Assembly (NCBI RefSeq): GCF_055900595.2
Contig: NZ_CM148325.1
Length of the DNA: 64,000 nt
Strand: one strand, 5' to 3'
Shown here: positions 1 to 64,000 of the stretch, piece after piece
Numbering within the stretch: the first letter of the stretch is position 1
How the letters are laid out: each line of letters starts with the position of its first letter
Translations under genes and position numbers: made by a program
Notes under the pieces: model-generated
Told to the model about the DNA's origin: nothing
Seen by the model: the letters and a program-made list of their open reading frames with translations, nothing else
The model's database searches: none

Positions 1-279
1 GATATTGATTGAAGACACGCTCGCCGCGCAGTAACCCACCGCGCTGCCAGGAGAGATCCATCAGGCGTAAAACATCCCAATAACTGAAAGAGGTTACCCA
101 ATCTTCCAGCGCAGATAATCGATCGCATGCATAGGCCGCGCCCACCAGCGAACCAATTGAGCATCCTGCAACGATATCAATTTCAATACCCACTTTTTTT
201 AGCGCATTAATAACGCCAATATGCGACCAACCTCTCGCCGCGCCAGATCCCAGCGCCAGCCCTATTTTTATCTTTCTCA
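1..279 (-). CDS. rssA: Patatin-like phospholipase RssA, N-terminal part; gene runs off the window start
   Basis: Reverse-strand translation from the ATG at 279 gives MRKIKIGLALGSGAARGWSHIGVINALKK..., with the GxGxxG patatin motif; open to position 1. Confidence 0.8.
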
Positions 280-392
280 TTATTCCCGCAAGATTCCCCT
301 GGAATGCAATCGTAGCAACATCGCTACTGCTCGGTTAACATAGTGCTACTCAGGCGGTTAATACGCCGTTATTGTTTCCAGGGAGATTATTT

Positions 393-851
393 GTGTCTCA
401 GCTTTGTCCCTGTGGTAGTGCTGTCGAGTATAGCCTATGTTGCCACCCTTATGTGTCTGGTGAAAAGGTTGCACCTGATCCAGAACATCTCATGCGTTCG
501 CGTTACTGCGCTTTTGTGATGCAAGACGCAGATTATTTAATAAAGACTTGGCATCCGTCTTGTGGTGCGGCGGCGTTACGTGCCGAATTGATTGCCGGGT
601 TTGCGCATACTGAATGGTTGGGATTGACCGTATTTGAACATTGTTGGCAGGACGGCGACAATATCGGATTTGTCAGTTTTGTTGCTCGATTTACCGAAGG
701 TGGCAAAACAGGTGCAATAATTGAACGTTCGCGATTTTTGAAAGAAAACGGTCAATGGTACTATATTGACGGTACACGTCCGCAGTTTGGCCGCAACGAT
801 CCCTGCCCTTGTGGTTCAGGTAAAAAATTTAAAAAGTGCTGCGGCCAATAA
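393..851 (+). CDS. ychJ: UPF0225 protein YchJ (SEC-C motif protein)
   Basis: ORF 372..851; likely GTG start at 393 (VSQLCPCGS...). Cys-rich N- and C-terminal motifs ([15 protein letters not shown]). Confidence 0.8.
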
Positions 852-900
852 TGGTTGACGGTACGGTTTAGCAAACACTCTCAACAAGGTTTTTCCAGCA

Positions 901-1743
901 ATGCATTCACTCCAACGTAAAGTTCTGCGTACTATTTGTCCGGACCAAAAAGGTCTGATCGCCCGTATTACCAATATTTGCTACAAGCACGAGTTAAATA
1001 TCGTGCAGAACAATGAATTTGTTGATCACCGTACCGGGCGCTTTTTTATGCGCACGGAACTGGAAGGCATTTTTAATGATTCCACCCTGCTGGCGGATCT
1101 CGACAGCGCATTGCCAGAAGGCTCCGTACGTGAGCTGAATCCTGCCGGTCGTCGCCGGATAGTGATTCTGGTCACTAAAGAGGCGCATTGCCTTGGCGAT
1201 TTGTTGATGAAAGCCAATTACGGCGGCCTGGATGTCGAAATCGCGGCAGTTATTGGTAACCACGATACTTTACGTTCTCTGGTTGAGCGTTTTGATATTC
1301 CGTTTGAGCTGGTAAGTCATGAAGGATTAAGTCGCAACGAGCACGATCAAAAAATGGCGGATGCCATTGACGCTTATCAGACTGACTACGTGGTGCTGGC
1401 GAAGTATATGCGCGTATTAACGCCAGAGTTCGTAGCACGCTTCCCGAATAAAATTATCAATATTCACCATTCATTCCTGCCAGCGTTTATCGGTGCACGT
1501 CCCTATCACCAGGCCTATGAGCGTGGCGTGAAGATTATTGGTGCAACCGCTCACTATGTGAATGACAATCTGGATGAAGGCCCAATCATCATGCAGGACG
1601 TTATTCATGTCGATCATACATACACGGCTGAAGATATGATGCGTGCAGGTCGTGATGTCGAGAAAAACGTCTTAAGCCGCGCGCTTTACAAAGTGCTGGC
1701 GCAGCGTGTATTTGTTTACGGTAACCGGACGATTATTCTTTAA
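901..1743 (+). CDS. purU: Formyltetrahydrofolate deformylase
   Basis: 280 aa ORF with an ACT-like N-terminus and a formyltransferase core (HHSFLPAF..GA..Y). Confidence 0.9.
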   Translation: MHSLQRKVLRTICPDQKGLIARITNICYKHELNIVQNNEFVDHRTGRFFMRTELEGIFNDSTLLADLDSALPEGSVRELNPAGRRRIVILVTKEAHCLGDLLMKANYGGLDVEIAAVIGNHDTLRSLVERFDIPFELVSHEGLSRNEHDQKMADAIDAYQTDYVVLAKYMRVLTPEFVARFPNKIINIHHSFLPAFIGARPYHQAYERGVKIIGATAHYVNDNLDEGPIIMQDVIHVDHTYTAEDMMRAGRDVEKNVLSRALYKVLAQRVFVYGNRTIIL

Positions 1744-1903
1744 TCGCCAGCAAAATAGAACTGGTTGCCTTTAATCCGTTACGGATGAAAATTACGCAAC
1801 CAGTTCATTTTTCTCAACGTAACCCTTTACAGCGGCGTGTCATTTGATATGATGCGCCCCGCTTCCCCACAAGGGAGCAGGCCAGTAAAAAGCATTACCC
1901 CGT

Positions 1904-1988
<85 letters not shown>

Positions 1989-2022
1989 TCTCAAGCATTA
2001 CATCAAAATTTGAATTATCCCT

Positions 2023-2107
<85 letters not shown>

Positions 2108-2464
2108 TCACTTTCAAAAGTTCCTGAAATCCCCAACAAATCCACAATTAAATATTCTGCCCATGCGGGGAAGGATGAGAAGCTTCGACTAAGGTTCGAC
2201 TCGAGCGCCAGCGAGAGAGCGTTGCCGCAGGCAACGACCCGTAGGGCGAAGCGCGCAGCGCTGAGTAATCCTTCCCCCACCACCATCACTTTCAAAAACC
2301 CCTGTATTCTCCAACGAATCCGTAACTGAATATTCTGCCCATGCGGGGAAGGATGAGAAGCTTCGACTAAGGTTCGACTCGAGCGCCAGCGAGAGAGCAT
2401 TGCCGCAGGCAACGACCCGTAGGGCGAAGCGCGCAGCGCTGAGTAATCCTTCCCCACCACCATC
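2108..2464 (+). repeat. Two tandem ~178 bp repeats distal to the tRNA-Tyr genes, each ending in a tRNA 3'-end-like CCTTCCCC(C)ACCACCATCA segment (rtT/tpr region)
   Basis: Near-identical units at about 2108..2285 and 2286..2464, each repeating the last ~19 nt of the tRNA. The short tpr-like reading frame (ATGAGAAGCTTCGAC TAA) is stopped after 5 codons in both units. Confidence 0.8.
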
Positions 2465-2586
2465 ACACCCTTAAATACTCAAAACCTGTTACTTCAAGCT
2501 AATTTGCCCCGTGGCACCGCGTTTACCGGACCTACAATATCCTCCCCTGTAGGTCAGATAAGCGAATCACTCCGCACCGTGCCCAT

Positions 2587-2609
2587 AAAAAAACCCCGCC
2601 GAAGCAGGG
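2587..2609 (-). terminator. Intrinsic terminator downstream of narI
   Basis: On the reverse strand: CCCUGC-UUCG-GCGGGG hairpin followed by UUUUUUU, 22 nt after the narI stop. Confidence 0.55.
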
Positions 2610-2630
2610 TCTATGTGAACTAAAATTCGC

Positions 2631-3308
2631 TTAGTGACGAGCGCGCACCAGCTGGTACTTACGTGTCAGATACTCCACCGGTACGCTCCAGATGTGCACC
2701 AGACGCGAGAACGGGAACAGCAGGAATAACGTCATCCCCAGCACCAGGTGCAGACGGAAGATAAACGCCACACCATCAAGATGTTGAGAAGCGCCACCAT
2801 GGAAGGTCACCACCGACTGCGCCCAGCCAACCAGTTTCATCATCTCGCTACCGTCCATATGCTGGGCGGAGAACGGAATGGTCAGTAGGCCCAGTGCGCA
2901 CTGGATAACGAGTAGCGACAGGATCAGGATGTCCGCCCCAGTAGTCGTTGCTCGTACGCGTGGGCTGGTCAAACGACGCTTCAGCAACAGCACGCCGCCA
3001 ATCAGACACAGCACGCCGCTGGCACCACCAGCAATCATCGCCATTTTCTGTTTCACTTCAATTGGCAACCACGCTTCATACATCCAGTGCGGCGTCAGCA
3101 TACCGAAGAAGTGGCCGACAAAAATCCCCAAAATTCCGATATGGAACAGGTTCGACGCCAGGTTCATCCCTTTGCGATCCAGCATCTGGCTGGATGCCGC
3201 GCGCCAGGTGTACTGCCCGTAGTCATAGCGCAGCCAGCTACCAATCAGGAAGACGGCCCCGGCTATGTACGGGTAGATATCAAAGAAGAACATATTCAGG
3301 AATTGCAT
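2631..3308 (-). CDS. narI: Respiratory nitrate reductase gamma subunit (cytochrome b)
   Basis: 225 aa, multiple hydrophobic helices; last gene of the narGHJI order. Confidence 0.95.
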
Positions 3309-4018
3309 TAGTGCTGTCCTCCGGTGGTGATATTCAGATATTGCGGCGCGACGGCACCGGCAAAGCGACGCTGATGAGCAGTGATTGCTGAATCACCGCA
3401 GCCTTTGTCAGCAAAGAATTTAACCTGCTCTTCTTCCCAGACGGCATCCAGCGCCTGTGGCGTATCGTCGCGCGCTTCATCAGCAATTTTTTCCGCCACT
3501 TTGTCGCTGTCGATAGCGGTATTCGCCAGTTTCAGCAGCAGATCAAACAGCACGGCATAACGGCTTTCACGTTGTTGCAGACGCGCGCTCAGCAACGCCA
3601 GGATCGGCGCGATATCTTTCAAACCTTCCACGGCTTCGCTTTGCGGCAGCTGCGCCAGATACTCCAGATACAGCGGCAGATGATCCGGTAATTCACGACT
3701 GTTCAATTGCAAACCGTGCTGCTCATACTGTGCCAACAAGTCAACCATTGCCTGGCCGCGATCGCGGGATTCACCGTGAACATGCTCAAACAGCAGCAAC
3801 GACGTGGCGCGACCACGGTCGAACAGTTCGCTGTACTGGGCCTGAGCATCCAGCGGATCCAGCGCTGTTAAATCGCGCAGGAAAATGCCCAGCGCATGGG
3901 CATCCTCTTTCGACAGATTTTCCGACGCAGCAATCGCCTCAAACATCTCTTGTTGATGCTGCCATAAGGCAGCATCCGGATATTCCAGGAGACGCGATAC
4001 AATCACGAGTTCGATCAT
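3308..4018 (-). CDS. narJ: Nitrate reductase assembly chaperone
   Basis: 236 aa, overlapping narH and narI ends (translational coupling). Confidence 0.95.
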
Positions 4019-5553
4019 GGGTGCGGCTCCGTTTTACTGGTCACGTCGATGGCATCGATACGGCGGCTGTTGAACAGATTAAATTTGGTATCTGAACCGT
4101 GGCAGCCGTCACCAAAGGTAAAGCCGCAGCCATTTTTCTCCGGGAAGGCTTCCCGCGCCAGTTCACGATGACTGCTCGGCACTACAAAGCGATCTTCATA
4201 GTTGGCAATCGCCAGATAACGGTACATCTCCTGTGCCTGAGCTTCGGTCAGACCGACCTCTTCCAGCGCACGGGTATCAACTTTACCGTCAACGGTTTCA
4301 GCACGTTTGTAATGACGCATCGCCAGCATACGTTTCAGCGCGCGCAGTACCGGTTTGGTATCACCGGCGGTCAGCAGATTCGCCAGATACTGTACCGGGA
4401 TACGCAGGCTTTCGACGTCTGGCAAAATACCGTTGCTGCCCAGCTCGCCCGCATCTGCCGCAGACTGAATCGGCGACAGAGGTGGCACATACCAGACCAT
4501 CGGCAACGTGCGATATTCCGGATGCAGCGGCAGCGCCAGTTTCCATTCCATCGCCATTTTATAAACCGGCGACTGCTGTGCGGCTTCAATAACGCTCAGC
4601 GGAATACCGTCTTTAATCGCCTGCTCGATGACTTTCGGATCATTCGGATCGAGGAACACGTCCAGCTGACGCTGGTAGAGATCTTTCTCGTTCTCGGTGC
4701 TGGCTGCACGTTCAATCGCGTCGGCATCGTACAGCAGCACGCCAAGATAACGGATACGACCGACACAGGTTTCTGAACATACTGTCGGCTGACCGGCTTC
4801 GATACGCGGATAGCAGAAGATGCACTTCTCAGACTTACCGCTCTTCCAGTTGAAGTAGATTTTTTTGTACGGGCATCCGGTGATGCACATACGCCAGCCA
4901 CGGCATTTGTCCTGGTCGATCAGGACGATGCCATCTTCTTCACGCTTGTAAATCGCACCGCTCGGGCAGGTCGCCACACATGCCGGGTTCAGGCAGTGTT
5001 CGCACAGGCGTGGCAAATACATCATGAAGGTGTTTTCGAACTGGCTATACATCGCCTTCTGGATGTTGTCGAAGTTCTTGTCTTTCGCCAGTTTGTCAAA
5101 CTCGCCGCCCAGGTCATCTTCCCAGTTTGGCCCTTTTTCGATTTTCGCCATCCGTTCGCCGGTAATTAGCGAACGTGGACGGGCAATCGGCTGCGATTTG
5201 CTGCCTTCCGGCGCGGTATGCAGGTTCTGATAGTCAAAATCGAACGGCTCGTAATAATCGTCGATCCCCGGCAGATGCGGGTTAGCGAAGATTTTACCCA
5301 GCAGCATGGCGCGGTTACCCATGCGCGGTTGCAGTTTGCCGTTGATTTTACGGATCCAGCCGCCTTTGTATTTCTCCTGGTTTTCCCAGTCTGTCGGGAA
5401 GCCCTGGCCCGGCTTGGTTTCCACGTTGTTGAACCACGCGTATTCCACGCCTTCACGGCTGGTCCAGACGTTTTTACAGGTCACTGAACAGGTGTGGCAA
5501 CCGATGCACTTATCCAGATTCAGCACCATGCCGACTTGTGAACGAATTTTCAT
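4015..5553 (-). CDS. narH: Respiratory nitrate reductase beta subunit (Fe-S)
   Basis: 512 aa with several CxxCxxCxxxCP ferredoxin-type cysteine clusters. Confidence 0.95.
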   Translation of the reverse strand: MKIRSQVGMVLNLDKCIGCHTCSVTCKNVWTSREGVEYAWFNNVETKPGQGFPTDWENQEKYKGGWIRKINGKLQPRMGNRAMLLGKIFANPHLPGIDDYYEPFDFDYQNLHTAPEGSKSQPIARPRSLITGERMAKIEKGPNWEDDLGGEFDKLAKDKNFDNIQKAMYSQFENTFMMYLPRLCEHCLNPACVATCPSGAIYKREEDGIVLIDQDKCRGWRMCITGCPYKKIYFNWKSGKSEKCIFCYPRIEAGQPTVCSETCVGRIRYLGVLLYDADAIERAASTENEKDLYQRQLDVFLDPNDPKVIEQAIKDGIPLSVIEAAQQSPVYKMAMEWKLALPLHPEYRTLPMVWYVPPLSPIQSAADAGELGSNGILPDVESLRIPVQYLANLLTAGDTKPVLRALKRMLAMRHYKRAETVDGKVDTRALEEVGLTEAQAQEMYRYLAIANYEDRFVVPSSHRELAREAFPEKNGCGFTFGDGCHGSDTKFNLFNSRRIDAIDVTSKTEPHP

Positions 5554-8500
5554 TTTACGCTCTCCTGTACCTGGTCATTGCCTTCGCCATCTAACCAGTC
5601 AATGTTCTTCATCTTACGCACTACAACAAATTCATCGCGGTTAGAACCTACAGTGCCGTAGTAGTTAAAGCCGTATGCCAGATGGGCATAGCCGCCGATC
5701 ATATGCGTCGGTTTCGGCGTGATACGGGTGACCGAGTTATGAATACCGCCGCGCTGACTGGTGATTTCTGAACCAGGCAGGTTAACGATACGTTCCTGCG
5801 CGTGGTACATCATGGTCATCCCTGCCGGAACACGCTGGCTGACAACCGCACGGGCAGTCAGTGCACCGTTGCTGTTGAAGACTTCAATCCAGTCGTTATC
5901 GGCGATACCCAGCTCTTTGGCATCGGCTTCACTCAACCAGACTACCGGACCACCGCGACCTAAAGTCAGCATCAGCAGGTTGTCGCTATAGGTGGAGTGG
6001 ATACCCCATTTCTGGTGCGGTGTCAGGAAGTTGAGCGCTTTTTCCGGATTACCGTTAGATTTCTGACCCATCACTTCTTTCACCGAACGGGTGTCGATCG
6101 GCGGACGATAAACCAGCAGGCTTTCACCGAAATCACGCATCCACTGATGATCCTGATACAGCTGCTGACGGCCAGAGAGCGTACGCCACGGGATCAGCTC
6201 GTGAACGTTGGTGTAACCGGCGTTGTAAGAAACATGTTCATCTTCAAGGCCAGACCAGGTCGGGCTGGAGATGATTTTGCGCGGCTGCGCCTGAATGTCA
6301 CGAAAGCGGATCTTCTCGTCTTCTTTATTCAGCGCCAGATGCGTATGGTCACGACCGGTAAACTCGCTCAATGCCGCCCAGGCTTTCACGGCCACCTGGC
6401 CGTTGGTTTCTGGTGCCAGCGTCAGGATCATCTCTGCTGCATCAATTGCGGTGTTGAGCATCGGCTGGCCTTTCGCCGGACCTTCCGCTTTGGTGTAGTT
6501 GAGCTTACGCAGCAGATCCATCTCGCTCTGGGTGTTCCAGGCAATCCCTTTACCGCCGTTACCGATTTTCTCCATCAGCGGGCCGATAGAGGTAAAGCGT
6601 TCGTAAGTTGCCGGATAATCGCGCTCTACGACCATAATGTGCGGTGCAGTTTTACCTGGGATCAGGTCGCATTCGCCTTTTTTCCAGTCTTTCACATCCA
6701 GCGGCTGCGCCAGTTCAGCGACAGAGTCGTGCTGGATCGGCAGCGTAACGATGTCGGTTTCTTTGCCCAGATGACCAACGCACACTTCGGAGAATTTCTT
6801 CGCGATGGCTTTGTAGATTTCCCAGTCGCTTTTCGCTTCCCAGGCCGGATCGACCGCAGCAGACAGCGGGTGAATAAACGGATGCATATCCGAAGTATTC
6901 ATGTCGTCTTTTTCGTACCAGGTCGCCGTCGGCAAAATGATGTCGGAATAGAGACAGGTGCTCGACAGACGGAAGTCCAGCGTCACCACCAGATCCAGCT
7001 TGCCTTCCAGACCGTTGTCCTGCCAGTCCACTTCTTCCGGCTTCACGCCGCCCTGCTGACCCAGGTCTTTACCCTGGATACCGTGCTCCGTCCCCAGCAG
7101 GTACTTGAGCATAAACTCATGACCTTTACCGGAAGAACCGAGCAGGTTAGAACGCCAGATGAACAGGTTACGCGGGTGGTTTTTACCGTTTTCTGGTTGT
7201 TCTGCCGCAAAACGGATAGAACCCTCTTTCAGGGATTTCACCGTATAGTCCACCGGATTCATCCCGGCTTTTTCTGCTTCGCGAGCGATAGTCAGCGGGT
7301 TAGTGCCTAACTGCGGCGCAGACGGCAGCCAGCCCATGCGTTCCGCACGGACGTTAAAGTCGATCAGATGTCCGGTATAGCGGGATTTATCCGCCATCGG
7401 CGACAGCAACTCTTCCGCAGTCACGGTTTCATAACGCCACTGGCTGGAGTGGTTATAGAAATAAGAGGTGCTGTTCATGTGACGAGCCGGACGCTGCCAG
7501 TCAAGGGCAAACGCCAGCGGCTGCCAGCCGGTTTGCGGACGCAGTTTTTCCTGACCTACATAGTGCGCCCAGCCACCACCGCTCTGACCGACGCAGCCGC
7601 AGAAAATCAGCATGTTGATCAGACCGCGATAGTTCATATCAAGGTGATACCAGTGGTTCAGACCTGCACCAACGATGATCATTGAACGACCGTGGGTCTT
7701 ATCAGCGTTGTCAGCAAATTCACGGGCAATGCGGATAATCTGGCTGCGAGAAACGCCAGTGATCTGCTCGGCCCATGCAGGGGTGTAGGCTTTCACGTCG
7801 TCATAGCTGGTTGCGCAGTTAACGTCGTTCAGACCACGTTCCAGACCGTAGTTTGCCAACGTCAGATCATAAACGGTCGTCACCAGTGCAGTGCTGCCAT
7901 CAGCCAGTTGCAGGCGTTTCACCGGCAGCTTGTGCAGCAGCACGTTTTCCAGTTCCACTTTGTTGAAGTGTTCCGTGCCGTCGCCACCAAAGTATGGGAA
8001 GCCCACTTCAGCGATCTCATCCTGGCTACCCAGCAGGCTCAGTTGCAGCTCGGTTTCTTCGCCAGTTTTGCCGTCGCGCTGCTCAAGATTCCATTTGCCC
8101 TTCTCGCCCCAGCGGAAGCCAATAGAACCGTTCGGCGCAACCATTTCTCCATTGGTATTAAAGGCGACAGTTTTCCATTCCGGATTGTTTTCCTGGCCCA
8201 GCGCATCAACCAGATCAGCAGCGCGCAGCATACGACCTGCGGCGTAGTAACCGTCGCGTTCTTCCAGCATCACCAGCATCGGCATGTCGGTGTAGCGACG
8301 CACATAGTCGGTGAAATACTGGCTTGGGTTGTCGAGGTGGAATTCACGCAGCATCACGTGGCCCATCGCCAGCGCCATTGCTGCGTCGGTGCCCTGCTTC
8401 GGTGCCAGCCACAGATCGCACAGTTTGGCGATTTCAGCGTAGTCCGGCGTGACGGCAACGGTTTTGGTGCCTTTGTAGCGCACTTCAGTAAAGAAGTGAG

Positions 8501-9293
8501 CATCCGGGGTACGCGTCTGCGGCACGTTTGACCCCCAGGCGATGATGTAGCTGGAGTTGTACCAGTCAGCAGATTCCGGTACGTCAGTTTGCTCGCCCCA
8601 GGTTTGTGGAGACGCAGGAGGCAGATCGCAGTACCAGTCGTAGAAGCTTAAGCAAGTACCGCCAAGCAGCGAGAGATAACGCGCACCCGACGCGTAAGAA
8701 ACCATCGACATTGCCGGAATTGGCGAGAAGCCAGCGACACGGTCCGGGCCGTAGTTTTTGATGGTGTAAACGTTAGATGCGGCGATCAGTTCGTTCACTT
8801 CCTGCCAGGAAGAACGAACAAAACCACCGCGTCCACGCGCCTGCTTAAAGCTTTTCGCTTTATCGGCGTCTTCAATGATAGAAGCCCATGCCTCAACCGG
8901 ATCGCTATGCAGCGCCTTCGCTTCACGCCACATTTTCATCAGGCGTTTGCGCATCATCGGGTATTTCAGACGGTTGGCGCTGTAAAGATACCAGGAGTAG
9001 CTGGCACCGCGCGGGCAGCCGCGAGGTTCATGGTTTGGCAGGTCCGGGCGAGTACGCGGATAGTCAGTCTGCTGGGTTTCCCAGGTGACCAGACCGTTTT
9101 TAACGTAGATTTTCCAGCTGCAGGAGCCGGTGCAGTTTACCCCATGGGTAGAGCGGACGATTTTGTCATGCTGCCAACGCTGGCGATATCCATCCTCCCA
9201 GTCACGGTTGGTATTGAGAAGCTGGCCATGCCCATCGGCAAAGGTTTCGCCCTTCTGTTTGAAGTAGCGAAACCGGTCCAGGAATTTACTCAT
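5550..9293 (-). CDS. narG: Respiratory nitrate reductase alpha subunit (molybdopterin)
   Basis: 1247 aa; N-terminal HGVNCTGSCSWKIY Fe-S motif; molybdopterin oxidoreductase family. Confidence 0.95.
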   Translation of the reverse strand: MSKFLDRFRYFKQKGETFADGHGQLLNTNRDWEDGYRQRWQHDKIVRSTHGVNCTGSCSWKIYVKNGLVTWETQQTDYPRTRPDLPNHEPRGCPRGASYSWYLYSANRLKYPMMRKRLMKMWREAKALHSDPVEAWASIIEDADKAKSFKQARGRGGFVRSSWQEVNELIAASNVYTIKNYGPDRVAGFSPIPAMSMVSYASGARYLSLLGGTCLSFYDWYCDLPPASPQTWGEQTDVPESADWYNSSYIIAWGSNVPQTRTPDAHFFTEVRYKGTKTVAVTPDYAEIAKLCDLWLAPKQGTDAAMALAMGHVMLREFHLDNPSQYFTDYVRRYTDMPMLVMLEERDGYYAAGRMLRAADLVDALGQENNPEWKTVAFNTNGEMVAPNGSIGFRWGEKGKWNLEQRDGKTGEETELQLSLLGSQDEIAEVGFPYFGGDGTEHFNKVELENVLLHKLPVKRLQLADGSTALVTTVYDLTLANYGLERGLNDVNCATSYDDVKAYTPAWAEQITGVSRSQIIRIAREFADNADKTHGRSMIIVGAGLNHWYHLDMNYRGLINMLIFCGCVGQSGGGWAHYVGQEKLRPQTGWQPLAFALDWQRPARHMNSTSYFYNHSSQWRYETVTAEELLSPMADKSRYTGHLIDFNVRAERMGWLPSAPQLGTNPLTIAREAEKAGMNPVDYTVKSLKEGSIRFAAEQPENGKNHPRNLFIWRSNLLGSSGKGHEFMLKYLLGTEHGIQGKDLGQQGGVKPEEVDWQDNGLEGKLDLVVTLDFRLSSTCLYSDIILPTATWYEKDDMNTSDMHPFIHPLSAAVDPAWEAKSDWEIYKAIAKKFSEVCVGHLGKETDIVTLPIQHDSVAELAQPLDVKDWKKGECDLIPGKTAPHIMVVERDYPATYERFTSIGPLMEKIGNGGKGIAWNTQSEMDLLRKLNYTKAEGPAKGQPMLNTAIDAAEMILTLAPETNGQVAVKAWAALSEFTGRDHTHLALNKEDEKIRFRDIQAQPRKIISSPTWSGLEDEHVSYNAGYTNVHELIPWRTLSGRQQLYQDHQWMRDFGESLLVYRPPIDTRSVKEVMGQKSNGNPEKALNFLTPHQKWGIHSTYSDNLLMLTLGRGGPVVWLSEADAKELGIADNDWIEVFNSNGALTARAVVSQRVPAGMTMMYHAQERIVNLPGSEITSQRGGIHNSVTRITPKPTHMIGGYAHLAYGFNYYGTVGSNRDEFVVVRKMKNIDWLDGEGNDQVQESVK

Positions 9294-9384
9294 CGGTTTT
9301 CTCCTGTGGGAGCCTGTCGGCCCTCTGATAAATCGACATTGCTAATGTTTAAGGGCAAGGTAACGCTCTGAAACAGCGTGGGAA

Positions 9385-9398
9385 TTGATAACGATCAA
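9385..9398 (-). promoter_or_regulatory. FNR box in the narG promoter region
   Basis: TTGATAACGATCAA, a perfect TTGAT-N4-ATCAA match about 95 bp upstream of the narG start. Confidence 0.7.
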
Positions 9399-9685
9399 GT
9401 GTGATGGGGATGAAAAATAAAGTAAATTCCTAAGATACCCCTTTAGGATAATTAACAGTTACAGCATAAAAGACTGTAAATTAAGGCATTTTATACCTGT
9501 AGTTATTTAAACTATTAAGAATTTTATGCAGATGGGTATTAAGGAGTATTCCCCATGGGTAACATATTAATGGCTCTTAATGAAATCCGGCGAAATAAGC
9601 CATATAACATTAGTATGTTGTAACTAAATGATGCATAAAAAAAGCGCGACATCATGCCGCGCAAAGGATAATCAAATATTAAGAT

Positions 9686-11077
9686 TTATTTTTTAGAATG
9701 CCGACCATATACCGCCCAGGTAATCACTACGCAGGCGATATAGAAAATCAAAAATACTTTCATTGCGCCGACTGGCGAACCCGTTAATGCCAGCGAGCTA
9801 CCGAACGCTTTCGGGATAAAGAAGCCACCAATCGCGCCAATCGCAGAGATGAAACCCAGCGCAGCCGCCGTGTCGGTTGCCGCTTCACGCATCGCACGTT
9901 CGTCAGAACCCCCTTCTGCTTTCACGCGATCCATTGTCAGTTTACGGAAGATCACGGAAATCATCTGGAAAGTGGAACCACTACCCAGCCCAGCTGTCAG
10001 GAACAGCGCCAGGAAGACTGCGAAGAACGCCATGAAGCTTCCGCCCTGTCCGTCAGTCGGTAAGGTCAGGAACAGCAGGCCGCTGAAAATCGCCATCAGG
10101 ATAAAGTTCACCAGTGTGACACGAGTTCCGCCCAGACGGTCAGATAATGCACCACCTGCAGAACGCGCCAGCGCACCAATAAACGGCCCGAAGAAAGCGT
10201 ATTGCAGAATCTGAACATCCGGGAACTGCGTTTTTGACAGCATCGCAAAGCCCGCGGAGAAGCCGATGAAGGAGCCGAAGGTTGCCAGATACAGCAGGCT
10301 CATAATCCACAGATGACCCCGTTTGAGTACCAGCAACTGCTCCTTGATGGAGGCTTTCGAGGTAGCAAGATCGTTCATGCCAAACCACGCCGCAATGGTG
10401 AAGATGGCAAGGAACGGCACCCATACCCAGGACGCATTCGCCAGATACAGCTCAGTCCCATCCGGCTGTTTGACACCCTGGCTACCAAATACTGCGAAAA
10501 TCGACAGTGATACCACCAGCGGAGCAACCAACTGCATGACGCTGACGCCCATGTTGCCCAGACCACCATTCAGACCCAGCGCGCCACCCTGCTTCTGTTT
10601 CGGAAAGAAGAAGCTGATGTTTGCCATACTGGATGCGAAGTTCGCGCCAGCAAAGCCACACAGCAGAGAGATGATGATGAAGACGCTATAAGGCGTGGAG
10701 GTATCCTGCACGGCAAAACCCAGCCAGACGCAAGGAATAATCAGAATACCGGTGCTGAACGCCGTCCAGCGACGACCACCGAAGATAGGAACCATAAAGG
10801 AGTATGGAACACGTAACAACGCGCCAGAAACCGAAGGCAGCGCCGTCAACATAAATAGCTGATCGGTCGTAAAATTAAAACCGACTTTCGGTAAGTTCAC
10901 CGCAACAGCACTGAATAACATCCATACGCAAAACGCCAGCAGCAGACAGGGAACGGAAATCCACAGGTTGCGGCTGGCAATACGTTGACCGCGTTGTTGC
11001 CAGAACGCAGGATCTTCCGGTCGCCAATCTGTAATGACAGCTCCAGTAGCCCTTTCGGGGGCGGATGAGTGACTCAT
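9686..11077 (-). CDS. narK: Nitrate/nitrite transporter (MFS)
   Basis: ORF 9686..11083; start MSHSSAPERATG at 11077; about 12 TM segments. Confidence 0.9.
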   Translation of the reverse strand: MSHSSAPERATGAVITDWRPEDPAFWQQRGQRIASRNLWISVPCLLLAFCVWMLFSAVAVNLPKVGFNFTTDQLFMLTALPSVSGALLRVPYSFMVPIFGGRRWTAFSTGILIIPCVWLGFAVQDTSTPYSVFIIISLLCGFAGANFASSMANISFFFPKQKQGGALGLNGGLGNMGVSVMQLVAPLVVSLSIFAVFGSQGVKQPDGTELYLANASWVWVPFLAIFTIAAWFGMNDLATSKASIKEQLLVLKRGHLWIMSLLYLATFGSFIGFSAGFAMLSKTQFPDVQILQYAFFGPFIGALARSAGGALSDRLGGTRVTLVNFILMAIFSGLLFLTLPTDGQGGSFMAFFAVFLALFLTAGLGSGSTFQMISVIFRKLTMDRVKAEGGSDERAMREAATDTAAALGFISAIGAIGGFFIPKAFGSSLALTGSPVGAMKVFLIFYIACVVITWAVYGRHSKK

Positions 11078-11136
11078 AGACACCTCTGATACTCGTTTCG
11101 ATGTCTGCCACCTTAGTGTCTGTAGCTAAAGGCAAT

Positions 11137-11150
11137 TTGATGTAAATCAA
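11137..11150 (-). promoter_or_regulatory. FNR box in the narK promoter
   Basis: TTGATGTAAATCAA, perfect consensus about 60 bp upstream of narK; a second, weaker box TTGATATTTATCAT lies at 11175..11188. Confidence 0.7.
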
Positions 11151-11415
11151 ACGATAAGATAACTTTATCTATCATTGATATTTATCATTACCCATAGTGA
11201 GTACAGTGATTTCATAAAAATTATGAGATTTTTCACGGTGCTGTAAAATCCCTACCCTTACCGATGTAAAGCGACTTACCACGCGGCAAATAAGGAGTAA
11301 CTCTTTCCGGGTATGGGTATACTTCAGCCAATAGCCGAGAATACTGCCATTCCAGAATGTATCGTCACATTCATTAAGGTTATTGCTCATTTAAAGCCTG
11401 AAGGAAGAGGTTTGC

Positions 11416-13212
11416 ATGCTTAAACGTTGTCTCTCTCCGCTCACCCTGGTTAATCAGGTTGCGCTTATTGTGTTGCTTTCTACTGCTATTGGACTGGCGG
11501 GGATGGCGGTTTCTGGCTGGCTGGTACAAGGCGTTCAGGGCAGCGCCCATGCGATCAACAAAGCGGGATCGCTGCGCATGCAAAGTTACCGTCTGTTGGC
11601 AGCAGTGCCATTAAGCGAGAAAGACAAGCCCTTAATTAAAGAGATGGAACAAACAGCATTTAGCGCCGAGTTAACCCGAGCAGCAGAACGAGACGGACAA
11701 CTGGCGCAATTACAGGGTTTACAAGATTACTGGCGTAATGAACTGATCCCTGCGCTAATGCGTGCACAAAACCGCGAAACGGTGTCAGCGGATGTCAGCC
11801 AGTTTGTTGCCGGGCTTGATCAACTGGTATCTGGTTTTGACCGCACCACGGAAATGCGCATTGAGACAGTGGTGCTGGTCCATCGGGTAATGGCGGTATT
11901 TATGGCACTTTTACTGGTGTTCACTATTATCTGGTTGCGGGCGCGACTGCTACAACCGTGGCGGCAGTTGTTGGCAATGGCGAGTGCCGTCAGCCATCGC
12001 GATTTTACCCAACGCGCGAACATCAGCGGACGCAACGAAATGGCTATGCTTGGAACTGCGTTGAACAATATGTCTGCAGAACTGGCGGAAAGTTACGCCG
12101 TACTTGAGCAGCGGGTTCAGGAGAAAACCGCCGGGCTGGAACATAAAAATCAGATCCTCTCTTTTTTATGGCAGGCCAACCGCCGTTTGCATTCCCGCGC
12201 CCCGCTGTGTGAACGCCTGTCACCTGTACTCAACGGCTTACAGAATTTAACCCTGCTACGTGATATCGAACTGCGGGTGTATGACACTGATGATGAAGAG
12301 AATCATCAGGAGTTTACCTGCCAGCCAGATATGACCTGCGATGATAAAGGCTGTCAGCTCTGCCCGCGCGGTGTACTCCCCGTTGGCGATCGCGGCACAA
12401 CCCTGAAGTGGCGGCTGGCTGACTCTCATACGCAGTACGGTATTTTGCTGGCAACCCTGCCGCAGGGGCGTCATCTTAGTCATGATCAACAACAACTGGT
12501 GGATACCCTGGTTGAACAACTCACCGCCACGCTTGCGCTGGATCGCCATCAGGAACGTCAGCAACAGTTGATCGTGATGGAAGAGCGTGCCACCATTGCG
12601 CGCGAACTGCATGATTCTATTGCCCAATCTCTCTCTTGCATGAAGATGCAGGTGAGTTGTTTACAGATGCAGGGCGATGCGCTGCCAGAAAGCAGCCGCG
12701 AACTGTTAAGTCAGATCCGTAACGAACTGAATGCATCCTGGGCGCAGTTGCGTGAATTGCTCACCACATTCCGCTTGCAGCTCACCGAGCCTGGATTACG
12801 TCCGGCACTGGAAGCGAGTTGCGAAGAGTACAGCGCCAAATTTGGCTTCCCGGTGAAGCTGGATTATCAATTGCCGCCTCGTCTGGTGCCTTCGCATCAG
12901 GCAATCCATCTGTTGCAAATTGCCCGTGAGGCATTAAGTAACGCCCTCAAACATTCGCAAGCGAGTGAGGTCGTGGTGACAGTGGCGCAAAACGATAATC
13001 AGGTCAAACTGACCGTCCAGGATAACGGCTGCGGCGTGCCTGAAAATGCCATCCGCAGCAATCACTACGGCATGATAATAATGCGCGACCGTGCGCAAAG
13101 TTTACGAGGCGATTGCCGCGTCCGCCGTCGTGAATCAGGTGGCACCGAAGTGGTGGTCACCTTTATTCCCGAAAAAACTTTCACAGACGTCCAAGGAGAT
13201 ACCCATGAGTAA
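11416..13212 (+). CDS. narX: Nitrate/nitrite sensor histidine kinase
   Basis: 598 aa; two N-terminal TM segments, HAMP, and an H-box ([11 protein letters not shown]). Confidence 0.95.
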
Positions 13213-13855
13213 TCAGGAACCGGCTACTATCCTGCTGATCGACGATCACCCGATGCTGCGAACTGGCGTAAAACAGCTTATCAGTATGGCACCAGATATC
13301 ACCGTGGTTGGCGAAGCGAGTAATGGCGAACAGGGTATTGAACTGGCGGAGTCTCTTGATCCCGATTTGATCTTGTTAGATCTCAATATGCCCGGCATGA
13401 ACGGTCTGGAAACGCTGGATAAACTGCGCGAAAAGTCCCTCTCCGGGCGCATTGTGGTATTCAGCGTCTCTAACCATGAAGAAGATGTGGTCACCGCACT
13501 GAAACGCGGCGCGGATGGCTATCTGTTAAAAGATATGGAACCGGAAGATCTGCTGAAAGCATTGCATCAGGCTGCTGCTGGCGAAATGGTATTAAGCGAA
13601 GCATTAACGCCTGTTCTGGCCGCCAGCTTGCGCGCTAACCGTGCCACTACTGAACGCGATGTTAACCAGTTAACCCCACGCGAGCGCGATATTCTCAAGC
13701 TGATTGCCCAGGGTTTGCCGAACAAGATGATTGCCCGCCGCCTGGACATCACCGAAAGCACAGTAAAAGTGCACGTCAAGCACATGCTGAAGAAAATGAA
13801 GCTCAAGTCTCGCGTGGAAGCAGCAGTATGGGTGCATCAGGAGCGCATTTTCTGA
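13205..13855 (+). CDS. narL: Nitrate/nitrite response regulator (LuxR-type HTH)
   Basis: Start [18 protein letters not shown] overlaps the narX end by 8 nt; receiver domain plus C-terminal HTH. Confidence 0.95.
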
Positions 13856-15313
<1,458 letters not shown>

Positions 15314-15314
15314 A

Positions 15315-15402
<88 letters not shown>

Positions 15403-15435
15403 AAGTGTCTAATTCCCTGAATACAGGAGTAAATA

Positions 15436-15789
15436 ATGCAAAAAATCGTGATCGTTGCCAATGGCGCACCTTACGGGAGCGAATCCTTGTTTAACAGCTT
15501 GCGGCTGGCCATTGCGTTACGAGAGCAGGAGAACAATCTGGATCTGCGTCTGTTCCTGATGTCTGATGCGGTCACAGCCGGGTTGCGCGGGCAAAAACCA
15601 GGGGAAGGATACAACATTCAACAAATGCTGGAGATCCTTACCGCTCAGAATGTACTGGTGAAATTGTGCAAAACCTGTACCGACGGGCGCGGGATTAGTA
15701 CACTTCCTCTGATTGATGGGGTGGAAATCGGTACTCTTGTGGAACTGGCGCAATGGACGCTGTCAGCCGATAAAGTGCTCACATTTTAA
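15436..15789 (+). CDS. ychN: DsrE/DsrF-like protein YchN
   Basis: 117 aa ORF (MQKIVIVANGAPYGSES...) with an AGGAG-like RBS upstream. Confidence 0.85.
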   Translation: MQKIVIVANGAPYGSESLFNSLRLAIALREQENNLDLRLFLMSDAVTAGLRGQKPGEGYNIQQMLEILTAQNVLVKLCKTCTDGRGISTLPLIDGVEIGTLVELAQWTLSADKVLTF

Positions 15790-15833
15790 TGTTTGAGGGG
15801 GGCGTCTGACGCCCCACTATGAGGGAAGTTTAC

Positions 15834-16529
15834 TCAGGCGAATCCCGGCCGTAACACACCATCCGGATAATTCTCCGCCAGCAGTTTTTTTACCGATACC
15901 AGCAAATCATTCAGCCCATCGTCCTGCATTCCCAGTTTGATAAGCTCCTGTTCCAGTGAAAACAGGTATTGTGCGTTGGTTCCCAGTGGACCGCTCGCCG
16001 CCGCAATCAACGGCGCGATGACCTGAGCGCGAGTGTCAGATTCATATTCTGGATGTCGCGGGTCCATAATAAACACAATGGCGTTTACTGTGCGTCCATC
16101 ATCAAGATCAAGCTGACACCAGGTTGGCAGATAACAGCCGGTAATCATCTCGCGCTTCCACAACAGGGTTAGTTCCTGCTCCAGCGTCTCTTCTGGCAGT
16201 CGATAGGCGACGCCTGTGGTGCGTCCGCCCTCTTTCAGTGCAAGCATCCGTCCCGGCTGGTGCGCAGTCCCGCGCCCGGCGGTCAGGCGCAGGCAAAACG
16301 CGCGATGCCATCCAACCAGTGTACCAGTGCACGACTCGGTAAACTCCAGTGCCGGATTCCACATCAACGATCCATAACCGAAGATCCACACCGGTCCCTC
16401 ATCAGGTCGACAAGCCAGCGTCGCCGCCAGCTAAGCCGCCCGTTGCTCTGCTGACCATAAGAGTGATTCTTCAATGGCACCAAATGCCGTTTTACAATCG
16501 GCATTCATCAAGAAATCACGCGTTATCAC
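15834..16529 (-). pseudogene. chaC: chaC (gamma-glutamylcyclotransferase family) interrupted by an in-frame amber codon
   Basis: From the GTG at 16529 the reverse strand encodes MITRDFLMNADCKTAFGAIEESLLWSAEQRAA, then TAG (16431..16433), then continues in the same frame as ...LAATLACRPDEGPVWIFGYGSLMWNP... to the stop at 15834. Confidence 0.7.
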
Positions 16530-16685
16530 CTTACACCTCCGCCACTGCATACTTCCCTGCGACAACTTTTTGGTGTCTTCCGGACATTTTACTGCTCATT
16601 TTGAAACCATTAACGGGACAATATGCAATCCACGGACCACTTGCAAGGCAACACCGCACGAATAGCTTTAACTAAGCTACCGGTT

Positions 16686-16916
16686 TTACGATTTTTTATG
16701 CCATTTATCATCATCCCCTTTGGCATATTCATGCTTCACAGCAGCCCAGGCCACTTTATGCGCGGTTTCTTCGCGACTGGCGTCATCACGCCGATCTTCT
16801 TTATCTTTATATTGATCCCATGCGCTGTTGAACGCTTCTTTATAGATATCCTGAGCATGAGACGGTAGCACGTGCTTTACGCTTTCCGGCAGATCGCTTT
16901 TCGTTTTATACGGCAT
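16686..16916 (-). CDS. chaB: Cation transport regulator ChaB
   Basis: 76 aa MPYKTKSDLPESVKH...; ORF 16686..16943 with an internal start. Confidence 0.85.
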   Translation of the reverse strand: MPYKTKSDLPESVKHVLPSHAQDIYKEAFNSAWDQYKDKEDRRDDASREETAHKVAWAAVKHEYAKGDDDKWHKKS

Positions 16917-17184
16917 CGTTGACTCCTTTACAAAGTTGAACATTAAGTGTGGTCAACAATATCCACTCTTGCCAAAACATAAGAATTTTCATGTCAGACT
17001 CTTCTTAAGAAACGCTAAAACAAACATTGTCTAAACGCATTGCTTATTTTTATGGCCCGATGAGTAAAAAATCGACAGTGGGGTAAAAATTCGTAAAATG
17101 TTACCGATATCCAGACACTTTCTGTTATTTTTCCTACCTATTTTTTACATTTTCGATAAATTCATCTGCAAAGGGATAACCATA

Positions 17185-18285
17185 ATGTCAAATGCTCAAG
17201 AGGCGGTAAAAACCCGCCACAAGGAGACTTCGCTTATTTTCCCGGTTCTGGCGCTGGTAGTGCTGTTCCTGTGGGGAAGCAGCCAGACACTACCAGTGGT
17301 CATTGCCATCAATCTTCTTGCTCTTATTGGTATTTTAAGTAGCGCCTTTAGTGTTGTCCGTCATGCGGACGTATTAGCCCATCGCATGGGAGAACCTTAC
17401 GGTTCGCTTATTCTTAGCCTTTCAGTGGTTATTCTTGAAGTCAGTTTGATTTCAGCTTTAATGGCAACCGGCGACGCCGCGCCAACGCTAATGCGTGATA
17501 CGCTCTATTCAATCATTATGATTGTTACCGGTGGGCTGGTTGGCTTTTCATTATTGTTGGGCGGACGCAAGTTTGCCACACAATATATGAATCTGTTTGG
17601 TATCAAGCAGTATTTAATTGCGCTGTTCCCCCTGGCGATAATCGTACTGGTATTTCCAATGGCTCTGCCTGTGGCAAATTTTTCAACCGGTCAGGCGTTA
17701 CTGGTAGCATTAATTTCTGCGGCAATGTATGGCGTATTTTTGCTGATCCAGACCAAAACGCATCAAAGTTTATTTGTTTACGAGCACGAAGATGACAGTG
17801 ATGATGACGACCCGCACCACGGTAAACCGTCTGCCCATAGCAGCCTGTGGCATGCTATCTGGTTGATTGTCCATCTGATTGCCGTTATTGCAGTCACCAA
17901 AATGAACGCCAGCCCGCTGGAGACATTGCTCGACAGCATGAATGCCCCTGTCGCCTTTACTGGCTTCCTGGTGGCTCTGTTGATTCTGTCGCCGGAAGGT
18001 TTAGGTGCGTTAAAAGCAGTGTTGAACAACCAGGTCCAGCGCGCGATGAATCTGTTCTTTGGTTCAGTGTTAGCAACCATTTCGCTTACCGTACCTGTCG
18101 TCACGCTAATTGCCTTTATGACGGGTAACGAATTGCAGTTTGCACTTGGTGCGCCAGAAATGGTGGTGATGGTGGCCTCTTTAGTGCTGTGCCATATCTC
18201 CTTCTCCACCGGACGTACTAACGTGCTCAATGGCGCAGCGCATCTGGCACTGTTTGCCGCCTATTTGATGACGATATTTGCCTGA
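17185..18285 (+). CDS. chaA: Ca2+/H+ (Na+/H+) antiporter
   Basis: 366 aa from MSNAQEAVKTRHK; multi-pass membrane protein with an acidic loop (EHEDDSDDDD). Confidence 0.9.
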   Translation: MSNAQEAVKTRHKETSLIFPVLALVVLFLWGSSQTLPVVIAINLLALIGILSSAFSVVRHADVLAHRMGEPYGSLILSLSVVILEVSLISALMATGDAAPTLMRDTLYSIIMIVTGGLVGFSLLLGGRKFATQYMNLFGIKQYLIALFPLAIIVLVFPMALPVANFSTGQALLVALISAAMYGVFLLIQTKTHQSLFVYEHEDDSDDDDPHHGKPSAHSSLWHAIWLIVHLIAVIAVTKMNASPLETLLDSMNAPVAFTGFLVALLILSPEGLGALKAVLNNQVQRAMNLFFGSVLATISLTVPVVTLIAFMTGNELQFALGAPEMVVMVASLVLCHISFSTGRTNVLNGAAHLALFAAYLMTIFA

Positions 18286-18691
18286 CAGTTATATCTCCTC
18301 CGATGACAGAAATCGGGGGAGATAATATAAATTCCTGCTTATTGTATTTCTTCATACTACCTGAACAGGTCGTTAATCAGAATTGCGAGCCTGTACCACA
18401 ACCTGCACGAAACCACTGCAACAGCTGTTGAAAAGCCGGAATGTACTCTTTATTGCAAACATTTCAGGGATGAAGTGAAGATGAATTGAGACGTAATATC
18501 CACACCAAGCCGGCGTTATCCGGTGAGGCGCAATGTTGCGGGGGCTTTATCCCTGGTGGCATTGGTTGCTGGAAAGAGAAAACCCCCCGCACGTTGAGAG
18601 GTAAAACCTGACAACAGAACGGGGGCTAATCTTGAACCATCAACAATTCAAGAATAGCTGCAAAATGTTGTCATTACAACAAGGCGGCTAT

Positions 18692-18799
18692 ATGACGCTC
18701 GCGCAGTTTGCCATGATTTTCTGGCACGACCTGGCGGCACCGATCCTGGCGGGGATTATTACCGCAGTGATTGTCAGCTGGTGGCGTAACCGGAAGTAA
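18692..18799 (+). CDS. ldr: Ldr-family small toxic membrane peptide (type I toxin), copy 1
   Basis: 35 aa MTLAQFAMIFWHDLAAPILAGIITAVIVSWWRNRK; single hydrophobic helix with a basic C-terminus. Confidence 0.85.
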   Translation: MTLAQFAMIFWHDLAAPILAGIITAVIVSWWRNRK

Positions 18800-18849
18800 G
18801 GTGAAAACGGGCGTCAGGCTGCCGTGATGGCAATATGCGCCCGAAACCA

Positions 18850-18880
18850 GCCGCAGGGGTAACAGCCTGCGGCCTTTTTT
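18850..18880 (+). terminator. Intrinsic terminator after ldr copy 1
   Basis: GCCGCAGG-GGTAACA-CCTGCGGC hairpin followed by TTTTTT. Confidence 0.7.
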
Positions 18881-19226
18881 GTCTTTATCTCTTCTGCAAG
18901 TAAATATTGGCAACCCGAGCTGGAAGCATCATCCAGAGCACTCATGAAACGACTGTAACAACTGTTGAAAAACCGGAATGCACTCTTCATTGCAAACATT
19001 TCAGGGATGAAGTGAAGATGAATTGAGACGTAGTATCCACACCAAGCCGGAGTTATCCGGTGAGGCGCAATGTTGCGGGGGCTCTATCCCTGGTGGCATT
19101 GGTTGCTGGAAAGAGAAAACCCCCGCACGTTGAGAGGTACAACCTGACAACAGAACGGGGGCTAATCTTGAAACCAGACACTTCAAGAATAGCCGCAAAA
19201 TGTTGTCATTACAACAAGGCGGCTAT

Positions 19227-19334
19227 ATGACGCTCGCGCAGTTTGCCATGACTTTCTGGCACGACCTGGCAGCACCGATCCTGGCGGGAATTATTACCGC
19301 AGCGATTGTCAGCTGGTGGCGTAACCGGAAGTAA
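19227..19334 (+). CDS. ldr: Ldr-family small toxic membrane peptide (type I toxin), copy 2
   Basis: 35 aa MTLAQFAMTFWHDLAAPILAGIITAAIVSWWRNRK; two substitutions (I9T, V26A) relative to copy 1. Confidence 0.85.
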   Translation: MTLAQFAMTFWHDLAAPILAGIITAAIVSWWRNRK

Positions 19335-19384
19335 GGTGAAAACGGGCGTCAGGCTGCCGTGATGGCAATATGCGCCCGAAACCG

Positions 19385-19415
19385 GCCGCAGGGGTAACAG
19401 CCTGCGGCCTTTTTT
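19385..19415 (+). terminator. Intrinsic terminator after ldr copy 2
   Basis: Same GCCGCAGG...CCTGCGGC hairpin plus T-run as after copy 1. Confidence 0.7.
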
Positions 19416-19497
19416 GTATCCGGCCCCATGAAAAAAGCCTTAACGCAGAATGGACTGACCCATAACGCTAAGGCTTTTGTTTTCAAACAAAAAAAGA

Positions 19498-20361
<864 letters not shown>

Positions 20362-20387
20362 TTAATCTTGAGTAAAATGTCGATTAA

Positions 20388-21197
20388 TTAATGCAGCACA
20401 ATATGTTTATGCGCGATGTTATTTATTTGCGCACGGATCATTTCGCTGATCGGGTCTTCCGGACACTGTTCAACGAAATAACTTAAATCGTTCAACGCAA
20501 CGTGTTCGCAATCCAGTTGCGCATAAATCAACCCGCGATCGCGAATTTCATAGGGATCTTCCGGGTTAAATTGTAATAAAGCTTCGCTGGTGCGTAATGC
20601 CAGCTCCATCTGATTTTCTTCCATCAACGAGGCTTTGAGTGTGTCCAGCAATTTGCGGATTACCTCAATGTTATCAGCTTCATCAAGATCTTCATAAAAC
20701 AGTTCCGCTGACGGGCTGATATTTCCCTTTAACCAAACGTCCAGCATATGTTCGCTTAACGATTCACCGTTAAAAGGATTAATCAGCCAAATTTCGCCAT
20801 CCGGACATTCAATGCGCAATATCAGCTGCGTCGGGAAAATCACCGGCAGCAGCGGCAAATCAAGACGATTAGCGACCCACAATAAAACGGCGCCTAATGA
20901 TACCGCACTGCCCTGCCGATTCTTTAACACCTGGTCCAGCCATAATGCATCGGAAAGACGATAAACGCCGCGTGAGGCTTTAAATCCCCAGTCGCCGTAA
21001 AACAGCGCGATCAGTTTTTCCAGCTGCTCTTCTAAAGGCAGAAGCTGGCTGATTTCTTCCTTCGCCAGAGTAACGAGACGCTCCAGTTCGTCGTAAACAT
21101 CTTGCGAGGGAAAATCGCGGCGGATTGCTTCGCAAGCCAAGATCATGCCTTCGCACAATGGCGCTTTATTAAATTCGAAATCAGCTAACGATCTCAT
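20388..21197 (-). CDS. sirB1: SirB1/YchA family protein (transglutaminase-like/TPR)
   Basis: 269 aa ORF in the conserved position between kdsA and sirB2. Confidence 0.85.
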   Translation of the reverse strand: MRSLADFEFNKAPLCEGMILACEAIRRDFPSQDVYDELERLVTLAKEEISQLLPLEEQLEKLIALFYGDWGFKASRGVYRLSDALWLDQVLKNRQGSAVSLGAVLLWVANRLDLPLLPVIFPTQLILRIECPDGEIWLINPFNGESLSEHMLDVWLKGNISPSAELFYEDLDEADNIEVIRKLLDTLKASLMEENQMELALRTSEALLQFNPEDPYEIRDRGLIYAQLDCEHVALNDLSYFVEQCPEDPISEMIRAQINNIAHKHIVLH

Positions 21198-21200
21198 GAC

Positions 21201-21593
21201 TTACCCCAGTAACGGTACTTTTGTGGTGGCGAGTTTAATGATGATGTACAGCACCACCAACGCCAGCGGGAAGGCAATAATGCGCGCCTGCTGACTGTGC
21301 ATACGACGATAATCGAGTGCAATAAAACCCAAAACGATATAAATGATAACTCCAAACAGCTTTTCAGTCAGCCACTGTGCCTGCCCGGAAAATGGCAGGA
21401 TGTGCGCTTTAGCCATCAACGCAATGCCGCTTAACAATAACACCGTATCGACAACCGGCGGCACAATGCGCGTCCAACGAGCAAATGCCTGTGGATGCTT
21501 CTGATAACGTAGCCAGAAACGTAAGGTTAATAGCCCTACAGAAAGCGCAATGCTAATGAGATGAACGCTAAGCAGTGTAGAAAAACTTGTCAT
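21201..21593 (-). CDS. sirB2: SirB2/YchQ inner-membrane protein
   Basis: 130 aa with four predicted TM helices. Confidence 0.85.
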   Translation of the reverse strand: MTSFSTLLSVHLISIALSVGLLTLRFWLRYQKHPQAFARWTRIVPPVVDTVLLLSGIALMAKAHILPFSGQAQWLTEKLFGVIIYIVLGFIALDYRRMHSQQARIIAFPLALVVLYIIIKLATTKVPLLG

Positions 21594-22423
21594 TGATAAT
21601 AGCGGCCGAGCGTTACGCGCTCGTTATCACCATAGTCCCGACAGGTTTCGACGTCATGATATCCCGCGTGGATAAATGCCTGTCGCACCGCTTCGCCCTG
21701 CTGCCAGCCATGTTCCAGAAGCAGAAAGCCGCCGGATACCAGCGCGTTACGCGACTGTTCGATGATATGCACGATGTCTGCCATTCCACTGTCTGCCGCA
21801 ACCAGCGCAGTGAGCGGCTCAAAGCGGACATCGCCTTGTTGAAGATGTGGATCCTGCTCGTCAATATACGGCGGATTGCTGACAATCATCGCAAACTGCT
21901 GCCCGGCTAGCGCGCTAAACCAGTCGCTTTGCAGAATATGGATATTTTTGATCGCCAGATGCTGGGCATTACGTTGTGCCAGAGAGACAGCATCTGGCAT
22001 ACGATCTACAGCGGTAATTTCACAGTCCGGGCGCTCGCTAGCCAGCGCCAGCGCAATCGCCCCGGTACCCGTCCCGAGATCGAGAATACGGCAAGGCTGT
22101 TCAGGCAACCGCGCCAGTGCCTGCTCCACCAGACACTCCGTATCCGGGCGCGGAATTAAGGTCGCTGGCGAAACAAATAACGGCAGCGACCAGAATTCTC
22201 GCACCCCGGTTAAATGAGCAATAGGTTCACCATCGCGACGACGCGTCAGTAGCGCATCAAGTTGCTGACATTGTTCGTCAGTCAGCTGCGTTTCACCAAA
22301 GGCGAGAATAAAAGTACGCCCTTTGCCGGTAACATGCTCCAGCAGGATTTCAGCATCACGCCGCGGGCTTTCGCTCGCCTGAAGTTGGCTTATTGCTTCA
22401 CGTAACCAGTGTTGATATTCCAT
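21590..22423 (-). CDS. prmC: Release-factor glutamine N5-methyltransferase (HemK)
   Basis: 277 aa with an AdoMet motif (ILDLGTGTGAIA) and the NPPY catalytic motif; overlaps the prfA stop. Confidence 0.9.
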   Translation of the reverse strand: MEYQHWLREAISQLQASESPRRDAEILLEHVTGKGRTFILAFGETQLTDEQCQQLDALLTRRRDGEPIAHLTGVREFWSLPLFVSPATLIPRPDTECLVEQALARLPEQPCRILDLGTGTGAIALALASERPDCEITAVDRMPDAVSLAQRNAQHLAIKNIHILQSDWFSALAGQQFAMIVSNPPYIDEQDPHLQQGDVRFEPLTALVAADSGMADIVHIIEQSRNALVSGGFLLLEHGWQQGEAVRQAFIHAGYHDVETCRDYGDNERVTLGRYYQ

Positions 22424-23505
22424 TATTCCTGCTCGGACAACGCCGCCAGTTGATCGGCCTGATGTTCCTGGATAATCGGTTCAATCAGCATATCCAGCTT
22501 ACCTTCCATCACTTCATCCAGACGGTAGAGCGTCAGGTTGATGCGGTGATCGGTAACGCGCCCCTGCGGGAAATTGTAAGTACGGTTACGGTCGCTGCGA
22601 TCGCCACTCCCCAGCAGGTTACGACGGGTAGACGCTTCGGCCTGTTGCCGTTTTGCCATTTCTGCAGCGTGGATGCGAGCACCAAGTACAGAAAGTGCTT
22701 TAGCTTTGTTTTTATGTTGTGAACGTTCGTCCTGACATTCAACAACAATCCCGGTCGGCAAGTGGGTAATACGGATTGCCGAATCGGTGGTGTTAACGTG
22801 CTGACCACCAGCTCCTGAAGAGCGGAAAGTATCAATGCGCAAATCTGCTGGGTTGATGTCCGGCAGTTCTGCGTCAGGCAGTTCTGGCATTACCGCAACG
22901 GTACAAGCAGAAGTATGAATTCGACCCTGCGATTCCGTAGCAGGCACACGCTGCACGCGATGACCGCCAGATTCGAATTTCAAACGACCATATACACCAT
23001 CACCGCTAATTTTGGCGATGATCTCTTTATAGCCACCATGTTCACCCTCGCTGGCGCTCATGATTTCTACACGCCAGCGGCGGGCTTCGGCGTAACGGCT
23101 GTACATACGGAACAGATCGCCAGCGAAGAGCGCCGCTTCGTCGCCGCCGGTTCCGGCACGGACTTCGAGGAAGGCGTTACGTTCGTCATCAGGATCTTTT
23201 GGTAGTAACAGAACCTGTAATTGCTGTTCCAGTTGCTCGCTTTTTTCTTTAGCTTCGCGCAGTTCATCCTGCGCCATCTCACGCATTTCAGGATCGTCGA
23301 GCATCATCTGTGCGGTTTCGATATCTTCCTGAACCTGTTGCCAGTCGGTAAAACAGCGCGAAACATCACTTAACTGCGCATATTCGCGTGATAATGCGCG
23401 AAAACGTTCCTGGTCGGCGATAGTTTGCGCGTCACCTAGCAACGCCTGAACTTCTTCATGGCGTTCATGCAGGGCTTCCAGTTTGGCAACGATAGAAGGC
23501 TTCAT
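22423..23505 (-). CDS. prfA: Peptide chain release factor 1
   Basis: 360 aa containing the GGQ motif ([11 protein letters not shown]) and a PxT-type recognition region. Confidence 0.95.
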
Positions 23506-23545
23506 AGGCGTAAATGCACCCTGTAAAAAAGAAAATGATGTACTG

Positions 23546-24802
23546 CTACTCCAGCCCGAGGCTGTCGCGCAGAATATTCAGGCGTTCGTTATCCCCGTCA
23601 CGGGCGGCCTGTTGAAGTGATTTCGTTGGCGCATGGATCAAGCGGTTAGTCAGTTTCCATGCCAGATCCTGCATAATGGCTTGCGCGTCGCCGCCCTGCT
23701 CAAGGGCCGCTAACGCTTTGGCGGTTAACTCATCGCGAACTTGCTCTGCCTGGCTGCGATACTCGCGAATGGTTTCGCTGGCGCTTTGTGCACGCAGCCA
23801 CGCCATAAATTCGCTGGTTTCCTGGGCGACAATAGTTTCCGCCTCAACTGCTGCGGCTTTACGCTGCGCCAGGTTGTGCGAAATAATGCTTTGTAGATCG
23901 TCAACACTATAAAGGTAAGCATTCGCCAGTTTGCCAACTTCCGGCTCAACATCGCGCGGAACGGCAATATCTACCAACAGCATCGGTTGGTTGCGACGGC
24001 TTTTTAATGCGCGCTCCACCATGCCTTTACCGATAATCGGCAACGGACTGGCGGTAGAACTAATAATGATATCGGCTTCGCGCAGACGTTCGTCAATATC
24101 GCTCAAGGCAATCACTTCTGCGCCGACTTCATCTGCCAGAATTTGGGCGCGTTCGCGAGTACGGTTGGCGATAATCATCTTCTGTACTTTGTGTTCACGT
24201 AGATGACGCGCCACCAGCTCGATAGTCTCACCCGCGCCAACTAGCAGTACCGTCACCGTAGAGAGCGATTCAAAGATCTGACGCGCCAGCGTACAAGCCG
24301 CAAAAGCGACAGACACAGCGCTGGCACCGATATCGGTTTCAGTACGAACGCGTTTTGCGACAGAGAAAGATTTCTGGAACATGCGCTCCAGTTCGCTGGC
24401 CTTCATATGGCCTTTTTGCGAATCGGCAAACGCCTTTTTAACCTGACCGAGGATCTGCGGTTCCCCCAGAACCAGTGAATCCAGGCCGCTGGCAACACGC
24501 ATTAAATGGCTAACTGCATCGTTATCCTGATGCCAGTAGAGGCTTTTACGCAGATCGTCTTCATTGAGATTATGGTAATCGCAAAGCCAGCGGATTAACG
24601 CCTCTTGCAGGTTATCCTGCTCTTCAACGCTAAGATAAAGTTCTGTGCGGTTACACGTCGACAGTACCACGCCGCCCTGCACCATCGGCTGCGCAAGCAG
24701 GCTGTCAAGCGCCTGATCGAGCTTATCCGGCGAAAACGATACACGTTCTCGCAGCGATACAGGAGCCGTTTTATGGTTGATACCGAGTGCTAAAAGGGTC
24801 AT
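23546..24802 (-). CDS. hemA: Glutamyl-tRNA reductase
   Basis: 418 aa from [21 protein letters not shown]; the tracked ORF is extended 66 codons upstream of the likely start. Confidence 0.9.
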
Positions 24803-24946
24803 GTCTGCGGGAAATAATACCAACGTTGATAGGGTTAGTCTGCTCGCATCATACAGGATGCGCGAGATCAATAAAAGAGAGTGCCCCCTTTTGGAGTAAT
24901 TGCCGAAAGCCGTTAGATTCTGGCAATTAAGACAACTTGAACATAG

Positions 24947-25638
<692 letters not shown>

Positions 25639-25639
<1 letters not shown>

Positions 25640-26490
25640 TGCGGACACAGTGGCCCTCTCCGGCAAAACTTAATCTGTTTTTATACATTACCGGTCAGCG
25701 TTCGGACGGTTACCACACGCTGCAAACGCTGTTTCAGTTCCTGGATTACGGCGACACCATCAGCATTGAGCTTCGTGACGATGGGGATATTCGTCTGTTA
25801 ACCCCCGTTGAAGGCGTGGAACATGAAGATAACCTGATCGTTCGCGCAGCACGGTTGCTGATGAAAACAGCAGCCGCCAGCGGGCGTCTTCCTACGGGAA
25901 GCGGTGCAGAAATCAGTATTGACAAGCGTTTGCCGATGGGCGGCGGTCTGGGTGGTGGTTCATCCAATGCCGCGACGGTGCTGGTGGCATTAAACCATCT
26001 CTGGCAATGCGGGCTAAGCATTGATGAACTGGCGGAAATGGGGCTGACGCTGGGCGCAGATGTTCCTGTCTTTGTTCGGGGGCATGCCGCGTTTGCCGAA
26101 GGCGTTGGTGAAATACTAACGCCGGTGGATCCGCCAGAGAAGTGGTACTTGGTGGCGCACCCTGGTGTAAGTATTCCGACACCGGTGATTTTTAAAGATC
26201 CTGAACTCCCGCGCAATACGCCAAAAAGGTCAATAGAAACGTTGCTAAAATGTGAATTCAGCAATGATTGCGAGGTTATCGCAAGAAAACGTTTTCGCGA
26301 GGTTGATGCGGTGCTTTCCTGGCTGTTAGAATACGCCCCGTCGCGCCTGACTGGGACAGGGGCCTGTGTCTTTGCTGAATTTGATACAGAGTCTGAAGCC
26401 CGCCAGGTGCTAGAGCAAGCCCCGGAATGGCTCAATGGCTTTGTGGCGAAAGGCGTTAATCTTTCCCCATTGCACAGAGCCATGCTTTAA
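25639..26490 (+). CDS. ispE: 4-diphosphocytidyl-2-C-methyl-D-erythritol kinase
   Basis: 283 aa GHMP kinase motif ([14 protein letters not shown]); start overlaps the lolB stop. Confidence 0.9.
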
Positions 26491-26514
26491 GCCGGGCAAG
26501 CTGAGTTTCGGTGA

Positions 26515-27588
<1,074 letters not shown>

Positions 27589-27606
27589 TCGAACCCGGCT
27601 CAAAGA

Positions 27607-27627
27607 CCCGCTGCGGCGGGTTTTTTT
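27607..27627 (+). terminator. Intrinsic terminator after prs
   Basis: CCCGC-TGCG-GCGGG hairpin followed by TTTTTTT. Confidence 0.7.
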
Positions 27628-27712
27628 GTCTGTAATATCCATTTGTATGACCTATGCCTCCTTCACCTGCCATTTAGTTGACAGATGATGCGCTCACGGA
27701 TGAAACATTATT

Positions 27713-29392
27713 GTGAACAAAATATTTTCCTCACATGTGATGCCTTTCCGCGCTCTGATCGACGCTTGCTGGAAAGAAAAATATACTGCCGCACGGTTTA
27801 CCCGTGACCTGATTGCCGGGATAACCGTCGGGATTATTGCTATCCCGCTGGCGATGGCGTTGGCTATTGGTAGTGGTGTGGCACCCCAGTACGGTTTATA
27901 TACCGCAGCTGTTGCGGGGATTGTCATTGCTCTGACGGGTGGGTCACGCTTTAGCGTTTCCGGTCCGACTGCGGCATTTGTGGTAATTCTCTATCCCGTT
28001 TCGCAACAGTTTGGACTGGCAGGACTGCTGGTCGCGACACTCATGTCAGGTGTCTTTTTGATCCTGATGGGGCTGGCACGTTTTGGACGCTTGATTGAAT
28101 ATATTCCGGTTTCCGTGACCTTAGGTTTCACCTCGGGTATCGGGATCACCATCGGTACCATGCAGATTAAAGATTTTCTCGGTCTGCAAATGGCCCATGT
28201 CCCGGAGCATTATCTACAAAAAGTCGGCGCATTATTTATGGCGTTGCCGACCATTAATGTGGGTGATGCTGCCATTGGCATTGTGACGCTTGGCATTCTG
28301 GTTTTCTGGCCGCGTCTGGGCATTCGTTTGCCTGGTCACCTTCCGGCCTTGCTGGCTGGTTGCGCGGTGATGGGAATTGTTAACCTGCTCGGCGGACATG
28401 TTGCTACCATCGGTTCGCAATTCCACTACGTCCTGGCCGATGGTACTCAGGGTAACGGTATTCCGCAACTGCTGCCACAGCTGGTACTGCCGTGGGACCT
28501 GCCTAATTCAGAATTCACGCTAACCTGGGATTCTATTCGCACACTGCTGCCTGCGGCATTCTCAATGGCAATGCTCGGCGCAATCGAATCTCTGCTCTGT
28601 GCCGTGGTACTGGATGGTATGACCGGAACGAAACACAAAGCGAACAGTGAACTGGTTGGACAGGGGCTGGGGAATATTATCGCTCCGTTCTTTGGTGGTA
28701 TTACCGCTACAGCTGCCATCGCGCGTTCTGCCGCTAACGTCCGTGCCGGGGCTACTTCCCCTATCTCGGCGGTGATCCACTCTATTCTGGTTATTCTTGC
28801 CCTGCTGGTACTGGCACCGCTGCTCTCCTGGCTGCCGCTTTCCGCCATGGCGGCCCTGCTGTTGATGGTGGCGTGGAACATGAGTGAAGCGCACAAAGTG
28901 GTCGACTTGCTGCGTCATGCGCCGAAAGATGACATCATCGTCATGCTACTGTGTATGTCATTGACCGTGCTGTTTGATATGGTTATTGCCATCAGCGTGG
29001 GGATCGTGCTGGCATCGCTACTGTTTATGCGTCGTATCGCACGTATGACTCGCCTGGCACCGGTAGTCGTAGACGTTCCAGACGATGTTCTGGTTCTGCG
29101 CGTTATTGGCCCGCTGTTCTTTGCTGCCGCTGAAGGCTTGTTCACGGACCTGGAGTCACGTCTTGAAGGCAAACGGATTGTGATTCTGAAGTGGGATGCC
29201 GTTCCGGTGCTTGATGCTGGTGGCCTTGATGCGTTCCAGCGTTTTGTGAAGCGTCTGCCCGAAGGATGTGAACTGCGCGTGTGTAACGTGGAATTCCAGC
29301 CGCTGCGCACTATGGCTCGCGCAGGGATTCAACCGATCCCGGGACGCCTGGCGTTCTTCCCGAATCGTCGCGCGGCGATGGCGGATTTATAA
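27713..29392 (+). CDS. dauA: SulP-family C4-dicarboxylate transporter with C-terminal STAS domain
   Basis: 559 aa from a GTG start ([20 protein letters not shown]...); polytopic membrane domain plus STAS. Confidence 0.9.
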
Positions 29393-29446
29393 GTACGAAA
29401 TTGACCAGTCAGCGCAAACTGACTGGTCAGCAAACTGCATTATTTG

Positions 29447-29725
29447 TTAGCTATGACGGCGATTATCGCTACGGCGGCAACGTTTGTCATAGTGGCGAAC
29501 CCACCAGTAACGGTCGCACACCTGTTCATGCCCGCCAACACGGGCACCCGCCAGCCAGAGAATGGCACCGACGAAAATACTTAGCACTGCACCATGTGCG
29601 AAATACTGGGGCATATTAAACTGTGGTAACTGGTTGAGGATTGAATACCCCACACCAACTACCATCACCACCAGACCCAACCCCATGAGCACGTTACCGA
29701 GTAACGAAGCGTTTTTGCGTTTCAT
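29447..29725 (-). CDS. ychH: Small inner-membrane protein YchH
   Basis: 92 aa MKRKNASLLGNVLMGLGLVVMVVGVGYSIL...; two TM segments. Confidence 0.8.
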   Translation of the reverse strand: MKRKNASLLGNVLMGLGLVVMVVGVGYSILNQLPQFNMPQYFAHGAVLSIFVGAILWLAGARVGGHEQVCDRYWWVRHYDKRCRRSDNRRHS

Positions 29726-30002
29726 ATGTCACCTCCGGAACTTTCTGGGTTGTAACAGGGAATACCCCTCTTCCTTATGTGTAAAGTATAGACAACACCC
29801 TGTGGGTTATGTGCGGGCGTGATCACAATTACAACCCTTATTTCAACAAAACTTTACAAATAAACGCCTGAACACCTTGATTTTCTAATAGTCCACTTAG
29901 GCAATTATTGCGTTATCTGCATTTGATACGCAGTTTTTTGTCAAGCGGGGCCGCAACCAGTAAACTACGCGCCAGTTATGTACACACTCAGGACAAAAAA
30001 AC

Positions 30003-30587
30003 GTGACGATTAAATTGATTGTCGGCCTGGCGAACCCCGGCGCTGAATACGCCGCAACGCGACATAATGCTGGTGCCTGGTTCGTTGACTTACTGGCAGA
30101 GCGATTGCGCGCTCCGCTGCGCGAAGAGGCTAAATTCTTTGGTTATACTTCGCGAGTCACCCTTGGAGGCGAAGATGTCCGCCTGTTAGTCCCGACTACA
30201 TTTATGAATCTCAGCGGCAAAGCCGTTGCGGCGATGGCCAGTTTTTTCCGCATTAATCCGGACGAGATTCTGGTGGCCCACGACGAACTGGATCTGCCTC
30301 CTGGCGTCGCCAAATTTAAGTTGGGCGGTGGCCATGGTGGTCACAATGGACTGAAAGACATCATCAGTAAATTGGGTAATAACCCTAACTTTCACCGTTT
30401 ACGCATCGGAATCGGTCATCCGGGCGATAAAAATAAAGTTGTCGGTTTTGTGTTAGGCAAACCGCCTGTTAGTGAACAGAAGTTAATTGATGAAGCCATC
30501 GACGAAGCGGCACGTTGTACTGAAATGTGGTTTACAGAGGGCTTGACCAAAGCAACGAACCGATTGCACGCCTTTAAAGCGCAATAA
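30003..30587 (+). CDS. pth: Peptidyl-tRNA hydrolase
   Basis: 194 aa from a GTG start ([27 protein letters not shown]...). Confidence 0.9.
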
Positions 30588-30703
30588 GTCGTTGTCTGCG
30601 GCATTTTTGCCGAGTGCCGTGTATAATAGGCAAAGTTATTTCCATTTCTGCAATCTGTTAGCAATAACAGGTTGATTATTAAGATATTAAGGTGATTTAA
30701 ATC

Positions 30704-31795
30704 ATGGGATTCAAATGCGGTATCGTCGGTTTGCCCAACGTCGGGAAATCTACCCTGTTCAACGCGCTGACCAAAGCCGGTATTGAAGCGGCCAACTTTC
30801 CATTCTGCACCATCGAGCCGAACACAGGCGTCGTACCAATGCCTGACCCTCGCCTGGATCAACTGGCTGAAATCGTAAAACCGCAGCGTACGCTTCCCAC
30901 GACCATGGAATTTGTCGATATCGCCGGTCTGGTAAAAGGCGCATCGAAAGGCGAAGGTCTGGGTAACCAGTTCCTGACCAACATCCGTGAAACCGAAGCG
31001 ATCGGTCACGTTGTTCGCTGCTTTGAAAACGACAACATCATTCACGTTTCCGGCAAAGTTAACCCGGCGGATGATATTGAAGTTATCAACACAGAACTGG
31101 CGCTGGCAGACCTCGACACCTGCGAACGTGCGATTCATCGCGTACAGAAGAAAGCCAAAGGCGGCGATAAAGACGCGAAAGCCGAGCTGGCGGTACTGGA
31201 AAAATGCCTGCCACAGCTGGAAAACGCAGGTATGCTGCGCGCGCTGGATTTAAGCGCTGAAGAGAAAGCGGCTATTCGTTACCTGAGCTTCCTGACGCTG
31301 AAACCAACAATGTACATCGCCAACGTCAACGAAGACGGTTTTGAAAACAACCCGTATCTTGACCAGGTGCGTGAAATCGCGGCGAAAGAAGGTTCTGTTG
31401 TGGTTCCGGTTTGTGCTGCTGTTGAAGCAGACATTGCCGAACTGGACGACGAAGAACGTGACGAGTTTATGCAGGAGCTTGGGCTGGAAGAGCCGGGCCT
31501 GAACCGCGTGATCCGTGCCGGTTATAAGCTGCTGAACCTGCAAACTTACTTCACTGCTGGGGTGAAAGAAGTGCGTGCATGGACCATTCCGGTTGGTGCA
31601 ACCGCGCCGCAGGCCGCTGGCAAAATCCATACTGATTTTGAAAAAGGCTTTATCCGCGCACAAACTATTTCGTTCGAAGATTTCATCACTTACAAAGGTG
31701 AACAAGGCGCGAAAGAAGCAGGCAAAATGCGTGCAGAAGGTAAAGATTACATCGTTAAAGATGGCGATGTAATGAACTTCCTGTTCAACGTCTAA
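30704..31795 (+). CDS. ychF: Ribosome-binding ATPase YchF (Obg family)
   Basis: 363 aa; P-loop GLPNVGKST and a C-terminal TGS domain. Confidence 0.95.
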
Positions 31796-31854
31796 TTAAT
31801 TTGTTGTCTCATGAGGTTTCGCTAAATCTCATGAAGAGCGCAAAAGTATATAAA

Positions 31855-31879
31855 ATCCACGCAATTGCGTGGATTTTTC
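31855..31879 (+). terminator. Intrinsic terminator after ychF
   Basis: ATCCACGC-AATT-GCGTGGAT palindrome followed by TTTTTC; A-run upstream makes it potentially bidirectional. Confidence 0.65.
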
Positions 31880-32639
31880 ATTTCACCGAGTCCTAACCAT
31901 TCTTATAACATCCTACACTTTTGTGCTTATTGCCTATAGTGAACCACGAGAATAATTAAAGACATAAGTGTTCAGATGAGGGATATCTCATTAGCAATGA
32001 GATCACGTAAGTTTGTGTTCCACTGCACATCAGACACCTTTTACAGCTGATCAATATTGATCACGCTCCAATATGCTGGCGAGAAAAGGACTTGCCTGAA
32101 GGGCAATATCCAGCAGATAAAGCCCCCGAATAACGTGATTACGTGCGATCCTGGCAAGATGAAAATGATAACCAGTATCACGATAATAACGATATGCCAG
32201 AAAATCCATTGATCAAAAATGAATATCGATGTTTTTTGCTTTTTCTTATTAGTAATGCAAAAATGGCTCATATTGTTTTTGTTATGCAGATACATCAAGC
32301 GAAAACCCCATAACTAATTAGGATTATTACCAAAAATATTCACCAAATTATTTAACCGCTGTTTGTTGTAATGTTTTTGTCATATTCATAGTAACGAATT
32401 GGAATAAGTAACGACAACTTAGGGAATAACTCGATCTAAACTCACCTTTGTAAGGGGGATGTTAAATATATATTAATTCCTGTGTTCCTGATTTTGCCCG
32501 GTAATAGAGAATTATTCTCAGAGCAGCTCATCATGATTGCACCATACAAATATCATGATGATAAGAGGATATTATTCATTGACTTAAACAAAGTGACAAA
32601 ATCCATAGACCCATAGCTTGGGTACTATATAGGAGTGGT

Positions 32640-35507
32640 ATGGGCATCAAACAACATAATGGGAATACCAAAGCCGATCGTCTCGCTGAATTAAAAATCC
32701 GTTCGCCCTCCATTCAACTGATAAAATATGGCGCTATTGGTTTGAATGCAATTATCTTTTCCCCCCTGCTGATAGCTGCTGATTTAGGAAGTCAAAATGG
32801 CACCAATATTACTATTAATGATGGTGACAGAATTACAGGAGATACCGCCGATCCATCAGGAAACCTCTATGGTGTAATGACCCCAGCAGGAAACACGCCT
32901 GGCAATATCAACCTGGGTGATGATGTCACCGTCAATGTCAACGACGCCTCTGGATATGCAAAGGGAATCATTATTCAGGGCAAGAACAGCTCTCTGACAG
33001 CTAACCGACTTACAGTAGATGTTGTTGGTCAAACCTCTGCCATCGGCATTAATTTAATTGGTGACTATACACATGCTGACTTAGGCACAGGCAGCACCAT
33101 TAAGAGTAACGATGACGGCATCATTATTGGGCATAGCTCAACACTAACAGCCTCTCAATTCACCATTGAAAACTCGAACGGTATAGGCCTAACCATCAAT
33201 GACTATGGCACCAGTGTCGATCTTGGAAGCGGTAGTAAAATCAAGACCGATGGAAGTACAGGTGTTTATATCGGTGGTCTCAACGGCAATAACGCCAACG
33301 GTGCTGCGCGTTTTACGGCGACAGACCTGACAATCGATGTTCAGGGCTACAGCGCCATGGGAATAAACGTACAGAAAAACTCTGTTGTCGATCTCGGAAC
33401 AAACAGTACCATTAAAACCAATGGCGATAATGCACACGGCCTCTGGAGCTTTGGCCAGGTGAGCGCGAATGCACTCACTGTTGATGTAACTGGAGCCGCT
33501 GCCAATGGCGTCGAAGTTCGTGGTGGTACAACCACTATCGGTGCTGATAGCCATATTTCTTCCGCGCAGGGCGGTGGCCTCGTAACCAGTGGTTCAGACG
33601 CGACAATCAATTTTTCTGGCACGGCAGCGCAACGAAACAGCATCTTTTCCAGCGGTTCTTATGGTGCCTCAGCCCAGACGGCAACGGCTGTTATCAACAT
33701 GCAAAATACCGATATTACGGTTGATCGTAATGGCAGTCTGGCGCTGGGTTTGTGGGCGCTCAGCGGCGGTAGAATAACCGGAGACAGTTTGGCTATCACC
33801 GGCGCGGCAGGAGCCAGGGGGATTTATGCCATGACCAACAGCCAGATCGATCTCACGAGCGATCTGGTCATTGATATGAGTACACACGACCAGATGGCCA
33901 TCGCAACGCAACATGACGATGGTTATGCCGCCAGCCGCATCAACGCTTCGGGTCGTATGCTTATCAACGGTAGCGTTCTTTCTAAAGGTGGGCTAATCAA
34001 TCTGGATATGCACCCTGGGTCGGTTTGGACAGGTTCTTCCCTCAGCGATAATGTCAATGGCGGGAAACTAGACGTTGCAATGAATAACAGCGTCTGGAAC
34101 GTAACAAGTAATTCTAATCTCGACACGCTGGCGCTGAGCCATTCAACTGTCGATTTTGCCAGCCACGCGTCAACTGCCGGCACATTTACCACATTAAACG
34201 TAGAGAACCTTAGCGGTAACAGTACCTTTATTATGCGTGCTGATGTTGTTGGCGAGGGTAATGGCGTTAATAATAAAGGGGATTTATTGAATATCAGCGG
34301 GAGTAGTGCTGGTAATCACGTATTGGCTATCCGTAACCAGGGCAGCGAGGCCACAACGGGAAATGAAGTTCTGACAGTGGTAAAAACCACTGACGGCGCG
34401 GCCTCGTTCAGCGCGTCTTCTCAGGTTGAGTTGGGGGGATATCTGTATGATGTGCGTAAAAATGGCACTAACTGGGAGCTTTATGCTTCCGGGACAATTC
34501 CGGAGCCGACTCCTAATCCAGAGCCCACACCAGCTCCCGCTCAGCCCCCCATAGTCAACCCTGATCCTACGCCTGCCCCCGCTCCCACGCCTAAACCCAC
34601 CACGACCGCAGATGCTGGCGGCAATTATCTCAATGTCGGTTACTTATTGAACTATGTTGAAAACCGTACGCTGATGCAACGGATGGGTGACCTGCGAAAT
34701 CAGGGTAAAGACGGTAATATCTGGTTGCGCAGTTATGGGGGAAGCCTGGACTCCTTTGCCAGTGGCAAACTGAGCGGCTTTGACATGGGTTACAGCGGTA
34801 TCCAGTTTGGTGGGGATAAACGTCTCTCTGATGAAATGCCGTTGTATGTCGGTCTGTATATTGGCTCAACACATGCATCGCCGGACTATAGCGGAGGCGA
34901 CGGTACCGCACGTTCAGACTACATGGGAATGTACGCCAGTTACATGGCACACAACGGTTTTTACAGCGATCTCGTTGTAAAAGCATCGCACCAGAAAAAT
35001 AGTTTCCACGTACTGGACAGTCAGAACAACGGCGTTAACGCCAACGGCACTGCGAATGGATTGAGCATCTCCCTGGAAGCCGGGCAGAGGTTCAACCTGA
35101 CCCCTACTGGTTATGGGTTCTATATAGAGCCGCAAACCCAGCTCACATACAGCCACCAGAATGAGATGGCTATGAAGGCGAGTAATGGTCTCAATATACA
35201 TCTGAATCACTACGAATCGCTGCTGGGGCGTGCCAGCATGATACTGGGATATGACATCACCGCAGGCAACAGCCAGCTGAATGTCTATGTGAAGACTGGC
35301 GCTATCCGCGAGTTTTCAGGGGATACCGAATATCTGTTGAACAACTCCCGGGAGAAGTACAGTTTCAAAGGTAATGGCTGGAATAACGGCGTGGGAGTCA
35401 GAGCACAGTATAACAAACAGCACACATTCTATCTCGAAGCGGATTACACGCAGGGTAACCTCTTTGATCAGAAGCAAGTCAACGGAGGATATCGCTTCAG
35501 CTTTTAA
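32640..35507 (+). CDS. ycgV: Autotransporter adhesin (type Va secretion), YcgV-like
   Basis: 955 aa; Gly/Thr/Asn-rich repetitive passenger; Pro-rich linker (PEPTPNPEPTPAPAQPPIVNPDPTPAPAPTPKPTT); C-terminal beta-barrel ending ...GGYRFSF. Confidence 0.85.
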   Translation: MGIKQHNGNTKADRLAELKIRSPSIQLIKYGAIGLNAIIFSPLLIAADLGSQNGTNITINDGDRITGDTADPSGNLYGVMTPAGNTPGNINLGDDVTVNVNDASGYAKGIIIQGKNSSLTANRLTVDVVGQTSAIGINLIGDYTHADLGTGSTIKSNDDGIIIGHSSTLTASQFTIENSNGIGLTINDYGTSVDLGSGSKIKTDGSTGVYIGGLNGNNANGAARFTATDLTIDVQGYSAMGINVQKNSVVDLGTNSTIKTNGDNAHGLWSFGQVSANALTVDVTGAAANGVEVRGGTTTIGADSHISSAQGGGLVTSGSDATINFSGTAAQRNSIFSSGSYGASAQTATAVINMQNTDITVDRNGSLALGLWALSGGRITGDSLAITGAAGARGIYAMTNSQIDLTSDLVIDMSTHDQMAIATQHDDGYAASRINASGRMLINGSVLSKGGLINLDMHPGSVWTGSSLSDNVNGGKLDVAMNNSVWNVTSNSNLDTLALSHSTVDFASHASTAGTFTTLNVENLSGNSTFIMRADVVGEGNGVNNKGDLLNISGSSAGNHVLAIRNQGSEATTGNEVLTVVKTTDGAASFSASSQVELGGYLYDVRKNGTNWELYASGTIPEPTPNPEPTPAPAQPPIVNPDPTPAPAPTPKPTTTADAGGNYLNVGYLLNYVENRTLMQRMGDLRNQGKDGNIWLRSYGGSLDSFASGKLSGFDMGYSGIQFGGDKRLSDEMPLYVGLYIGSTHASPDYSGGDGTARSDYMGMYASYMAHNGFYSDLVVKASHQKNSFHVLDSQNNGVNANGTANGLSISLEAGQRFNLTPTGYGFYIEPQTQLTYSHQNEMAMKASNGLNIHLNHYESLLGRASMILGYDITAGNSQLNVYVKTGAIREFSGDTEYLLNNSREKYSFKGNGWNNGVGVRAQYNKQHTFYLEADYTQGNLFDQKQVNGGYRFSF

Positions 35508-35606
35508 GTGCGGGATAGACAAGCCCTTAAACGATGCTGAAAATTTTTAGCGTGCGCCGGAATGAAATACAGATCACTCTGATGTATCAGAAATCGTCTC
35601 TGTCTT

Positions 35607-37526
35607 TCATACCCGGCGCTTAAACTGCCCTGCATCAATGCCATGTTGCTTCATTTTCCGCCACAGCGTAGTGCGGCCGATTCCAAGTAAAGCCGACATT
35701 TCCTGAATGCGACCGCCTGTGACCTGGGCTGCGTTAATAATTGCCTCTTTTTCAACTTCCGCAAATGACAGACTGGTGGAAAGGCGAGTGGCGCTGACAT
35801 CATCTGTCGCCTGCTCGGTAAACAGATGTTCAGGCAAATCACTGACGCGAATGCGCCCGTTATCACTACTCAGAGCAAGATTCTCGATGACGCTGTAAAG
35901 TTCAAAATCGTTGCCTGGCCATGCACAAGAAACCAGGCGAGCGAGGGCATCGTCATCAATTTTCAGACGCGTAGAGAAGCGTTTTTCAAGACTGCGTAAT
36001 TTGTTATTCACCAGCGCCGGAATGCTGCCACGCCGCATACGCAGAGGCGGGATGGTAATTTCAAATGCATGCAGCGCGTAATACAGCTGGCGACTAAAGC
36101 GATTTTGTTCCACCAGCATTGCCAGGTCCGCGGTCGTTGTGGCAATCACTTTGACATCAATTGGTATTAAACGCCGCGCATCCAGTCGCGTGATAACACC
36201 CTGCTTGATAACCTGAAGCAAAGCAGACTGTAACTCCACCGCCAGATATTCAATCTTTTCAAGAAACAGCGTGCCGCCGTGCGCCAGTTCCAGTCGACTC
36301 AGACGACCATTTTCATTGTCCGTGCGATCGCCGCCAATAAATTCTTCCGCCAGCGCCGCATCACCATATAACTCACAATTGACGGCGATGTAGGGACCTG
36401 CTGCACGCTCACTTTCATTATGAATTGCCTGACTTAGCAGTGCCTTGCCTACGCCCTCTTCGCCACAAAGCAAAACAGGAAAGCTACTACGCGCCGCCTG
36501 GCGGCCAAAATGAATCAAGCGGCGAGTTTGCGGATCGTCCTGTGGCATATGAGCGAAGGTATGGCTGACTTTTCCCAATTGACTGGTCATCAACTGCCGC
36601 ATCTGTTCCACGGGATGGAGCAACAAAATAAAGCTGGTTCCCTGCGTTTCTATTATCGGTTTAAGGGTTATCACCGCATCAATAAACTGGTGCTGACTTT
36701 CAAAGGTTGCTTCTACGTGTTTGAGCGGATGTGCCTGTTTTATTGCTTGTTGCAATACAGCGGGTAACGTTAAGAGTTCAGTGATCGCCCTTCCCTGACT
36801 TGCCGTCGCGTCAAGGCGCAAGACCCGCGCCGCCTGGGCATTGATAAATTGCAAATTACCCTGCTCGTCCCAGCTAATCACGCCATCGTCCATACTTTCC
36901 AGCAAGGCGTTAAGTTGATTTAAATGTCGGTTTGTTTCAGCCAGTAAATTGTCGGTCAGCAGTAAATTTCCGACCTCGCGTGCGATTGCCAACGTCAACG
37001 GCAAATCAGCTGCGGTAGTTTGCTCAACCGGACACGCCAGCGCTATTGTTCCCGTCAATCGGCCCTTGCTGTCAAACAACGGTGTTGCACAAAAGGCCCA
37101 GTTCCAGAGTGCCTGTTTGAAATGTTGATCGGCCATCGTTTTCACGGCCTGACCAGAGATAGCCGCTAACGATAGCGCACAGGTACCAATAATTCCCTCT
37201 GCGCAATACGTGCCGTCATTGAATCCCAGGACGCTAAGCTGGTGCAGCGTTTGTGGATCACCAAAACGACTAAGGATGCAGGCGGTTTCATCAAGGATGA
37301 ACAGTCCGCACGCCCGCGATTCCATATATTCCCAGGCATCTTCCAGCGCAGCCTGCCCGAGCGTCAGCATCACTTTCTTACGCCGATAGATAGAAGCAAA
37401 TGTCACGCCCTGGGCCTGGTGCGGTACGCTCCATGTCTCCCGTTTCATCAGTTTATTGCATCGCTCCCAGGAGGCTGCAATTAAGGGAGATATGCCCCGT
37501 TCATCGTTGTTAAAAGCGCCACTCAT
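35607..37526 (-). CDS. dhaR: Sigma-54-independent PAS/AAA+ transcriptional activator of dihydroxyacetone kinase genes
   Basis: 639 aa from MSGAFNNDERGISPLIAASWERC; GAF/PAS, AAA+ (GEEGVGK) and C-terminal Fis-type HTH. Confidence 0.9.
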   Translation of the reverse strand: MSGAFNNDERGISPLIAASWERCNKLMKRETWSVPHQAQGVTFASIYRRKKVMLTLGQAALEDAWEYMESRACGLFILDETACILSRFGDPQTLHQLSVLGFNDGTYCAEGIIGTCALSLAAISGQAVKTMADQHFKQALWNWAFCATPLFDSKGRLTGTIALACPVEQTTAADLPLTLAIAREVGNLLLTDNLLAETNRHLNQLNALLESMDDGVISWDEQGNLQFINAQAARVLRLDATASQGRAITELLTLPAVLQQAIKQAHPLKHVEATFESQHQFIDAVITLKPIIETQGTSFILLLHPVEQMRQLMTSQLGKVSHTFAHMPQDDPQTRRLIHFGRQAARSSFPVLLCGEEGVGKALLSQAIHNESERAAGPYIAVNCELYGDAALAEEFIGGDRTDNENGRLSRLELAHGGTLFLEKIEYLAVELQSALLQVIKQGVITRLDARRLIPIDVKVIATTTADLAMLVEQNRFSRQLYYALHAFEITIPPLRMRRGSIPALVNNKLRSLEKRFSTRLKIDDDALARLVSCAWPGNDFELYSVIENLALSSDNGRIRVSDLPEHLFTEQATDDVSATRLSTSLSFAEVEKEAIINAAQVTGGRIQEMSALLGIGRTTLWRKMKQHGIDAGQFKRRV

Positions 37527-37619
37527 ATCCCGCATCCTTTGTGACAAAAGGTGTTCCGGCTCGCAATTTTTAGTATTAAAACGCGTAAAAGTTTCAATAT
37601 GGAACATTCATTAAAACAT

Positions 37620-37638
37620 ATGTTTCACCATGAAACAT
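37620..37638. promoter_or_regulatory. Perfect 8-3-8 palindrome in the dhaR–dhaK divergent promoter region (candidate operator)
   Basis: ATGTTTCA-CCA-TGAAACAT, 116 bp upstream of the dhaK start. Confidence 0.35.
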
Positions 37639-37753
37639 AATTTGGGCTAATTTTCTTTTCCCTTACCTGATGCACAATGGATTTATCGGCAGTCAGTGGT
37701 CGCCGTGTCGTTGAACATCATCCATGCCCTACCGTAATTGCTGGAGCAAGATA

Positions 37754-64000: not shown

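Follow-up and report, generated by a model that had tools for sequence, protein, structure and literature searches.

Closed tpr reading frames in ordinary RtT RNA repeats distal to tyrT

Operon anatomy, membership in the RtT family, conservation of RNA structure, non-conservation of the open reading frame and allele frequencies, all of which are observed directly, show that the two tandem repeats distal to tyrT in the stretch of DNA analyzed here (the window: 64,000 nucleotides of contig NZ_CM148325.1, NCBI RefSeq assembly GCF_055900595.2) are ordinary copies of an already known element. The tpr reading frame is closed in both copies, and a closed frame is the usual state of this family, so that the finding made in the window is itself an ordinary one. 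The explanation that we consider best, with a probability of roughly 90%, is that each repeat is the known RtT RNA, that the tpr frame is incidental to this RNA, that CAA and TAA at codon 6 of the frame are equivalent for the RNA, and that the units of the array evolve in concert.

According to the statements in PMC4986893 and PMC7542023 that cite Bosl & Kersten 1991, RtT is an RNA that is released from tRNA operon transcripts, its exact function being unknown, and it has been linked to the response to amino-acid limitation. The tpr product of K-12, in turn, appears as a 'protamine-like protein' in a passage of PMC11623569 that cites Altman et al. 1981. We found that tpr is still annotated as a protein in K-12, and that the searchable literature on Tpr translation in vivo yields only the 1981 citation and database labels. 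That paper (Cell 26:299) is said to report a protamine-like product.

The tyrT operon and its distal repeats

The window contains all parts of an E. coli-type tyrT operon, namely the promoter, tandem tRNA-Tyr(GUA) genes, 178-bp distal repeats and the purU-narI setting. A candidate promoter on the plus strand (1826-1853), in which TTTACA and TATGAT are separated by a 16-nt spacer, was detected by a consensus scan with 10 of 12 matches; the discriminator 3' of TATGAT is G+C-rich, and homology with K-12 together with the place of the element upstream of the first tRNA-Tyr suggests that it is the tyrT promoter. The two tRNA-Tyr genes that follow on the same strand (1904-1988 and 2023-2107; anticodon GTA; ARAGORN, and Rfam tRNA with 53.4 bits for each copy) are identical to each other and separated by a gap of 34 bp (1989-2022). 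A tandem array then extends over 2089-2466, with a period of 178 bp, 2.1 copies, 93% matches and a score of 665 in TRF.

The boundaries of the repeat units follow from TRF and the comparison of spacers and cores, and for unit 1 also from the sequence itself. Unit 1 (2108-2285, plus strand, 178 bp) begins at the base immediately after the CCA of the second tRNA-Tyr and consists of a variable spacer (about 46 nt) and, after it, a conserved RtT core whose last 19 nt are a copy of the 3' end of tRNA-Tyr. Unit 2 (2286-2462, plus strand) is 177 bp long, its C-run being shorter by one C. The earlier note had described each repeat as ending with such a copy and had placed the repeats in the rtT/tpr region distal to tyrT. 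The copies are present as described: the 19 nt AATCCTTCCCCCACCACCA at 2267-2285, at the end of unit 1, are identical to the tRNA 3' end at 2089-2107, and the copy in unit 2 (2445-2462) retains 18 of the 19 nt, with one C missing. The identification, too, was right, as judged by the Rfam RtT matches and the anatomy of the operon.

The region is flanked by purU upstream and, downstream, by the convergent narI, which has its own terminator; this purU-narI synteny is common to the window, K-12, strain E200086 and further strains. A scan of the window found no intrinsic terminator on the plus strand, either between the promoter and the RtT units or after the array. Such an arrangement fits the Rho-dependent termination that has reportedly been described for the K-12 tyrT operon. 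On the minus strand, both tRNA-Tyr genes and both RtT units are spanned by an antisense ORF of 208 aa that starts with GTG (1840-2466). Its K-12 counterpart is 'ychS' (b1228, a putative uncharacterised protein), likewise antisense to the rtT repeats, and the ORF is almost certainly a spurious product of G+C-rich repeats.

The spacers of the two window units differ at 11 of 49 positions and the cores at 2 of 129 (a G/A substitution and one C). These differences bear on the question of whether a short-read assembly could have collapsed or averaged a longer array, as might be feared for tandem repeats of 178 bp, which are prone to collapse and come in 1-4 copies among complete genomes. We consider such an artefact extremely unlikely because neither the 11 spacer differences nor the G/A and one-C differences in the core resemble a collapsed consensus, and because two-unit arrays with a tRNA pitch of 119 bp are common in finished genomes.

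RtT family membership and RNA structure

Both units match the RtT family (Rfam RF00391) on the plus strand, at 2154-2285 with 132.8 bits (E 4.6e-29) and at 2332-2462 with 120 bits (E 6.6e-26), against a gathering score of 45 bits, and both matches span model positions 1-130 of 130. These E-values put the repeat well outside what chance would produce. Beyond the score and the full length of the matches, the units share with the family a co-oriented site in a tRNA operon, the copy of the tRNA 3' end and the conserved structure. The last of these features was assessed by mapping the Rfam structure onto an alignment of 109 distinct RtT cores. Across these sequences, standard pairs occupy 98.9% of the cells, as opposed to 40-55% when the partners are slid; helix 1 is paired in 99.7% of the cells, and compensatory changes occur at 6 pairs of the Rfam structure. 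Many invariant columns of the alignment were fixed by the search pattern, so that their conservation is partly by construction, while the codon-6 position was left free. Single-sequence folding produced a weak z-score (-1.81) and a partly different fold, and the comparative counts are used here instead. In the mapped structure, the copy of the tRNA 3' end that closes each unit (…UCCUUCCCCCACCACCA) pairs with the 5' GGGGAAGG of the RtT unit.

Two further helices with strong covariation were observed in the alignment that are absent from the RF00391 consensus or are present there in a different register. The first is formed by 2200-2202/2215-2217 together with 2205-2206/2211-2212, with UA in 77, CG in 20 and GC in 10 sequences for the pairs of columns 47-64. 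The second (2250-2254/2258-2262, in the region of columns 99-112) shows compensatory changes in 5 of its 5 pairs and is paired in 88% of the cells, compared with 10-39% when the partners are slid; in about 30 sequences, tandem G-A/A-G takes the place of two of its pairs. The alignment thus suggests that the Rfam consensus structure of RtT could be refined.

The first base of codon 6 of the tpr frame falls in column 37 and stands opposite a G in column 94, the combinations being U-G in 75 and C-G in 32 sequences. The exact pairing of this site is tentative, as RNAalifold favors another fold for the 5' third of the RNA, namely a local hairpin with the codon-6 base in the loop. With this base either opposite G or in a loop, C and U would be equivalent for the RNA, and this equivalence would explain the free CAA/TAA polymorphism described below. 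Furthermore, a Shine-Dalgarno-like GGAAGG that abuts the ATG of the frame, as well as the U of this ATG, lies inside helix 1, and it follows that initiation of translation would be expected to compete with the RtT fold.

The tpr reading frame in the window and in K-12

The tpr-like frame reads ATG AGA AGC TTC GAC TAA in both units (2175-2192 and 2353-2370, plus strand), that is, five codons and a stop, as seen in the sequence and its translation. The earlier note was correct in reporting a stop at codon 6 in both copies: the two TAA codons are located at 2190-2192 and 2368-2370. In unit 1 the rest of the K-12 frame continues to a TGA at 2262-2264, and neither window unit contains an uninterrupted 29-codon ORF from nt 68 of the unit. 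Given TAA at codon 6 in both copies, no Tpr-like product is possible from either. At codon 23 (2243-2245 and 2421-2423), both units carry GTA in place of the usual GAA, which results in a U-U mismatch in RtT helix 3. The pair concerned is the least conserved one of this helix and is unpaired in 11 of the 109 aligned sequences.

Tyrosine suppressor tRNAs classically map to tyrT, and for this reason one may ask whether readthrough or suppression of the TAA, for example by a tyrT-derived ochre suppressor, still allows the peptide to be made. Both tRNA-Tyr anticodons in the window are wild-type GTA and there is no sign of recoding in the context of the stop; suppression was accordingly rejected, its probability being close to nil.

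In MG1655, the annotated tpr gene (b1229) corresponds to distal unit 1, has CAA at codon 6 and encodes 29 aa; the sense codon and the 29-aa peptide that the earlier note ascribed to K-12 are thus correct for the annotated gene. This unit is the only open one among four RtT-like units in K-12. Distal unit 2 has the same TAA at codon 6 and carries GGTTCGG, distal unit 3 has CAA at codon 6 and a stop at codon 10, and the unit between tyrT and tyrV combines a GTG start with TAA at codon 6. The earlier note had held that the same TAA in reference sequences would refute it. The K-12 array does carry this TAA, and the sense codon given for K-12 is nonetheless right for unit 1. What finds no support is the assumption that the stop notably sets the window apart from the reference, given that TAA is found in K-12's own repeats and in 94 of the 140 Enterobacterales units discussed below.

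The RNA annotated in K-12, rttR (b4425, 171 nt), starts 7 nt past the CCA of tyrV and ends with the CCA of unit 1. The window shares with it the order purU, tyrT/tyrV, RtT, narI and the 178-bp unit that includes the tRNA 3' end, and both the match over the entire Rfam model and the secondary structure are the same; the window core differs from the core of K-12 unit 1 at 2 positions. In contrast, the window has two distal units where K-12 has three, and a tRNA-tRNA gap of 34 bp without an RtT unit where K-12 has one of 209 bp that contains such a unit. The window further differs in having TAA at codon 6 of both units and GTA for GAA at codon 23, and in the lack of one C in the last CCA-proximal C-run. 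With respect to the b1229 frame, the start is the same (nt 68 of the unit), and the differences lie at codons 6 and 23 and, in unit 2, also at codon 16.

O157:H7 Sakai and CX21 carry a TAA haplotype identical to that of the window, GCTTCGACTAAGGTTCGACTCGAGCGCCAGC, and, like the window, have no unit with an open tpr frame. Unlike in the window, codon 23 is GAA and the spacers are different, and the last unit in both strains is of the CAA type that stops at codon 10.

Codon 6 across Enterobacterales and within E. coli

A search with a degenerate pattern, in which the codon-6 region was unconstrained, recovered 92 loci from species-representative genomes of Enterobacterales, a non-exhaustive set that is devoid of representatives of E. 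coli, S. enterica subsp. enterica and K. pneumoniae, even though K-12 fits the pattern. Among the 140 RtT units in this set (about 87 genomes), codon 6 is TAA in 94, CAA in 38, GAA in 6, CGA in 1 and TGA in 1, and in 55 of 87 genomes all units are stopped at this codon. The 29-aa ORF is present in only 4 of the 140 units. In addition, species differ by a 1-nt indel at alignment column 55 that puts the downstream part into another frame, the alternative frame reading GSIRAPARKRCRRQRPEGR. Such a combination of stops, few 29-aa ORFs and frame-shifting indels is not compatible with protein-coding evolution, and tpr does not appear as a conserved protein-coding frame among the relatives. Moreover, no Pfam or NCBIfam model was found for Tpr, and the PGAP annotation at this locus in the compared genomes is 'RtT sRNA' only. 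Taken together, these comparisons indicate that the tpr frame is probably a by-product of the RNA sequence rather than a conserved gene, with the K-12 ORF as the exception.

Within E. coli, haplotypes were counted in 5,426 complete genomes with exact 31-mers, for which a single internal mismatch leaves megablast without a seed, so that a match shows the haplotype to be present. One or more AGC-TAA units occur in 1,828 of these genomes, or about a third, while AGC-CAA was found in 3,995, AAC-CAA in 15 and AAC-TAA in none. The exact haplotype of the window through codon 12 occurs in 430 of the 5,426 genomes, mostly O157, and the open haplotype of K-12 unit 1 (codons 3-12) in at most 2,914. The census counts genomes for each haplotype and not the overlap between haplotypes, so the number of genomes that lack an open frame is only bounded by these figures. 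The tyrT locus is highly variable in complete E. coli genomes, with 2-3 tRNA-Tyr genes, 1-4 RtT units and a tRNA-tRNA spacer of either 34 bp or 209 bp, the longer of which contains an extra RtT unit.

Strains without any open tpr frame do exist. The single RtT unit of strain 504239 carries TAA. In 90-1, O157:H7 Sakai and CX21, one CAA unit that stops at codon 10 is accompanied by TAA units, one each in 90-1 and Sakai and three in CX21, and all four RtT units of O157:H7 2571 are closed. These loci were picked from TAA-bearing matches rather than at random, and hence prove the existence of closed strains but not their frequency. Conversely, E200086 and AST85, which have AAC at codon 3, have an open tpr frame in all units.

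With these data in hand, the possibility can be weighed that tpr is a real small-protein gene that was pseudogenised in both copies, in which case the strain lost a protamine-like peptide. The open 29-codon frame of K-12 unit 1, annotated as tpr, is what one would expect under such a loss, as are the open frames in every unit of E200086 and AST85, the closest relatives of the window, and the excess of AGC-CAA over AGC-TAA within E. coli. We nevertheless regard pseudogenisation as very unlikely. The frame is closed in 67% of the Enterobacterales units and shifted by indels, every unit is closed in Sakai, CX21, 90-1 and 504239 as are three of the four K-12 units, Tpr has no protein family model, and helix 1 encloses the start codon, with the Shine-Dalgarno-like sequence abutting the ATG.

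The same strains bear on reports of essentiality. The update of the Keio collection lists tpr among 11 ORFs of 'uncertain' essentiality, both tpr isolates having kept a copy of the target (PMC2824493). Since natural strains without an open frame exist, the Tpr peptide cannot be essential, and the apparent duplications are probably an artefact of the 178-bp repeats rather than a sign of essentiality.

Relatedness of the repeat units and of the strain

Several observations point to concerted evolution as a real feature of the RtT locus. Across species, the median distance between units is 0.023 within a genome and 0.215 between genomes; the nearest neighbor belongs to the same genome for 64 of 83 units; and two units have the same codon-6 state in 90% of pairs from one genome, compared with 51% of pairs from different genomes. 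Among the sampled E. coli units, GTA at codon 23 is found only in both window units and in the E200086/AST85 lineage. The cores of E. coli strains differ at 0-8 positions, and the window pair, with 2 differences, is no more alike than that, so that the case for conversion in the window leans chiefly on GTA and TAA being common to the two units.

A tentative alternative, which we consider possible but clearly less probable, is that the TAA in both copies reflects independent retention of an ancestral TAA without recent gene conversion. Most units of the family have TAA, the 2 core differences fall inside the inter-strain range, and the spacers differ at 11 of 49 positions, hence no whole unit was recently duplicated. 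Against retention, the lineage-specific GTA, found in the two units of the window and the two of E200086, calls for at least one homogenisation, and across species the units group by genome. Retention does not contradict the main explanation, from which it departs only in the route, and the window genome alone cannot separate conversion limited to the core from retention under constraint. The suggestion in the earlier note that the copies had been homogenised therefore holds to the extent that units cluster by genome and share GTA, while the choice of gene conversion over retention cannot be made from the window alone. Under the preferred explanation, both window copies would have come to carry TAA through concerted evolution, by unequal crossing-over or gene conversion, with the RNA core under constraint; units that evolve in concert would be expected to share the TAA.

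The window is 99.8% identical to the rare E. coli lineage that includes E200086, AST85 and others over ycgV-dha, but only 97.5-97.8% identical to it over tyrT-nar. In view of the former value, an assignment of the window to Shigella or some other species was rejected. When positions 1-44289 of the window are compared with E200086, there are 0-2 differences/kb at 29-40 kb and 20-49 differences/kb at 1-3, 7-9, 14-16, 19-21 and 24-25 kb, with 27-49/kb at 1-3 kb. This patchy divergence suggests recombination tracts and places the tyrT-rtT locus in a divergent, apparently recombinant patch.

Other RNA elements in the window include two ldr/rdl type I toxin-antitoxin modules (18406-19417), which form an internal repeat and are about 95% identical, with matches to Rfam rdlD at 18577-18643 and 19114-19179 on the minus strand, and a C0299 sRNA match at 60209-60287, also on the minus strand.

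Proposed processing of the distal transcript and implications

With respect to the working of the locus, we propose that each unit is a structured non-coding RNA in which the 5' GGGGAAGG pairs with the 3' UCCUUCCCC, a copy of the 3' strand of tRNA-Tyr, leaving an ACCACCA tail. The trailer TCACTTTCAAAA is present after the tRNA and after the first RtT unit alike, and from this common trailer we infer that both are cut by the nucleases responsible for tRNA 3' maturation. Their cuts in the transcript would yield tRNAs together with RtT RNAs about 171 nt long. By analogy with K-12 rttR, the processed RtT RNAs are predicted to span 2115-2285 (171 nt) and 2293-2462. Like this processing route, the precise route to homogeneity of the units and any function that RtT may have in trans are matters of interpretation.

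The earlier note had offered two readings, one in which the region works as RNA and the peptide can be dispensed with, and another in which the copies have been homogenised. The former gains strong support from the Rfam scores, the structure and the non-conservation of the ORF; the two readings are not mutually exclusive, and both are broadly right.

Judged from sequence comparison, the non-conservation of the ORF leaves room for strain-specific translation. One could imagine that the C/U alternative at codon 6 is a natural on/off switch of a dual-function RNA, the open units serving also as mRNA for the peptide, although we hold such a switch to be very improbable. If it were real, a structured tRNA-trailer RNA would have given rise to a young and lineage-restricted basic peptide, encoded by CAA units without a later stop, such as K-12 unit 1 and those of E200086, and the window would represent an 'RNA-only' allele and a useful control.

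Under the explanation preferred here, in which the repeats are the known RtT RNA and the frame is incidental, the closed frame carries little weight for biology. It carries some for annotation, as it supports treating the locus as RtT RNA, in the way that PGAP already does.

Follow-up and report, generated by a model that had tools for sequence, protein, structure and literature searches.

An amber codon at Ser33 of chaC, inherited in a sub-lineage of Escherichia and probably tolerated

Among the closest described relatives of the gene studied here is human ChaC2, an active 184-residue enzyme with a Tyr6-Gly7-Ser8 motif and a conserved catalytic glutamate, Glu83 (PMC7022552; PDB 6K95, 6KY0 and 6KY1). 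Human ChaC2 evolved without an N-terminal extension, whereas the enterobacterial enzyme carries a conserved one of 46 residues. Deletion of chaC leaves salt tolerance, sodium content and glutathione (GSH) level unchanged, overexpression of chaC lowers GSH, and chaB and chaC are at least partly co-transcribed (bioRxiv 10.64898/2026.05.15.725350). A nonsense allele of the gene is on record for E. coli 2012C-4221 (NZ_CP027437.1, C6W65_RS04525), where a C-to-A change has converted a TCG serine codon to TAG and PGAP annotates a pseudogene with an 'internal stop'.

The locus described here lies in a 64,000-nucleotide stretch of DNA, referred to as the window, and can be set against both E. coli genes. 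It shares locus, synteny, GTG start and stop with ChaC of E. coli K-12 (b1218, NP_415736.2), and differs from that protein and from WP_001295621.1 in that codon 33 is TAG rather than TCG, which leaves no full-length enzyme by normal decoding. It shares with the 2012C-4221 allele the same type of base change in the same type of codon. The stop of 2012C-4221, however, replaces Ser54 within the YGSL motif and leaves only ATG56 beyond it as a start codon, which rules out any active restart product there, and it arose as an independent event in another lineage. We conclude, with a probability of roughly 0.8, that the window carries a genuine, vertically inherited chaC nonsense allele that amounts to a tolerated loss of function or a strong hypomorph.

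The chaC reading frame and its amber codon

Coordinates of the chaC frame and of the other features discussed below are collected in Table 1. On the minus strand the frame translates as VITRDFLMNADCKTAFGAIEESLLWSAEQRAA, a stop, and then LAATLACRPDEGPVWIFGYGSL...RPGFA with the terminal stop; codon 33 is the sole internal stop. The first-pass annotation had placed a chaC N-terminus on the reverse strand from the GTG at 16529, had read codon 33 as TAG with the frame open from there to the normal stop, and had expected TCG or a similar sense codon in close relatives. Translation, the list of open reading frames and the RefSeq orthologues agree with it on every one of these points. Codon 33 is TCG in 042, N3, R32_14_1F, EC42405, 2013C-4282 and K-12.

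Table 1. Positions of the features discussed in the text, numbered along the window
Feature	Position	Strand	Remarks
chaC, full ancestral frame, 231 codons plus stop	15834..16529	-	Gapless 1-696 alignment to annotated chaC of E. coli 042, N3 and R32_14_1F
Native Shine-Dalgarno sequence of chaC, GGAGGTG	16534..16540	-	Duplex with 16S 3' end; 4 nt to GTG
Native GTG start of chaC	16527..16529	-	Same start in RefSeq CDS of 042, N3, K-12 and EC42405
32-codon N-terminal remnant, released at TAG	16434..16529	-	Inferred product
Premature amber codon TAG, codon 33	16431..16433	-	Ancestral TCG (Ser); C-to-A transversion on the coding strand at 16432
SD-like GAGG before GTG47	16397..16400	-	Duplex with 16S 3' end; 4-5 nt to GTG
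Internal in-frame GTG, codon 47, candidate reinitiation codon	16389..16391	-	First ATG, GTG or TTG past the stop
185-residue ORF with complete ChaC/GGCT catalytic domain, potential truncated product	15834..16391	-	List of open reading frames
YGSL substrate-binding motif (GGCT fold), codons 52-55	16365..16376	-	Invariant in 18 genera; aligns with Tyr6-Gly7-Ser8 of human ChaC2
Glu codon 127	16149..16151	-	Invariant in 18 genera; aligns with catalytic Glu83 of human ChaC2 (by alignment only)
Normal TGA stop of chaC	15834..15836	-	Translation; end matches annotated orthologues
chaB, upstream of chaC, intact	16686..16916	-	100% identical to the R32_14_1F gene
tyrT and tyrV (classical supF amber-suppressor locus)	1904..2107	+	ARAGORN; wild type, anticodon GTA; base-for-base as in K-12
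prfA (release factor 1, reads UAG), intact	22423..23505	-	No amino-acid difference from WP_000804726.1 of R32_14_1F and EC42405

Apart from this codon the gene is ordinary. It differs from chaC of E. coli 042 at two bases, nt 98 (TAG for TCG in codon 33) and nt 204 (ACT for ACC, synonymous), and from K-12 at 11 nucleotides, of which only those giving the stop at Ser33 and F221Y alter the protein. Leaving the stop aside, the encoded protein is identical to WP_001295621.1, the 231-residue RefSeq orthologue, which is annotated with the same GTG start under the name chaC, glutathione-specific gamma-glutamylcyclotransferase. The chaC stretch of the window aligns end to end with the 696-nt chaC CDS in 5,414 of the 5,426 RefSeq complete E. 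coli genomes, with a best identity among these genomes of 99.7%. When the stop is repaired, the protein scores 193.5 bits against Pfam PF04752 (cut-off 21), with residues 47-215 covering profile positions 1-175 of 176. At the sequence level the gene thus has the features of the ChaC family, except that the TAG at codon 33 interrupts the frame for the full enzyme.

The surroundings of chaC are undisturbed. The gene order of chaA, chaB-chaC and the convergent ychN is the same in 042, K-12, EC42405 and R32_14_1F. All 36 comparable neighbouring genes are free of internal stops and 35 of them align without gaps; the remaining gene, treA, has four gap positions in its alignment and an intact translation. 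Polarity on a downstream gene does not arise, since the chaB-chaC unit ends with chaC and ychN runs towards it.

Inheritance of the allele within a sub-lineage

A chaC gene with the TAG, 100% identical to that of the window, is present in seven other assemblies: GCA_030295215.1 (Escherichia sp. KS167_9B), GCA_044688905.1, GCA_027278625.1, GCA_958310195.1, GCA_974490495.1, GCA_965255895.1 and GCA_965264245.1. These carriers were found by exact-protein look-ups only, KS167_9B with the 185-residue ORF, which is annotated there as BDI50646.1 (AP025754.1), and the other six with ChaA of the window and the 176-residue product that starts at ATG56. The look-up with the 176-residue product also returned one contig in which the 5' end of chaC is out of register. 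On the plus strand, position 16432 is T in all eight carriers, window included, and G in the outgroups 042, R32_14_1F, EC42405 and K-12.

The eight carriers differ from one another around the gene, with seven variable flanking sites and six haplotypes in 2.9 kb around chaC. The haplotype of the window equals none of the other seven, and it therefore counts as an eighth independent sequence. The flanking SNPs are nested: the window shares an A at 15609 with two carriers, and those two carriers have a G at 16920. This nesting indicates that the amber mutation is older than the diversification of the sub-lineage. The first-pass annotation had offered a recent nonsense mutation, and hence a pseudogene, as one of its readings. 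The nonsense mutation itself stands, given the TCG of the orthologues and the pseudogene call that PGAP makes for the analogous allele of 2012C-4221; the word 'recent' has to be qualified, as the allele predates the diversification of its carriers.

The same data dispose of an error in assembly and of the suggestion, also made there, that a true TCG was misread in sequencing. A one-base difference from all close complete genomes is what such an error would look like, but the same base occurs in seven assemblies from different submitters, which are set apart by SNPs nearby. The change is moreover a substitution that lies outside homopolymers and outside Dam (GATC) and Dcm (CCWGG) sites, and the 36 genes compared in the surrounding 45 kb show neither frameshift nor stop. 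The identical allele in seven independent assemblies means that the stop is real, and we give an error practically no chance.

Searches in other collections returned no further carrier. Among the approximately 5,400 RefSeq complete E. coli genomes, none matches a 71-mer centred on the TAG perfectly over its whole length, and a 23-mer across the TAG has no match in GTDB species representatives or in JGI metagenomes. The closest carrier is missing from the E. coli collection because it was deposited as 'Escherichia sp.'. Two kinds of apparent match were set aside. Matches to the 32-residue N-terminal peptide come from genes cut by a contig end, at ...GCGGCT or ...GCGGCTTC; they are wild type where readable and are not evidence of an amber codon. 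Four short ENA metagenome contigs encode exactly the 185-residue product and have no TAG; their upstream sequence is unrelated or shifted, and they are most likely chimeric or carry an indel. A literature search on AP025754, GCA_030295215 and KS167_9B found nothing relevant.

Across about 45-48 kb, identity of the window is 96.7% with K-12 and 98.5% with EC42405. EC42405 and 2013C-4282 are among its best matches, and both are completely sequenced strains of Escherichia cryptic clade I (PMC10100065; this clade I paper makes no mention of chaC or pseudogenes). Judged by this similarity, the window probably comes from cryptic clade I, and the amber mutation probably arose within that clade, in the ancestor of a sub-lineage. 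ChaC is intact in EC42405 and 2013C-4282 (WP_001295621.1), and the allele therefore marks a sub-lineage and not clade I as a whole. Downstream of the TAG, the eight carriers show no further change in chaC. Only about two changes are expected there by our estimate from the diversity of the flanks (Poisson P of about 0.1), so the count of zero has no power for or against continued constraint.

Translation start, termination and possible restart at codon 47

We compared ChaC homologues from 18 genera of Enterobacterales, from Citrobacter, Salmonella and Klebsiella to Erwinia, Pantoea and their relatives. These proteins are 219-249 residues long, mostly 225-232. In the 18-genus alignment residues 1-46 are strongly conserved, with 21 invariant positions that include Ser33. 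The upstream GTG is established as the native start by the conservation of these residues across Enterobacterales. The first-pass annotation had named, as an outcome that would overturn it, orthologues showing that ChaC in this lineage normally starts at the downstream GTG; the upstream part would then be an untranslated leader and the TAG irrelevant. Such a start would fit the Pfam domain, which begins at V47, and the eukaryotic homologues, which have no extension. The orthologues point the other way. Residues 1-46 are conserved as protein from Escherichia to Erwinia and Pantoea, the annotated lengths are 225-232 residues, the native site has a strong GGAGGTG Shine-Dalgarno (SD) sequence, and the clade I relatives have an intact 231-residue ORF. 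Initiation at the downstream GTG as the normal state of the gene is accordingly about as improbable as a sequencing error. AlphaFold2 predicts a helix over residues 27-39, with a mean pLDDT of 72 for residues 21-30, 90 for residues 31-40 and 77 for the whole model. A helix predicted with moderate-to-high confidence over residues 21-40 suggests that the extension is probably structural in the enterobacterial subfamily.

The termination machinery of the window is of the common type. Altered termination was considered as an explanation and rejected, as the RF1 protein is the common allele. The genes prfA and prmC lie 6 kb from chaC, and PrmC differs at four residues from one reference strain. No suppressor tRNA is found among the two tRNA genes of the window, tyrT and tyrV, both of which are wild-type tRNA-Tyr genes. 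With RF1 normal and tyrT and tyrV wild type, translation from the native start should stop after 32 residues. There is no sign of programmed recoding of the UAG, of the pyrrolysine type or as conserved readthrough: the UAG occurs in one sub-lineage only, and other Escherichia and the 18 genera encode serine at this position.

The UAG could still be decoded by a suppressor tRNA encoded elsewhere or by unusually high readthrough, in which case full-length ChaC would be made; the first-pass annotation had remarked on this for an amber-suppressor background. The base that follows the stop is C, and TAG C reportedly terminates rather weakly in E. coli. Beyond the stop the ORF has stayed undamaged in every carrier, and most tRNA genes lie outside the window. 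Against this, the only tRNAs of the window capable of suppression are identical to the K-12 wild type, RF1 is intact and of common sequence, and basal readthrough in E. coli as a rule stays far under a few percent. Natural isolates seldom carry suppressor alleles, and the whole sub-lineage would need to have one fixed. We consider decoding of the UAG very improbable.

The course of events that we favour begins with one C-to-A transversion that turned the invariant Ser33 codon TCG into TAG in the ancestor of an Escherichia sub-lineage. Ribosomes would begin at the strong native GTG/GGAGGTG site and RF1 would release the chain after 32 residues. Full-length 231-residue ChaC would then be absent, save for trace near-cognate readthrough, and any residual activity would need reinitiation at GTG47.

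The first-pass annotation had raised such a restart, and the sequence makes a truncated, possibly active product plausible. GTG47 is the earliest in-frame start codon past the TAG, with 39 nt between the two (the GTG begins 40 nt past the last base of the TAG). The SD-like GAGG before it is of moderate strength. The 185-residue product scores 194.7 bits against Pfam ChaC, with its residues 1-169 covering profile positions 1-175 of 176, and it thus spans the whole PF04752 domain. In the alignment with human ChaC2 (PDB 6K95), V47, position 1 of that domain, falls opposite Met1. With V47 at the domain start and both YGSL and E127, the glutamate aligned with Glu83, retained, the truncated product would hold the complete catalytic domain and would begin at the equivalent of the first residue of an active human enzyme. 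E. coli offers classical examples of reinitiation just past a nonsense codon, among them the lacI restarts. As in the lacI amber and ochre restarts, a nonsense codon lies early in chaC and an in-frame GTG with an SD-like element comes only a few dozen nucleotides later; unlike those restarts, reinitiation in chaC is read from the sequence.

We nevertheless regard it as unlikely that restart or internal initiation at GTG47 supplies the carriers with a 185-residue, ChaC2-like enzyme that still degrades glutathione. Such a product would lack 46 residues that rank with the best conserved of the enterobacterial protein, 21 of them invariant in 18 genera, and that include the predicted helix of an extension that is probably structural. 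The duplex with the 16S 3' end is far weaker for the GAGG before GTG47 than for the native site (-6.1 against -10.8 kcal/mol; -3.1 kcal/mol for ATG56), and the GAGG sits in a predicted local stem. A promoter/terminator scan found no promoter-like site on the minus strand inside chaC that could serve the 185-residue ORF, overall counts being not above those in shuffled sequences, and a search of Rfam found no RNA family overlapping chaC. The S54amber lineage, with its stop within YGSL, also speaks against a need for restart. That allele is beyond rescue by any restart, from which it follows that complete loss of ChaC is tolerated in nature.

Tolerance of chaC loss and its meaning

Our preferred reading, a tolerated nonsense allele, agrees with what is known of the gene in the laboratory. 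The mutation would be tolerated because it causes no polarity and because no effect of a chaC deletion on growth, sodium or glutathione has been reported from laboratory work. We infer from this that the allele entails loss of function, is close to neutral in its effect and would be carried along passively. At least four other independent nonsense alleles are present within the first 54 codons of chaC in other lineages of E. coli, namely S22ochre, W25opal, R41opal and S54amber. With hundreds of thousands of genomes sampled, sporadic losses of a dispensable gene such as chaC are to be expected. Intact chaC is the rule, as judged from the blocks of the collection, of which 459 index the truncated call and 11,672 the intact protein, about 25 times more.

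An adaptive explanation has also to be weighed, in which loss or shortening of ChaC is advantageous and chaC is a recurrent target for the tuning of glutathione turnover in natural Escherichia. It would draw on two lines: a minimal enzyme of the ChaC2 type that the S33amber sub-lineage may retain by restart at GTG47, and the other early nonsense alleles listed above. The adaptive explanation is weakened by the roughly 25-fold excess of the intact protein in the blocks and by the fact that independent nonsense alleles are expected in any case. We hold it to be quite unlikely.

The carriers most likely have an ordinary nonsense pseudogene, or hypomorph, specific to their lineage, in a gene that is dispensable; events of this kind are well known, and this one adds a further case. 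Its significance beyond correct annotation is little. The appropriate annotation of chaC in the sub-lineage is pseudogene with an internal stop; a candidate enzyme truncated at the N-terminus is the most that could be claimed. The coding-strand A at 16432, T on the plus strand, is a clean single-base marker of the sub-lineage, which is probably part of Escherichia cryptic clade I. Should the 185-residue restart product be made and prove active, it would provide a test of the role of the conserved 46-residue extension. Natural chaC knock-out lineages could serve the study of ChaC physiology in E. coli.

Genes that bear on the reading of UAG

Only 6 kb separate the amber codon of chaC from the genes for release factor 1, the factor that recognizes UAG, and for its methyltransferase PrmC. 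The release factor protein is the common allele and shows no difference, and PrmC differs from that of the comparison strain R32_14_1F at four residues (G49D, I146V, A147S and Q148L). The tyrT-tyrV pair, which is the supF locus, is identical in sequence to the K-12 wild type. Two RtT repeat units come after the pair, at 2154..2285 and 2332..2462, as against four annotated in the cryptic clade I strain EC42405. Coordinates of these and the other features are collected in the table.

Features of the window and equivalent loci in other assemblies
Feature	Location	Strand	Remark
tyrT-tyrV and RtT repeats	1904..2462	+	supF locus
ychO	13856..15286	-	inverse autotransporter invasin
chaC nonsense or out-of-register loci (L022, L026, L030, L028, L025, L024)	equivalent to 16362..16529		L025 is NZ_CP027437.1 856905..857600
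chaA-chaB-chaC 5' end contigs (L009-L017)	equivalent to 16432..16434		contigs stop at chaC codon 32/33
two rdl antitoxin RNAs	18577..19179		between chaA and kdsA
prfA and prmC	21590..23505	-	release factor 1 and its methyltransferase
treA-ymgE intergenic segment	42915..44053		variable spot of the chromosome

Other chaC alleles and contig ends

Early nonsense alleles of chaC have also arisen independently in other E. coli lineages, at S22 (TAA), W25 (TGA), R41 (TGA) and S54 (TAG). A look-up with the 176-aa product showed that these lineages have the C-terminal 176 residues of ChaC in common. The S54 allele is labeled a pseudogene with an 'internal stop' by PGAP. On one further contig, L024, the first ~18 chaC codons are out of register, probably because of an indel. 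Intact ChaC is indexed in 11,672 collection blocks and the truncated 176-aa call in 459.

Separately, many independent Logan/ENA contigs carrying the 5' end of chaC stop at codon 32/33, with an exact terminus after ...GCGGCT or ...GCGGCTTC. Most are ~2.0-2.1 kb in length. These ends look as if the assembly graph breaks where mixed E. coli populations have a common polymorphism in the third base of codon 33.

Variable sites and lineage of the window

The ychO frame reaches an upstream ATG and encodes 476 aa, the length also called by DFAST and Prodigal in carrier genomes, whereas the RefSeq annotation of relatives gives 464 aa (1395 nt). This is a discrepancy in the annotated start codon only.

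The two rdl RNAs imply two ldr/rdl type I toxin-antitoxin repeats, compared with three in K-12. Copy number and spacing vary among the relatives that carry the TAG allele: one of them (L020) has a single copy, and an indel relative to KS167_9B lies near 18588. Neither K-12 nor R32_14_1F, both of which have ycgY at the site, aligns with the treA-ymgE segment, and EC42405 does so in part only, to about 43381. An iron ABC-transporter/modD island occupies the site in EC42405 and is absent from the window.

Over 1..49000, identity of the window is 98.5% to EC42405, which is documented as a cryptic clade I strain, and 96.7% to K-12. For any large segment, no complete E. coli genome in RefSeq exceeds about 99.2% identity. 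Identity to the best complete genome ranges by gene from 95.0% (kdsA) to 100% (chaB, sirB2 and ychH), a mosaic pattern that is suggestive of recombination.

Follow-up and report, generated by a model that had tools for sequence, protein, structure and literature searches.

The palindrome between dauA and ychH of Escherichia coli as a probable 3'-terminal stem-loop of the ychH mRNA

Rho-dependent transcripts end right after stable stem-loops that carry neither U-rich tails nor upstream A-tracts (Dar and Sorek, 2018, PMC6061677). The sequence downstream of these stem-loops shows a C-over-G bias, and the structures shield the RNA from PNPase and RNase II (Dar and Sorek, 2018). Canonical intrinsic terminators combine a G+C-containing stem of at least five pairs and a short loop with a U-tract, taken here as at least five U in 8 nt, and the 3' end follows a few nucleotides after the stem. 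Bidirectional terminators of convergent gene pairs are symmetric hairpins in short spacers, flanked by A- and U-tracts, and the two transcripts overlap (Ju et al., 2019; Wang et al., 2022, preprint). REP elements are extragenic palindromes that lie between convergent genes and can stabilise the upstream mRNA; they recur many times in a genome and have a common consensus. Of these systems, the palindrome between dauA and ychH is best read as an example of the first. We consider it reasonably likely that this palindrome is the 3'-terminal stem-loop of the ychH mRNA, and that this transcript belongs to the Rho-dependent class, in which polymerase reads through, Rho stops it, the RNA is trimmed, and the hairpin fixes and protects the end.

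The window, meaning the whole stretch of DNA that was analysed (64,000 nt; NCBI RefSeq assembly GCF_055900595.2, contig NZ_CM148325.1), is 100% identical to E. coli strain Z0117EC0005 by megablast. Its genes run in the order prs, dauA, ychH (opposite strand), pth, and ychF. The features of the locus, in window coordinates, are:

29402..29429, minus strand: stem-loop, identified by repeat finder, folding, shuffles, and a stem conserved between diverging flanks
29397..29446, minus strand: ychH 3' UTR, made of a 17-nt spacer, the hairpin, and the 5-nt tail AUUUC; its end is the equivalent of the MG1655 3' end at 1259119
29447..29725, minus strand: ychH coding sequence, 92 aa, stress-induced membrane protein
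27713..29392, plus strand: dauA coding sequence, C4-dicarboxylate transporter, the convergent neighbour
29116..29297, minus strand (ychH-sense read-through RNA): C-over-G-rich stretch (C/G 1.5-1.8 by composition count), a candidate rut site antisense to dauA
29482..29741, plus strand (dauA-sense read-through RNA): C-over-G-rich stretches antisense to ychH, with C/G 1.5-1.7 at 29482-29599 and 1.9-2.3 at 29612-29741; judged by composition, a possible Rho-loading region for dauA read-through

The dauA-ychH spacer is 54 nt long. A repeat finder locates a perfect 11-bp inverted repeat in it (100% complementary, six G-C pairs), formed by 29402-29412 and 29419-29429 around a 6-nt loop at 29413-29418. 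On the plus strand, the repeat reads TGACCAGTCAG-CGCAAA-CTGACTGGTCA, within the local order ...GATTTATAA GTACGAAAT TGACCAGTCAG CGCAAA CTGACTGGTCA GCAAACTGCATTATTTG TTA.... The first-pass annotation had described the same repeat and loop and had recognised the two genes and their convergent orientation. Its coordinates, 29404-29431, are shifted by +2, and the 12 nt that it gave between the dauA stop and the stem are in fact 9 nt (29393-29401), the stop codon TAA lying at 29390-29392. On the other side, 17 nt separate the stem from the ychH stop codon (29447-29449, minus strand). The absence of a clean T-run, which it had also pointed out, is confirmed: the 8 nt beyond the stem contain one T in the dauA sense (GCAAACTG) and four in the ychH sense (ATTTCGTA; three in the K-12 version, ATCTCGTA).

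The repeat is far beyond chance. Three perfect 11-bp inverted repeats with loops of 3-10 nt occur in the 64-kb window, compared with a mean of 0.13 in 100 dinucleotide-preserving shuffles. Another of them, AAAATCCACGC-AATT-GCGTGGATTTT at 31852-31877, follows ychF and is a classic terminator with mapped 3' ends at MG1655 1256636 (Adams et al., 2021, PMC7815308) and 1256632 (TRS, PMC10687069). A further one, CGGATGGCATC-GTTCT-GATGCCATCCG, lies at 40906-40932.

In the ychH-sense RNA, the hairpin is UGACCAGUCAG-UUUGCG-CUGACUGGUCA, and the palindrome also folds in the dauA (plus) sense. The 54-nt spacer folds at -21.3 kcal/mol in the ychH sense (z -4.6) and at -20.6 kcal/mol in the dauA sense (z -4.3). 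The hairpin itself accounts for -18 to -21 kcal/mol, with a robust centroid fold that is stable on both strands. Its flanks in the window are gtacgaaat and gcaaactg. In the ychH sense, the sequence upstream of the stem, GCAGUUUGC, has no A-tract, and the tail is AUUUCGUA in the window and AUCUCGUA in K-12. A consensus terminator scan makes no call at the hairpin; it does pick up the prs terminator and, where ychH starts, a small hairpin. Likewise, an Rfam 15 covariance-model scan of 27000-31000 at E-values up to 10 finds nothing at the hairpin. The scan returned three sub-threshold matches, all at the prs terminator, and these (istR, rsmX, and isrK) were set aside as noise. The prs terminator itself occupies 27602-27625, 86 nt upstream of dauA, and its 3' end at MG1655 1260889 has an intrinsic score of 29.5 (PMC7815308). 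Given its position upstream of dauA, that gene must be expressed by read-through or from its own promoter. Two direct repeats overlap the hairpin. One is GCAAACTG, at 29414-21 and again at 29430-37, and the other is an 81% identical 16-mer with copies at 29398-413 and 29416-431.

Published 3'-end maps place the end of the ychH mRNA directly behind this stem. In their Term-seq data, Adams et al. (2021, eLife, PMC7815308, supplementary file 1) class MG1655 position 1259119 on the plus strand as the 'primary' ychH 3' end. One sheet of the file gives it 4004 reads (LB, OD 0.4) and another gives 1878.6; the sequence context is ...GCTGACCAGTCAGTTTGCGCTGACTGGTCAATCTC|GTAC. MG1655 and window coordinates run in opposite orientations and add up to a constant, so that the MG1655 position equals 1288516 minus the window position. 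On the minus strand of the window, the mapped end therefore falls at 29397, position +5 counted from the last stem pair. The TRS pipeline study, which re-analysed published libraries, gives the same peak at 1259119 (range 1259115-1259125) with p values of 5e-71, 4e-123, and 4e-56 for the ychH terminus (Nat Commun 2023, PMC10687069). A 3' end on the dauA strand is absent from the Adams et al. tables (PMC7815308) and from the accessible part of the TRS tables (PMC10687069); dauA may be too weakly expressed there. The SMRT-Cappable-seq supplements contain neither ychH nor dauA, and a full-text literature search for ychH together with Term-seq returned nothing.

The work of Adams et al. also points to Rho acting beyond the hairpin. 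Supplementary file 2 of Adams et al. lists a Rho termination region at 1259355 (plus strand; score 5.78, p 1.3e-10) (PMC7815308), which corresponds to window 29161; this site is 241 nt downstream of the hairpin and lies antisense to dauA. DirectRNA-seq reads upstream and downstream of this position number 102 and 20 without bicyclomycin and 75 and 85 with it (PMC7815308); the score is region-level evidence, built from low counts in 800-nt windows of steady-state RNA. From +105 to +286 nt, a stretch that includes the Rho peak at +241, the C/G ratio of the ychH-sense read-through RNA is 1.5-1.8. This enrichment is modest; the 90th-95th percentile across the window is 1.53-1.71. Bicyclomycin can also unmask unrelated antisense transcripts. 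ychH-dauA is also among 165 convergent E. coli pairs with overlapping transcripts (ExcludonFinder; NAR 2025, PMC12288877).

These observations can be set against the class described by Dar and Sorek (2018). As in that class, a stable stem-loop lies just upstream of the dominant steady-state 3' end of ychH, the hairpin has no U-rich tail or upstream A-tract, bicyclomycin raises read-through beyond the ychH end, and a mild C-over-G bias follows the hairpin. The locus differs from the class in having three to four U in the tail and a stem whose sequence is unusually conserved between genera. The four features that can be checked here all agree with the class, and the best reading is that the ychH hairpin would serve as the protective 3' stem-loop of a Rho-dependent transcript, blocking exonucleases by analogy with the described cases. 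RNA polymerase transcribing ychH would mostly pass the hairpin, which is not followed by a U-tract. Rho would then load on the dauA antisense RNA, which is untranslated and C-rich, and terminate transcription within ~100-300 nt. The 3'-to-5' exonucleases PNPase and RNase II would shorten the tail and be halted by the 11-12-bp stem, leaving a sharp and stable ychH 3' end 5 nt past the stem. We infer that the ychH end arises by such trimming and not by release at the hairpin. The hairpin probably sets the 3' end of the ychH mRNA and presumably its stability as well, and the palindrome could serve the dauA mRNA likewise. A role as an RNase III substrate was set aside, since typical substrates of that enzyme are longer than a stem of 11-12 bp.

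Conservation within Escherichia is concentrated in the stem. Of 5426 complete E. coli genomes, 5421 contain the 54-nt spacer once. Most of them differ from the window at a single position outside the stem, with G for A at 29399; K-12 thus has the ychH-sense tail AUCUC where the window has AUUUC. Strain HCM-22C-2 carries TGGCCAGTCAG as one arm; the altered pair is G·U when read in the dauA sense and C·A in that of ychH. In strain AST215 (locus L084), an 18-nt tandem duplication lies inside the hairpin, at the overlapping direct repeats, and probably arose by slippage. All 22 stem positions are unchanged in E. albertii, E. whittamii, and two further Escherichia lineages; one of these has a changed loop, and the flanks carry substitutions and indels. 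With the AST215 duplication set aside, the Escherichia alignment is variable in 1 of 22 stem columns, compared with 15 of 26 flank columns (Fisher p 1.3e-4). The ychH-sense tails are U-poor and vary among AUCUCGUA, AUUUCGUA, AUUUUGUA, ACUUCAUA, and AUCUAUUG. Because the tail varies while the stem is fixed, selection acts on the stem and not on a U-tract.

The palindrome shares with REP elements its extragenic position between convergent genes and a possible ability to stabilise upstream mRNA. Unlike REP elements, it is single-copy per genome and unrelated to the GCCGGATG/GCCCGGTG-type consensus. A REP or other mobile repeat was therefore rejected, given that 5421 of the 5426 E. coli genomes have the palindrome at one place each and that its arms have no other close copies in the window.

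Citrobacter reveals which of the two genes the hairpin accompanies. The comparison covered 80 YchH-encoding loci, one genome per species, with the ends of ychH and dauA located in each. In eight Citrobacter genomes, including C. koseri, two C. amalonaticus-like genomes, and C. gillenii, dauA is not adjacent to ychH. In the representative genome (L066), the convergent neighbour is an operon for Rieske protein, cytochrome b, and cytochrome c1. This bc1-type operon takes the place of dauA in several Citrobacter species (L066, 2825-5163); its genes are fragmented in C. koseri NCTC10786 (L011, 2474-4901). An invariant stem core, ACCAG[T/C]CAG...CTGACTGG, is shared by Escherichia and these eight Citrobacter genomes. 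It begins 24-26 nt from a fixed anchor at the ychH stop codon in all 16 sequences examined. The distance from the ychH stop to the stem is always about 20 nt, also in genomes where ychH has another neighbour than dauA, while loops and flanks have diverged. Invariant columns make up 16 of 18 in the core stem, compared with 2 of 34 in the flanks (p 2e-9). The loops of Escherichia and Citrobacter differ in sequence and length, with 6 to 8 nt between the invariant halves, and different C-G pairs lengthen the apical stem. Within the window and 85 fetched loci (~400 kb), the motif is confined to this position, with one copy per locus.

Since the stem also follows the ychH stop beside the bc1 operon, these alignments indicate that the hairpin belongs to ychH and that it lies near dauA in E. 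coli just because the spacer there is so short. The first-pass annotation had tied the hairpin to dauA, and this link does not hold. It had also proposed a weak bidirectional terminator or an RNA-stability hairpin. That proposal stands for the ychH strand, where the 3' end falls at stem +5. Given the Rho-sensitive read-through, the hairpin is not an efficient stand-alone stop. For the dauA strand, where the tail has a single U and the Adams et al. tables and the accessible TRS tables list no 3' end, a terminator role is no more than a possibility. Term-seq or similar 3'-end data had been set beforehand as the evidence that could overturn the hairpin idea, and the published ychH end leaves it in place. 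The conservation analysis that the annotation also suggested shows a stem that is conserved from Escherichia to Citrobacter and follows ychH.

Pair changes in the stem are few. HCM-22C-2 and six Citrobacter sequences carry single-side transitions that give C·A in the ychH sense and G·U in the opposite sense. Retention of G·U only opposite to the ychH sense is the reverse of what selection on the ychH strand alone would predict. A covariation test used the 16 sequences from Escherichia and Citrobacter. Paired cells make up 93%; seven of the 12 pairs never vary, double changes are limited to two basal pairs, and the covariation score was reached by 18 of 500 shuffles. Covariation support is weak because there is too little variation to prove a structure. 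A hairpin of Citrobacter R56, Awk4, and NCU1, TTACCGGTCTGC...GCGGACCGGTAA, was considered as a compensated homologue of the E. coli stem and rejected. C. amalonaticus S646 (L012) has a 376-nt ychH-dauA spacer (2780-3155) with two different hairpins, one of the CCAGTCAG type adjoining ychH and a different one of the TTACCGG type (TTACCGGTTTG...) adjoining dauA. Because this genome carries both types, two different hairpins are the better reading, and the pair was not counted as covariation. Between the two hairpins of this spacer lies a 108-aa ORF without a Pfam match.

Beyond these two genera, a stable hairpin is found in every short ychH-dauA spacer of the family that was examined. Enterobacter, Lelliottia, Huaxiibacter, Buttiauxella, Cedecea, and Shimwellia have classic terminators with A- and T-runs, often bidirectional (e.g., AAAAAAAACGGTTCTCAGAGAACCGTTTTT). 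Other canonical examples at the orthologous position are AAAAAAACGACTCC-GAAA-GGAGTCGTT and GAAACGACTCC...GGAGTCGTTTTTTTTT, and the latter follows ychH where a MerR/TipAS regulator gene separates ychH from dauA. Salmonella enterica subsp. diarizonae and subsp. arizonae and C. sedlakii (L015, L068, and L008) carry the REP-like GCCCGGTGGCG...CGCTTACCGGGCC instead of the E. coli hairpin. A 3'-end-forming element thus occupies this position throughout the family. Its kinds differ, and the version without a U-tract is that of Escherichia and Citrobacter. The spacer measures ~1.16 kb in a set of Enterobacter, Lelliottia, Kosakonia, and Atlantibacter loci (L032, L024, L026-L029, L031, L033, L038, L044, L047, and L048). 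In L032, the sole large-spacer locus examined, it contains a 352-aa MerR/TipAS-type regulator gene (2896-3954). A palindromic TTGACCCTCACGTAACGTAAGG lies just past the ychH terminator in the large-spacer loci. Two loci have unexpected labels: L004 ('MAG: Actinomycetes bacterium') is Enterobacteriaceae sequence with a spacer identical to that of E. coli K-12, and L042 ('Chryseobacterium sp. 18061') is Enterobacteriaceae sequence that is Citrobacter-like. Both are likely to reflect contamination or mislabelling in public assemblies.

How the mapped ychH end arises can be explained in other ways. The hairpin could be a weak, non-canonical intrinsic terminator that directly releases a fraction of the transcripts at +5 to +8, with Rho mopping up the read-through. 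As the main source of the ychH end we regard this as unlikely, although it overlaps with the account preferred here and may coexist with it, the difference being which process makes most of the mapped ends. The locus does resemble a canonical intrinsic terminator in its G+C-containing stem of at least five pairs, its short loop, its place just past a stop codon, and a 3' end a few nucleotides after the stem. Such a sharp end at +5, with three to four U in the tail, is compatible with weak intrinsic termination too. The tail after this long stem, AUUUC in the window and AUCUC in K-12, is an imperfect U-containing one, and U-richer tails exist in MOD1-EC7003 (AUUUUGUA) and in L065 and L067 (GGUUUUCAG). 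Moreover, relatives have true ychH intrinsic terminators at the same place, with textbook examples in Enterobacter, Buttiauxella, Cedecea, Lelliottia, and Kluyvera, and only about 20% of reads lie downstream without bicyclomycin. On the other hand, the 8 nt past the stem contain four U in the window and three in K-12 (one in the dauA sense), below the five that define a U-tract; the consensus scan makes no call; and the stem is conserved while the tail is not. The published bicyclomycin data also speak against it: ychH read-through is Rho-sensitive (PMC7815308) and downstream reads at least equal upstream reads when Rho is inhibited (85 vs 75). With Rho blocked, the RNA runs far past the hairpin, which is therefore not an efficient stand-alone terminator. 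The preferred account may include some weak intrinsic termination in addition.

Two further explanations turn on the symmetry and the sequence of the palindrome. Collision-assisted bidirectional termination, in which the hairpin positions head-on polymerases so that both transcripts end in the 54-nt spacer without U-tracts, is suggested by the palindrome, by the short spacer, and by the preprint of Wang et al. (2022). The likeness to bidirectional terminators of convergent pairs (Ju et al., 2019; Wang et al., 2022) is real: the hairpin is symmetric and folds equally on both strands, the convergent spacer is very short, and the transcripts overlap. Single-side stem variants also keep G·U pairing in the sense opposite to ychH. 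We nevertheless consider collision very unlikely, as it requires simultaneous strong expression of both genes and a 3' end is documented on the ychH strand only, the dauA-strand end appearing neither in the Adams et al. (2021) tables nor in the accessible part of the TRS tables. The hairpin also lacks the flanking A- and U-tracts of the classic bidirectional terminators of relatives, such as AAAAAAAACGGTTC...GAACCGTTTTT in Buttiauxella, and it stays beside ychH when the convergent partner changes, tracking that gene and not the pair. The core ACCAGYCAG / CTGACTGG might instead be bound by a protein, as duplex DNA or as an RNA stem, with the hairpin secondary. What speaks for such a site is that sequence, and not just pairing, is conserved from Escherichia to Citrobacter, with essentially no compensatory double changes in the 9-bp core between a scrambled loop and two scrambled flanks. 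Half spacing of 6 to 8 nt and differing apical C-G pairs fit an RNA hairpin and not a dimeric DNA-binding site, and one motif per locus, once per E. coli genome, downstream of both genes and without an Rfam match, makes this the most improbable of the explanations. We know of no operator consensus that matches the stem core.

The preferred reading, a trimmed and hairpin-protected end of a Rho-dependent ychH transcript, would explain how a sharp mRNA end arises from a 54-nt convergent spacer without a U-tract terminator. The ychH 3' end itself is already known from public tables. What is added is small: the palindrome is assigned to ychH, it proves to be conserved into Citrobacter, and a likely class is given for it. 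The hairpin is an ordinary feature. It provides one more documented and conserved example of U-tail-less hairpins capping Rho-dependent transcripts, of value mostly for annotation. It also illustrates the turnover of 3'-end elements at one orthologous position in Enterobacteriaceae, from U-less hairpin to classic terminator to REP-like element. A mildly odd point is that the stem sequence is invariant between genera, with almost no compensatory changes. The 9-bp core stays about 20 nt away from the ychH stop even as loop, flanks, and neighbour change, which raises the possibility that the stem is recognised by sequence beyond its shape. It could then be a site for a specific RNA-binding protein or RNase that tunes ychH stability under stress, or a DNA site, a suggestion from the alignments that we rate as quite improbable. 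Either way, its role would go beyond that of a simple barrier to exonucleases. If stem conservation did reflect specific recognition, it could point to post-transcriptional control of ychH, a poorly understood stress gene.

Other signals occur on the ychH transcript. A promoter-like site, ATGACA-17-GATAAT (10 of 12 matches; window 29490-29462, minus strand), lies within the last ychH codons and faces the hairpin. If active, it would give an RNA of ~60 nt ending at the mapped 3' end; the Cappable-seq TSS tables contain no matching coordinates for its transcription start. A second 3' end on the ychH strand maps to MG1655 1258823 (window 29693, minus strand), 32 nt into the ychH ORF (Adams et al., 2021, PMC7815308). 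It has 9115 reads, more than the primary end, and a Rho score of 0.29 (PMC7815308), and it coincides with a small hairpin, CGTTACTCGGTAACG, at window 29692-29706. On the plus strand, this hairpin is followed by AAGCGTTTTT and is terminator-like by the scan. Read-through in the dauA sense could be stopped there, where ychH has its far end.

What the first reader, a model, noticed from the sequence alone, without database searches (positions are those of the whole stretch)
31880..32639. AT-rich, gene-poor region of about 760 bp upstream of the ycgV autotransporter
The region between the ychF terminator and ycgV is markedly AT-rich, with long A/T tracts, and holds only one weak ORF (85 codons, 32041..32298, minus strand). 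That ORF is hydrophobic but has no clear RBS. This composition is typical of H-NS-silenced promoters of accessory surface adhesins, and ycgV is probably cryptic under laboratory conditions. The region could also hide a small membrane peptide or an sRNA.
Basis: inference. Interest (0 to 1): 0.3.

Follow-up and report, generated by a model that had tools for sequence, protein, structure and literature searches.

The report
AT-rich silenced upstream region of ycgV
This is the AT-rich control region in front of the accessory E. coli adhesin gene ycgV, already catalogued in strain K-12 as an H-NS-bound "promoter island", and the small hydrophobic ORF inside it evolves like non-coding DNA, so the finding is real but ordinary.

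Summary
The 844-bp ychF–ycgV spacer (31796-32639) has 35.5% G+C against 50.3% for the window, the lowest of any stretch. It starts just after a strong bidirectional ychF terminator and contains one 85-codon minus-strand ORF with no good ribosome-binding site.

The main interpretation is supported, but it is already published. The K-12 orthologue (about 95% identical) is one of 78 listed "promoter islands" and was H-NS-bound in all three groups of genome-wide H-NS binding studies compiled there (PMC3661553). YbdO binds the last 126 bp and represses ycgV (PMC11681634). Here, -10-like hexamers are 3.6-fold denser than the window average. The spacer plus ycgV is a present/absent module: ST131 carries a 26-kb integrase island in the same slot.

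The small-peptide and sRNA idea is not supported.
- Homologues of the ORF occur only in E. coli and Shigella, as 84-, 81-, 77-, 67- and 59-codon forms, and one allele is cut to 19 codons by a deletion.
- dN/dS is about 1, and variable sites show no third-position excess.
- A nonsense polymorphism and 75-bp and 188-bp deletions segregate in the population.
- An ORF this long arises in 13% of composition-matched shuffles.
- There is no Rfam match and no covariation.

Verdict: already known, low interest.

The parts
31852..31877 (.). Bidirectional intrinsic terminator of ychF. It marks the left edge of the AT-rich variable module.
   Evidence: Perfect 13-nt arms. Folds at -15.5 kcal/mol (z -5.2) on + and -16.2 (z -4.1) on -. 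Invariant in 13 alleles apart from one SNP. Homology with the ST131 locus ends at 31884, just after it.
31796..32639 (.). The whole ychF–ycgV spacer: the AT-rich regulatory and silencing region of ycgV.
   Evidence: G+C 0.355 against 0.503 for the window, the lowest in the window. -10-like hexamers at 20/kb against 5.6/kb, top 0.3% of 844-bp stretches. TpA steps 0.089 against 0.047. No annotated feature in 90 sampled RefSeq genomes or in K-12.
31880..32040 (.). The most polymorphic part of the spacer. The wider minus-strand stretch 31975-32070, which runs on into the ORF's 3' end, folds stably, but the fold is not supported by covariation.
   Evidence: Nucleotide diversity 0.045 against 0.015 in the flanking coding ends. 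Fold z -4.6, but 0 of 25 pairs show compensatory change.
32041..32298 (-). 85-codon hydrophobic ORF (84 codons from the ATG at 32295). Judged a neutrally evolving chance ORF of T-rich DNA, not a gene.
   Evidence: Homologues only in E. coli and Shigella, with lengths of 84, 81, 77, 67 and 59 aa, plus one allele cut to 19 codons by a 188-bp deletion. Variable sites by codon position are 13/5/8. dN/dS is 0.74-1.6 between divergent alleles, and codon 68 carries a CAA/TAA polymorphism. No Pfam or NCBIfam family. Length is reached in 12.9% of shuffles.
32076..32150 (.). 75-bp segment present in this strain and deleted in K-12-type alleles. The deletion is in frame and removes 25 codons of the ORF.
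   Evidence: Alignment with K-12 and with 13 alleles. The segment is bounded by the CTGGC(G/A)AG direct repeat visible in the alignment. Roughly half of the genomes that carry the region match it in two pieces at 79% coverage.
32048..32063 (.). 16-bp perfect palindrome TGATCAATATTGATCA carrying two Dam (GATC) sites 10 bp apart. Role unknown.
   Evidence: Both GATC sites are kept in all but one of the 12 alleles that retain this stretch, whereas the other four GATC sites of the spacer are not conserved.
32181..32481 (.). Equivalent of the published K-12 'promoter island' 1255333_301, the most AT-rich core.
   Evidence: PMC3661553 Table 1. Coordinates were converted using the +778 offset between U00096.2 and U00096.3, checked, and the K-12 alignment. 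G+C is 0.275-0.32 here.
32390..32414 (.). Direct repeat AGTAACGA ×2, 17 bp start to start. A candidate protein-binding site, untested.
   Evidence: Both copies are invariant in all 13 alleles.
32513..32639 (+). ycgV-proximal promoter and leader segment. It equals the EMSA probe bound by the LysR-type repressor YbdO. It contains two copies of the palindrome ATCATGAT (32530-32537 and 32552-32559), arranged as a 10-bp inverted repeat at 32528-32561, and the Shine-Dalgarno AGGAG at 32631-32635.
   Evidence: The primer sequences in PMC11681634 map here, by comparison. The hairpin folds at -11.1 kcal/mol, z -2.0. The segment is conserved in 11 of 13 alleles.
32640..35507 (+). ycgV, an intact 955-aa classical autotransporter adhesin and the gene this region controls.
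   Evidence: ORF. Pfam Pertactin (6.6e-38) and Autotransporter beta-domain (1.7e-37). RefSeq annotation of orthologues.

Best explanation
The region is the regulatory spacer of the accessory autotransporter adhesin gene ycgV.

Shown: it is the most AT-rich DNA in the window. It is dense in -10-like hexamers. It belongs, together with ycgV, to a 3.7-kb module (about 31885-35613) that is present in roughly three quarters of E. coli genomes. Other strains have something else or nothing in that slot.

Shown for the K-12 orthologue in the literature: the spacer is a 'promoter island' occupied by H-NS in all three groups of genome-wide H-NS binding studies compiled in the table. The LysR-type regulator YbdO binds the last 126 bp and lowers ycgV mRNA.

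Inferred mechanism: H-NS nucleates on the AT-rich core (about 32180-32480). It spreads over the ycgV promoter and the AT-rich 5' end of the gene and keeps transcription low. The many promoter-like sites recruit RNA polymerase unproductively. The strong bidirectional ychF terminator keeps ychF read-through out of the silenced domain and stops divergent island transcripts from running antisense into ychF. Specific factors (YbdO, and some Pho-regulon-linked input) modulate the residual expression.

The 85-codon hydrophobic ORF is a by-product of T-rich sequence. It drifts neutrally and is not a gene.
For: Composition and rank in the window.
-10-like density is 20/kb against 5.6/kb, and TpA and A-tract density are doubled.
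The K-12 spacer aligns at about 95% identity apart from a 75-bp indel.
That spacer is listed as promoter island 1255333_301 with H-NS column 'A', meaning all studies, and as associated with a predicted foreign gene.
A SELEX peak for a minor-sigma holoenzyme, listed under the heat-shock sigma section, lies in the same spacer.
YbdO EMSA and qRT-PCR.
ycgV is regulated rather than constitutive.
Presence/absence polymorphism: 4117 of 5426 genomes carry the ORF region. ST131 has a 26-kb integrase/retron/IS island between ychF and dhaR. HH45 has only fragments.
A 20-mer invariant in all 13 aligned E. coli alleles was not found in any other species representative.
Terminator strength.
Neutral evolution of the ORF and its chance-level length.
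No annotated feature in the spacer.
Against: H-NS occupancy was not and cannot be measured here for this allele. It rests on one compiled table for K-12, and the primary ChIP supplements were not available.
The published 10-bp high-affinity H-NS motif is not enriched: one 2-mismatch hit, next to the terminator.
A rough wedge-model curvature profile is unexceptional apart from the terminator (parameters recalled from memory).
The stringent two-hexamer promoter scan finds only 2 sites, fewer than in composition-matched shuffles (mean 4.2). The 'island' property is therefore essentially AT-richness.
I found no report of ycgV derepression in an hns mutant.
The ycgV transcription start is unknown.
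Confidence: 0.8

Rival explanations
1. The minus-strand ORF (32041-32298) encodes a genuine small inner-membrane protein. It would have one or two transmembrane helices behind a Lys-rich N-terminus, and be transcribed divergently from ycgV.
For: The first 48 codons (MYLHNKNN..IIFILP) stay open in 12 of 13 alleles and in all protein-database variants. The K-12 75-bp deletion is in frame. The sequence has a positive-inside Lys cluster followed by a hydrophobic stretch, read. Gene callers sometimes predict it and name it 'membrane protein'.
Against: dN/dS is about 1 (0.74-1.6). There are 16 non-synonymous against 6 synonymous variable codons, and no third-position excess (13/5/8). A nonsense polymorphism, frameshifted C-termini and a 188-bp deletion segregate. 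The ORF is restricted to E. coli and Shigella. There is no family match and no convincing Shine-Dalgarno. The length is expected in 13% of shuffles. PGAP never annotates it. No start-codon coordinate at 12562xx-12564xx appears in the held Ribo-RET supplement of Stringer et al. (weak evidence, since the locus is silenced).
Confidence: 0.07
2. The spacer encodes a small RNA or structured antisense/divergent transcript on the minus strand. It would start in the promoter island and end at or before the bidirectional ychF terminator.
For: The minus strand of 31975-32070 folds at -33.9 kcal/mol, z -4.6. Several substitutions keep pairs through G-U. The ychF terminator also works on the minus strand. 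Promoter islands are reported to make short transcripts (PMC3661553).
Against: No Rfam family reaches its gathering score; the only hits are terminator look-alikes at 31 bits against 50. 0 of 25 predicted pairs show compensatory change, and the covariation term is only -0.83. This segment is the most polymorphic of the spacer, with nucleotide diversity 0.045, and it is deleted in one strain. No ncRNA is annotated in K-12.
Confidence: 0.05
3. ycgV is phase-variable through Dam methylation of GATC sites in the spacer, as for its relative agn43 (flu).
For: There are six GATC sites in 844 bp against about 2.8 expected from composition. Five lie within 32001-32214, and two sit in a conserved perfect palindrome. 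A methylome study lists ycgV among biofilm genes with differentially methylated GATC sites (PMC10653831 / bioRxiv 2022.12.14.520158).
Against: Only the palindrome pair is conserved, and it lies about 580 bp upstream of the ATG. The other four sites are lost in common alleles. There is no OxyR half-site match within 1 mismatch anywhere in the window. The site positions were not recoverable from the paper's supplements.
Confidence: 0.04
4. The spacer is merely decaying, functionless DNA left at a recombination hotspot. It would be AT-rich through mutational bias and have no role in controlling ycgV.
For: Nucleotide diversity is two to three times that of the flanking coding DNA, and deletions of 75 and 188 bp segregate. 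ycgV itself is frameshifted or fragmented in some strains.
Against: The 340 bp nearest ycgV include long invariant blocks, among them both repeat motifs and the Shine-Dalgarno. A regulator binds there. H-NS occupancy is reported. ycgV is intact in most sampled strains.
Confidence: 0.04

Closest known systems
E. coli K-12 'promoter island' ycgV/ychF (1255333_301; Panyukov & Ozoline 2013, PMC3661553)
   Same: It is the orthologous sequence: same flanking genes and about 95% identity over the aligned part. The AT-rich core is the same. The table reports it as H-NS-bound in all three groups of genome-wide binding studies it compiles and as linked to a predicted foreign gene.
   Different: The window allele carries an extra 75 bp (32076-32150) and about 5% substitutions. 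Its ORF is the rare uninterrupted 84-codon form instead of K-12's 59 codons. H-NS binding has not been measured for this allele.
Classical H-NS xenogeneic silencing of AT-rich accessory loci, for example hlyE/clyA, which lies in this same window at about 60.4-61.4 kb. That hlyE is H-NS-silenced is from my own knowledge.
   Same: A low-GC tract covers the promoter and the 5' coding region of a non-core surface or secreted-protein gene.
   Different: For ycgV no hns-mutant derepression or anti-silencer has been reported in the papers I could read. The known specific regulator, YbdO, is a repressor.
agn43 (flu) regulatory region: Dam/OxyR phase-variation switch of a related autotransporter
   Same: It lies upstream of an adhesin of the same phylogenetic group of autotransporters (PMC9289746). 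GATC sites are present.
   Different: There is no OxyR site. The GATC sites are not clustered at the promoter and are mostly not conserved.
yfaL/ypaB promoter island of K-12 (same table)
   Same: It is another cryptic autotransporter adhesin gene preceded by an H-NS-bound promoter island. That ypaB is a small ORF within such an island is from my own knowledge.
   Different: It is a different locus, and sequence similarity was not tested.

Membership tests
H-NS-bound promoter island / xenogeneically silenced regulatory region | AT content far above the genome average over at least 300 bp | tested here: met
   G+C 0.355 over 844 bp against 0.503 for the window. This is the lowest in the window, with a minimum of 0.275.
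H-NS-bound promoter island / xenogeneically silenced regulatory region | Abnormally high density of promoter-like sites | tested here: inconclusive
   -10-like hexamers run at 20/kb against 5.6/kb, top 0.3% of stretches. The stricter two-hexamer scan gives 2 sites against 4.2 in composition-matched shuffles. The original PlatProm criterion was not run. The K-12 orthologue is on the published list.
H-NS-bound promoter island / xenogeneically silenced regulatory region | H-NS occupancy in vivo | not testable with these tools
   This is reported for the K-12 orthologue in all three groups of genome-wide H-NS binding studies compiled in PMC3661553 Table 1. The primary supplement is not held.
H-NS-bound promoter island / xenogeneically silenced regulatory region | Association with accessory or horizontally acquired DNA | tested here: met
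   The spacer plus ycgV is absent from about 24% of 5426 genomes. It is replaced by a 26-kb integrase island in ST131. A 20-mer invariant in all 13 aligned E. coli alleles is absent from other species representatives. It is flagged as foreign in column C of the published table.
H-NS-bound promoter island / xenogeneically silenced regulatory region | Derepression of the downstream gene when hns is deleted | not tested
   I found no such report for ycgV, and it needs an experiment.
Bacterial small membrane protein gene | ORF kept intact across strains that carry the locus | tested here: not met
   Among the alleles there are forms of 84, 67 and 59 codons and one cut to 19 by a deletion. The protein database also holds frameshifted 81- and 77-aa forms.
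Bacterial small membrane protein gene | Purifying selection (dN/dS well below 1, third-position excess) | tested here: not met
   dN/dS is 0.74-1.6 between divergent alleles. Variable sites by codon position are 13/5/8. The sample is small, with 12 distinct alleles.
Bacterial small membrane protein gene | Translation signals and evidence of translation | tested here: inconclusive
   There is only a weak GGGG 10 nt upstream of the ATG. No matching coordinate appears in one Ribo-RET supplement. No direct data exist for this strain.
Small regulatory RNA / structured RNA | Match to a described family, or covariation supporting a fold | tested here: not met
   No Rfam hit reaches its gathering score. 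0 of 25 pairs show compensatory change.
Dam/OxyR phase-variation switch (agn43 type) | Conserved GATC cluster overlapping an OxyR site at the promoter | tested here: not met
   There is no OxyR half-site. The conserved GATC pair lies about 580 bp upstream, and the other sites are not conserved.

The most novel reading that the evidence does not exclude
The T-rich ORF is an E. coli-restricted 'proto-gene'. In this reading, a transmembrane peptide born de novo from AT-rich silenced DNA is translated when H-NS silencing is lifted. Its conserved N-terminal 48 codons would be the functional core and its C-terminus free to vary. The adjacent stable minus-strand fold and GATC palindrome would serve as its 3' end and control element.
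Probability: 0.06. Interest if true: 0.45.

Novelty: already known. Interest (0 to 1): 0.12.

Why it matters
It matters little beyond bookkeeping. The region is a textbook-style example of an AT-rich, H-NS-occupied control region in front of a dispensable adhesin gene, and its K-12 counterpart is already listed as such.

Three modest results come from this check.
- The tempting hydrophobic ORF should not be annotated as a gene.
- The ychF|dhaR slot is a variable insertion site. It holds ycgV in most strains and an integrase/retron/defence island in ST131.
- Two invariant repeat motifs, AGTAACGA ×2 and ATCATGAT ×2, are concrete candidates for the operators of YbdO or of other ycgV regulators.

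Tried and rejected
- Rfam scan at a permissive threshold gave only terminator look-alikes (Leu_leader, 31 bits against a cutoff of 50) and one miRNA chance hit.
- Pfam and NCBIfam on the ORF gave nothing meaningful.
- The protein database search returned only E. coli and Shigella length variants.
- The H-NS high-affinity 10-mer TCGATAAATT is not enriched.
- Wedge-model curvature, with parameters recalled from memory, gives a spacer mean at the 39th percentile. Only the terminator peaks.
- A Pho-box search, prompted by ycgV induction in a pst mutant, found no match within 3 mismatches.
- An OxyR half-site search found no match.
- Searches of phage and plasmid collections found no phage match. 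There were nine 'plasmid' matches, all predicted non-mobilizable; three are chromosome-sized records, and I take the rest to be mislabelled chromosomal pieces.
- A scan of one genome per species with a 20-mer invariant in all 13 aligned E. coli alleles found only two contaminant contigs. Nothing could be learned about other Escherichia species, and exact matching may have missed diverged copies.
- The covariation test on the stable minus-strand fold found no compensatory pairs.
- Literature not obtainable: Roux et al. 2005, Thomason et al. 2015, and the Kahramanoglou ChIP-seq supplement.
- The methylome paper's supplements did not contain the ycgV site.
- The PIRT-Seq supplement had no ycgV-spacer entry.

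Full report
**Locus.** The window is E. coli. Reading left to right it holds pth (30003-30587), ychF (30704-31795), an 844-bp spacer (31796-32639), ycgV (32640-35507) and dhaR on the opposite strand (35607-37607). RefSeq annotation of a near-identical genome and of K-12 gives the same order. ycgV is intact at 955 aa and carries Pertactin and Autotransporter beta-domains.

**Check of the observation.** The described stretch, 31880-32639, has G+C 0.355 against 0.503 for the window. Only 0.14% of 760-bp stretches are as low, and the window minimum lies here. The trough reaches 0.275 at 32200-32399, and G+C stays below about 0.47 until roughly 33300, inside ycgV. Pure A/T runs are moderate: six of 8 nt or more, the longest 17 nt.

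The ychF terminator is a perfect 13-nt-arm hairpin at 31852-31877. It is flanked by an A-run and a T-run and is stable on both strands (-15.5 and -16.2 kcal/mol; z -5.2 and -4.1), so it is bidirectional.

The ORF lies exactly where stated, at 32041-32298 on the minus strand. It has 85 codons from a TTG or 84 from the ATG, and it is hydrophobic. Upstream of the ATG there is only GGGG at a 10-nt distance. An ORF this long appears in 12.9% of 2000 dinucleotide-preserving shuffles of the spacer, and one of 59 codons or more in 58%.

**What is already published.** The spacer aligns with K-12 at about 95% identity, apart from a 75-bp segment (32076-32150) that K-12 lacks. K-12 has no annotated feature there, and none appears under the match in 90 sampled RefSeq genomes.

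Panyukov and Ozoline (PMC3661553, Table 1) list 'ycgV(-)ychF(-) 1255333_301' among 78 promoter islands. The entry has H-NS column 'A', meaning bound according to all three groups of genome-wide binding studies compiled there (Grainger et al., Kahramanoglou et al., Oshima et al.). It also has a mark for association with a predicted foreign gene. I used the +778 offset between U00096.2 and U00096.3, checked against the dhaK distance, together with the alignment. With that conversion the island corresponds to window ~32181-32481, the AT-rich core.

A genomic-SELEX peak for a minor-sigma holoenzyme, listed under the heat-shock sigma section, also lies in this spacer. In APEC, the LysR-type regulator YbdO shifts a 126-bp probe whose primers map to 32513-32639, and it lowers ycgV mRNA 3- to 4-fold. 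ycgV mRNA rises 4-fold in an APEC pst mutant and falls under copper stress in MG1655. YcgV promotes adhesion and biofilm formation (reviews citing Roux et al. 2005). That paper itself was not available. My recollection that it describes ycgV as poorly expressed in the laboratory is from memory only.

**My own tests of the silencing reading.**
- -10-like hexamers are 3.6 times denser than the window average (20 against 5.6 per kb), and the spacer is the top region of the window.
- TpA steps and A/T-tracts are doubled.
- The stricter two-hexamer scan gives 2 sites, fewer than in composition-matched shuffles (mean 4.2). The 'island' is therefore essentially a consequence of AT-richness.
- The 10-bp high-affinity H-NS motif is not enriched.
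- A rough wedge-model curvature profile is unremarkable except at the terminator (parameters from memory, low weight).

**Accessory nature of the module.**
- Of 5426 complete E. coli genomes, 4726 match some part of the spacer and 4117 carry the ORF region.
- In an ST131 strain, homology stops at 31884, just after the terminator, and resumes at 35614 in the end of dhaR. In between lies a ~26-kb island with two tyrosine recombinases, IS elements, a retron Ec67-type reverse transcriptase and an ABC-three-component system.
- Strain HH45 keeps only scraps of the spacer and of ycgV.
- The closest genome to the window has an 11-bp frameshifting deletion in ycgV.
- A 20-mer invariant in all 13 aligned E. 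coli alleles was found in no other species representative. The only hits were two obvious E. coli contaminant contigs.
- Nothing similar exists in the phage collection or in genuine plasmids.

Spacer plus ycgV (about 31885-35613) is thus one alternative occupant of a variable slot between ychF and dhaR. This fits xenogeneic silencing.

**The small ORF.** The protein search found 82 relatives, all from E. coli or Shigella. Their lengths are 84, 81, 77, 67 and 59 aa. The 81- and 77-aa forms have frameshifted C-termini, the 67-aa form ends at a premature stop, and the 59-aa form is the K-12 in-frame deletion.

In an unbiased sample of 12 distinct alleles taken by DNA similarity:
- two have the full 84 codons;
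- six stop at codon 68 (CAA to TAA);
- three have the 25-codon deletion;
- one has a 188-bp deletion that leaves 19 codons.

The uninterrupted form seen in the window belongs to a minority: 189 genomes match the ORF region at 99% identity or more. Variable sites fall 13/5/8 on codon positions 1/2/3. Sixteen variable codons change the amino acid and six do not. Pairwise dN/dS between divergent alleles is 0.74-1.6. That is the neutral pattern.

Nucleotide diversity in the ORF (0.031) is like the rest of the spacer (0.029-0.045) and twice that of the adjacent coding ends (0.015). There is no Pfam or NCBIfam family. No start-site coordinate in this interval occurs in the held supplement of a Ribo-RET study of K-12. 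That is weak evidence, since the locus is silenced. Hydrophobicity is what a T-rich strand encodes by default. I conclude that the ORF is not a gene.

**The sRNA idea.** Rfam gives nothing at threshold. The minus strand of 31975-32070 folds unusually well (z -4.6). Across ten alleles, however, none of the 25 predicted pairs shows a compensatory change. This is also the most polymorphic part of the spacer, and one strain lacks it. The evidence does not support an sRNA but does not exclude one.

**Dam-dependent phase variation.** Six GATC sites occur in the spacer, and two sit in a conserved 16-bp palindrome (32048-32063). A methylome study names ycgV among genes with differentially methylated GATCs. 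But the other sites are lost in common alleles, the conserved pair is about 580 bp from the start codon, and no OxyR half-site exists. This reading is unlikely.

**Candidate operators.** Two motifs are well conserved. AGTAACGA ×2 (32390 and 32407) is invariant in all 13 alleles. The palindrome ATCATGAT ×2 (32530 and 32552) lies two helical turns apart within the YbdO probe and is intact in 11 of 13 alleles. They are the best candidates for specific regulator sites, but that is inference only.

**Conclusion.** The optional 'hidden peptide or sRNA' reading is not supported.

Most likely mechanism (confidence about 0.8):
- H-NS spreads from the AT-rich core over the ycgV promoter.
- The bidirectional ychF terminator insulates the silenced domain.
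- YbdO and other inputs tune the residual expression.

Novelty: already known. Interest: low.

Noticed in passing
window 60250-61750: This is the second low-GC stretch of the window (G+C 0.35-0.44). It covers the umuD–hlyE spacer and hlyE/clyA: the 351-codon ORF at 60377-61432 begins ...MTEIVADKTVEVVKNAIETADGALDLYNKYLDQ. From my own knowledge hlyE is a classic H-NS-silenced gene, so it is an in-window comparator.
   Followed up: partly
L015 (NZ_CP019008.1 2895190-2921650), equivalent to window 31885-35613: In ST131 the ychF|dhaR slot holds a ~26-kb island instead of ycgV. The island has a tyrosine integrase 215 bp after the ychF stop, ISEc24, a second recombinase, a RadC protein, an ABC-three-component system and a retron Ec67-family reverse transcriptase. 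The slot is therefore an integration and defence-island hotspot.
   Followed up: partly
window 32048-32063: A perfect 16-bp palindrome, TGATCAATATTGATCA, carries two Dam sites 10 bp apart and sits at the stop codon of the small ORF. It is conserved across alleles while the surrounding DNA is polymorphic. No binding protein has been identified.
   Followed up: partly
window 32390-32414 and 32528-32561: Two conserved repeat motifs lie upstream of ycgV. AGTAACGA ×2 (17-bp spacing) is invariant in all 13 alleles. ATCATGAT ×2 (22-bp spacing) also forms a 10-bp inverted repeat and is intact in 11 of 13 alleles. The second lies inside the published YbdO EMSA probe.
   Followed up: partly
L016 (JAEWQO010000123.1) and L017 (NZ_JARVKW010000136.1): E. 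coli ychF–ycgV DNA, 94-96% identical to the window, sits in assemblies labelled as an Actinomycetes MAG and as Streptomyces sp. DH24 (a 400-bp contig at coverage 0.84). This is almost certainly contamination of those assemblies.
   Followed up: yes
window 34385-34395 (ycgV): The genome with a 100% identical spacer (NZ_CP098223.1) has an 11-bp deletion here that frameshifts ycgV, whereas the window's copy is intact. Over 12.8 kb the two differ by 23 mismatches, so the window comes from a related but different strain.
   Followed up: yes
L004 6074-6520 (strain HH45): The ycgV locus is reduced to a patchwork of short fragments: spacer 32574-32631, and ycgV 33290-33410 and 33853-33922. This shows multi-step decay of the module in some lineages.
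   Followed up: yes
plasmid collection hits H91-H99: All nine 'plasmid' records matching the spacer are predicted non-mobilizable. Three are 4.8-4.9 Mb, that is, chromosomes filed as plasmids in PLSDB.
   Followed up: no

Follow-up and report, generated by a model that had tools for sequence, protein, structure and literature searches.

The window analysed here, a stretch of 64,000 nucleotides (64 kb), contains an intergenic gap of 227 bp (37527..37753) between two divergent genes: dhaR, which codes for a regulator of the GAF-PAS-AAA+-HTH_8 architecture, and dhaK, which heads the operon of the PTS-dependent dihydroxyacetone kinase. This layout, on which the preliminary description had based its reading of a palindrome in the gap, is borne out by RefSeq annotation and Pfam alike. 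The window is E. coli DNA: a 501-bp probe around the palindrome is matched at 100% identity by E. coli strain 2013C-4282 and at 95.6% by K-12, and the probe region is found in 5,383 of 5,426 complete E. coli genomes; the gene coordinates collected in Table 1 were carried over from the RefSeq record identical across this probe. A program-made list of open reading frames puts the start of dhaR further upstream, at the ATG at 37607 (666 aa), that is, at the CAT which ends box 1 (37605-37607). Since the annotated start is at 37526 (639 aa), this extension is an artefact of ORF calling.

Table 1. Genes and sequence elements of the dhaR-dhaK region, in window coordinates
Feature	Position	Strand	Description and basis
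dhaR	35607..37526	-	639 aa; RefSeq annotation of the matching record and Pfam GAF, PAS, Sigma54_activat, AAA_lid, HTH_8
Candidate -10 of dhaR	37566..37571	-	AAAAAT (TAAAAT in K-12), in the conserved block AAAATTGCGAGC
Box 1, distal for dhaK, proximal for dhaR	37589..37607		imperfect dyad AAGTTTCAATATGGAACAT, 2 mismatches to the 19-mer
Box 2, dhaK-proximal	37619..37639		perfect 9-3-9 inverted repeat TATGTTTCA-CCA-TGAAACATA
T-rich tract ATTTTCTTTT	37650..37659	+	+21..+30 from the centre of box 2; -35/spacer region of the inferred dhaK promoter
Candidate -10 of the dhaKLM sigma-70 promoter	37673..37678	+	CACAAT; NANAAT conserved in 51 loci
dhaK	37754..38824	+	RefSeq annotation of the matching record and Pfam Dak1
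dhaK-dhaL-dhaM operon	37754..40896	+	PTS-dependent dihydroxyacetone kinase, the regulated target; RefSeq and Pfam Dak1

The palindrome had been described as a perfect 8-3-8 inverted repeat at 37620..37638. The sequence, ATGTTTCACCATGAAACAT, is there as stated, and a repeat search adds one pair per side, which gives the arms of box 2, TATGTTTCA at 37619-37627 and TGAAACATA at 37631-37639. Its core, GTTTC-ACCAT-GAAAC, spans 37622..37636, with the dyad centre at 37629. A related element was also correctly noted about 30 bp upstream, but it is not the half-site it had been taken for: box 1 is a complete second dyad, with the core GTTTC-AATAT-GGAAC at 37591..37605 and its centre at 37598, 31 bp from that of box 2. 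Within the 64-kb window, the exact core GTTYC-N5-GRAAC occurs in two places only, which are boxes 1 and 2.

The DhaR-dhaKLM system of E. coli is already known, and the circuit of K-12 differs from the one in the window in nothing of substance: genes, divergent layout and the arms of both boxes are the same, and 217 of the 227 intergenic positions are identical. The two boxes, 37589..37639, correspond to about 1250953..1251003 of MG1655. The sole difference in box 2 is the base at the dyad centre (37629), a C in the window strain and a T in K-12. Since 172 of the 176 boxes compared below have A or T there, the spacer of the window strain is unusual, though its box is otherwise perfect. Inverted repeats in the dhaR-dhaK region were reportedly shown by Bächler and colleagues, and are presumably listed in RegulonDB/EcoCyc.

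Conservation was followed in 80 dhaR loci, one genome per species across Enterobacterales, collected via alignment of the DhaR N-terminal domain. A first search for homologues of this domain returned mostly truncated or frameshifted proteins, and the locus search used four hand-cleaned sequences; all loci having been gathered through dhaR, every locus compared carries this gene. In the 563 kb covered by these loci, GTTYC-N5-GRAAC has 146 exact matches, against about 2 expected. This enrichment, of about 70-fold, is strictly positional: all matches but one lie in dha promoter regions, the exception, from K. oxytoca, being located 5' of a dhaT-like operon. The fetched flank includes a dhaK homologue in 51 loci, among them those with the ATP-dependent type of the Citrobacter freundii group, and each of the 51 has two boxes in tandem upstream of dhaK. 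Of 86 tandem pairs across taxa, 45 are spaced by 31 bp and 40 by 32 bp, together 85. Measured from the start codon, the proximal box lies 109-198 nt 5' of dhaK in the 51 loci; on the other side, Escherichia, C. amalonaticus, Kosakonia and Phytobacter have a box 65-68 nt 5' of the dhaR ATG.

The consensus of the boxes is A-Y-GTTYC-R-T-W-A-T-GRAAC-A, that is, two inverted GTTYC half-sites with 5 bp between them, where the GTTYC and GRAAC positions are fixed by the search pattern and the remaining ones were free. Within Escherichia, substitutions spare the half-site cores, while flanks and spacers vary: other species of the genus feature TGGTTCCGTTATGGAACAT at the position of box 1, altered in sequence but with the core retained. 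Symmetry is conserved much less. Over positions 2-9 from the dyad centre, most of the 176 boxes have 4-6 symmetric positions out of 8, and full symmetry is reached by just 2, both of the E. coli lineage; the perfection of the palindrome is thus a local accident, and the conserved property is the presence of two GTTYC half-sites at fixed spacing. The check proposed earlier, conservation in orthologous promoters, came out in favor of the operator reading: the core is present in 51 of 51 loci as well as in Serratia.

The motif had seemed to be absent from Klebsiella, Citrobacter freundii and Serratia when the strict 19-mer was sought in the 600 bp 5' of dhaR. This is an artefact of where the search was made: matches in that scan are limited to loci in which dhaR directly adjoins dhaK, while a scan of whole loci with the core motif finds boxes adjoining both dhaK and dhaD in the Klebsiella and C. 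freundii types. In loci of this kind (Klebsiella, Raoultella, Enterobacter and the C. freundii type) dhaD/gldA and, after it, dhaR form an operon which diverges from dhaKLM, and this operon, dhaD(gldA)-dhaR, has a second pair of boxes before it (for example at 1318-1603 of locus L020; L009-L053). Of 38 loci, 30 have an inner distance of 219-223 bp between the dhaK pair and the dhaD pair, the others one of 116, 192, 213, 235 or 252-255 bp. With 10.5 bp to the turn, all these distances come near an integral number of helical turns; the loci being phylogenetically related, this is only suggestive of a loop mediated by DhaR.

The exceptional box of K. oxytoca, ATGTTTCATTATGGAAC (L020 6766-6780), is a single exact one, placed 5' of a convergent operon for a Fe-alcohol dehydrogenase (dhaT-like) which adjoins dhaR; it is consistent with the control of dhaT by DhaR reported for Klebsiella. 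In Serratia, where a longer contig was scanned, boxes GCGTTTCATCATGAAACGT and ATGTTCCATAATGGAACAA, 32 bp apart, precede gldA-dhaKLM, about 4.5 kb from dhaR. In Serratia marcescens (L083 2938-2984) the two boxes lie about 140-175 nt 5' of gldA, in front of an operon gldA-dhaK-dhaL-dhaM, and dhaR (L083 7428-9377) is convergent, its 3' end overlapping the dhaM stop by 4 nt. Because the Serratia pair stands before the kinase operon and far from dhaR, the boxes are seen to track regulated promoters, not the position of dhaR. The ptsA-fsaB-gldA region of MG1655 (L087, 4134000-4146000) contains no exact core, and two matches with 1 mismatch are at chance level; unlike in Klebsiella-type genomes, the glycerol dehydrogenase gene of E. 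coli does not appear to be under the control of DhaR boxes.

A scan of positions 37400-37900 for promoters and terminators found no consensus sigma-70 promoter and no terminator, and the dhaK promoter was located from cross-species conservation instead; failure of a consensus scan fits, as expected, a promoter dependent on an activator. All 51 loci have a NANAAT hexamer (CAGAAT, CACAAT, GAGAAT etc.) past the proximal box; its distance from the box centre is 44 nt in 44 loci and 45 nt in the other 7. The T-tract region contains 8-11 T per 16 nt in 49 of these 51, with an ungapped column consensus aTTTTtTTt. Were CACAAT the -10, the dhaK transcript would start at about 37685, and boxes 2 and 1 would be centred at about -56 and -87, respectively; being three helical turns (31 bp) apart, they would face the same side of the DNA.

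On the dhaR side, box 1 is followed, in the orientation of dhaR, by the block AAAATTGCGAGC, which is shared by Escherichia and Citrobacter amalonaticus-type loci and probably contains the dhaR -10 and transcript start, the latter predicted near 37559. With the -10 at its candidate position, the -35 region of dhaR would coincide in part with box 1. Such an overlap would be consistent with the MG1655 annotation of the protein as 'DNA-binding transcriptional dual regulator DhaR', and would account for the autorepression reported for dhaR. A second block, GACAAAAGGTGTTCCG (37543-37558), is unchanged in six Escherichia lineages, where neighbouring bases vary; it includes a single GTTCC half-site, and its place, directly 5' of the ribosome-binding site, is in the presumed leader of dhaR.

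The presumed reader of the boxes is DhaR itself. All 80 orthologues, whose overall identity ranges from 50 to 100%, share the recognition helix of its HTH domain, IGRTTLWRK (a few loci have S in place of G), and this invariance parallels that of the DNA core. The GAFTGA loop, through which sigma-54 is contacted, is absent from DhaR and from all 80 orthologues, and no -24/-12 element (GG-N10-GC) is found on either strand of 37527..37753; both results agree with published accounts which, in outline, have DhaR act at a sigma-70 promoter under the control of DhaK and DhaL. In the circuit of Bächler et al. 2005 (EMBO J 24:283), as summarised there, DhaK is the corepressor and DhaL::ADP the coactivator of DhaR. 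A full-text literature search, whose reach did not extend to that paper, returned no DhaR footprint and no sequence of a DhaR site.

Before the palindrome is assigned to DhaR, other origins have to be weighed. Under a Markov-1 model, 64 kb should contain about 2.8 perfect inverted repeats with arms of at least 9 and a spacer of 0-10, and 19 nested matches, corresponding to about 10 distinct repeats, mainly GC-rich and terminator-like hairpins, are present in the window; by itself, the palindrome is therefore merely mildly unusual. At least two matches to the 19-mer, if 3 mismatches are allowed, are likewise obtained in 6 of 100 shuffles. These figures would suit a functionless chance match in AT-rich intergenic DNA, a reading to which we give next to no credence: a second copy with at most 2 mismatches within +/-60 bp, here at three-turn spacing, has P ~1e-4 given the local base composition, and the positional enrichment over orthologous loci in effect refutes it. 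It is also very unlikely that the repeat acts as a nucleic-acid structure, either by cruciform formation under supercoiling or as a hairpin of the dhaR or dhaK leader RNA, working as attenuator, terminator or stability element. A weak hairpin, with a 9-bp stem closed by a 3-nt loop, is indeed predicted for both strands (-7.4 kcal/mol; z = -2.4 and -2.0 relative to shuffled sequences), but its stem is rich in AU and without a T-run, and a dhaK start about 45 nt 3' of the palindrome would leave the latter outside the dhaK mRNA. The rarity of fully symmetric boxes speaks against pairing as well, and of 142 exact boxes, 84 have non-complementary bases at the variable positions Y(-4) and R(+4), a bias away from pairing (Fisher odds ratio 0.48, p = 0.04). 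Paired positions thus do not covary, which points to a protein site and not to a hairpin. Membership among intrinsic terminators or structured RNAs was rejected: no terminator-like site was found, an Rfam search of the palindrome gave no match at E<=1, and Watson-Crick covariation is missing at the variable positions.

A protein other than DhaR might, however, be the one bound. Signals of several regulators fall in the dhaR-dhaK intergenic region: YgfI/DhfA, of the LysR type, and YneJ/PtrR by ChIP-exo (PMC9068703), NtrC as a low-resolution peak of genomic SELEX (PMC8743547), and AppY by ChIP-seq, with a summit at MG1655 1250957 which maps to about 37635 of the window, on box 2 (PMC10057817). 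The palindrome would accordingly be the operator of one of these, or of a factor of the Cra/LacI type, on dhaKLM, and DhaR would bind elsewhere. In its favor, TTTCA-CCA-TGAAA formally satisfies the loose LysR rule T-N11-A, as would any odd-spaced dyad. One half of the palindrome, TGAAAC, moreover coincides with the Cra half-site. The details, however, make this improbable. The site predicted by the authors for YgfI/DhfA at dhaK, GATGCACAAtGGATTC, maps to 37669..37684, 30 bp 3' of the palindrome, which was rejected as a member of that class of sites. The AppY motif ATGSCWGM is missing from the palindrome, and no function was given to the AppY peak; PtrR sites, of the TTCACGAATCGAGAA type, are unrelated, and their authors saw no similarity at dhaK; in the Cra arrangement, TGAAAC|GTTTCA, order and spacing of the half-sites are opposite to those of the boxes. 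Finally, boxes recur across genera at every DhaR-linked dha promoter (dhaK, dhaD and the dhaT-like operon), in step with the invariant DhaR helix, and the exact core is absent from the ptsA-fsaB-gldA region of MG1655. YgfI/DhfA, PtrR, AppY and NtrC are all unlikely binders of the palindrome. The mapping of several unrelated regulators to these 227 bp may reflect true co-regulation or sticky AT-rich DNA, and the predicted YgfI/DhfA site overlaps the inferred -10 of dhaK.

We thus favor, with a probability of about 85%, the reading of the palindrome as the promoter-proximal one of two tandem DhaR binding boxes which would control dhaKLM. The palindrome had been put forward from the start as a candidate DhaR operator, and both the phylogenetic footprint and the promoter geometry lend strong support to this proposal. 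The boxes lie in the control region between dhaR and dhaKLM; homologous ones precede dhaK, dhaD-dhaR and the dhaT-like operon in relatives; and a dyad suited to a dimeric HTH is found in 51 of 51 dhaK-linked loci and in Serratia, alongside a recognition helix unchanged in 80 of 80 proteins.

In the mechanism that we propose, the C-terminal HTH domains of DhaR, which are of the Fis type, would bind each box as a dimer, and the 31-bp spacing would place two such dimers, or one higher oligomer, on one face of the DNA. The promoter, of the sigma-70 type with a weak -35, would then have the boxes at about -56 and -87. As to the switch, which is taken from published genetics and biochemistry, DhaL::ADP would displace DhaK from the sensing domain of DhaR, and DhaR, already bound, would activate the dhaKLM promoter. 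Box 1, about 70 bp 5' of the dhaR start codon, probably covers the -35 of the divergent dhaR promoter. These elements can be combined, tentatively and with well under an even chance of being right as a whole, into a shared bidirectional module of a sigma-54-independent AAA+ regulator: the same-face oligomer would activate the sigma-70 promoter of dhaKLM from about -56 and -87, with the T-tract between box 2 and the -10, and occlude the dhaR -35, while in relatives with two pairs a loop would coordinate dhaKLM with dhaD-dhaR. To our knowledge, neither the strict geometry of the boxes nor the helical phasing has been described; the fixed distance from box to promoter and the helically phased second pair of the relatives may therefore be new.

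Among known systems, the closest in architecture are the boxes of TyrR, another AAA+ enhancer-binding protein homologue without GAFTGA, which activates or represses at sigma-70 promoters. TyrR boxes (TGTAAA-N6-TTTACA) are palindromic, 18-19 bp long, often found as adjacent pairs and linked by oligomerisation. Likeness to the DhaR boxes is confined to this palindromic, paired architecture and to the type of regulator: both half-site and spacing differ in TGTTTCA-N3-TGAAACA (GTTYC-N5-GRAAC), and membership among TyrR boxes was rejected, as TGTAAA-N6-TTTACA is not matched. The signals differ as well, DhaR reading the proteins DhaK and DhaL via GAF-PAS and TyrR reading aromatic amino acids via ACT-PAS. 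The two regulators have also been grouped together (PMC8743547). Upstream activating sequences of sigma-54 enhancer-binding proteins, such as those of NtrC at glnAp2, are likewise tandem same-face dyads, read by an AAA+ regulator with a Fis-type HTH. DhaR boxes, at about -56 and -87, are nearer to the promoter than typical sigma-54 enhancers, and a conserved -10-like hexamer is found here; identity with a sigma-54 enhancer was rejected for want of both GG-N10-GC in the intergenic gap and GAFTGA in DhaR and its orthologues.

If the assignment is correct, two boxes would be identified as the cis-element in a textbook case of 'trigger enzymes', where kinase subunits, DhaK and DhaL, act back on the regulator of their own genes. 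The consensus (tandem GTTYC-N5-GRAAC boxes spaced by 31-32 bp, with the -10 following after 44-45 nt) is suited to annotating DhaR regulons in Enterobacterales, including the dha regulons of industrial Klebsiella and Citrobacter, which convert glycerol to 1,3-propanediol. Its significance outside annotation is little, although the fixed geometry offers a modest lead on how AAA+ proteins without GAFTGA may activate sigma-70 RNA polymerase.

Two minor observations concern other loci. In Yersinia frederiksenii (L069, and likewise in the Yersinia loci among L056-L079) a DhaR-like gene lies between a pair encoding sucrose-6-phosphate hydrolase and a LacI-type repressor, and pemA; a scan of the whole locus found neither dha kinase genes nor boxes, and the encoded protein, 52% identical, has the same recognition helix. 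Elsewhere in the window, a perfect palindrome with 13-bp arms, AAAATCCACGCAATTGCGTGGATTTT (31852-31877), located about 58 nt past the stop codon of ychF, is probably the terminator of this gene.
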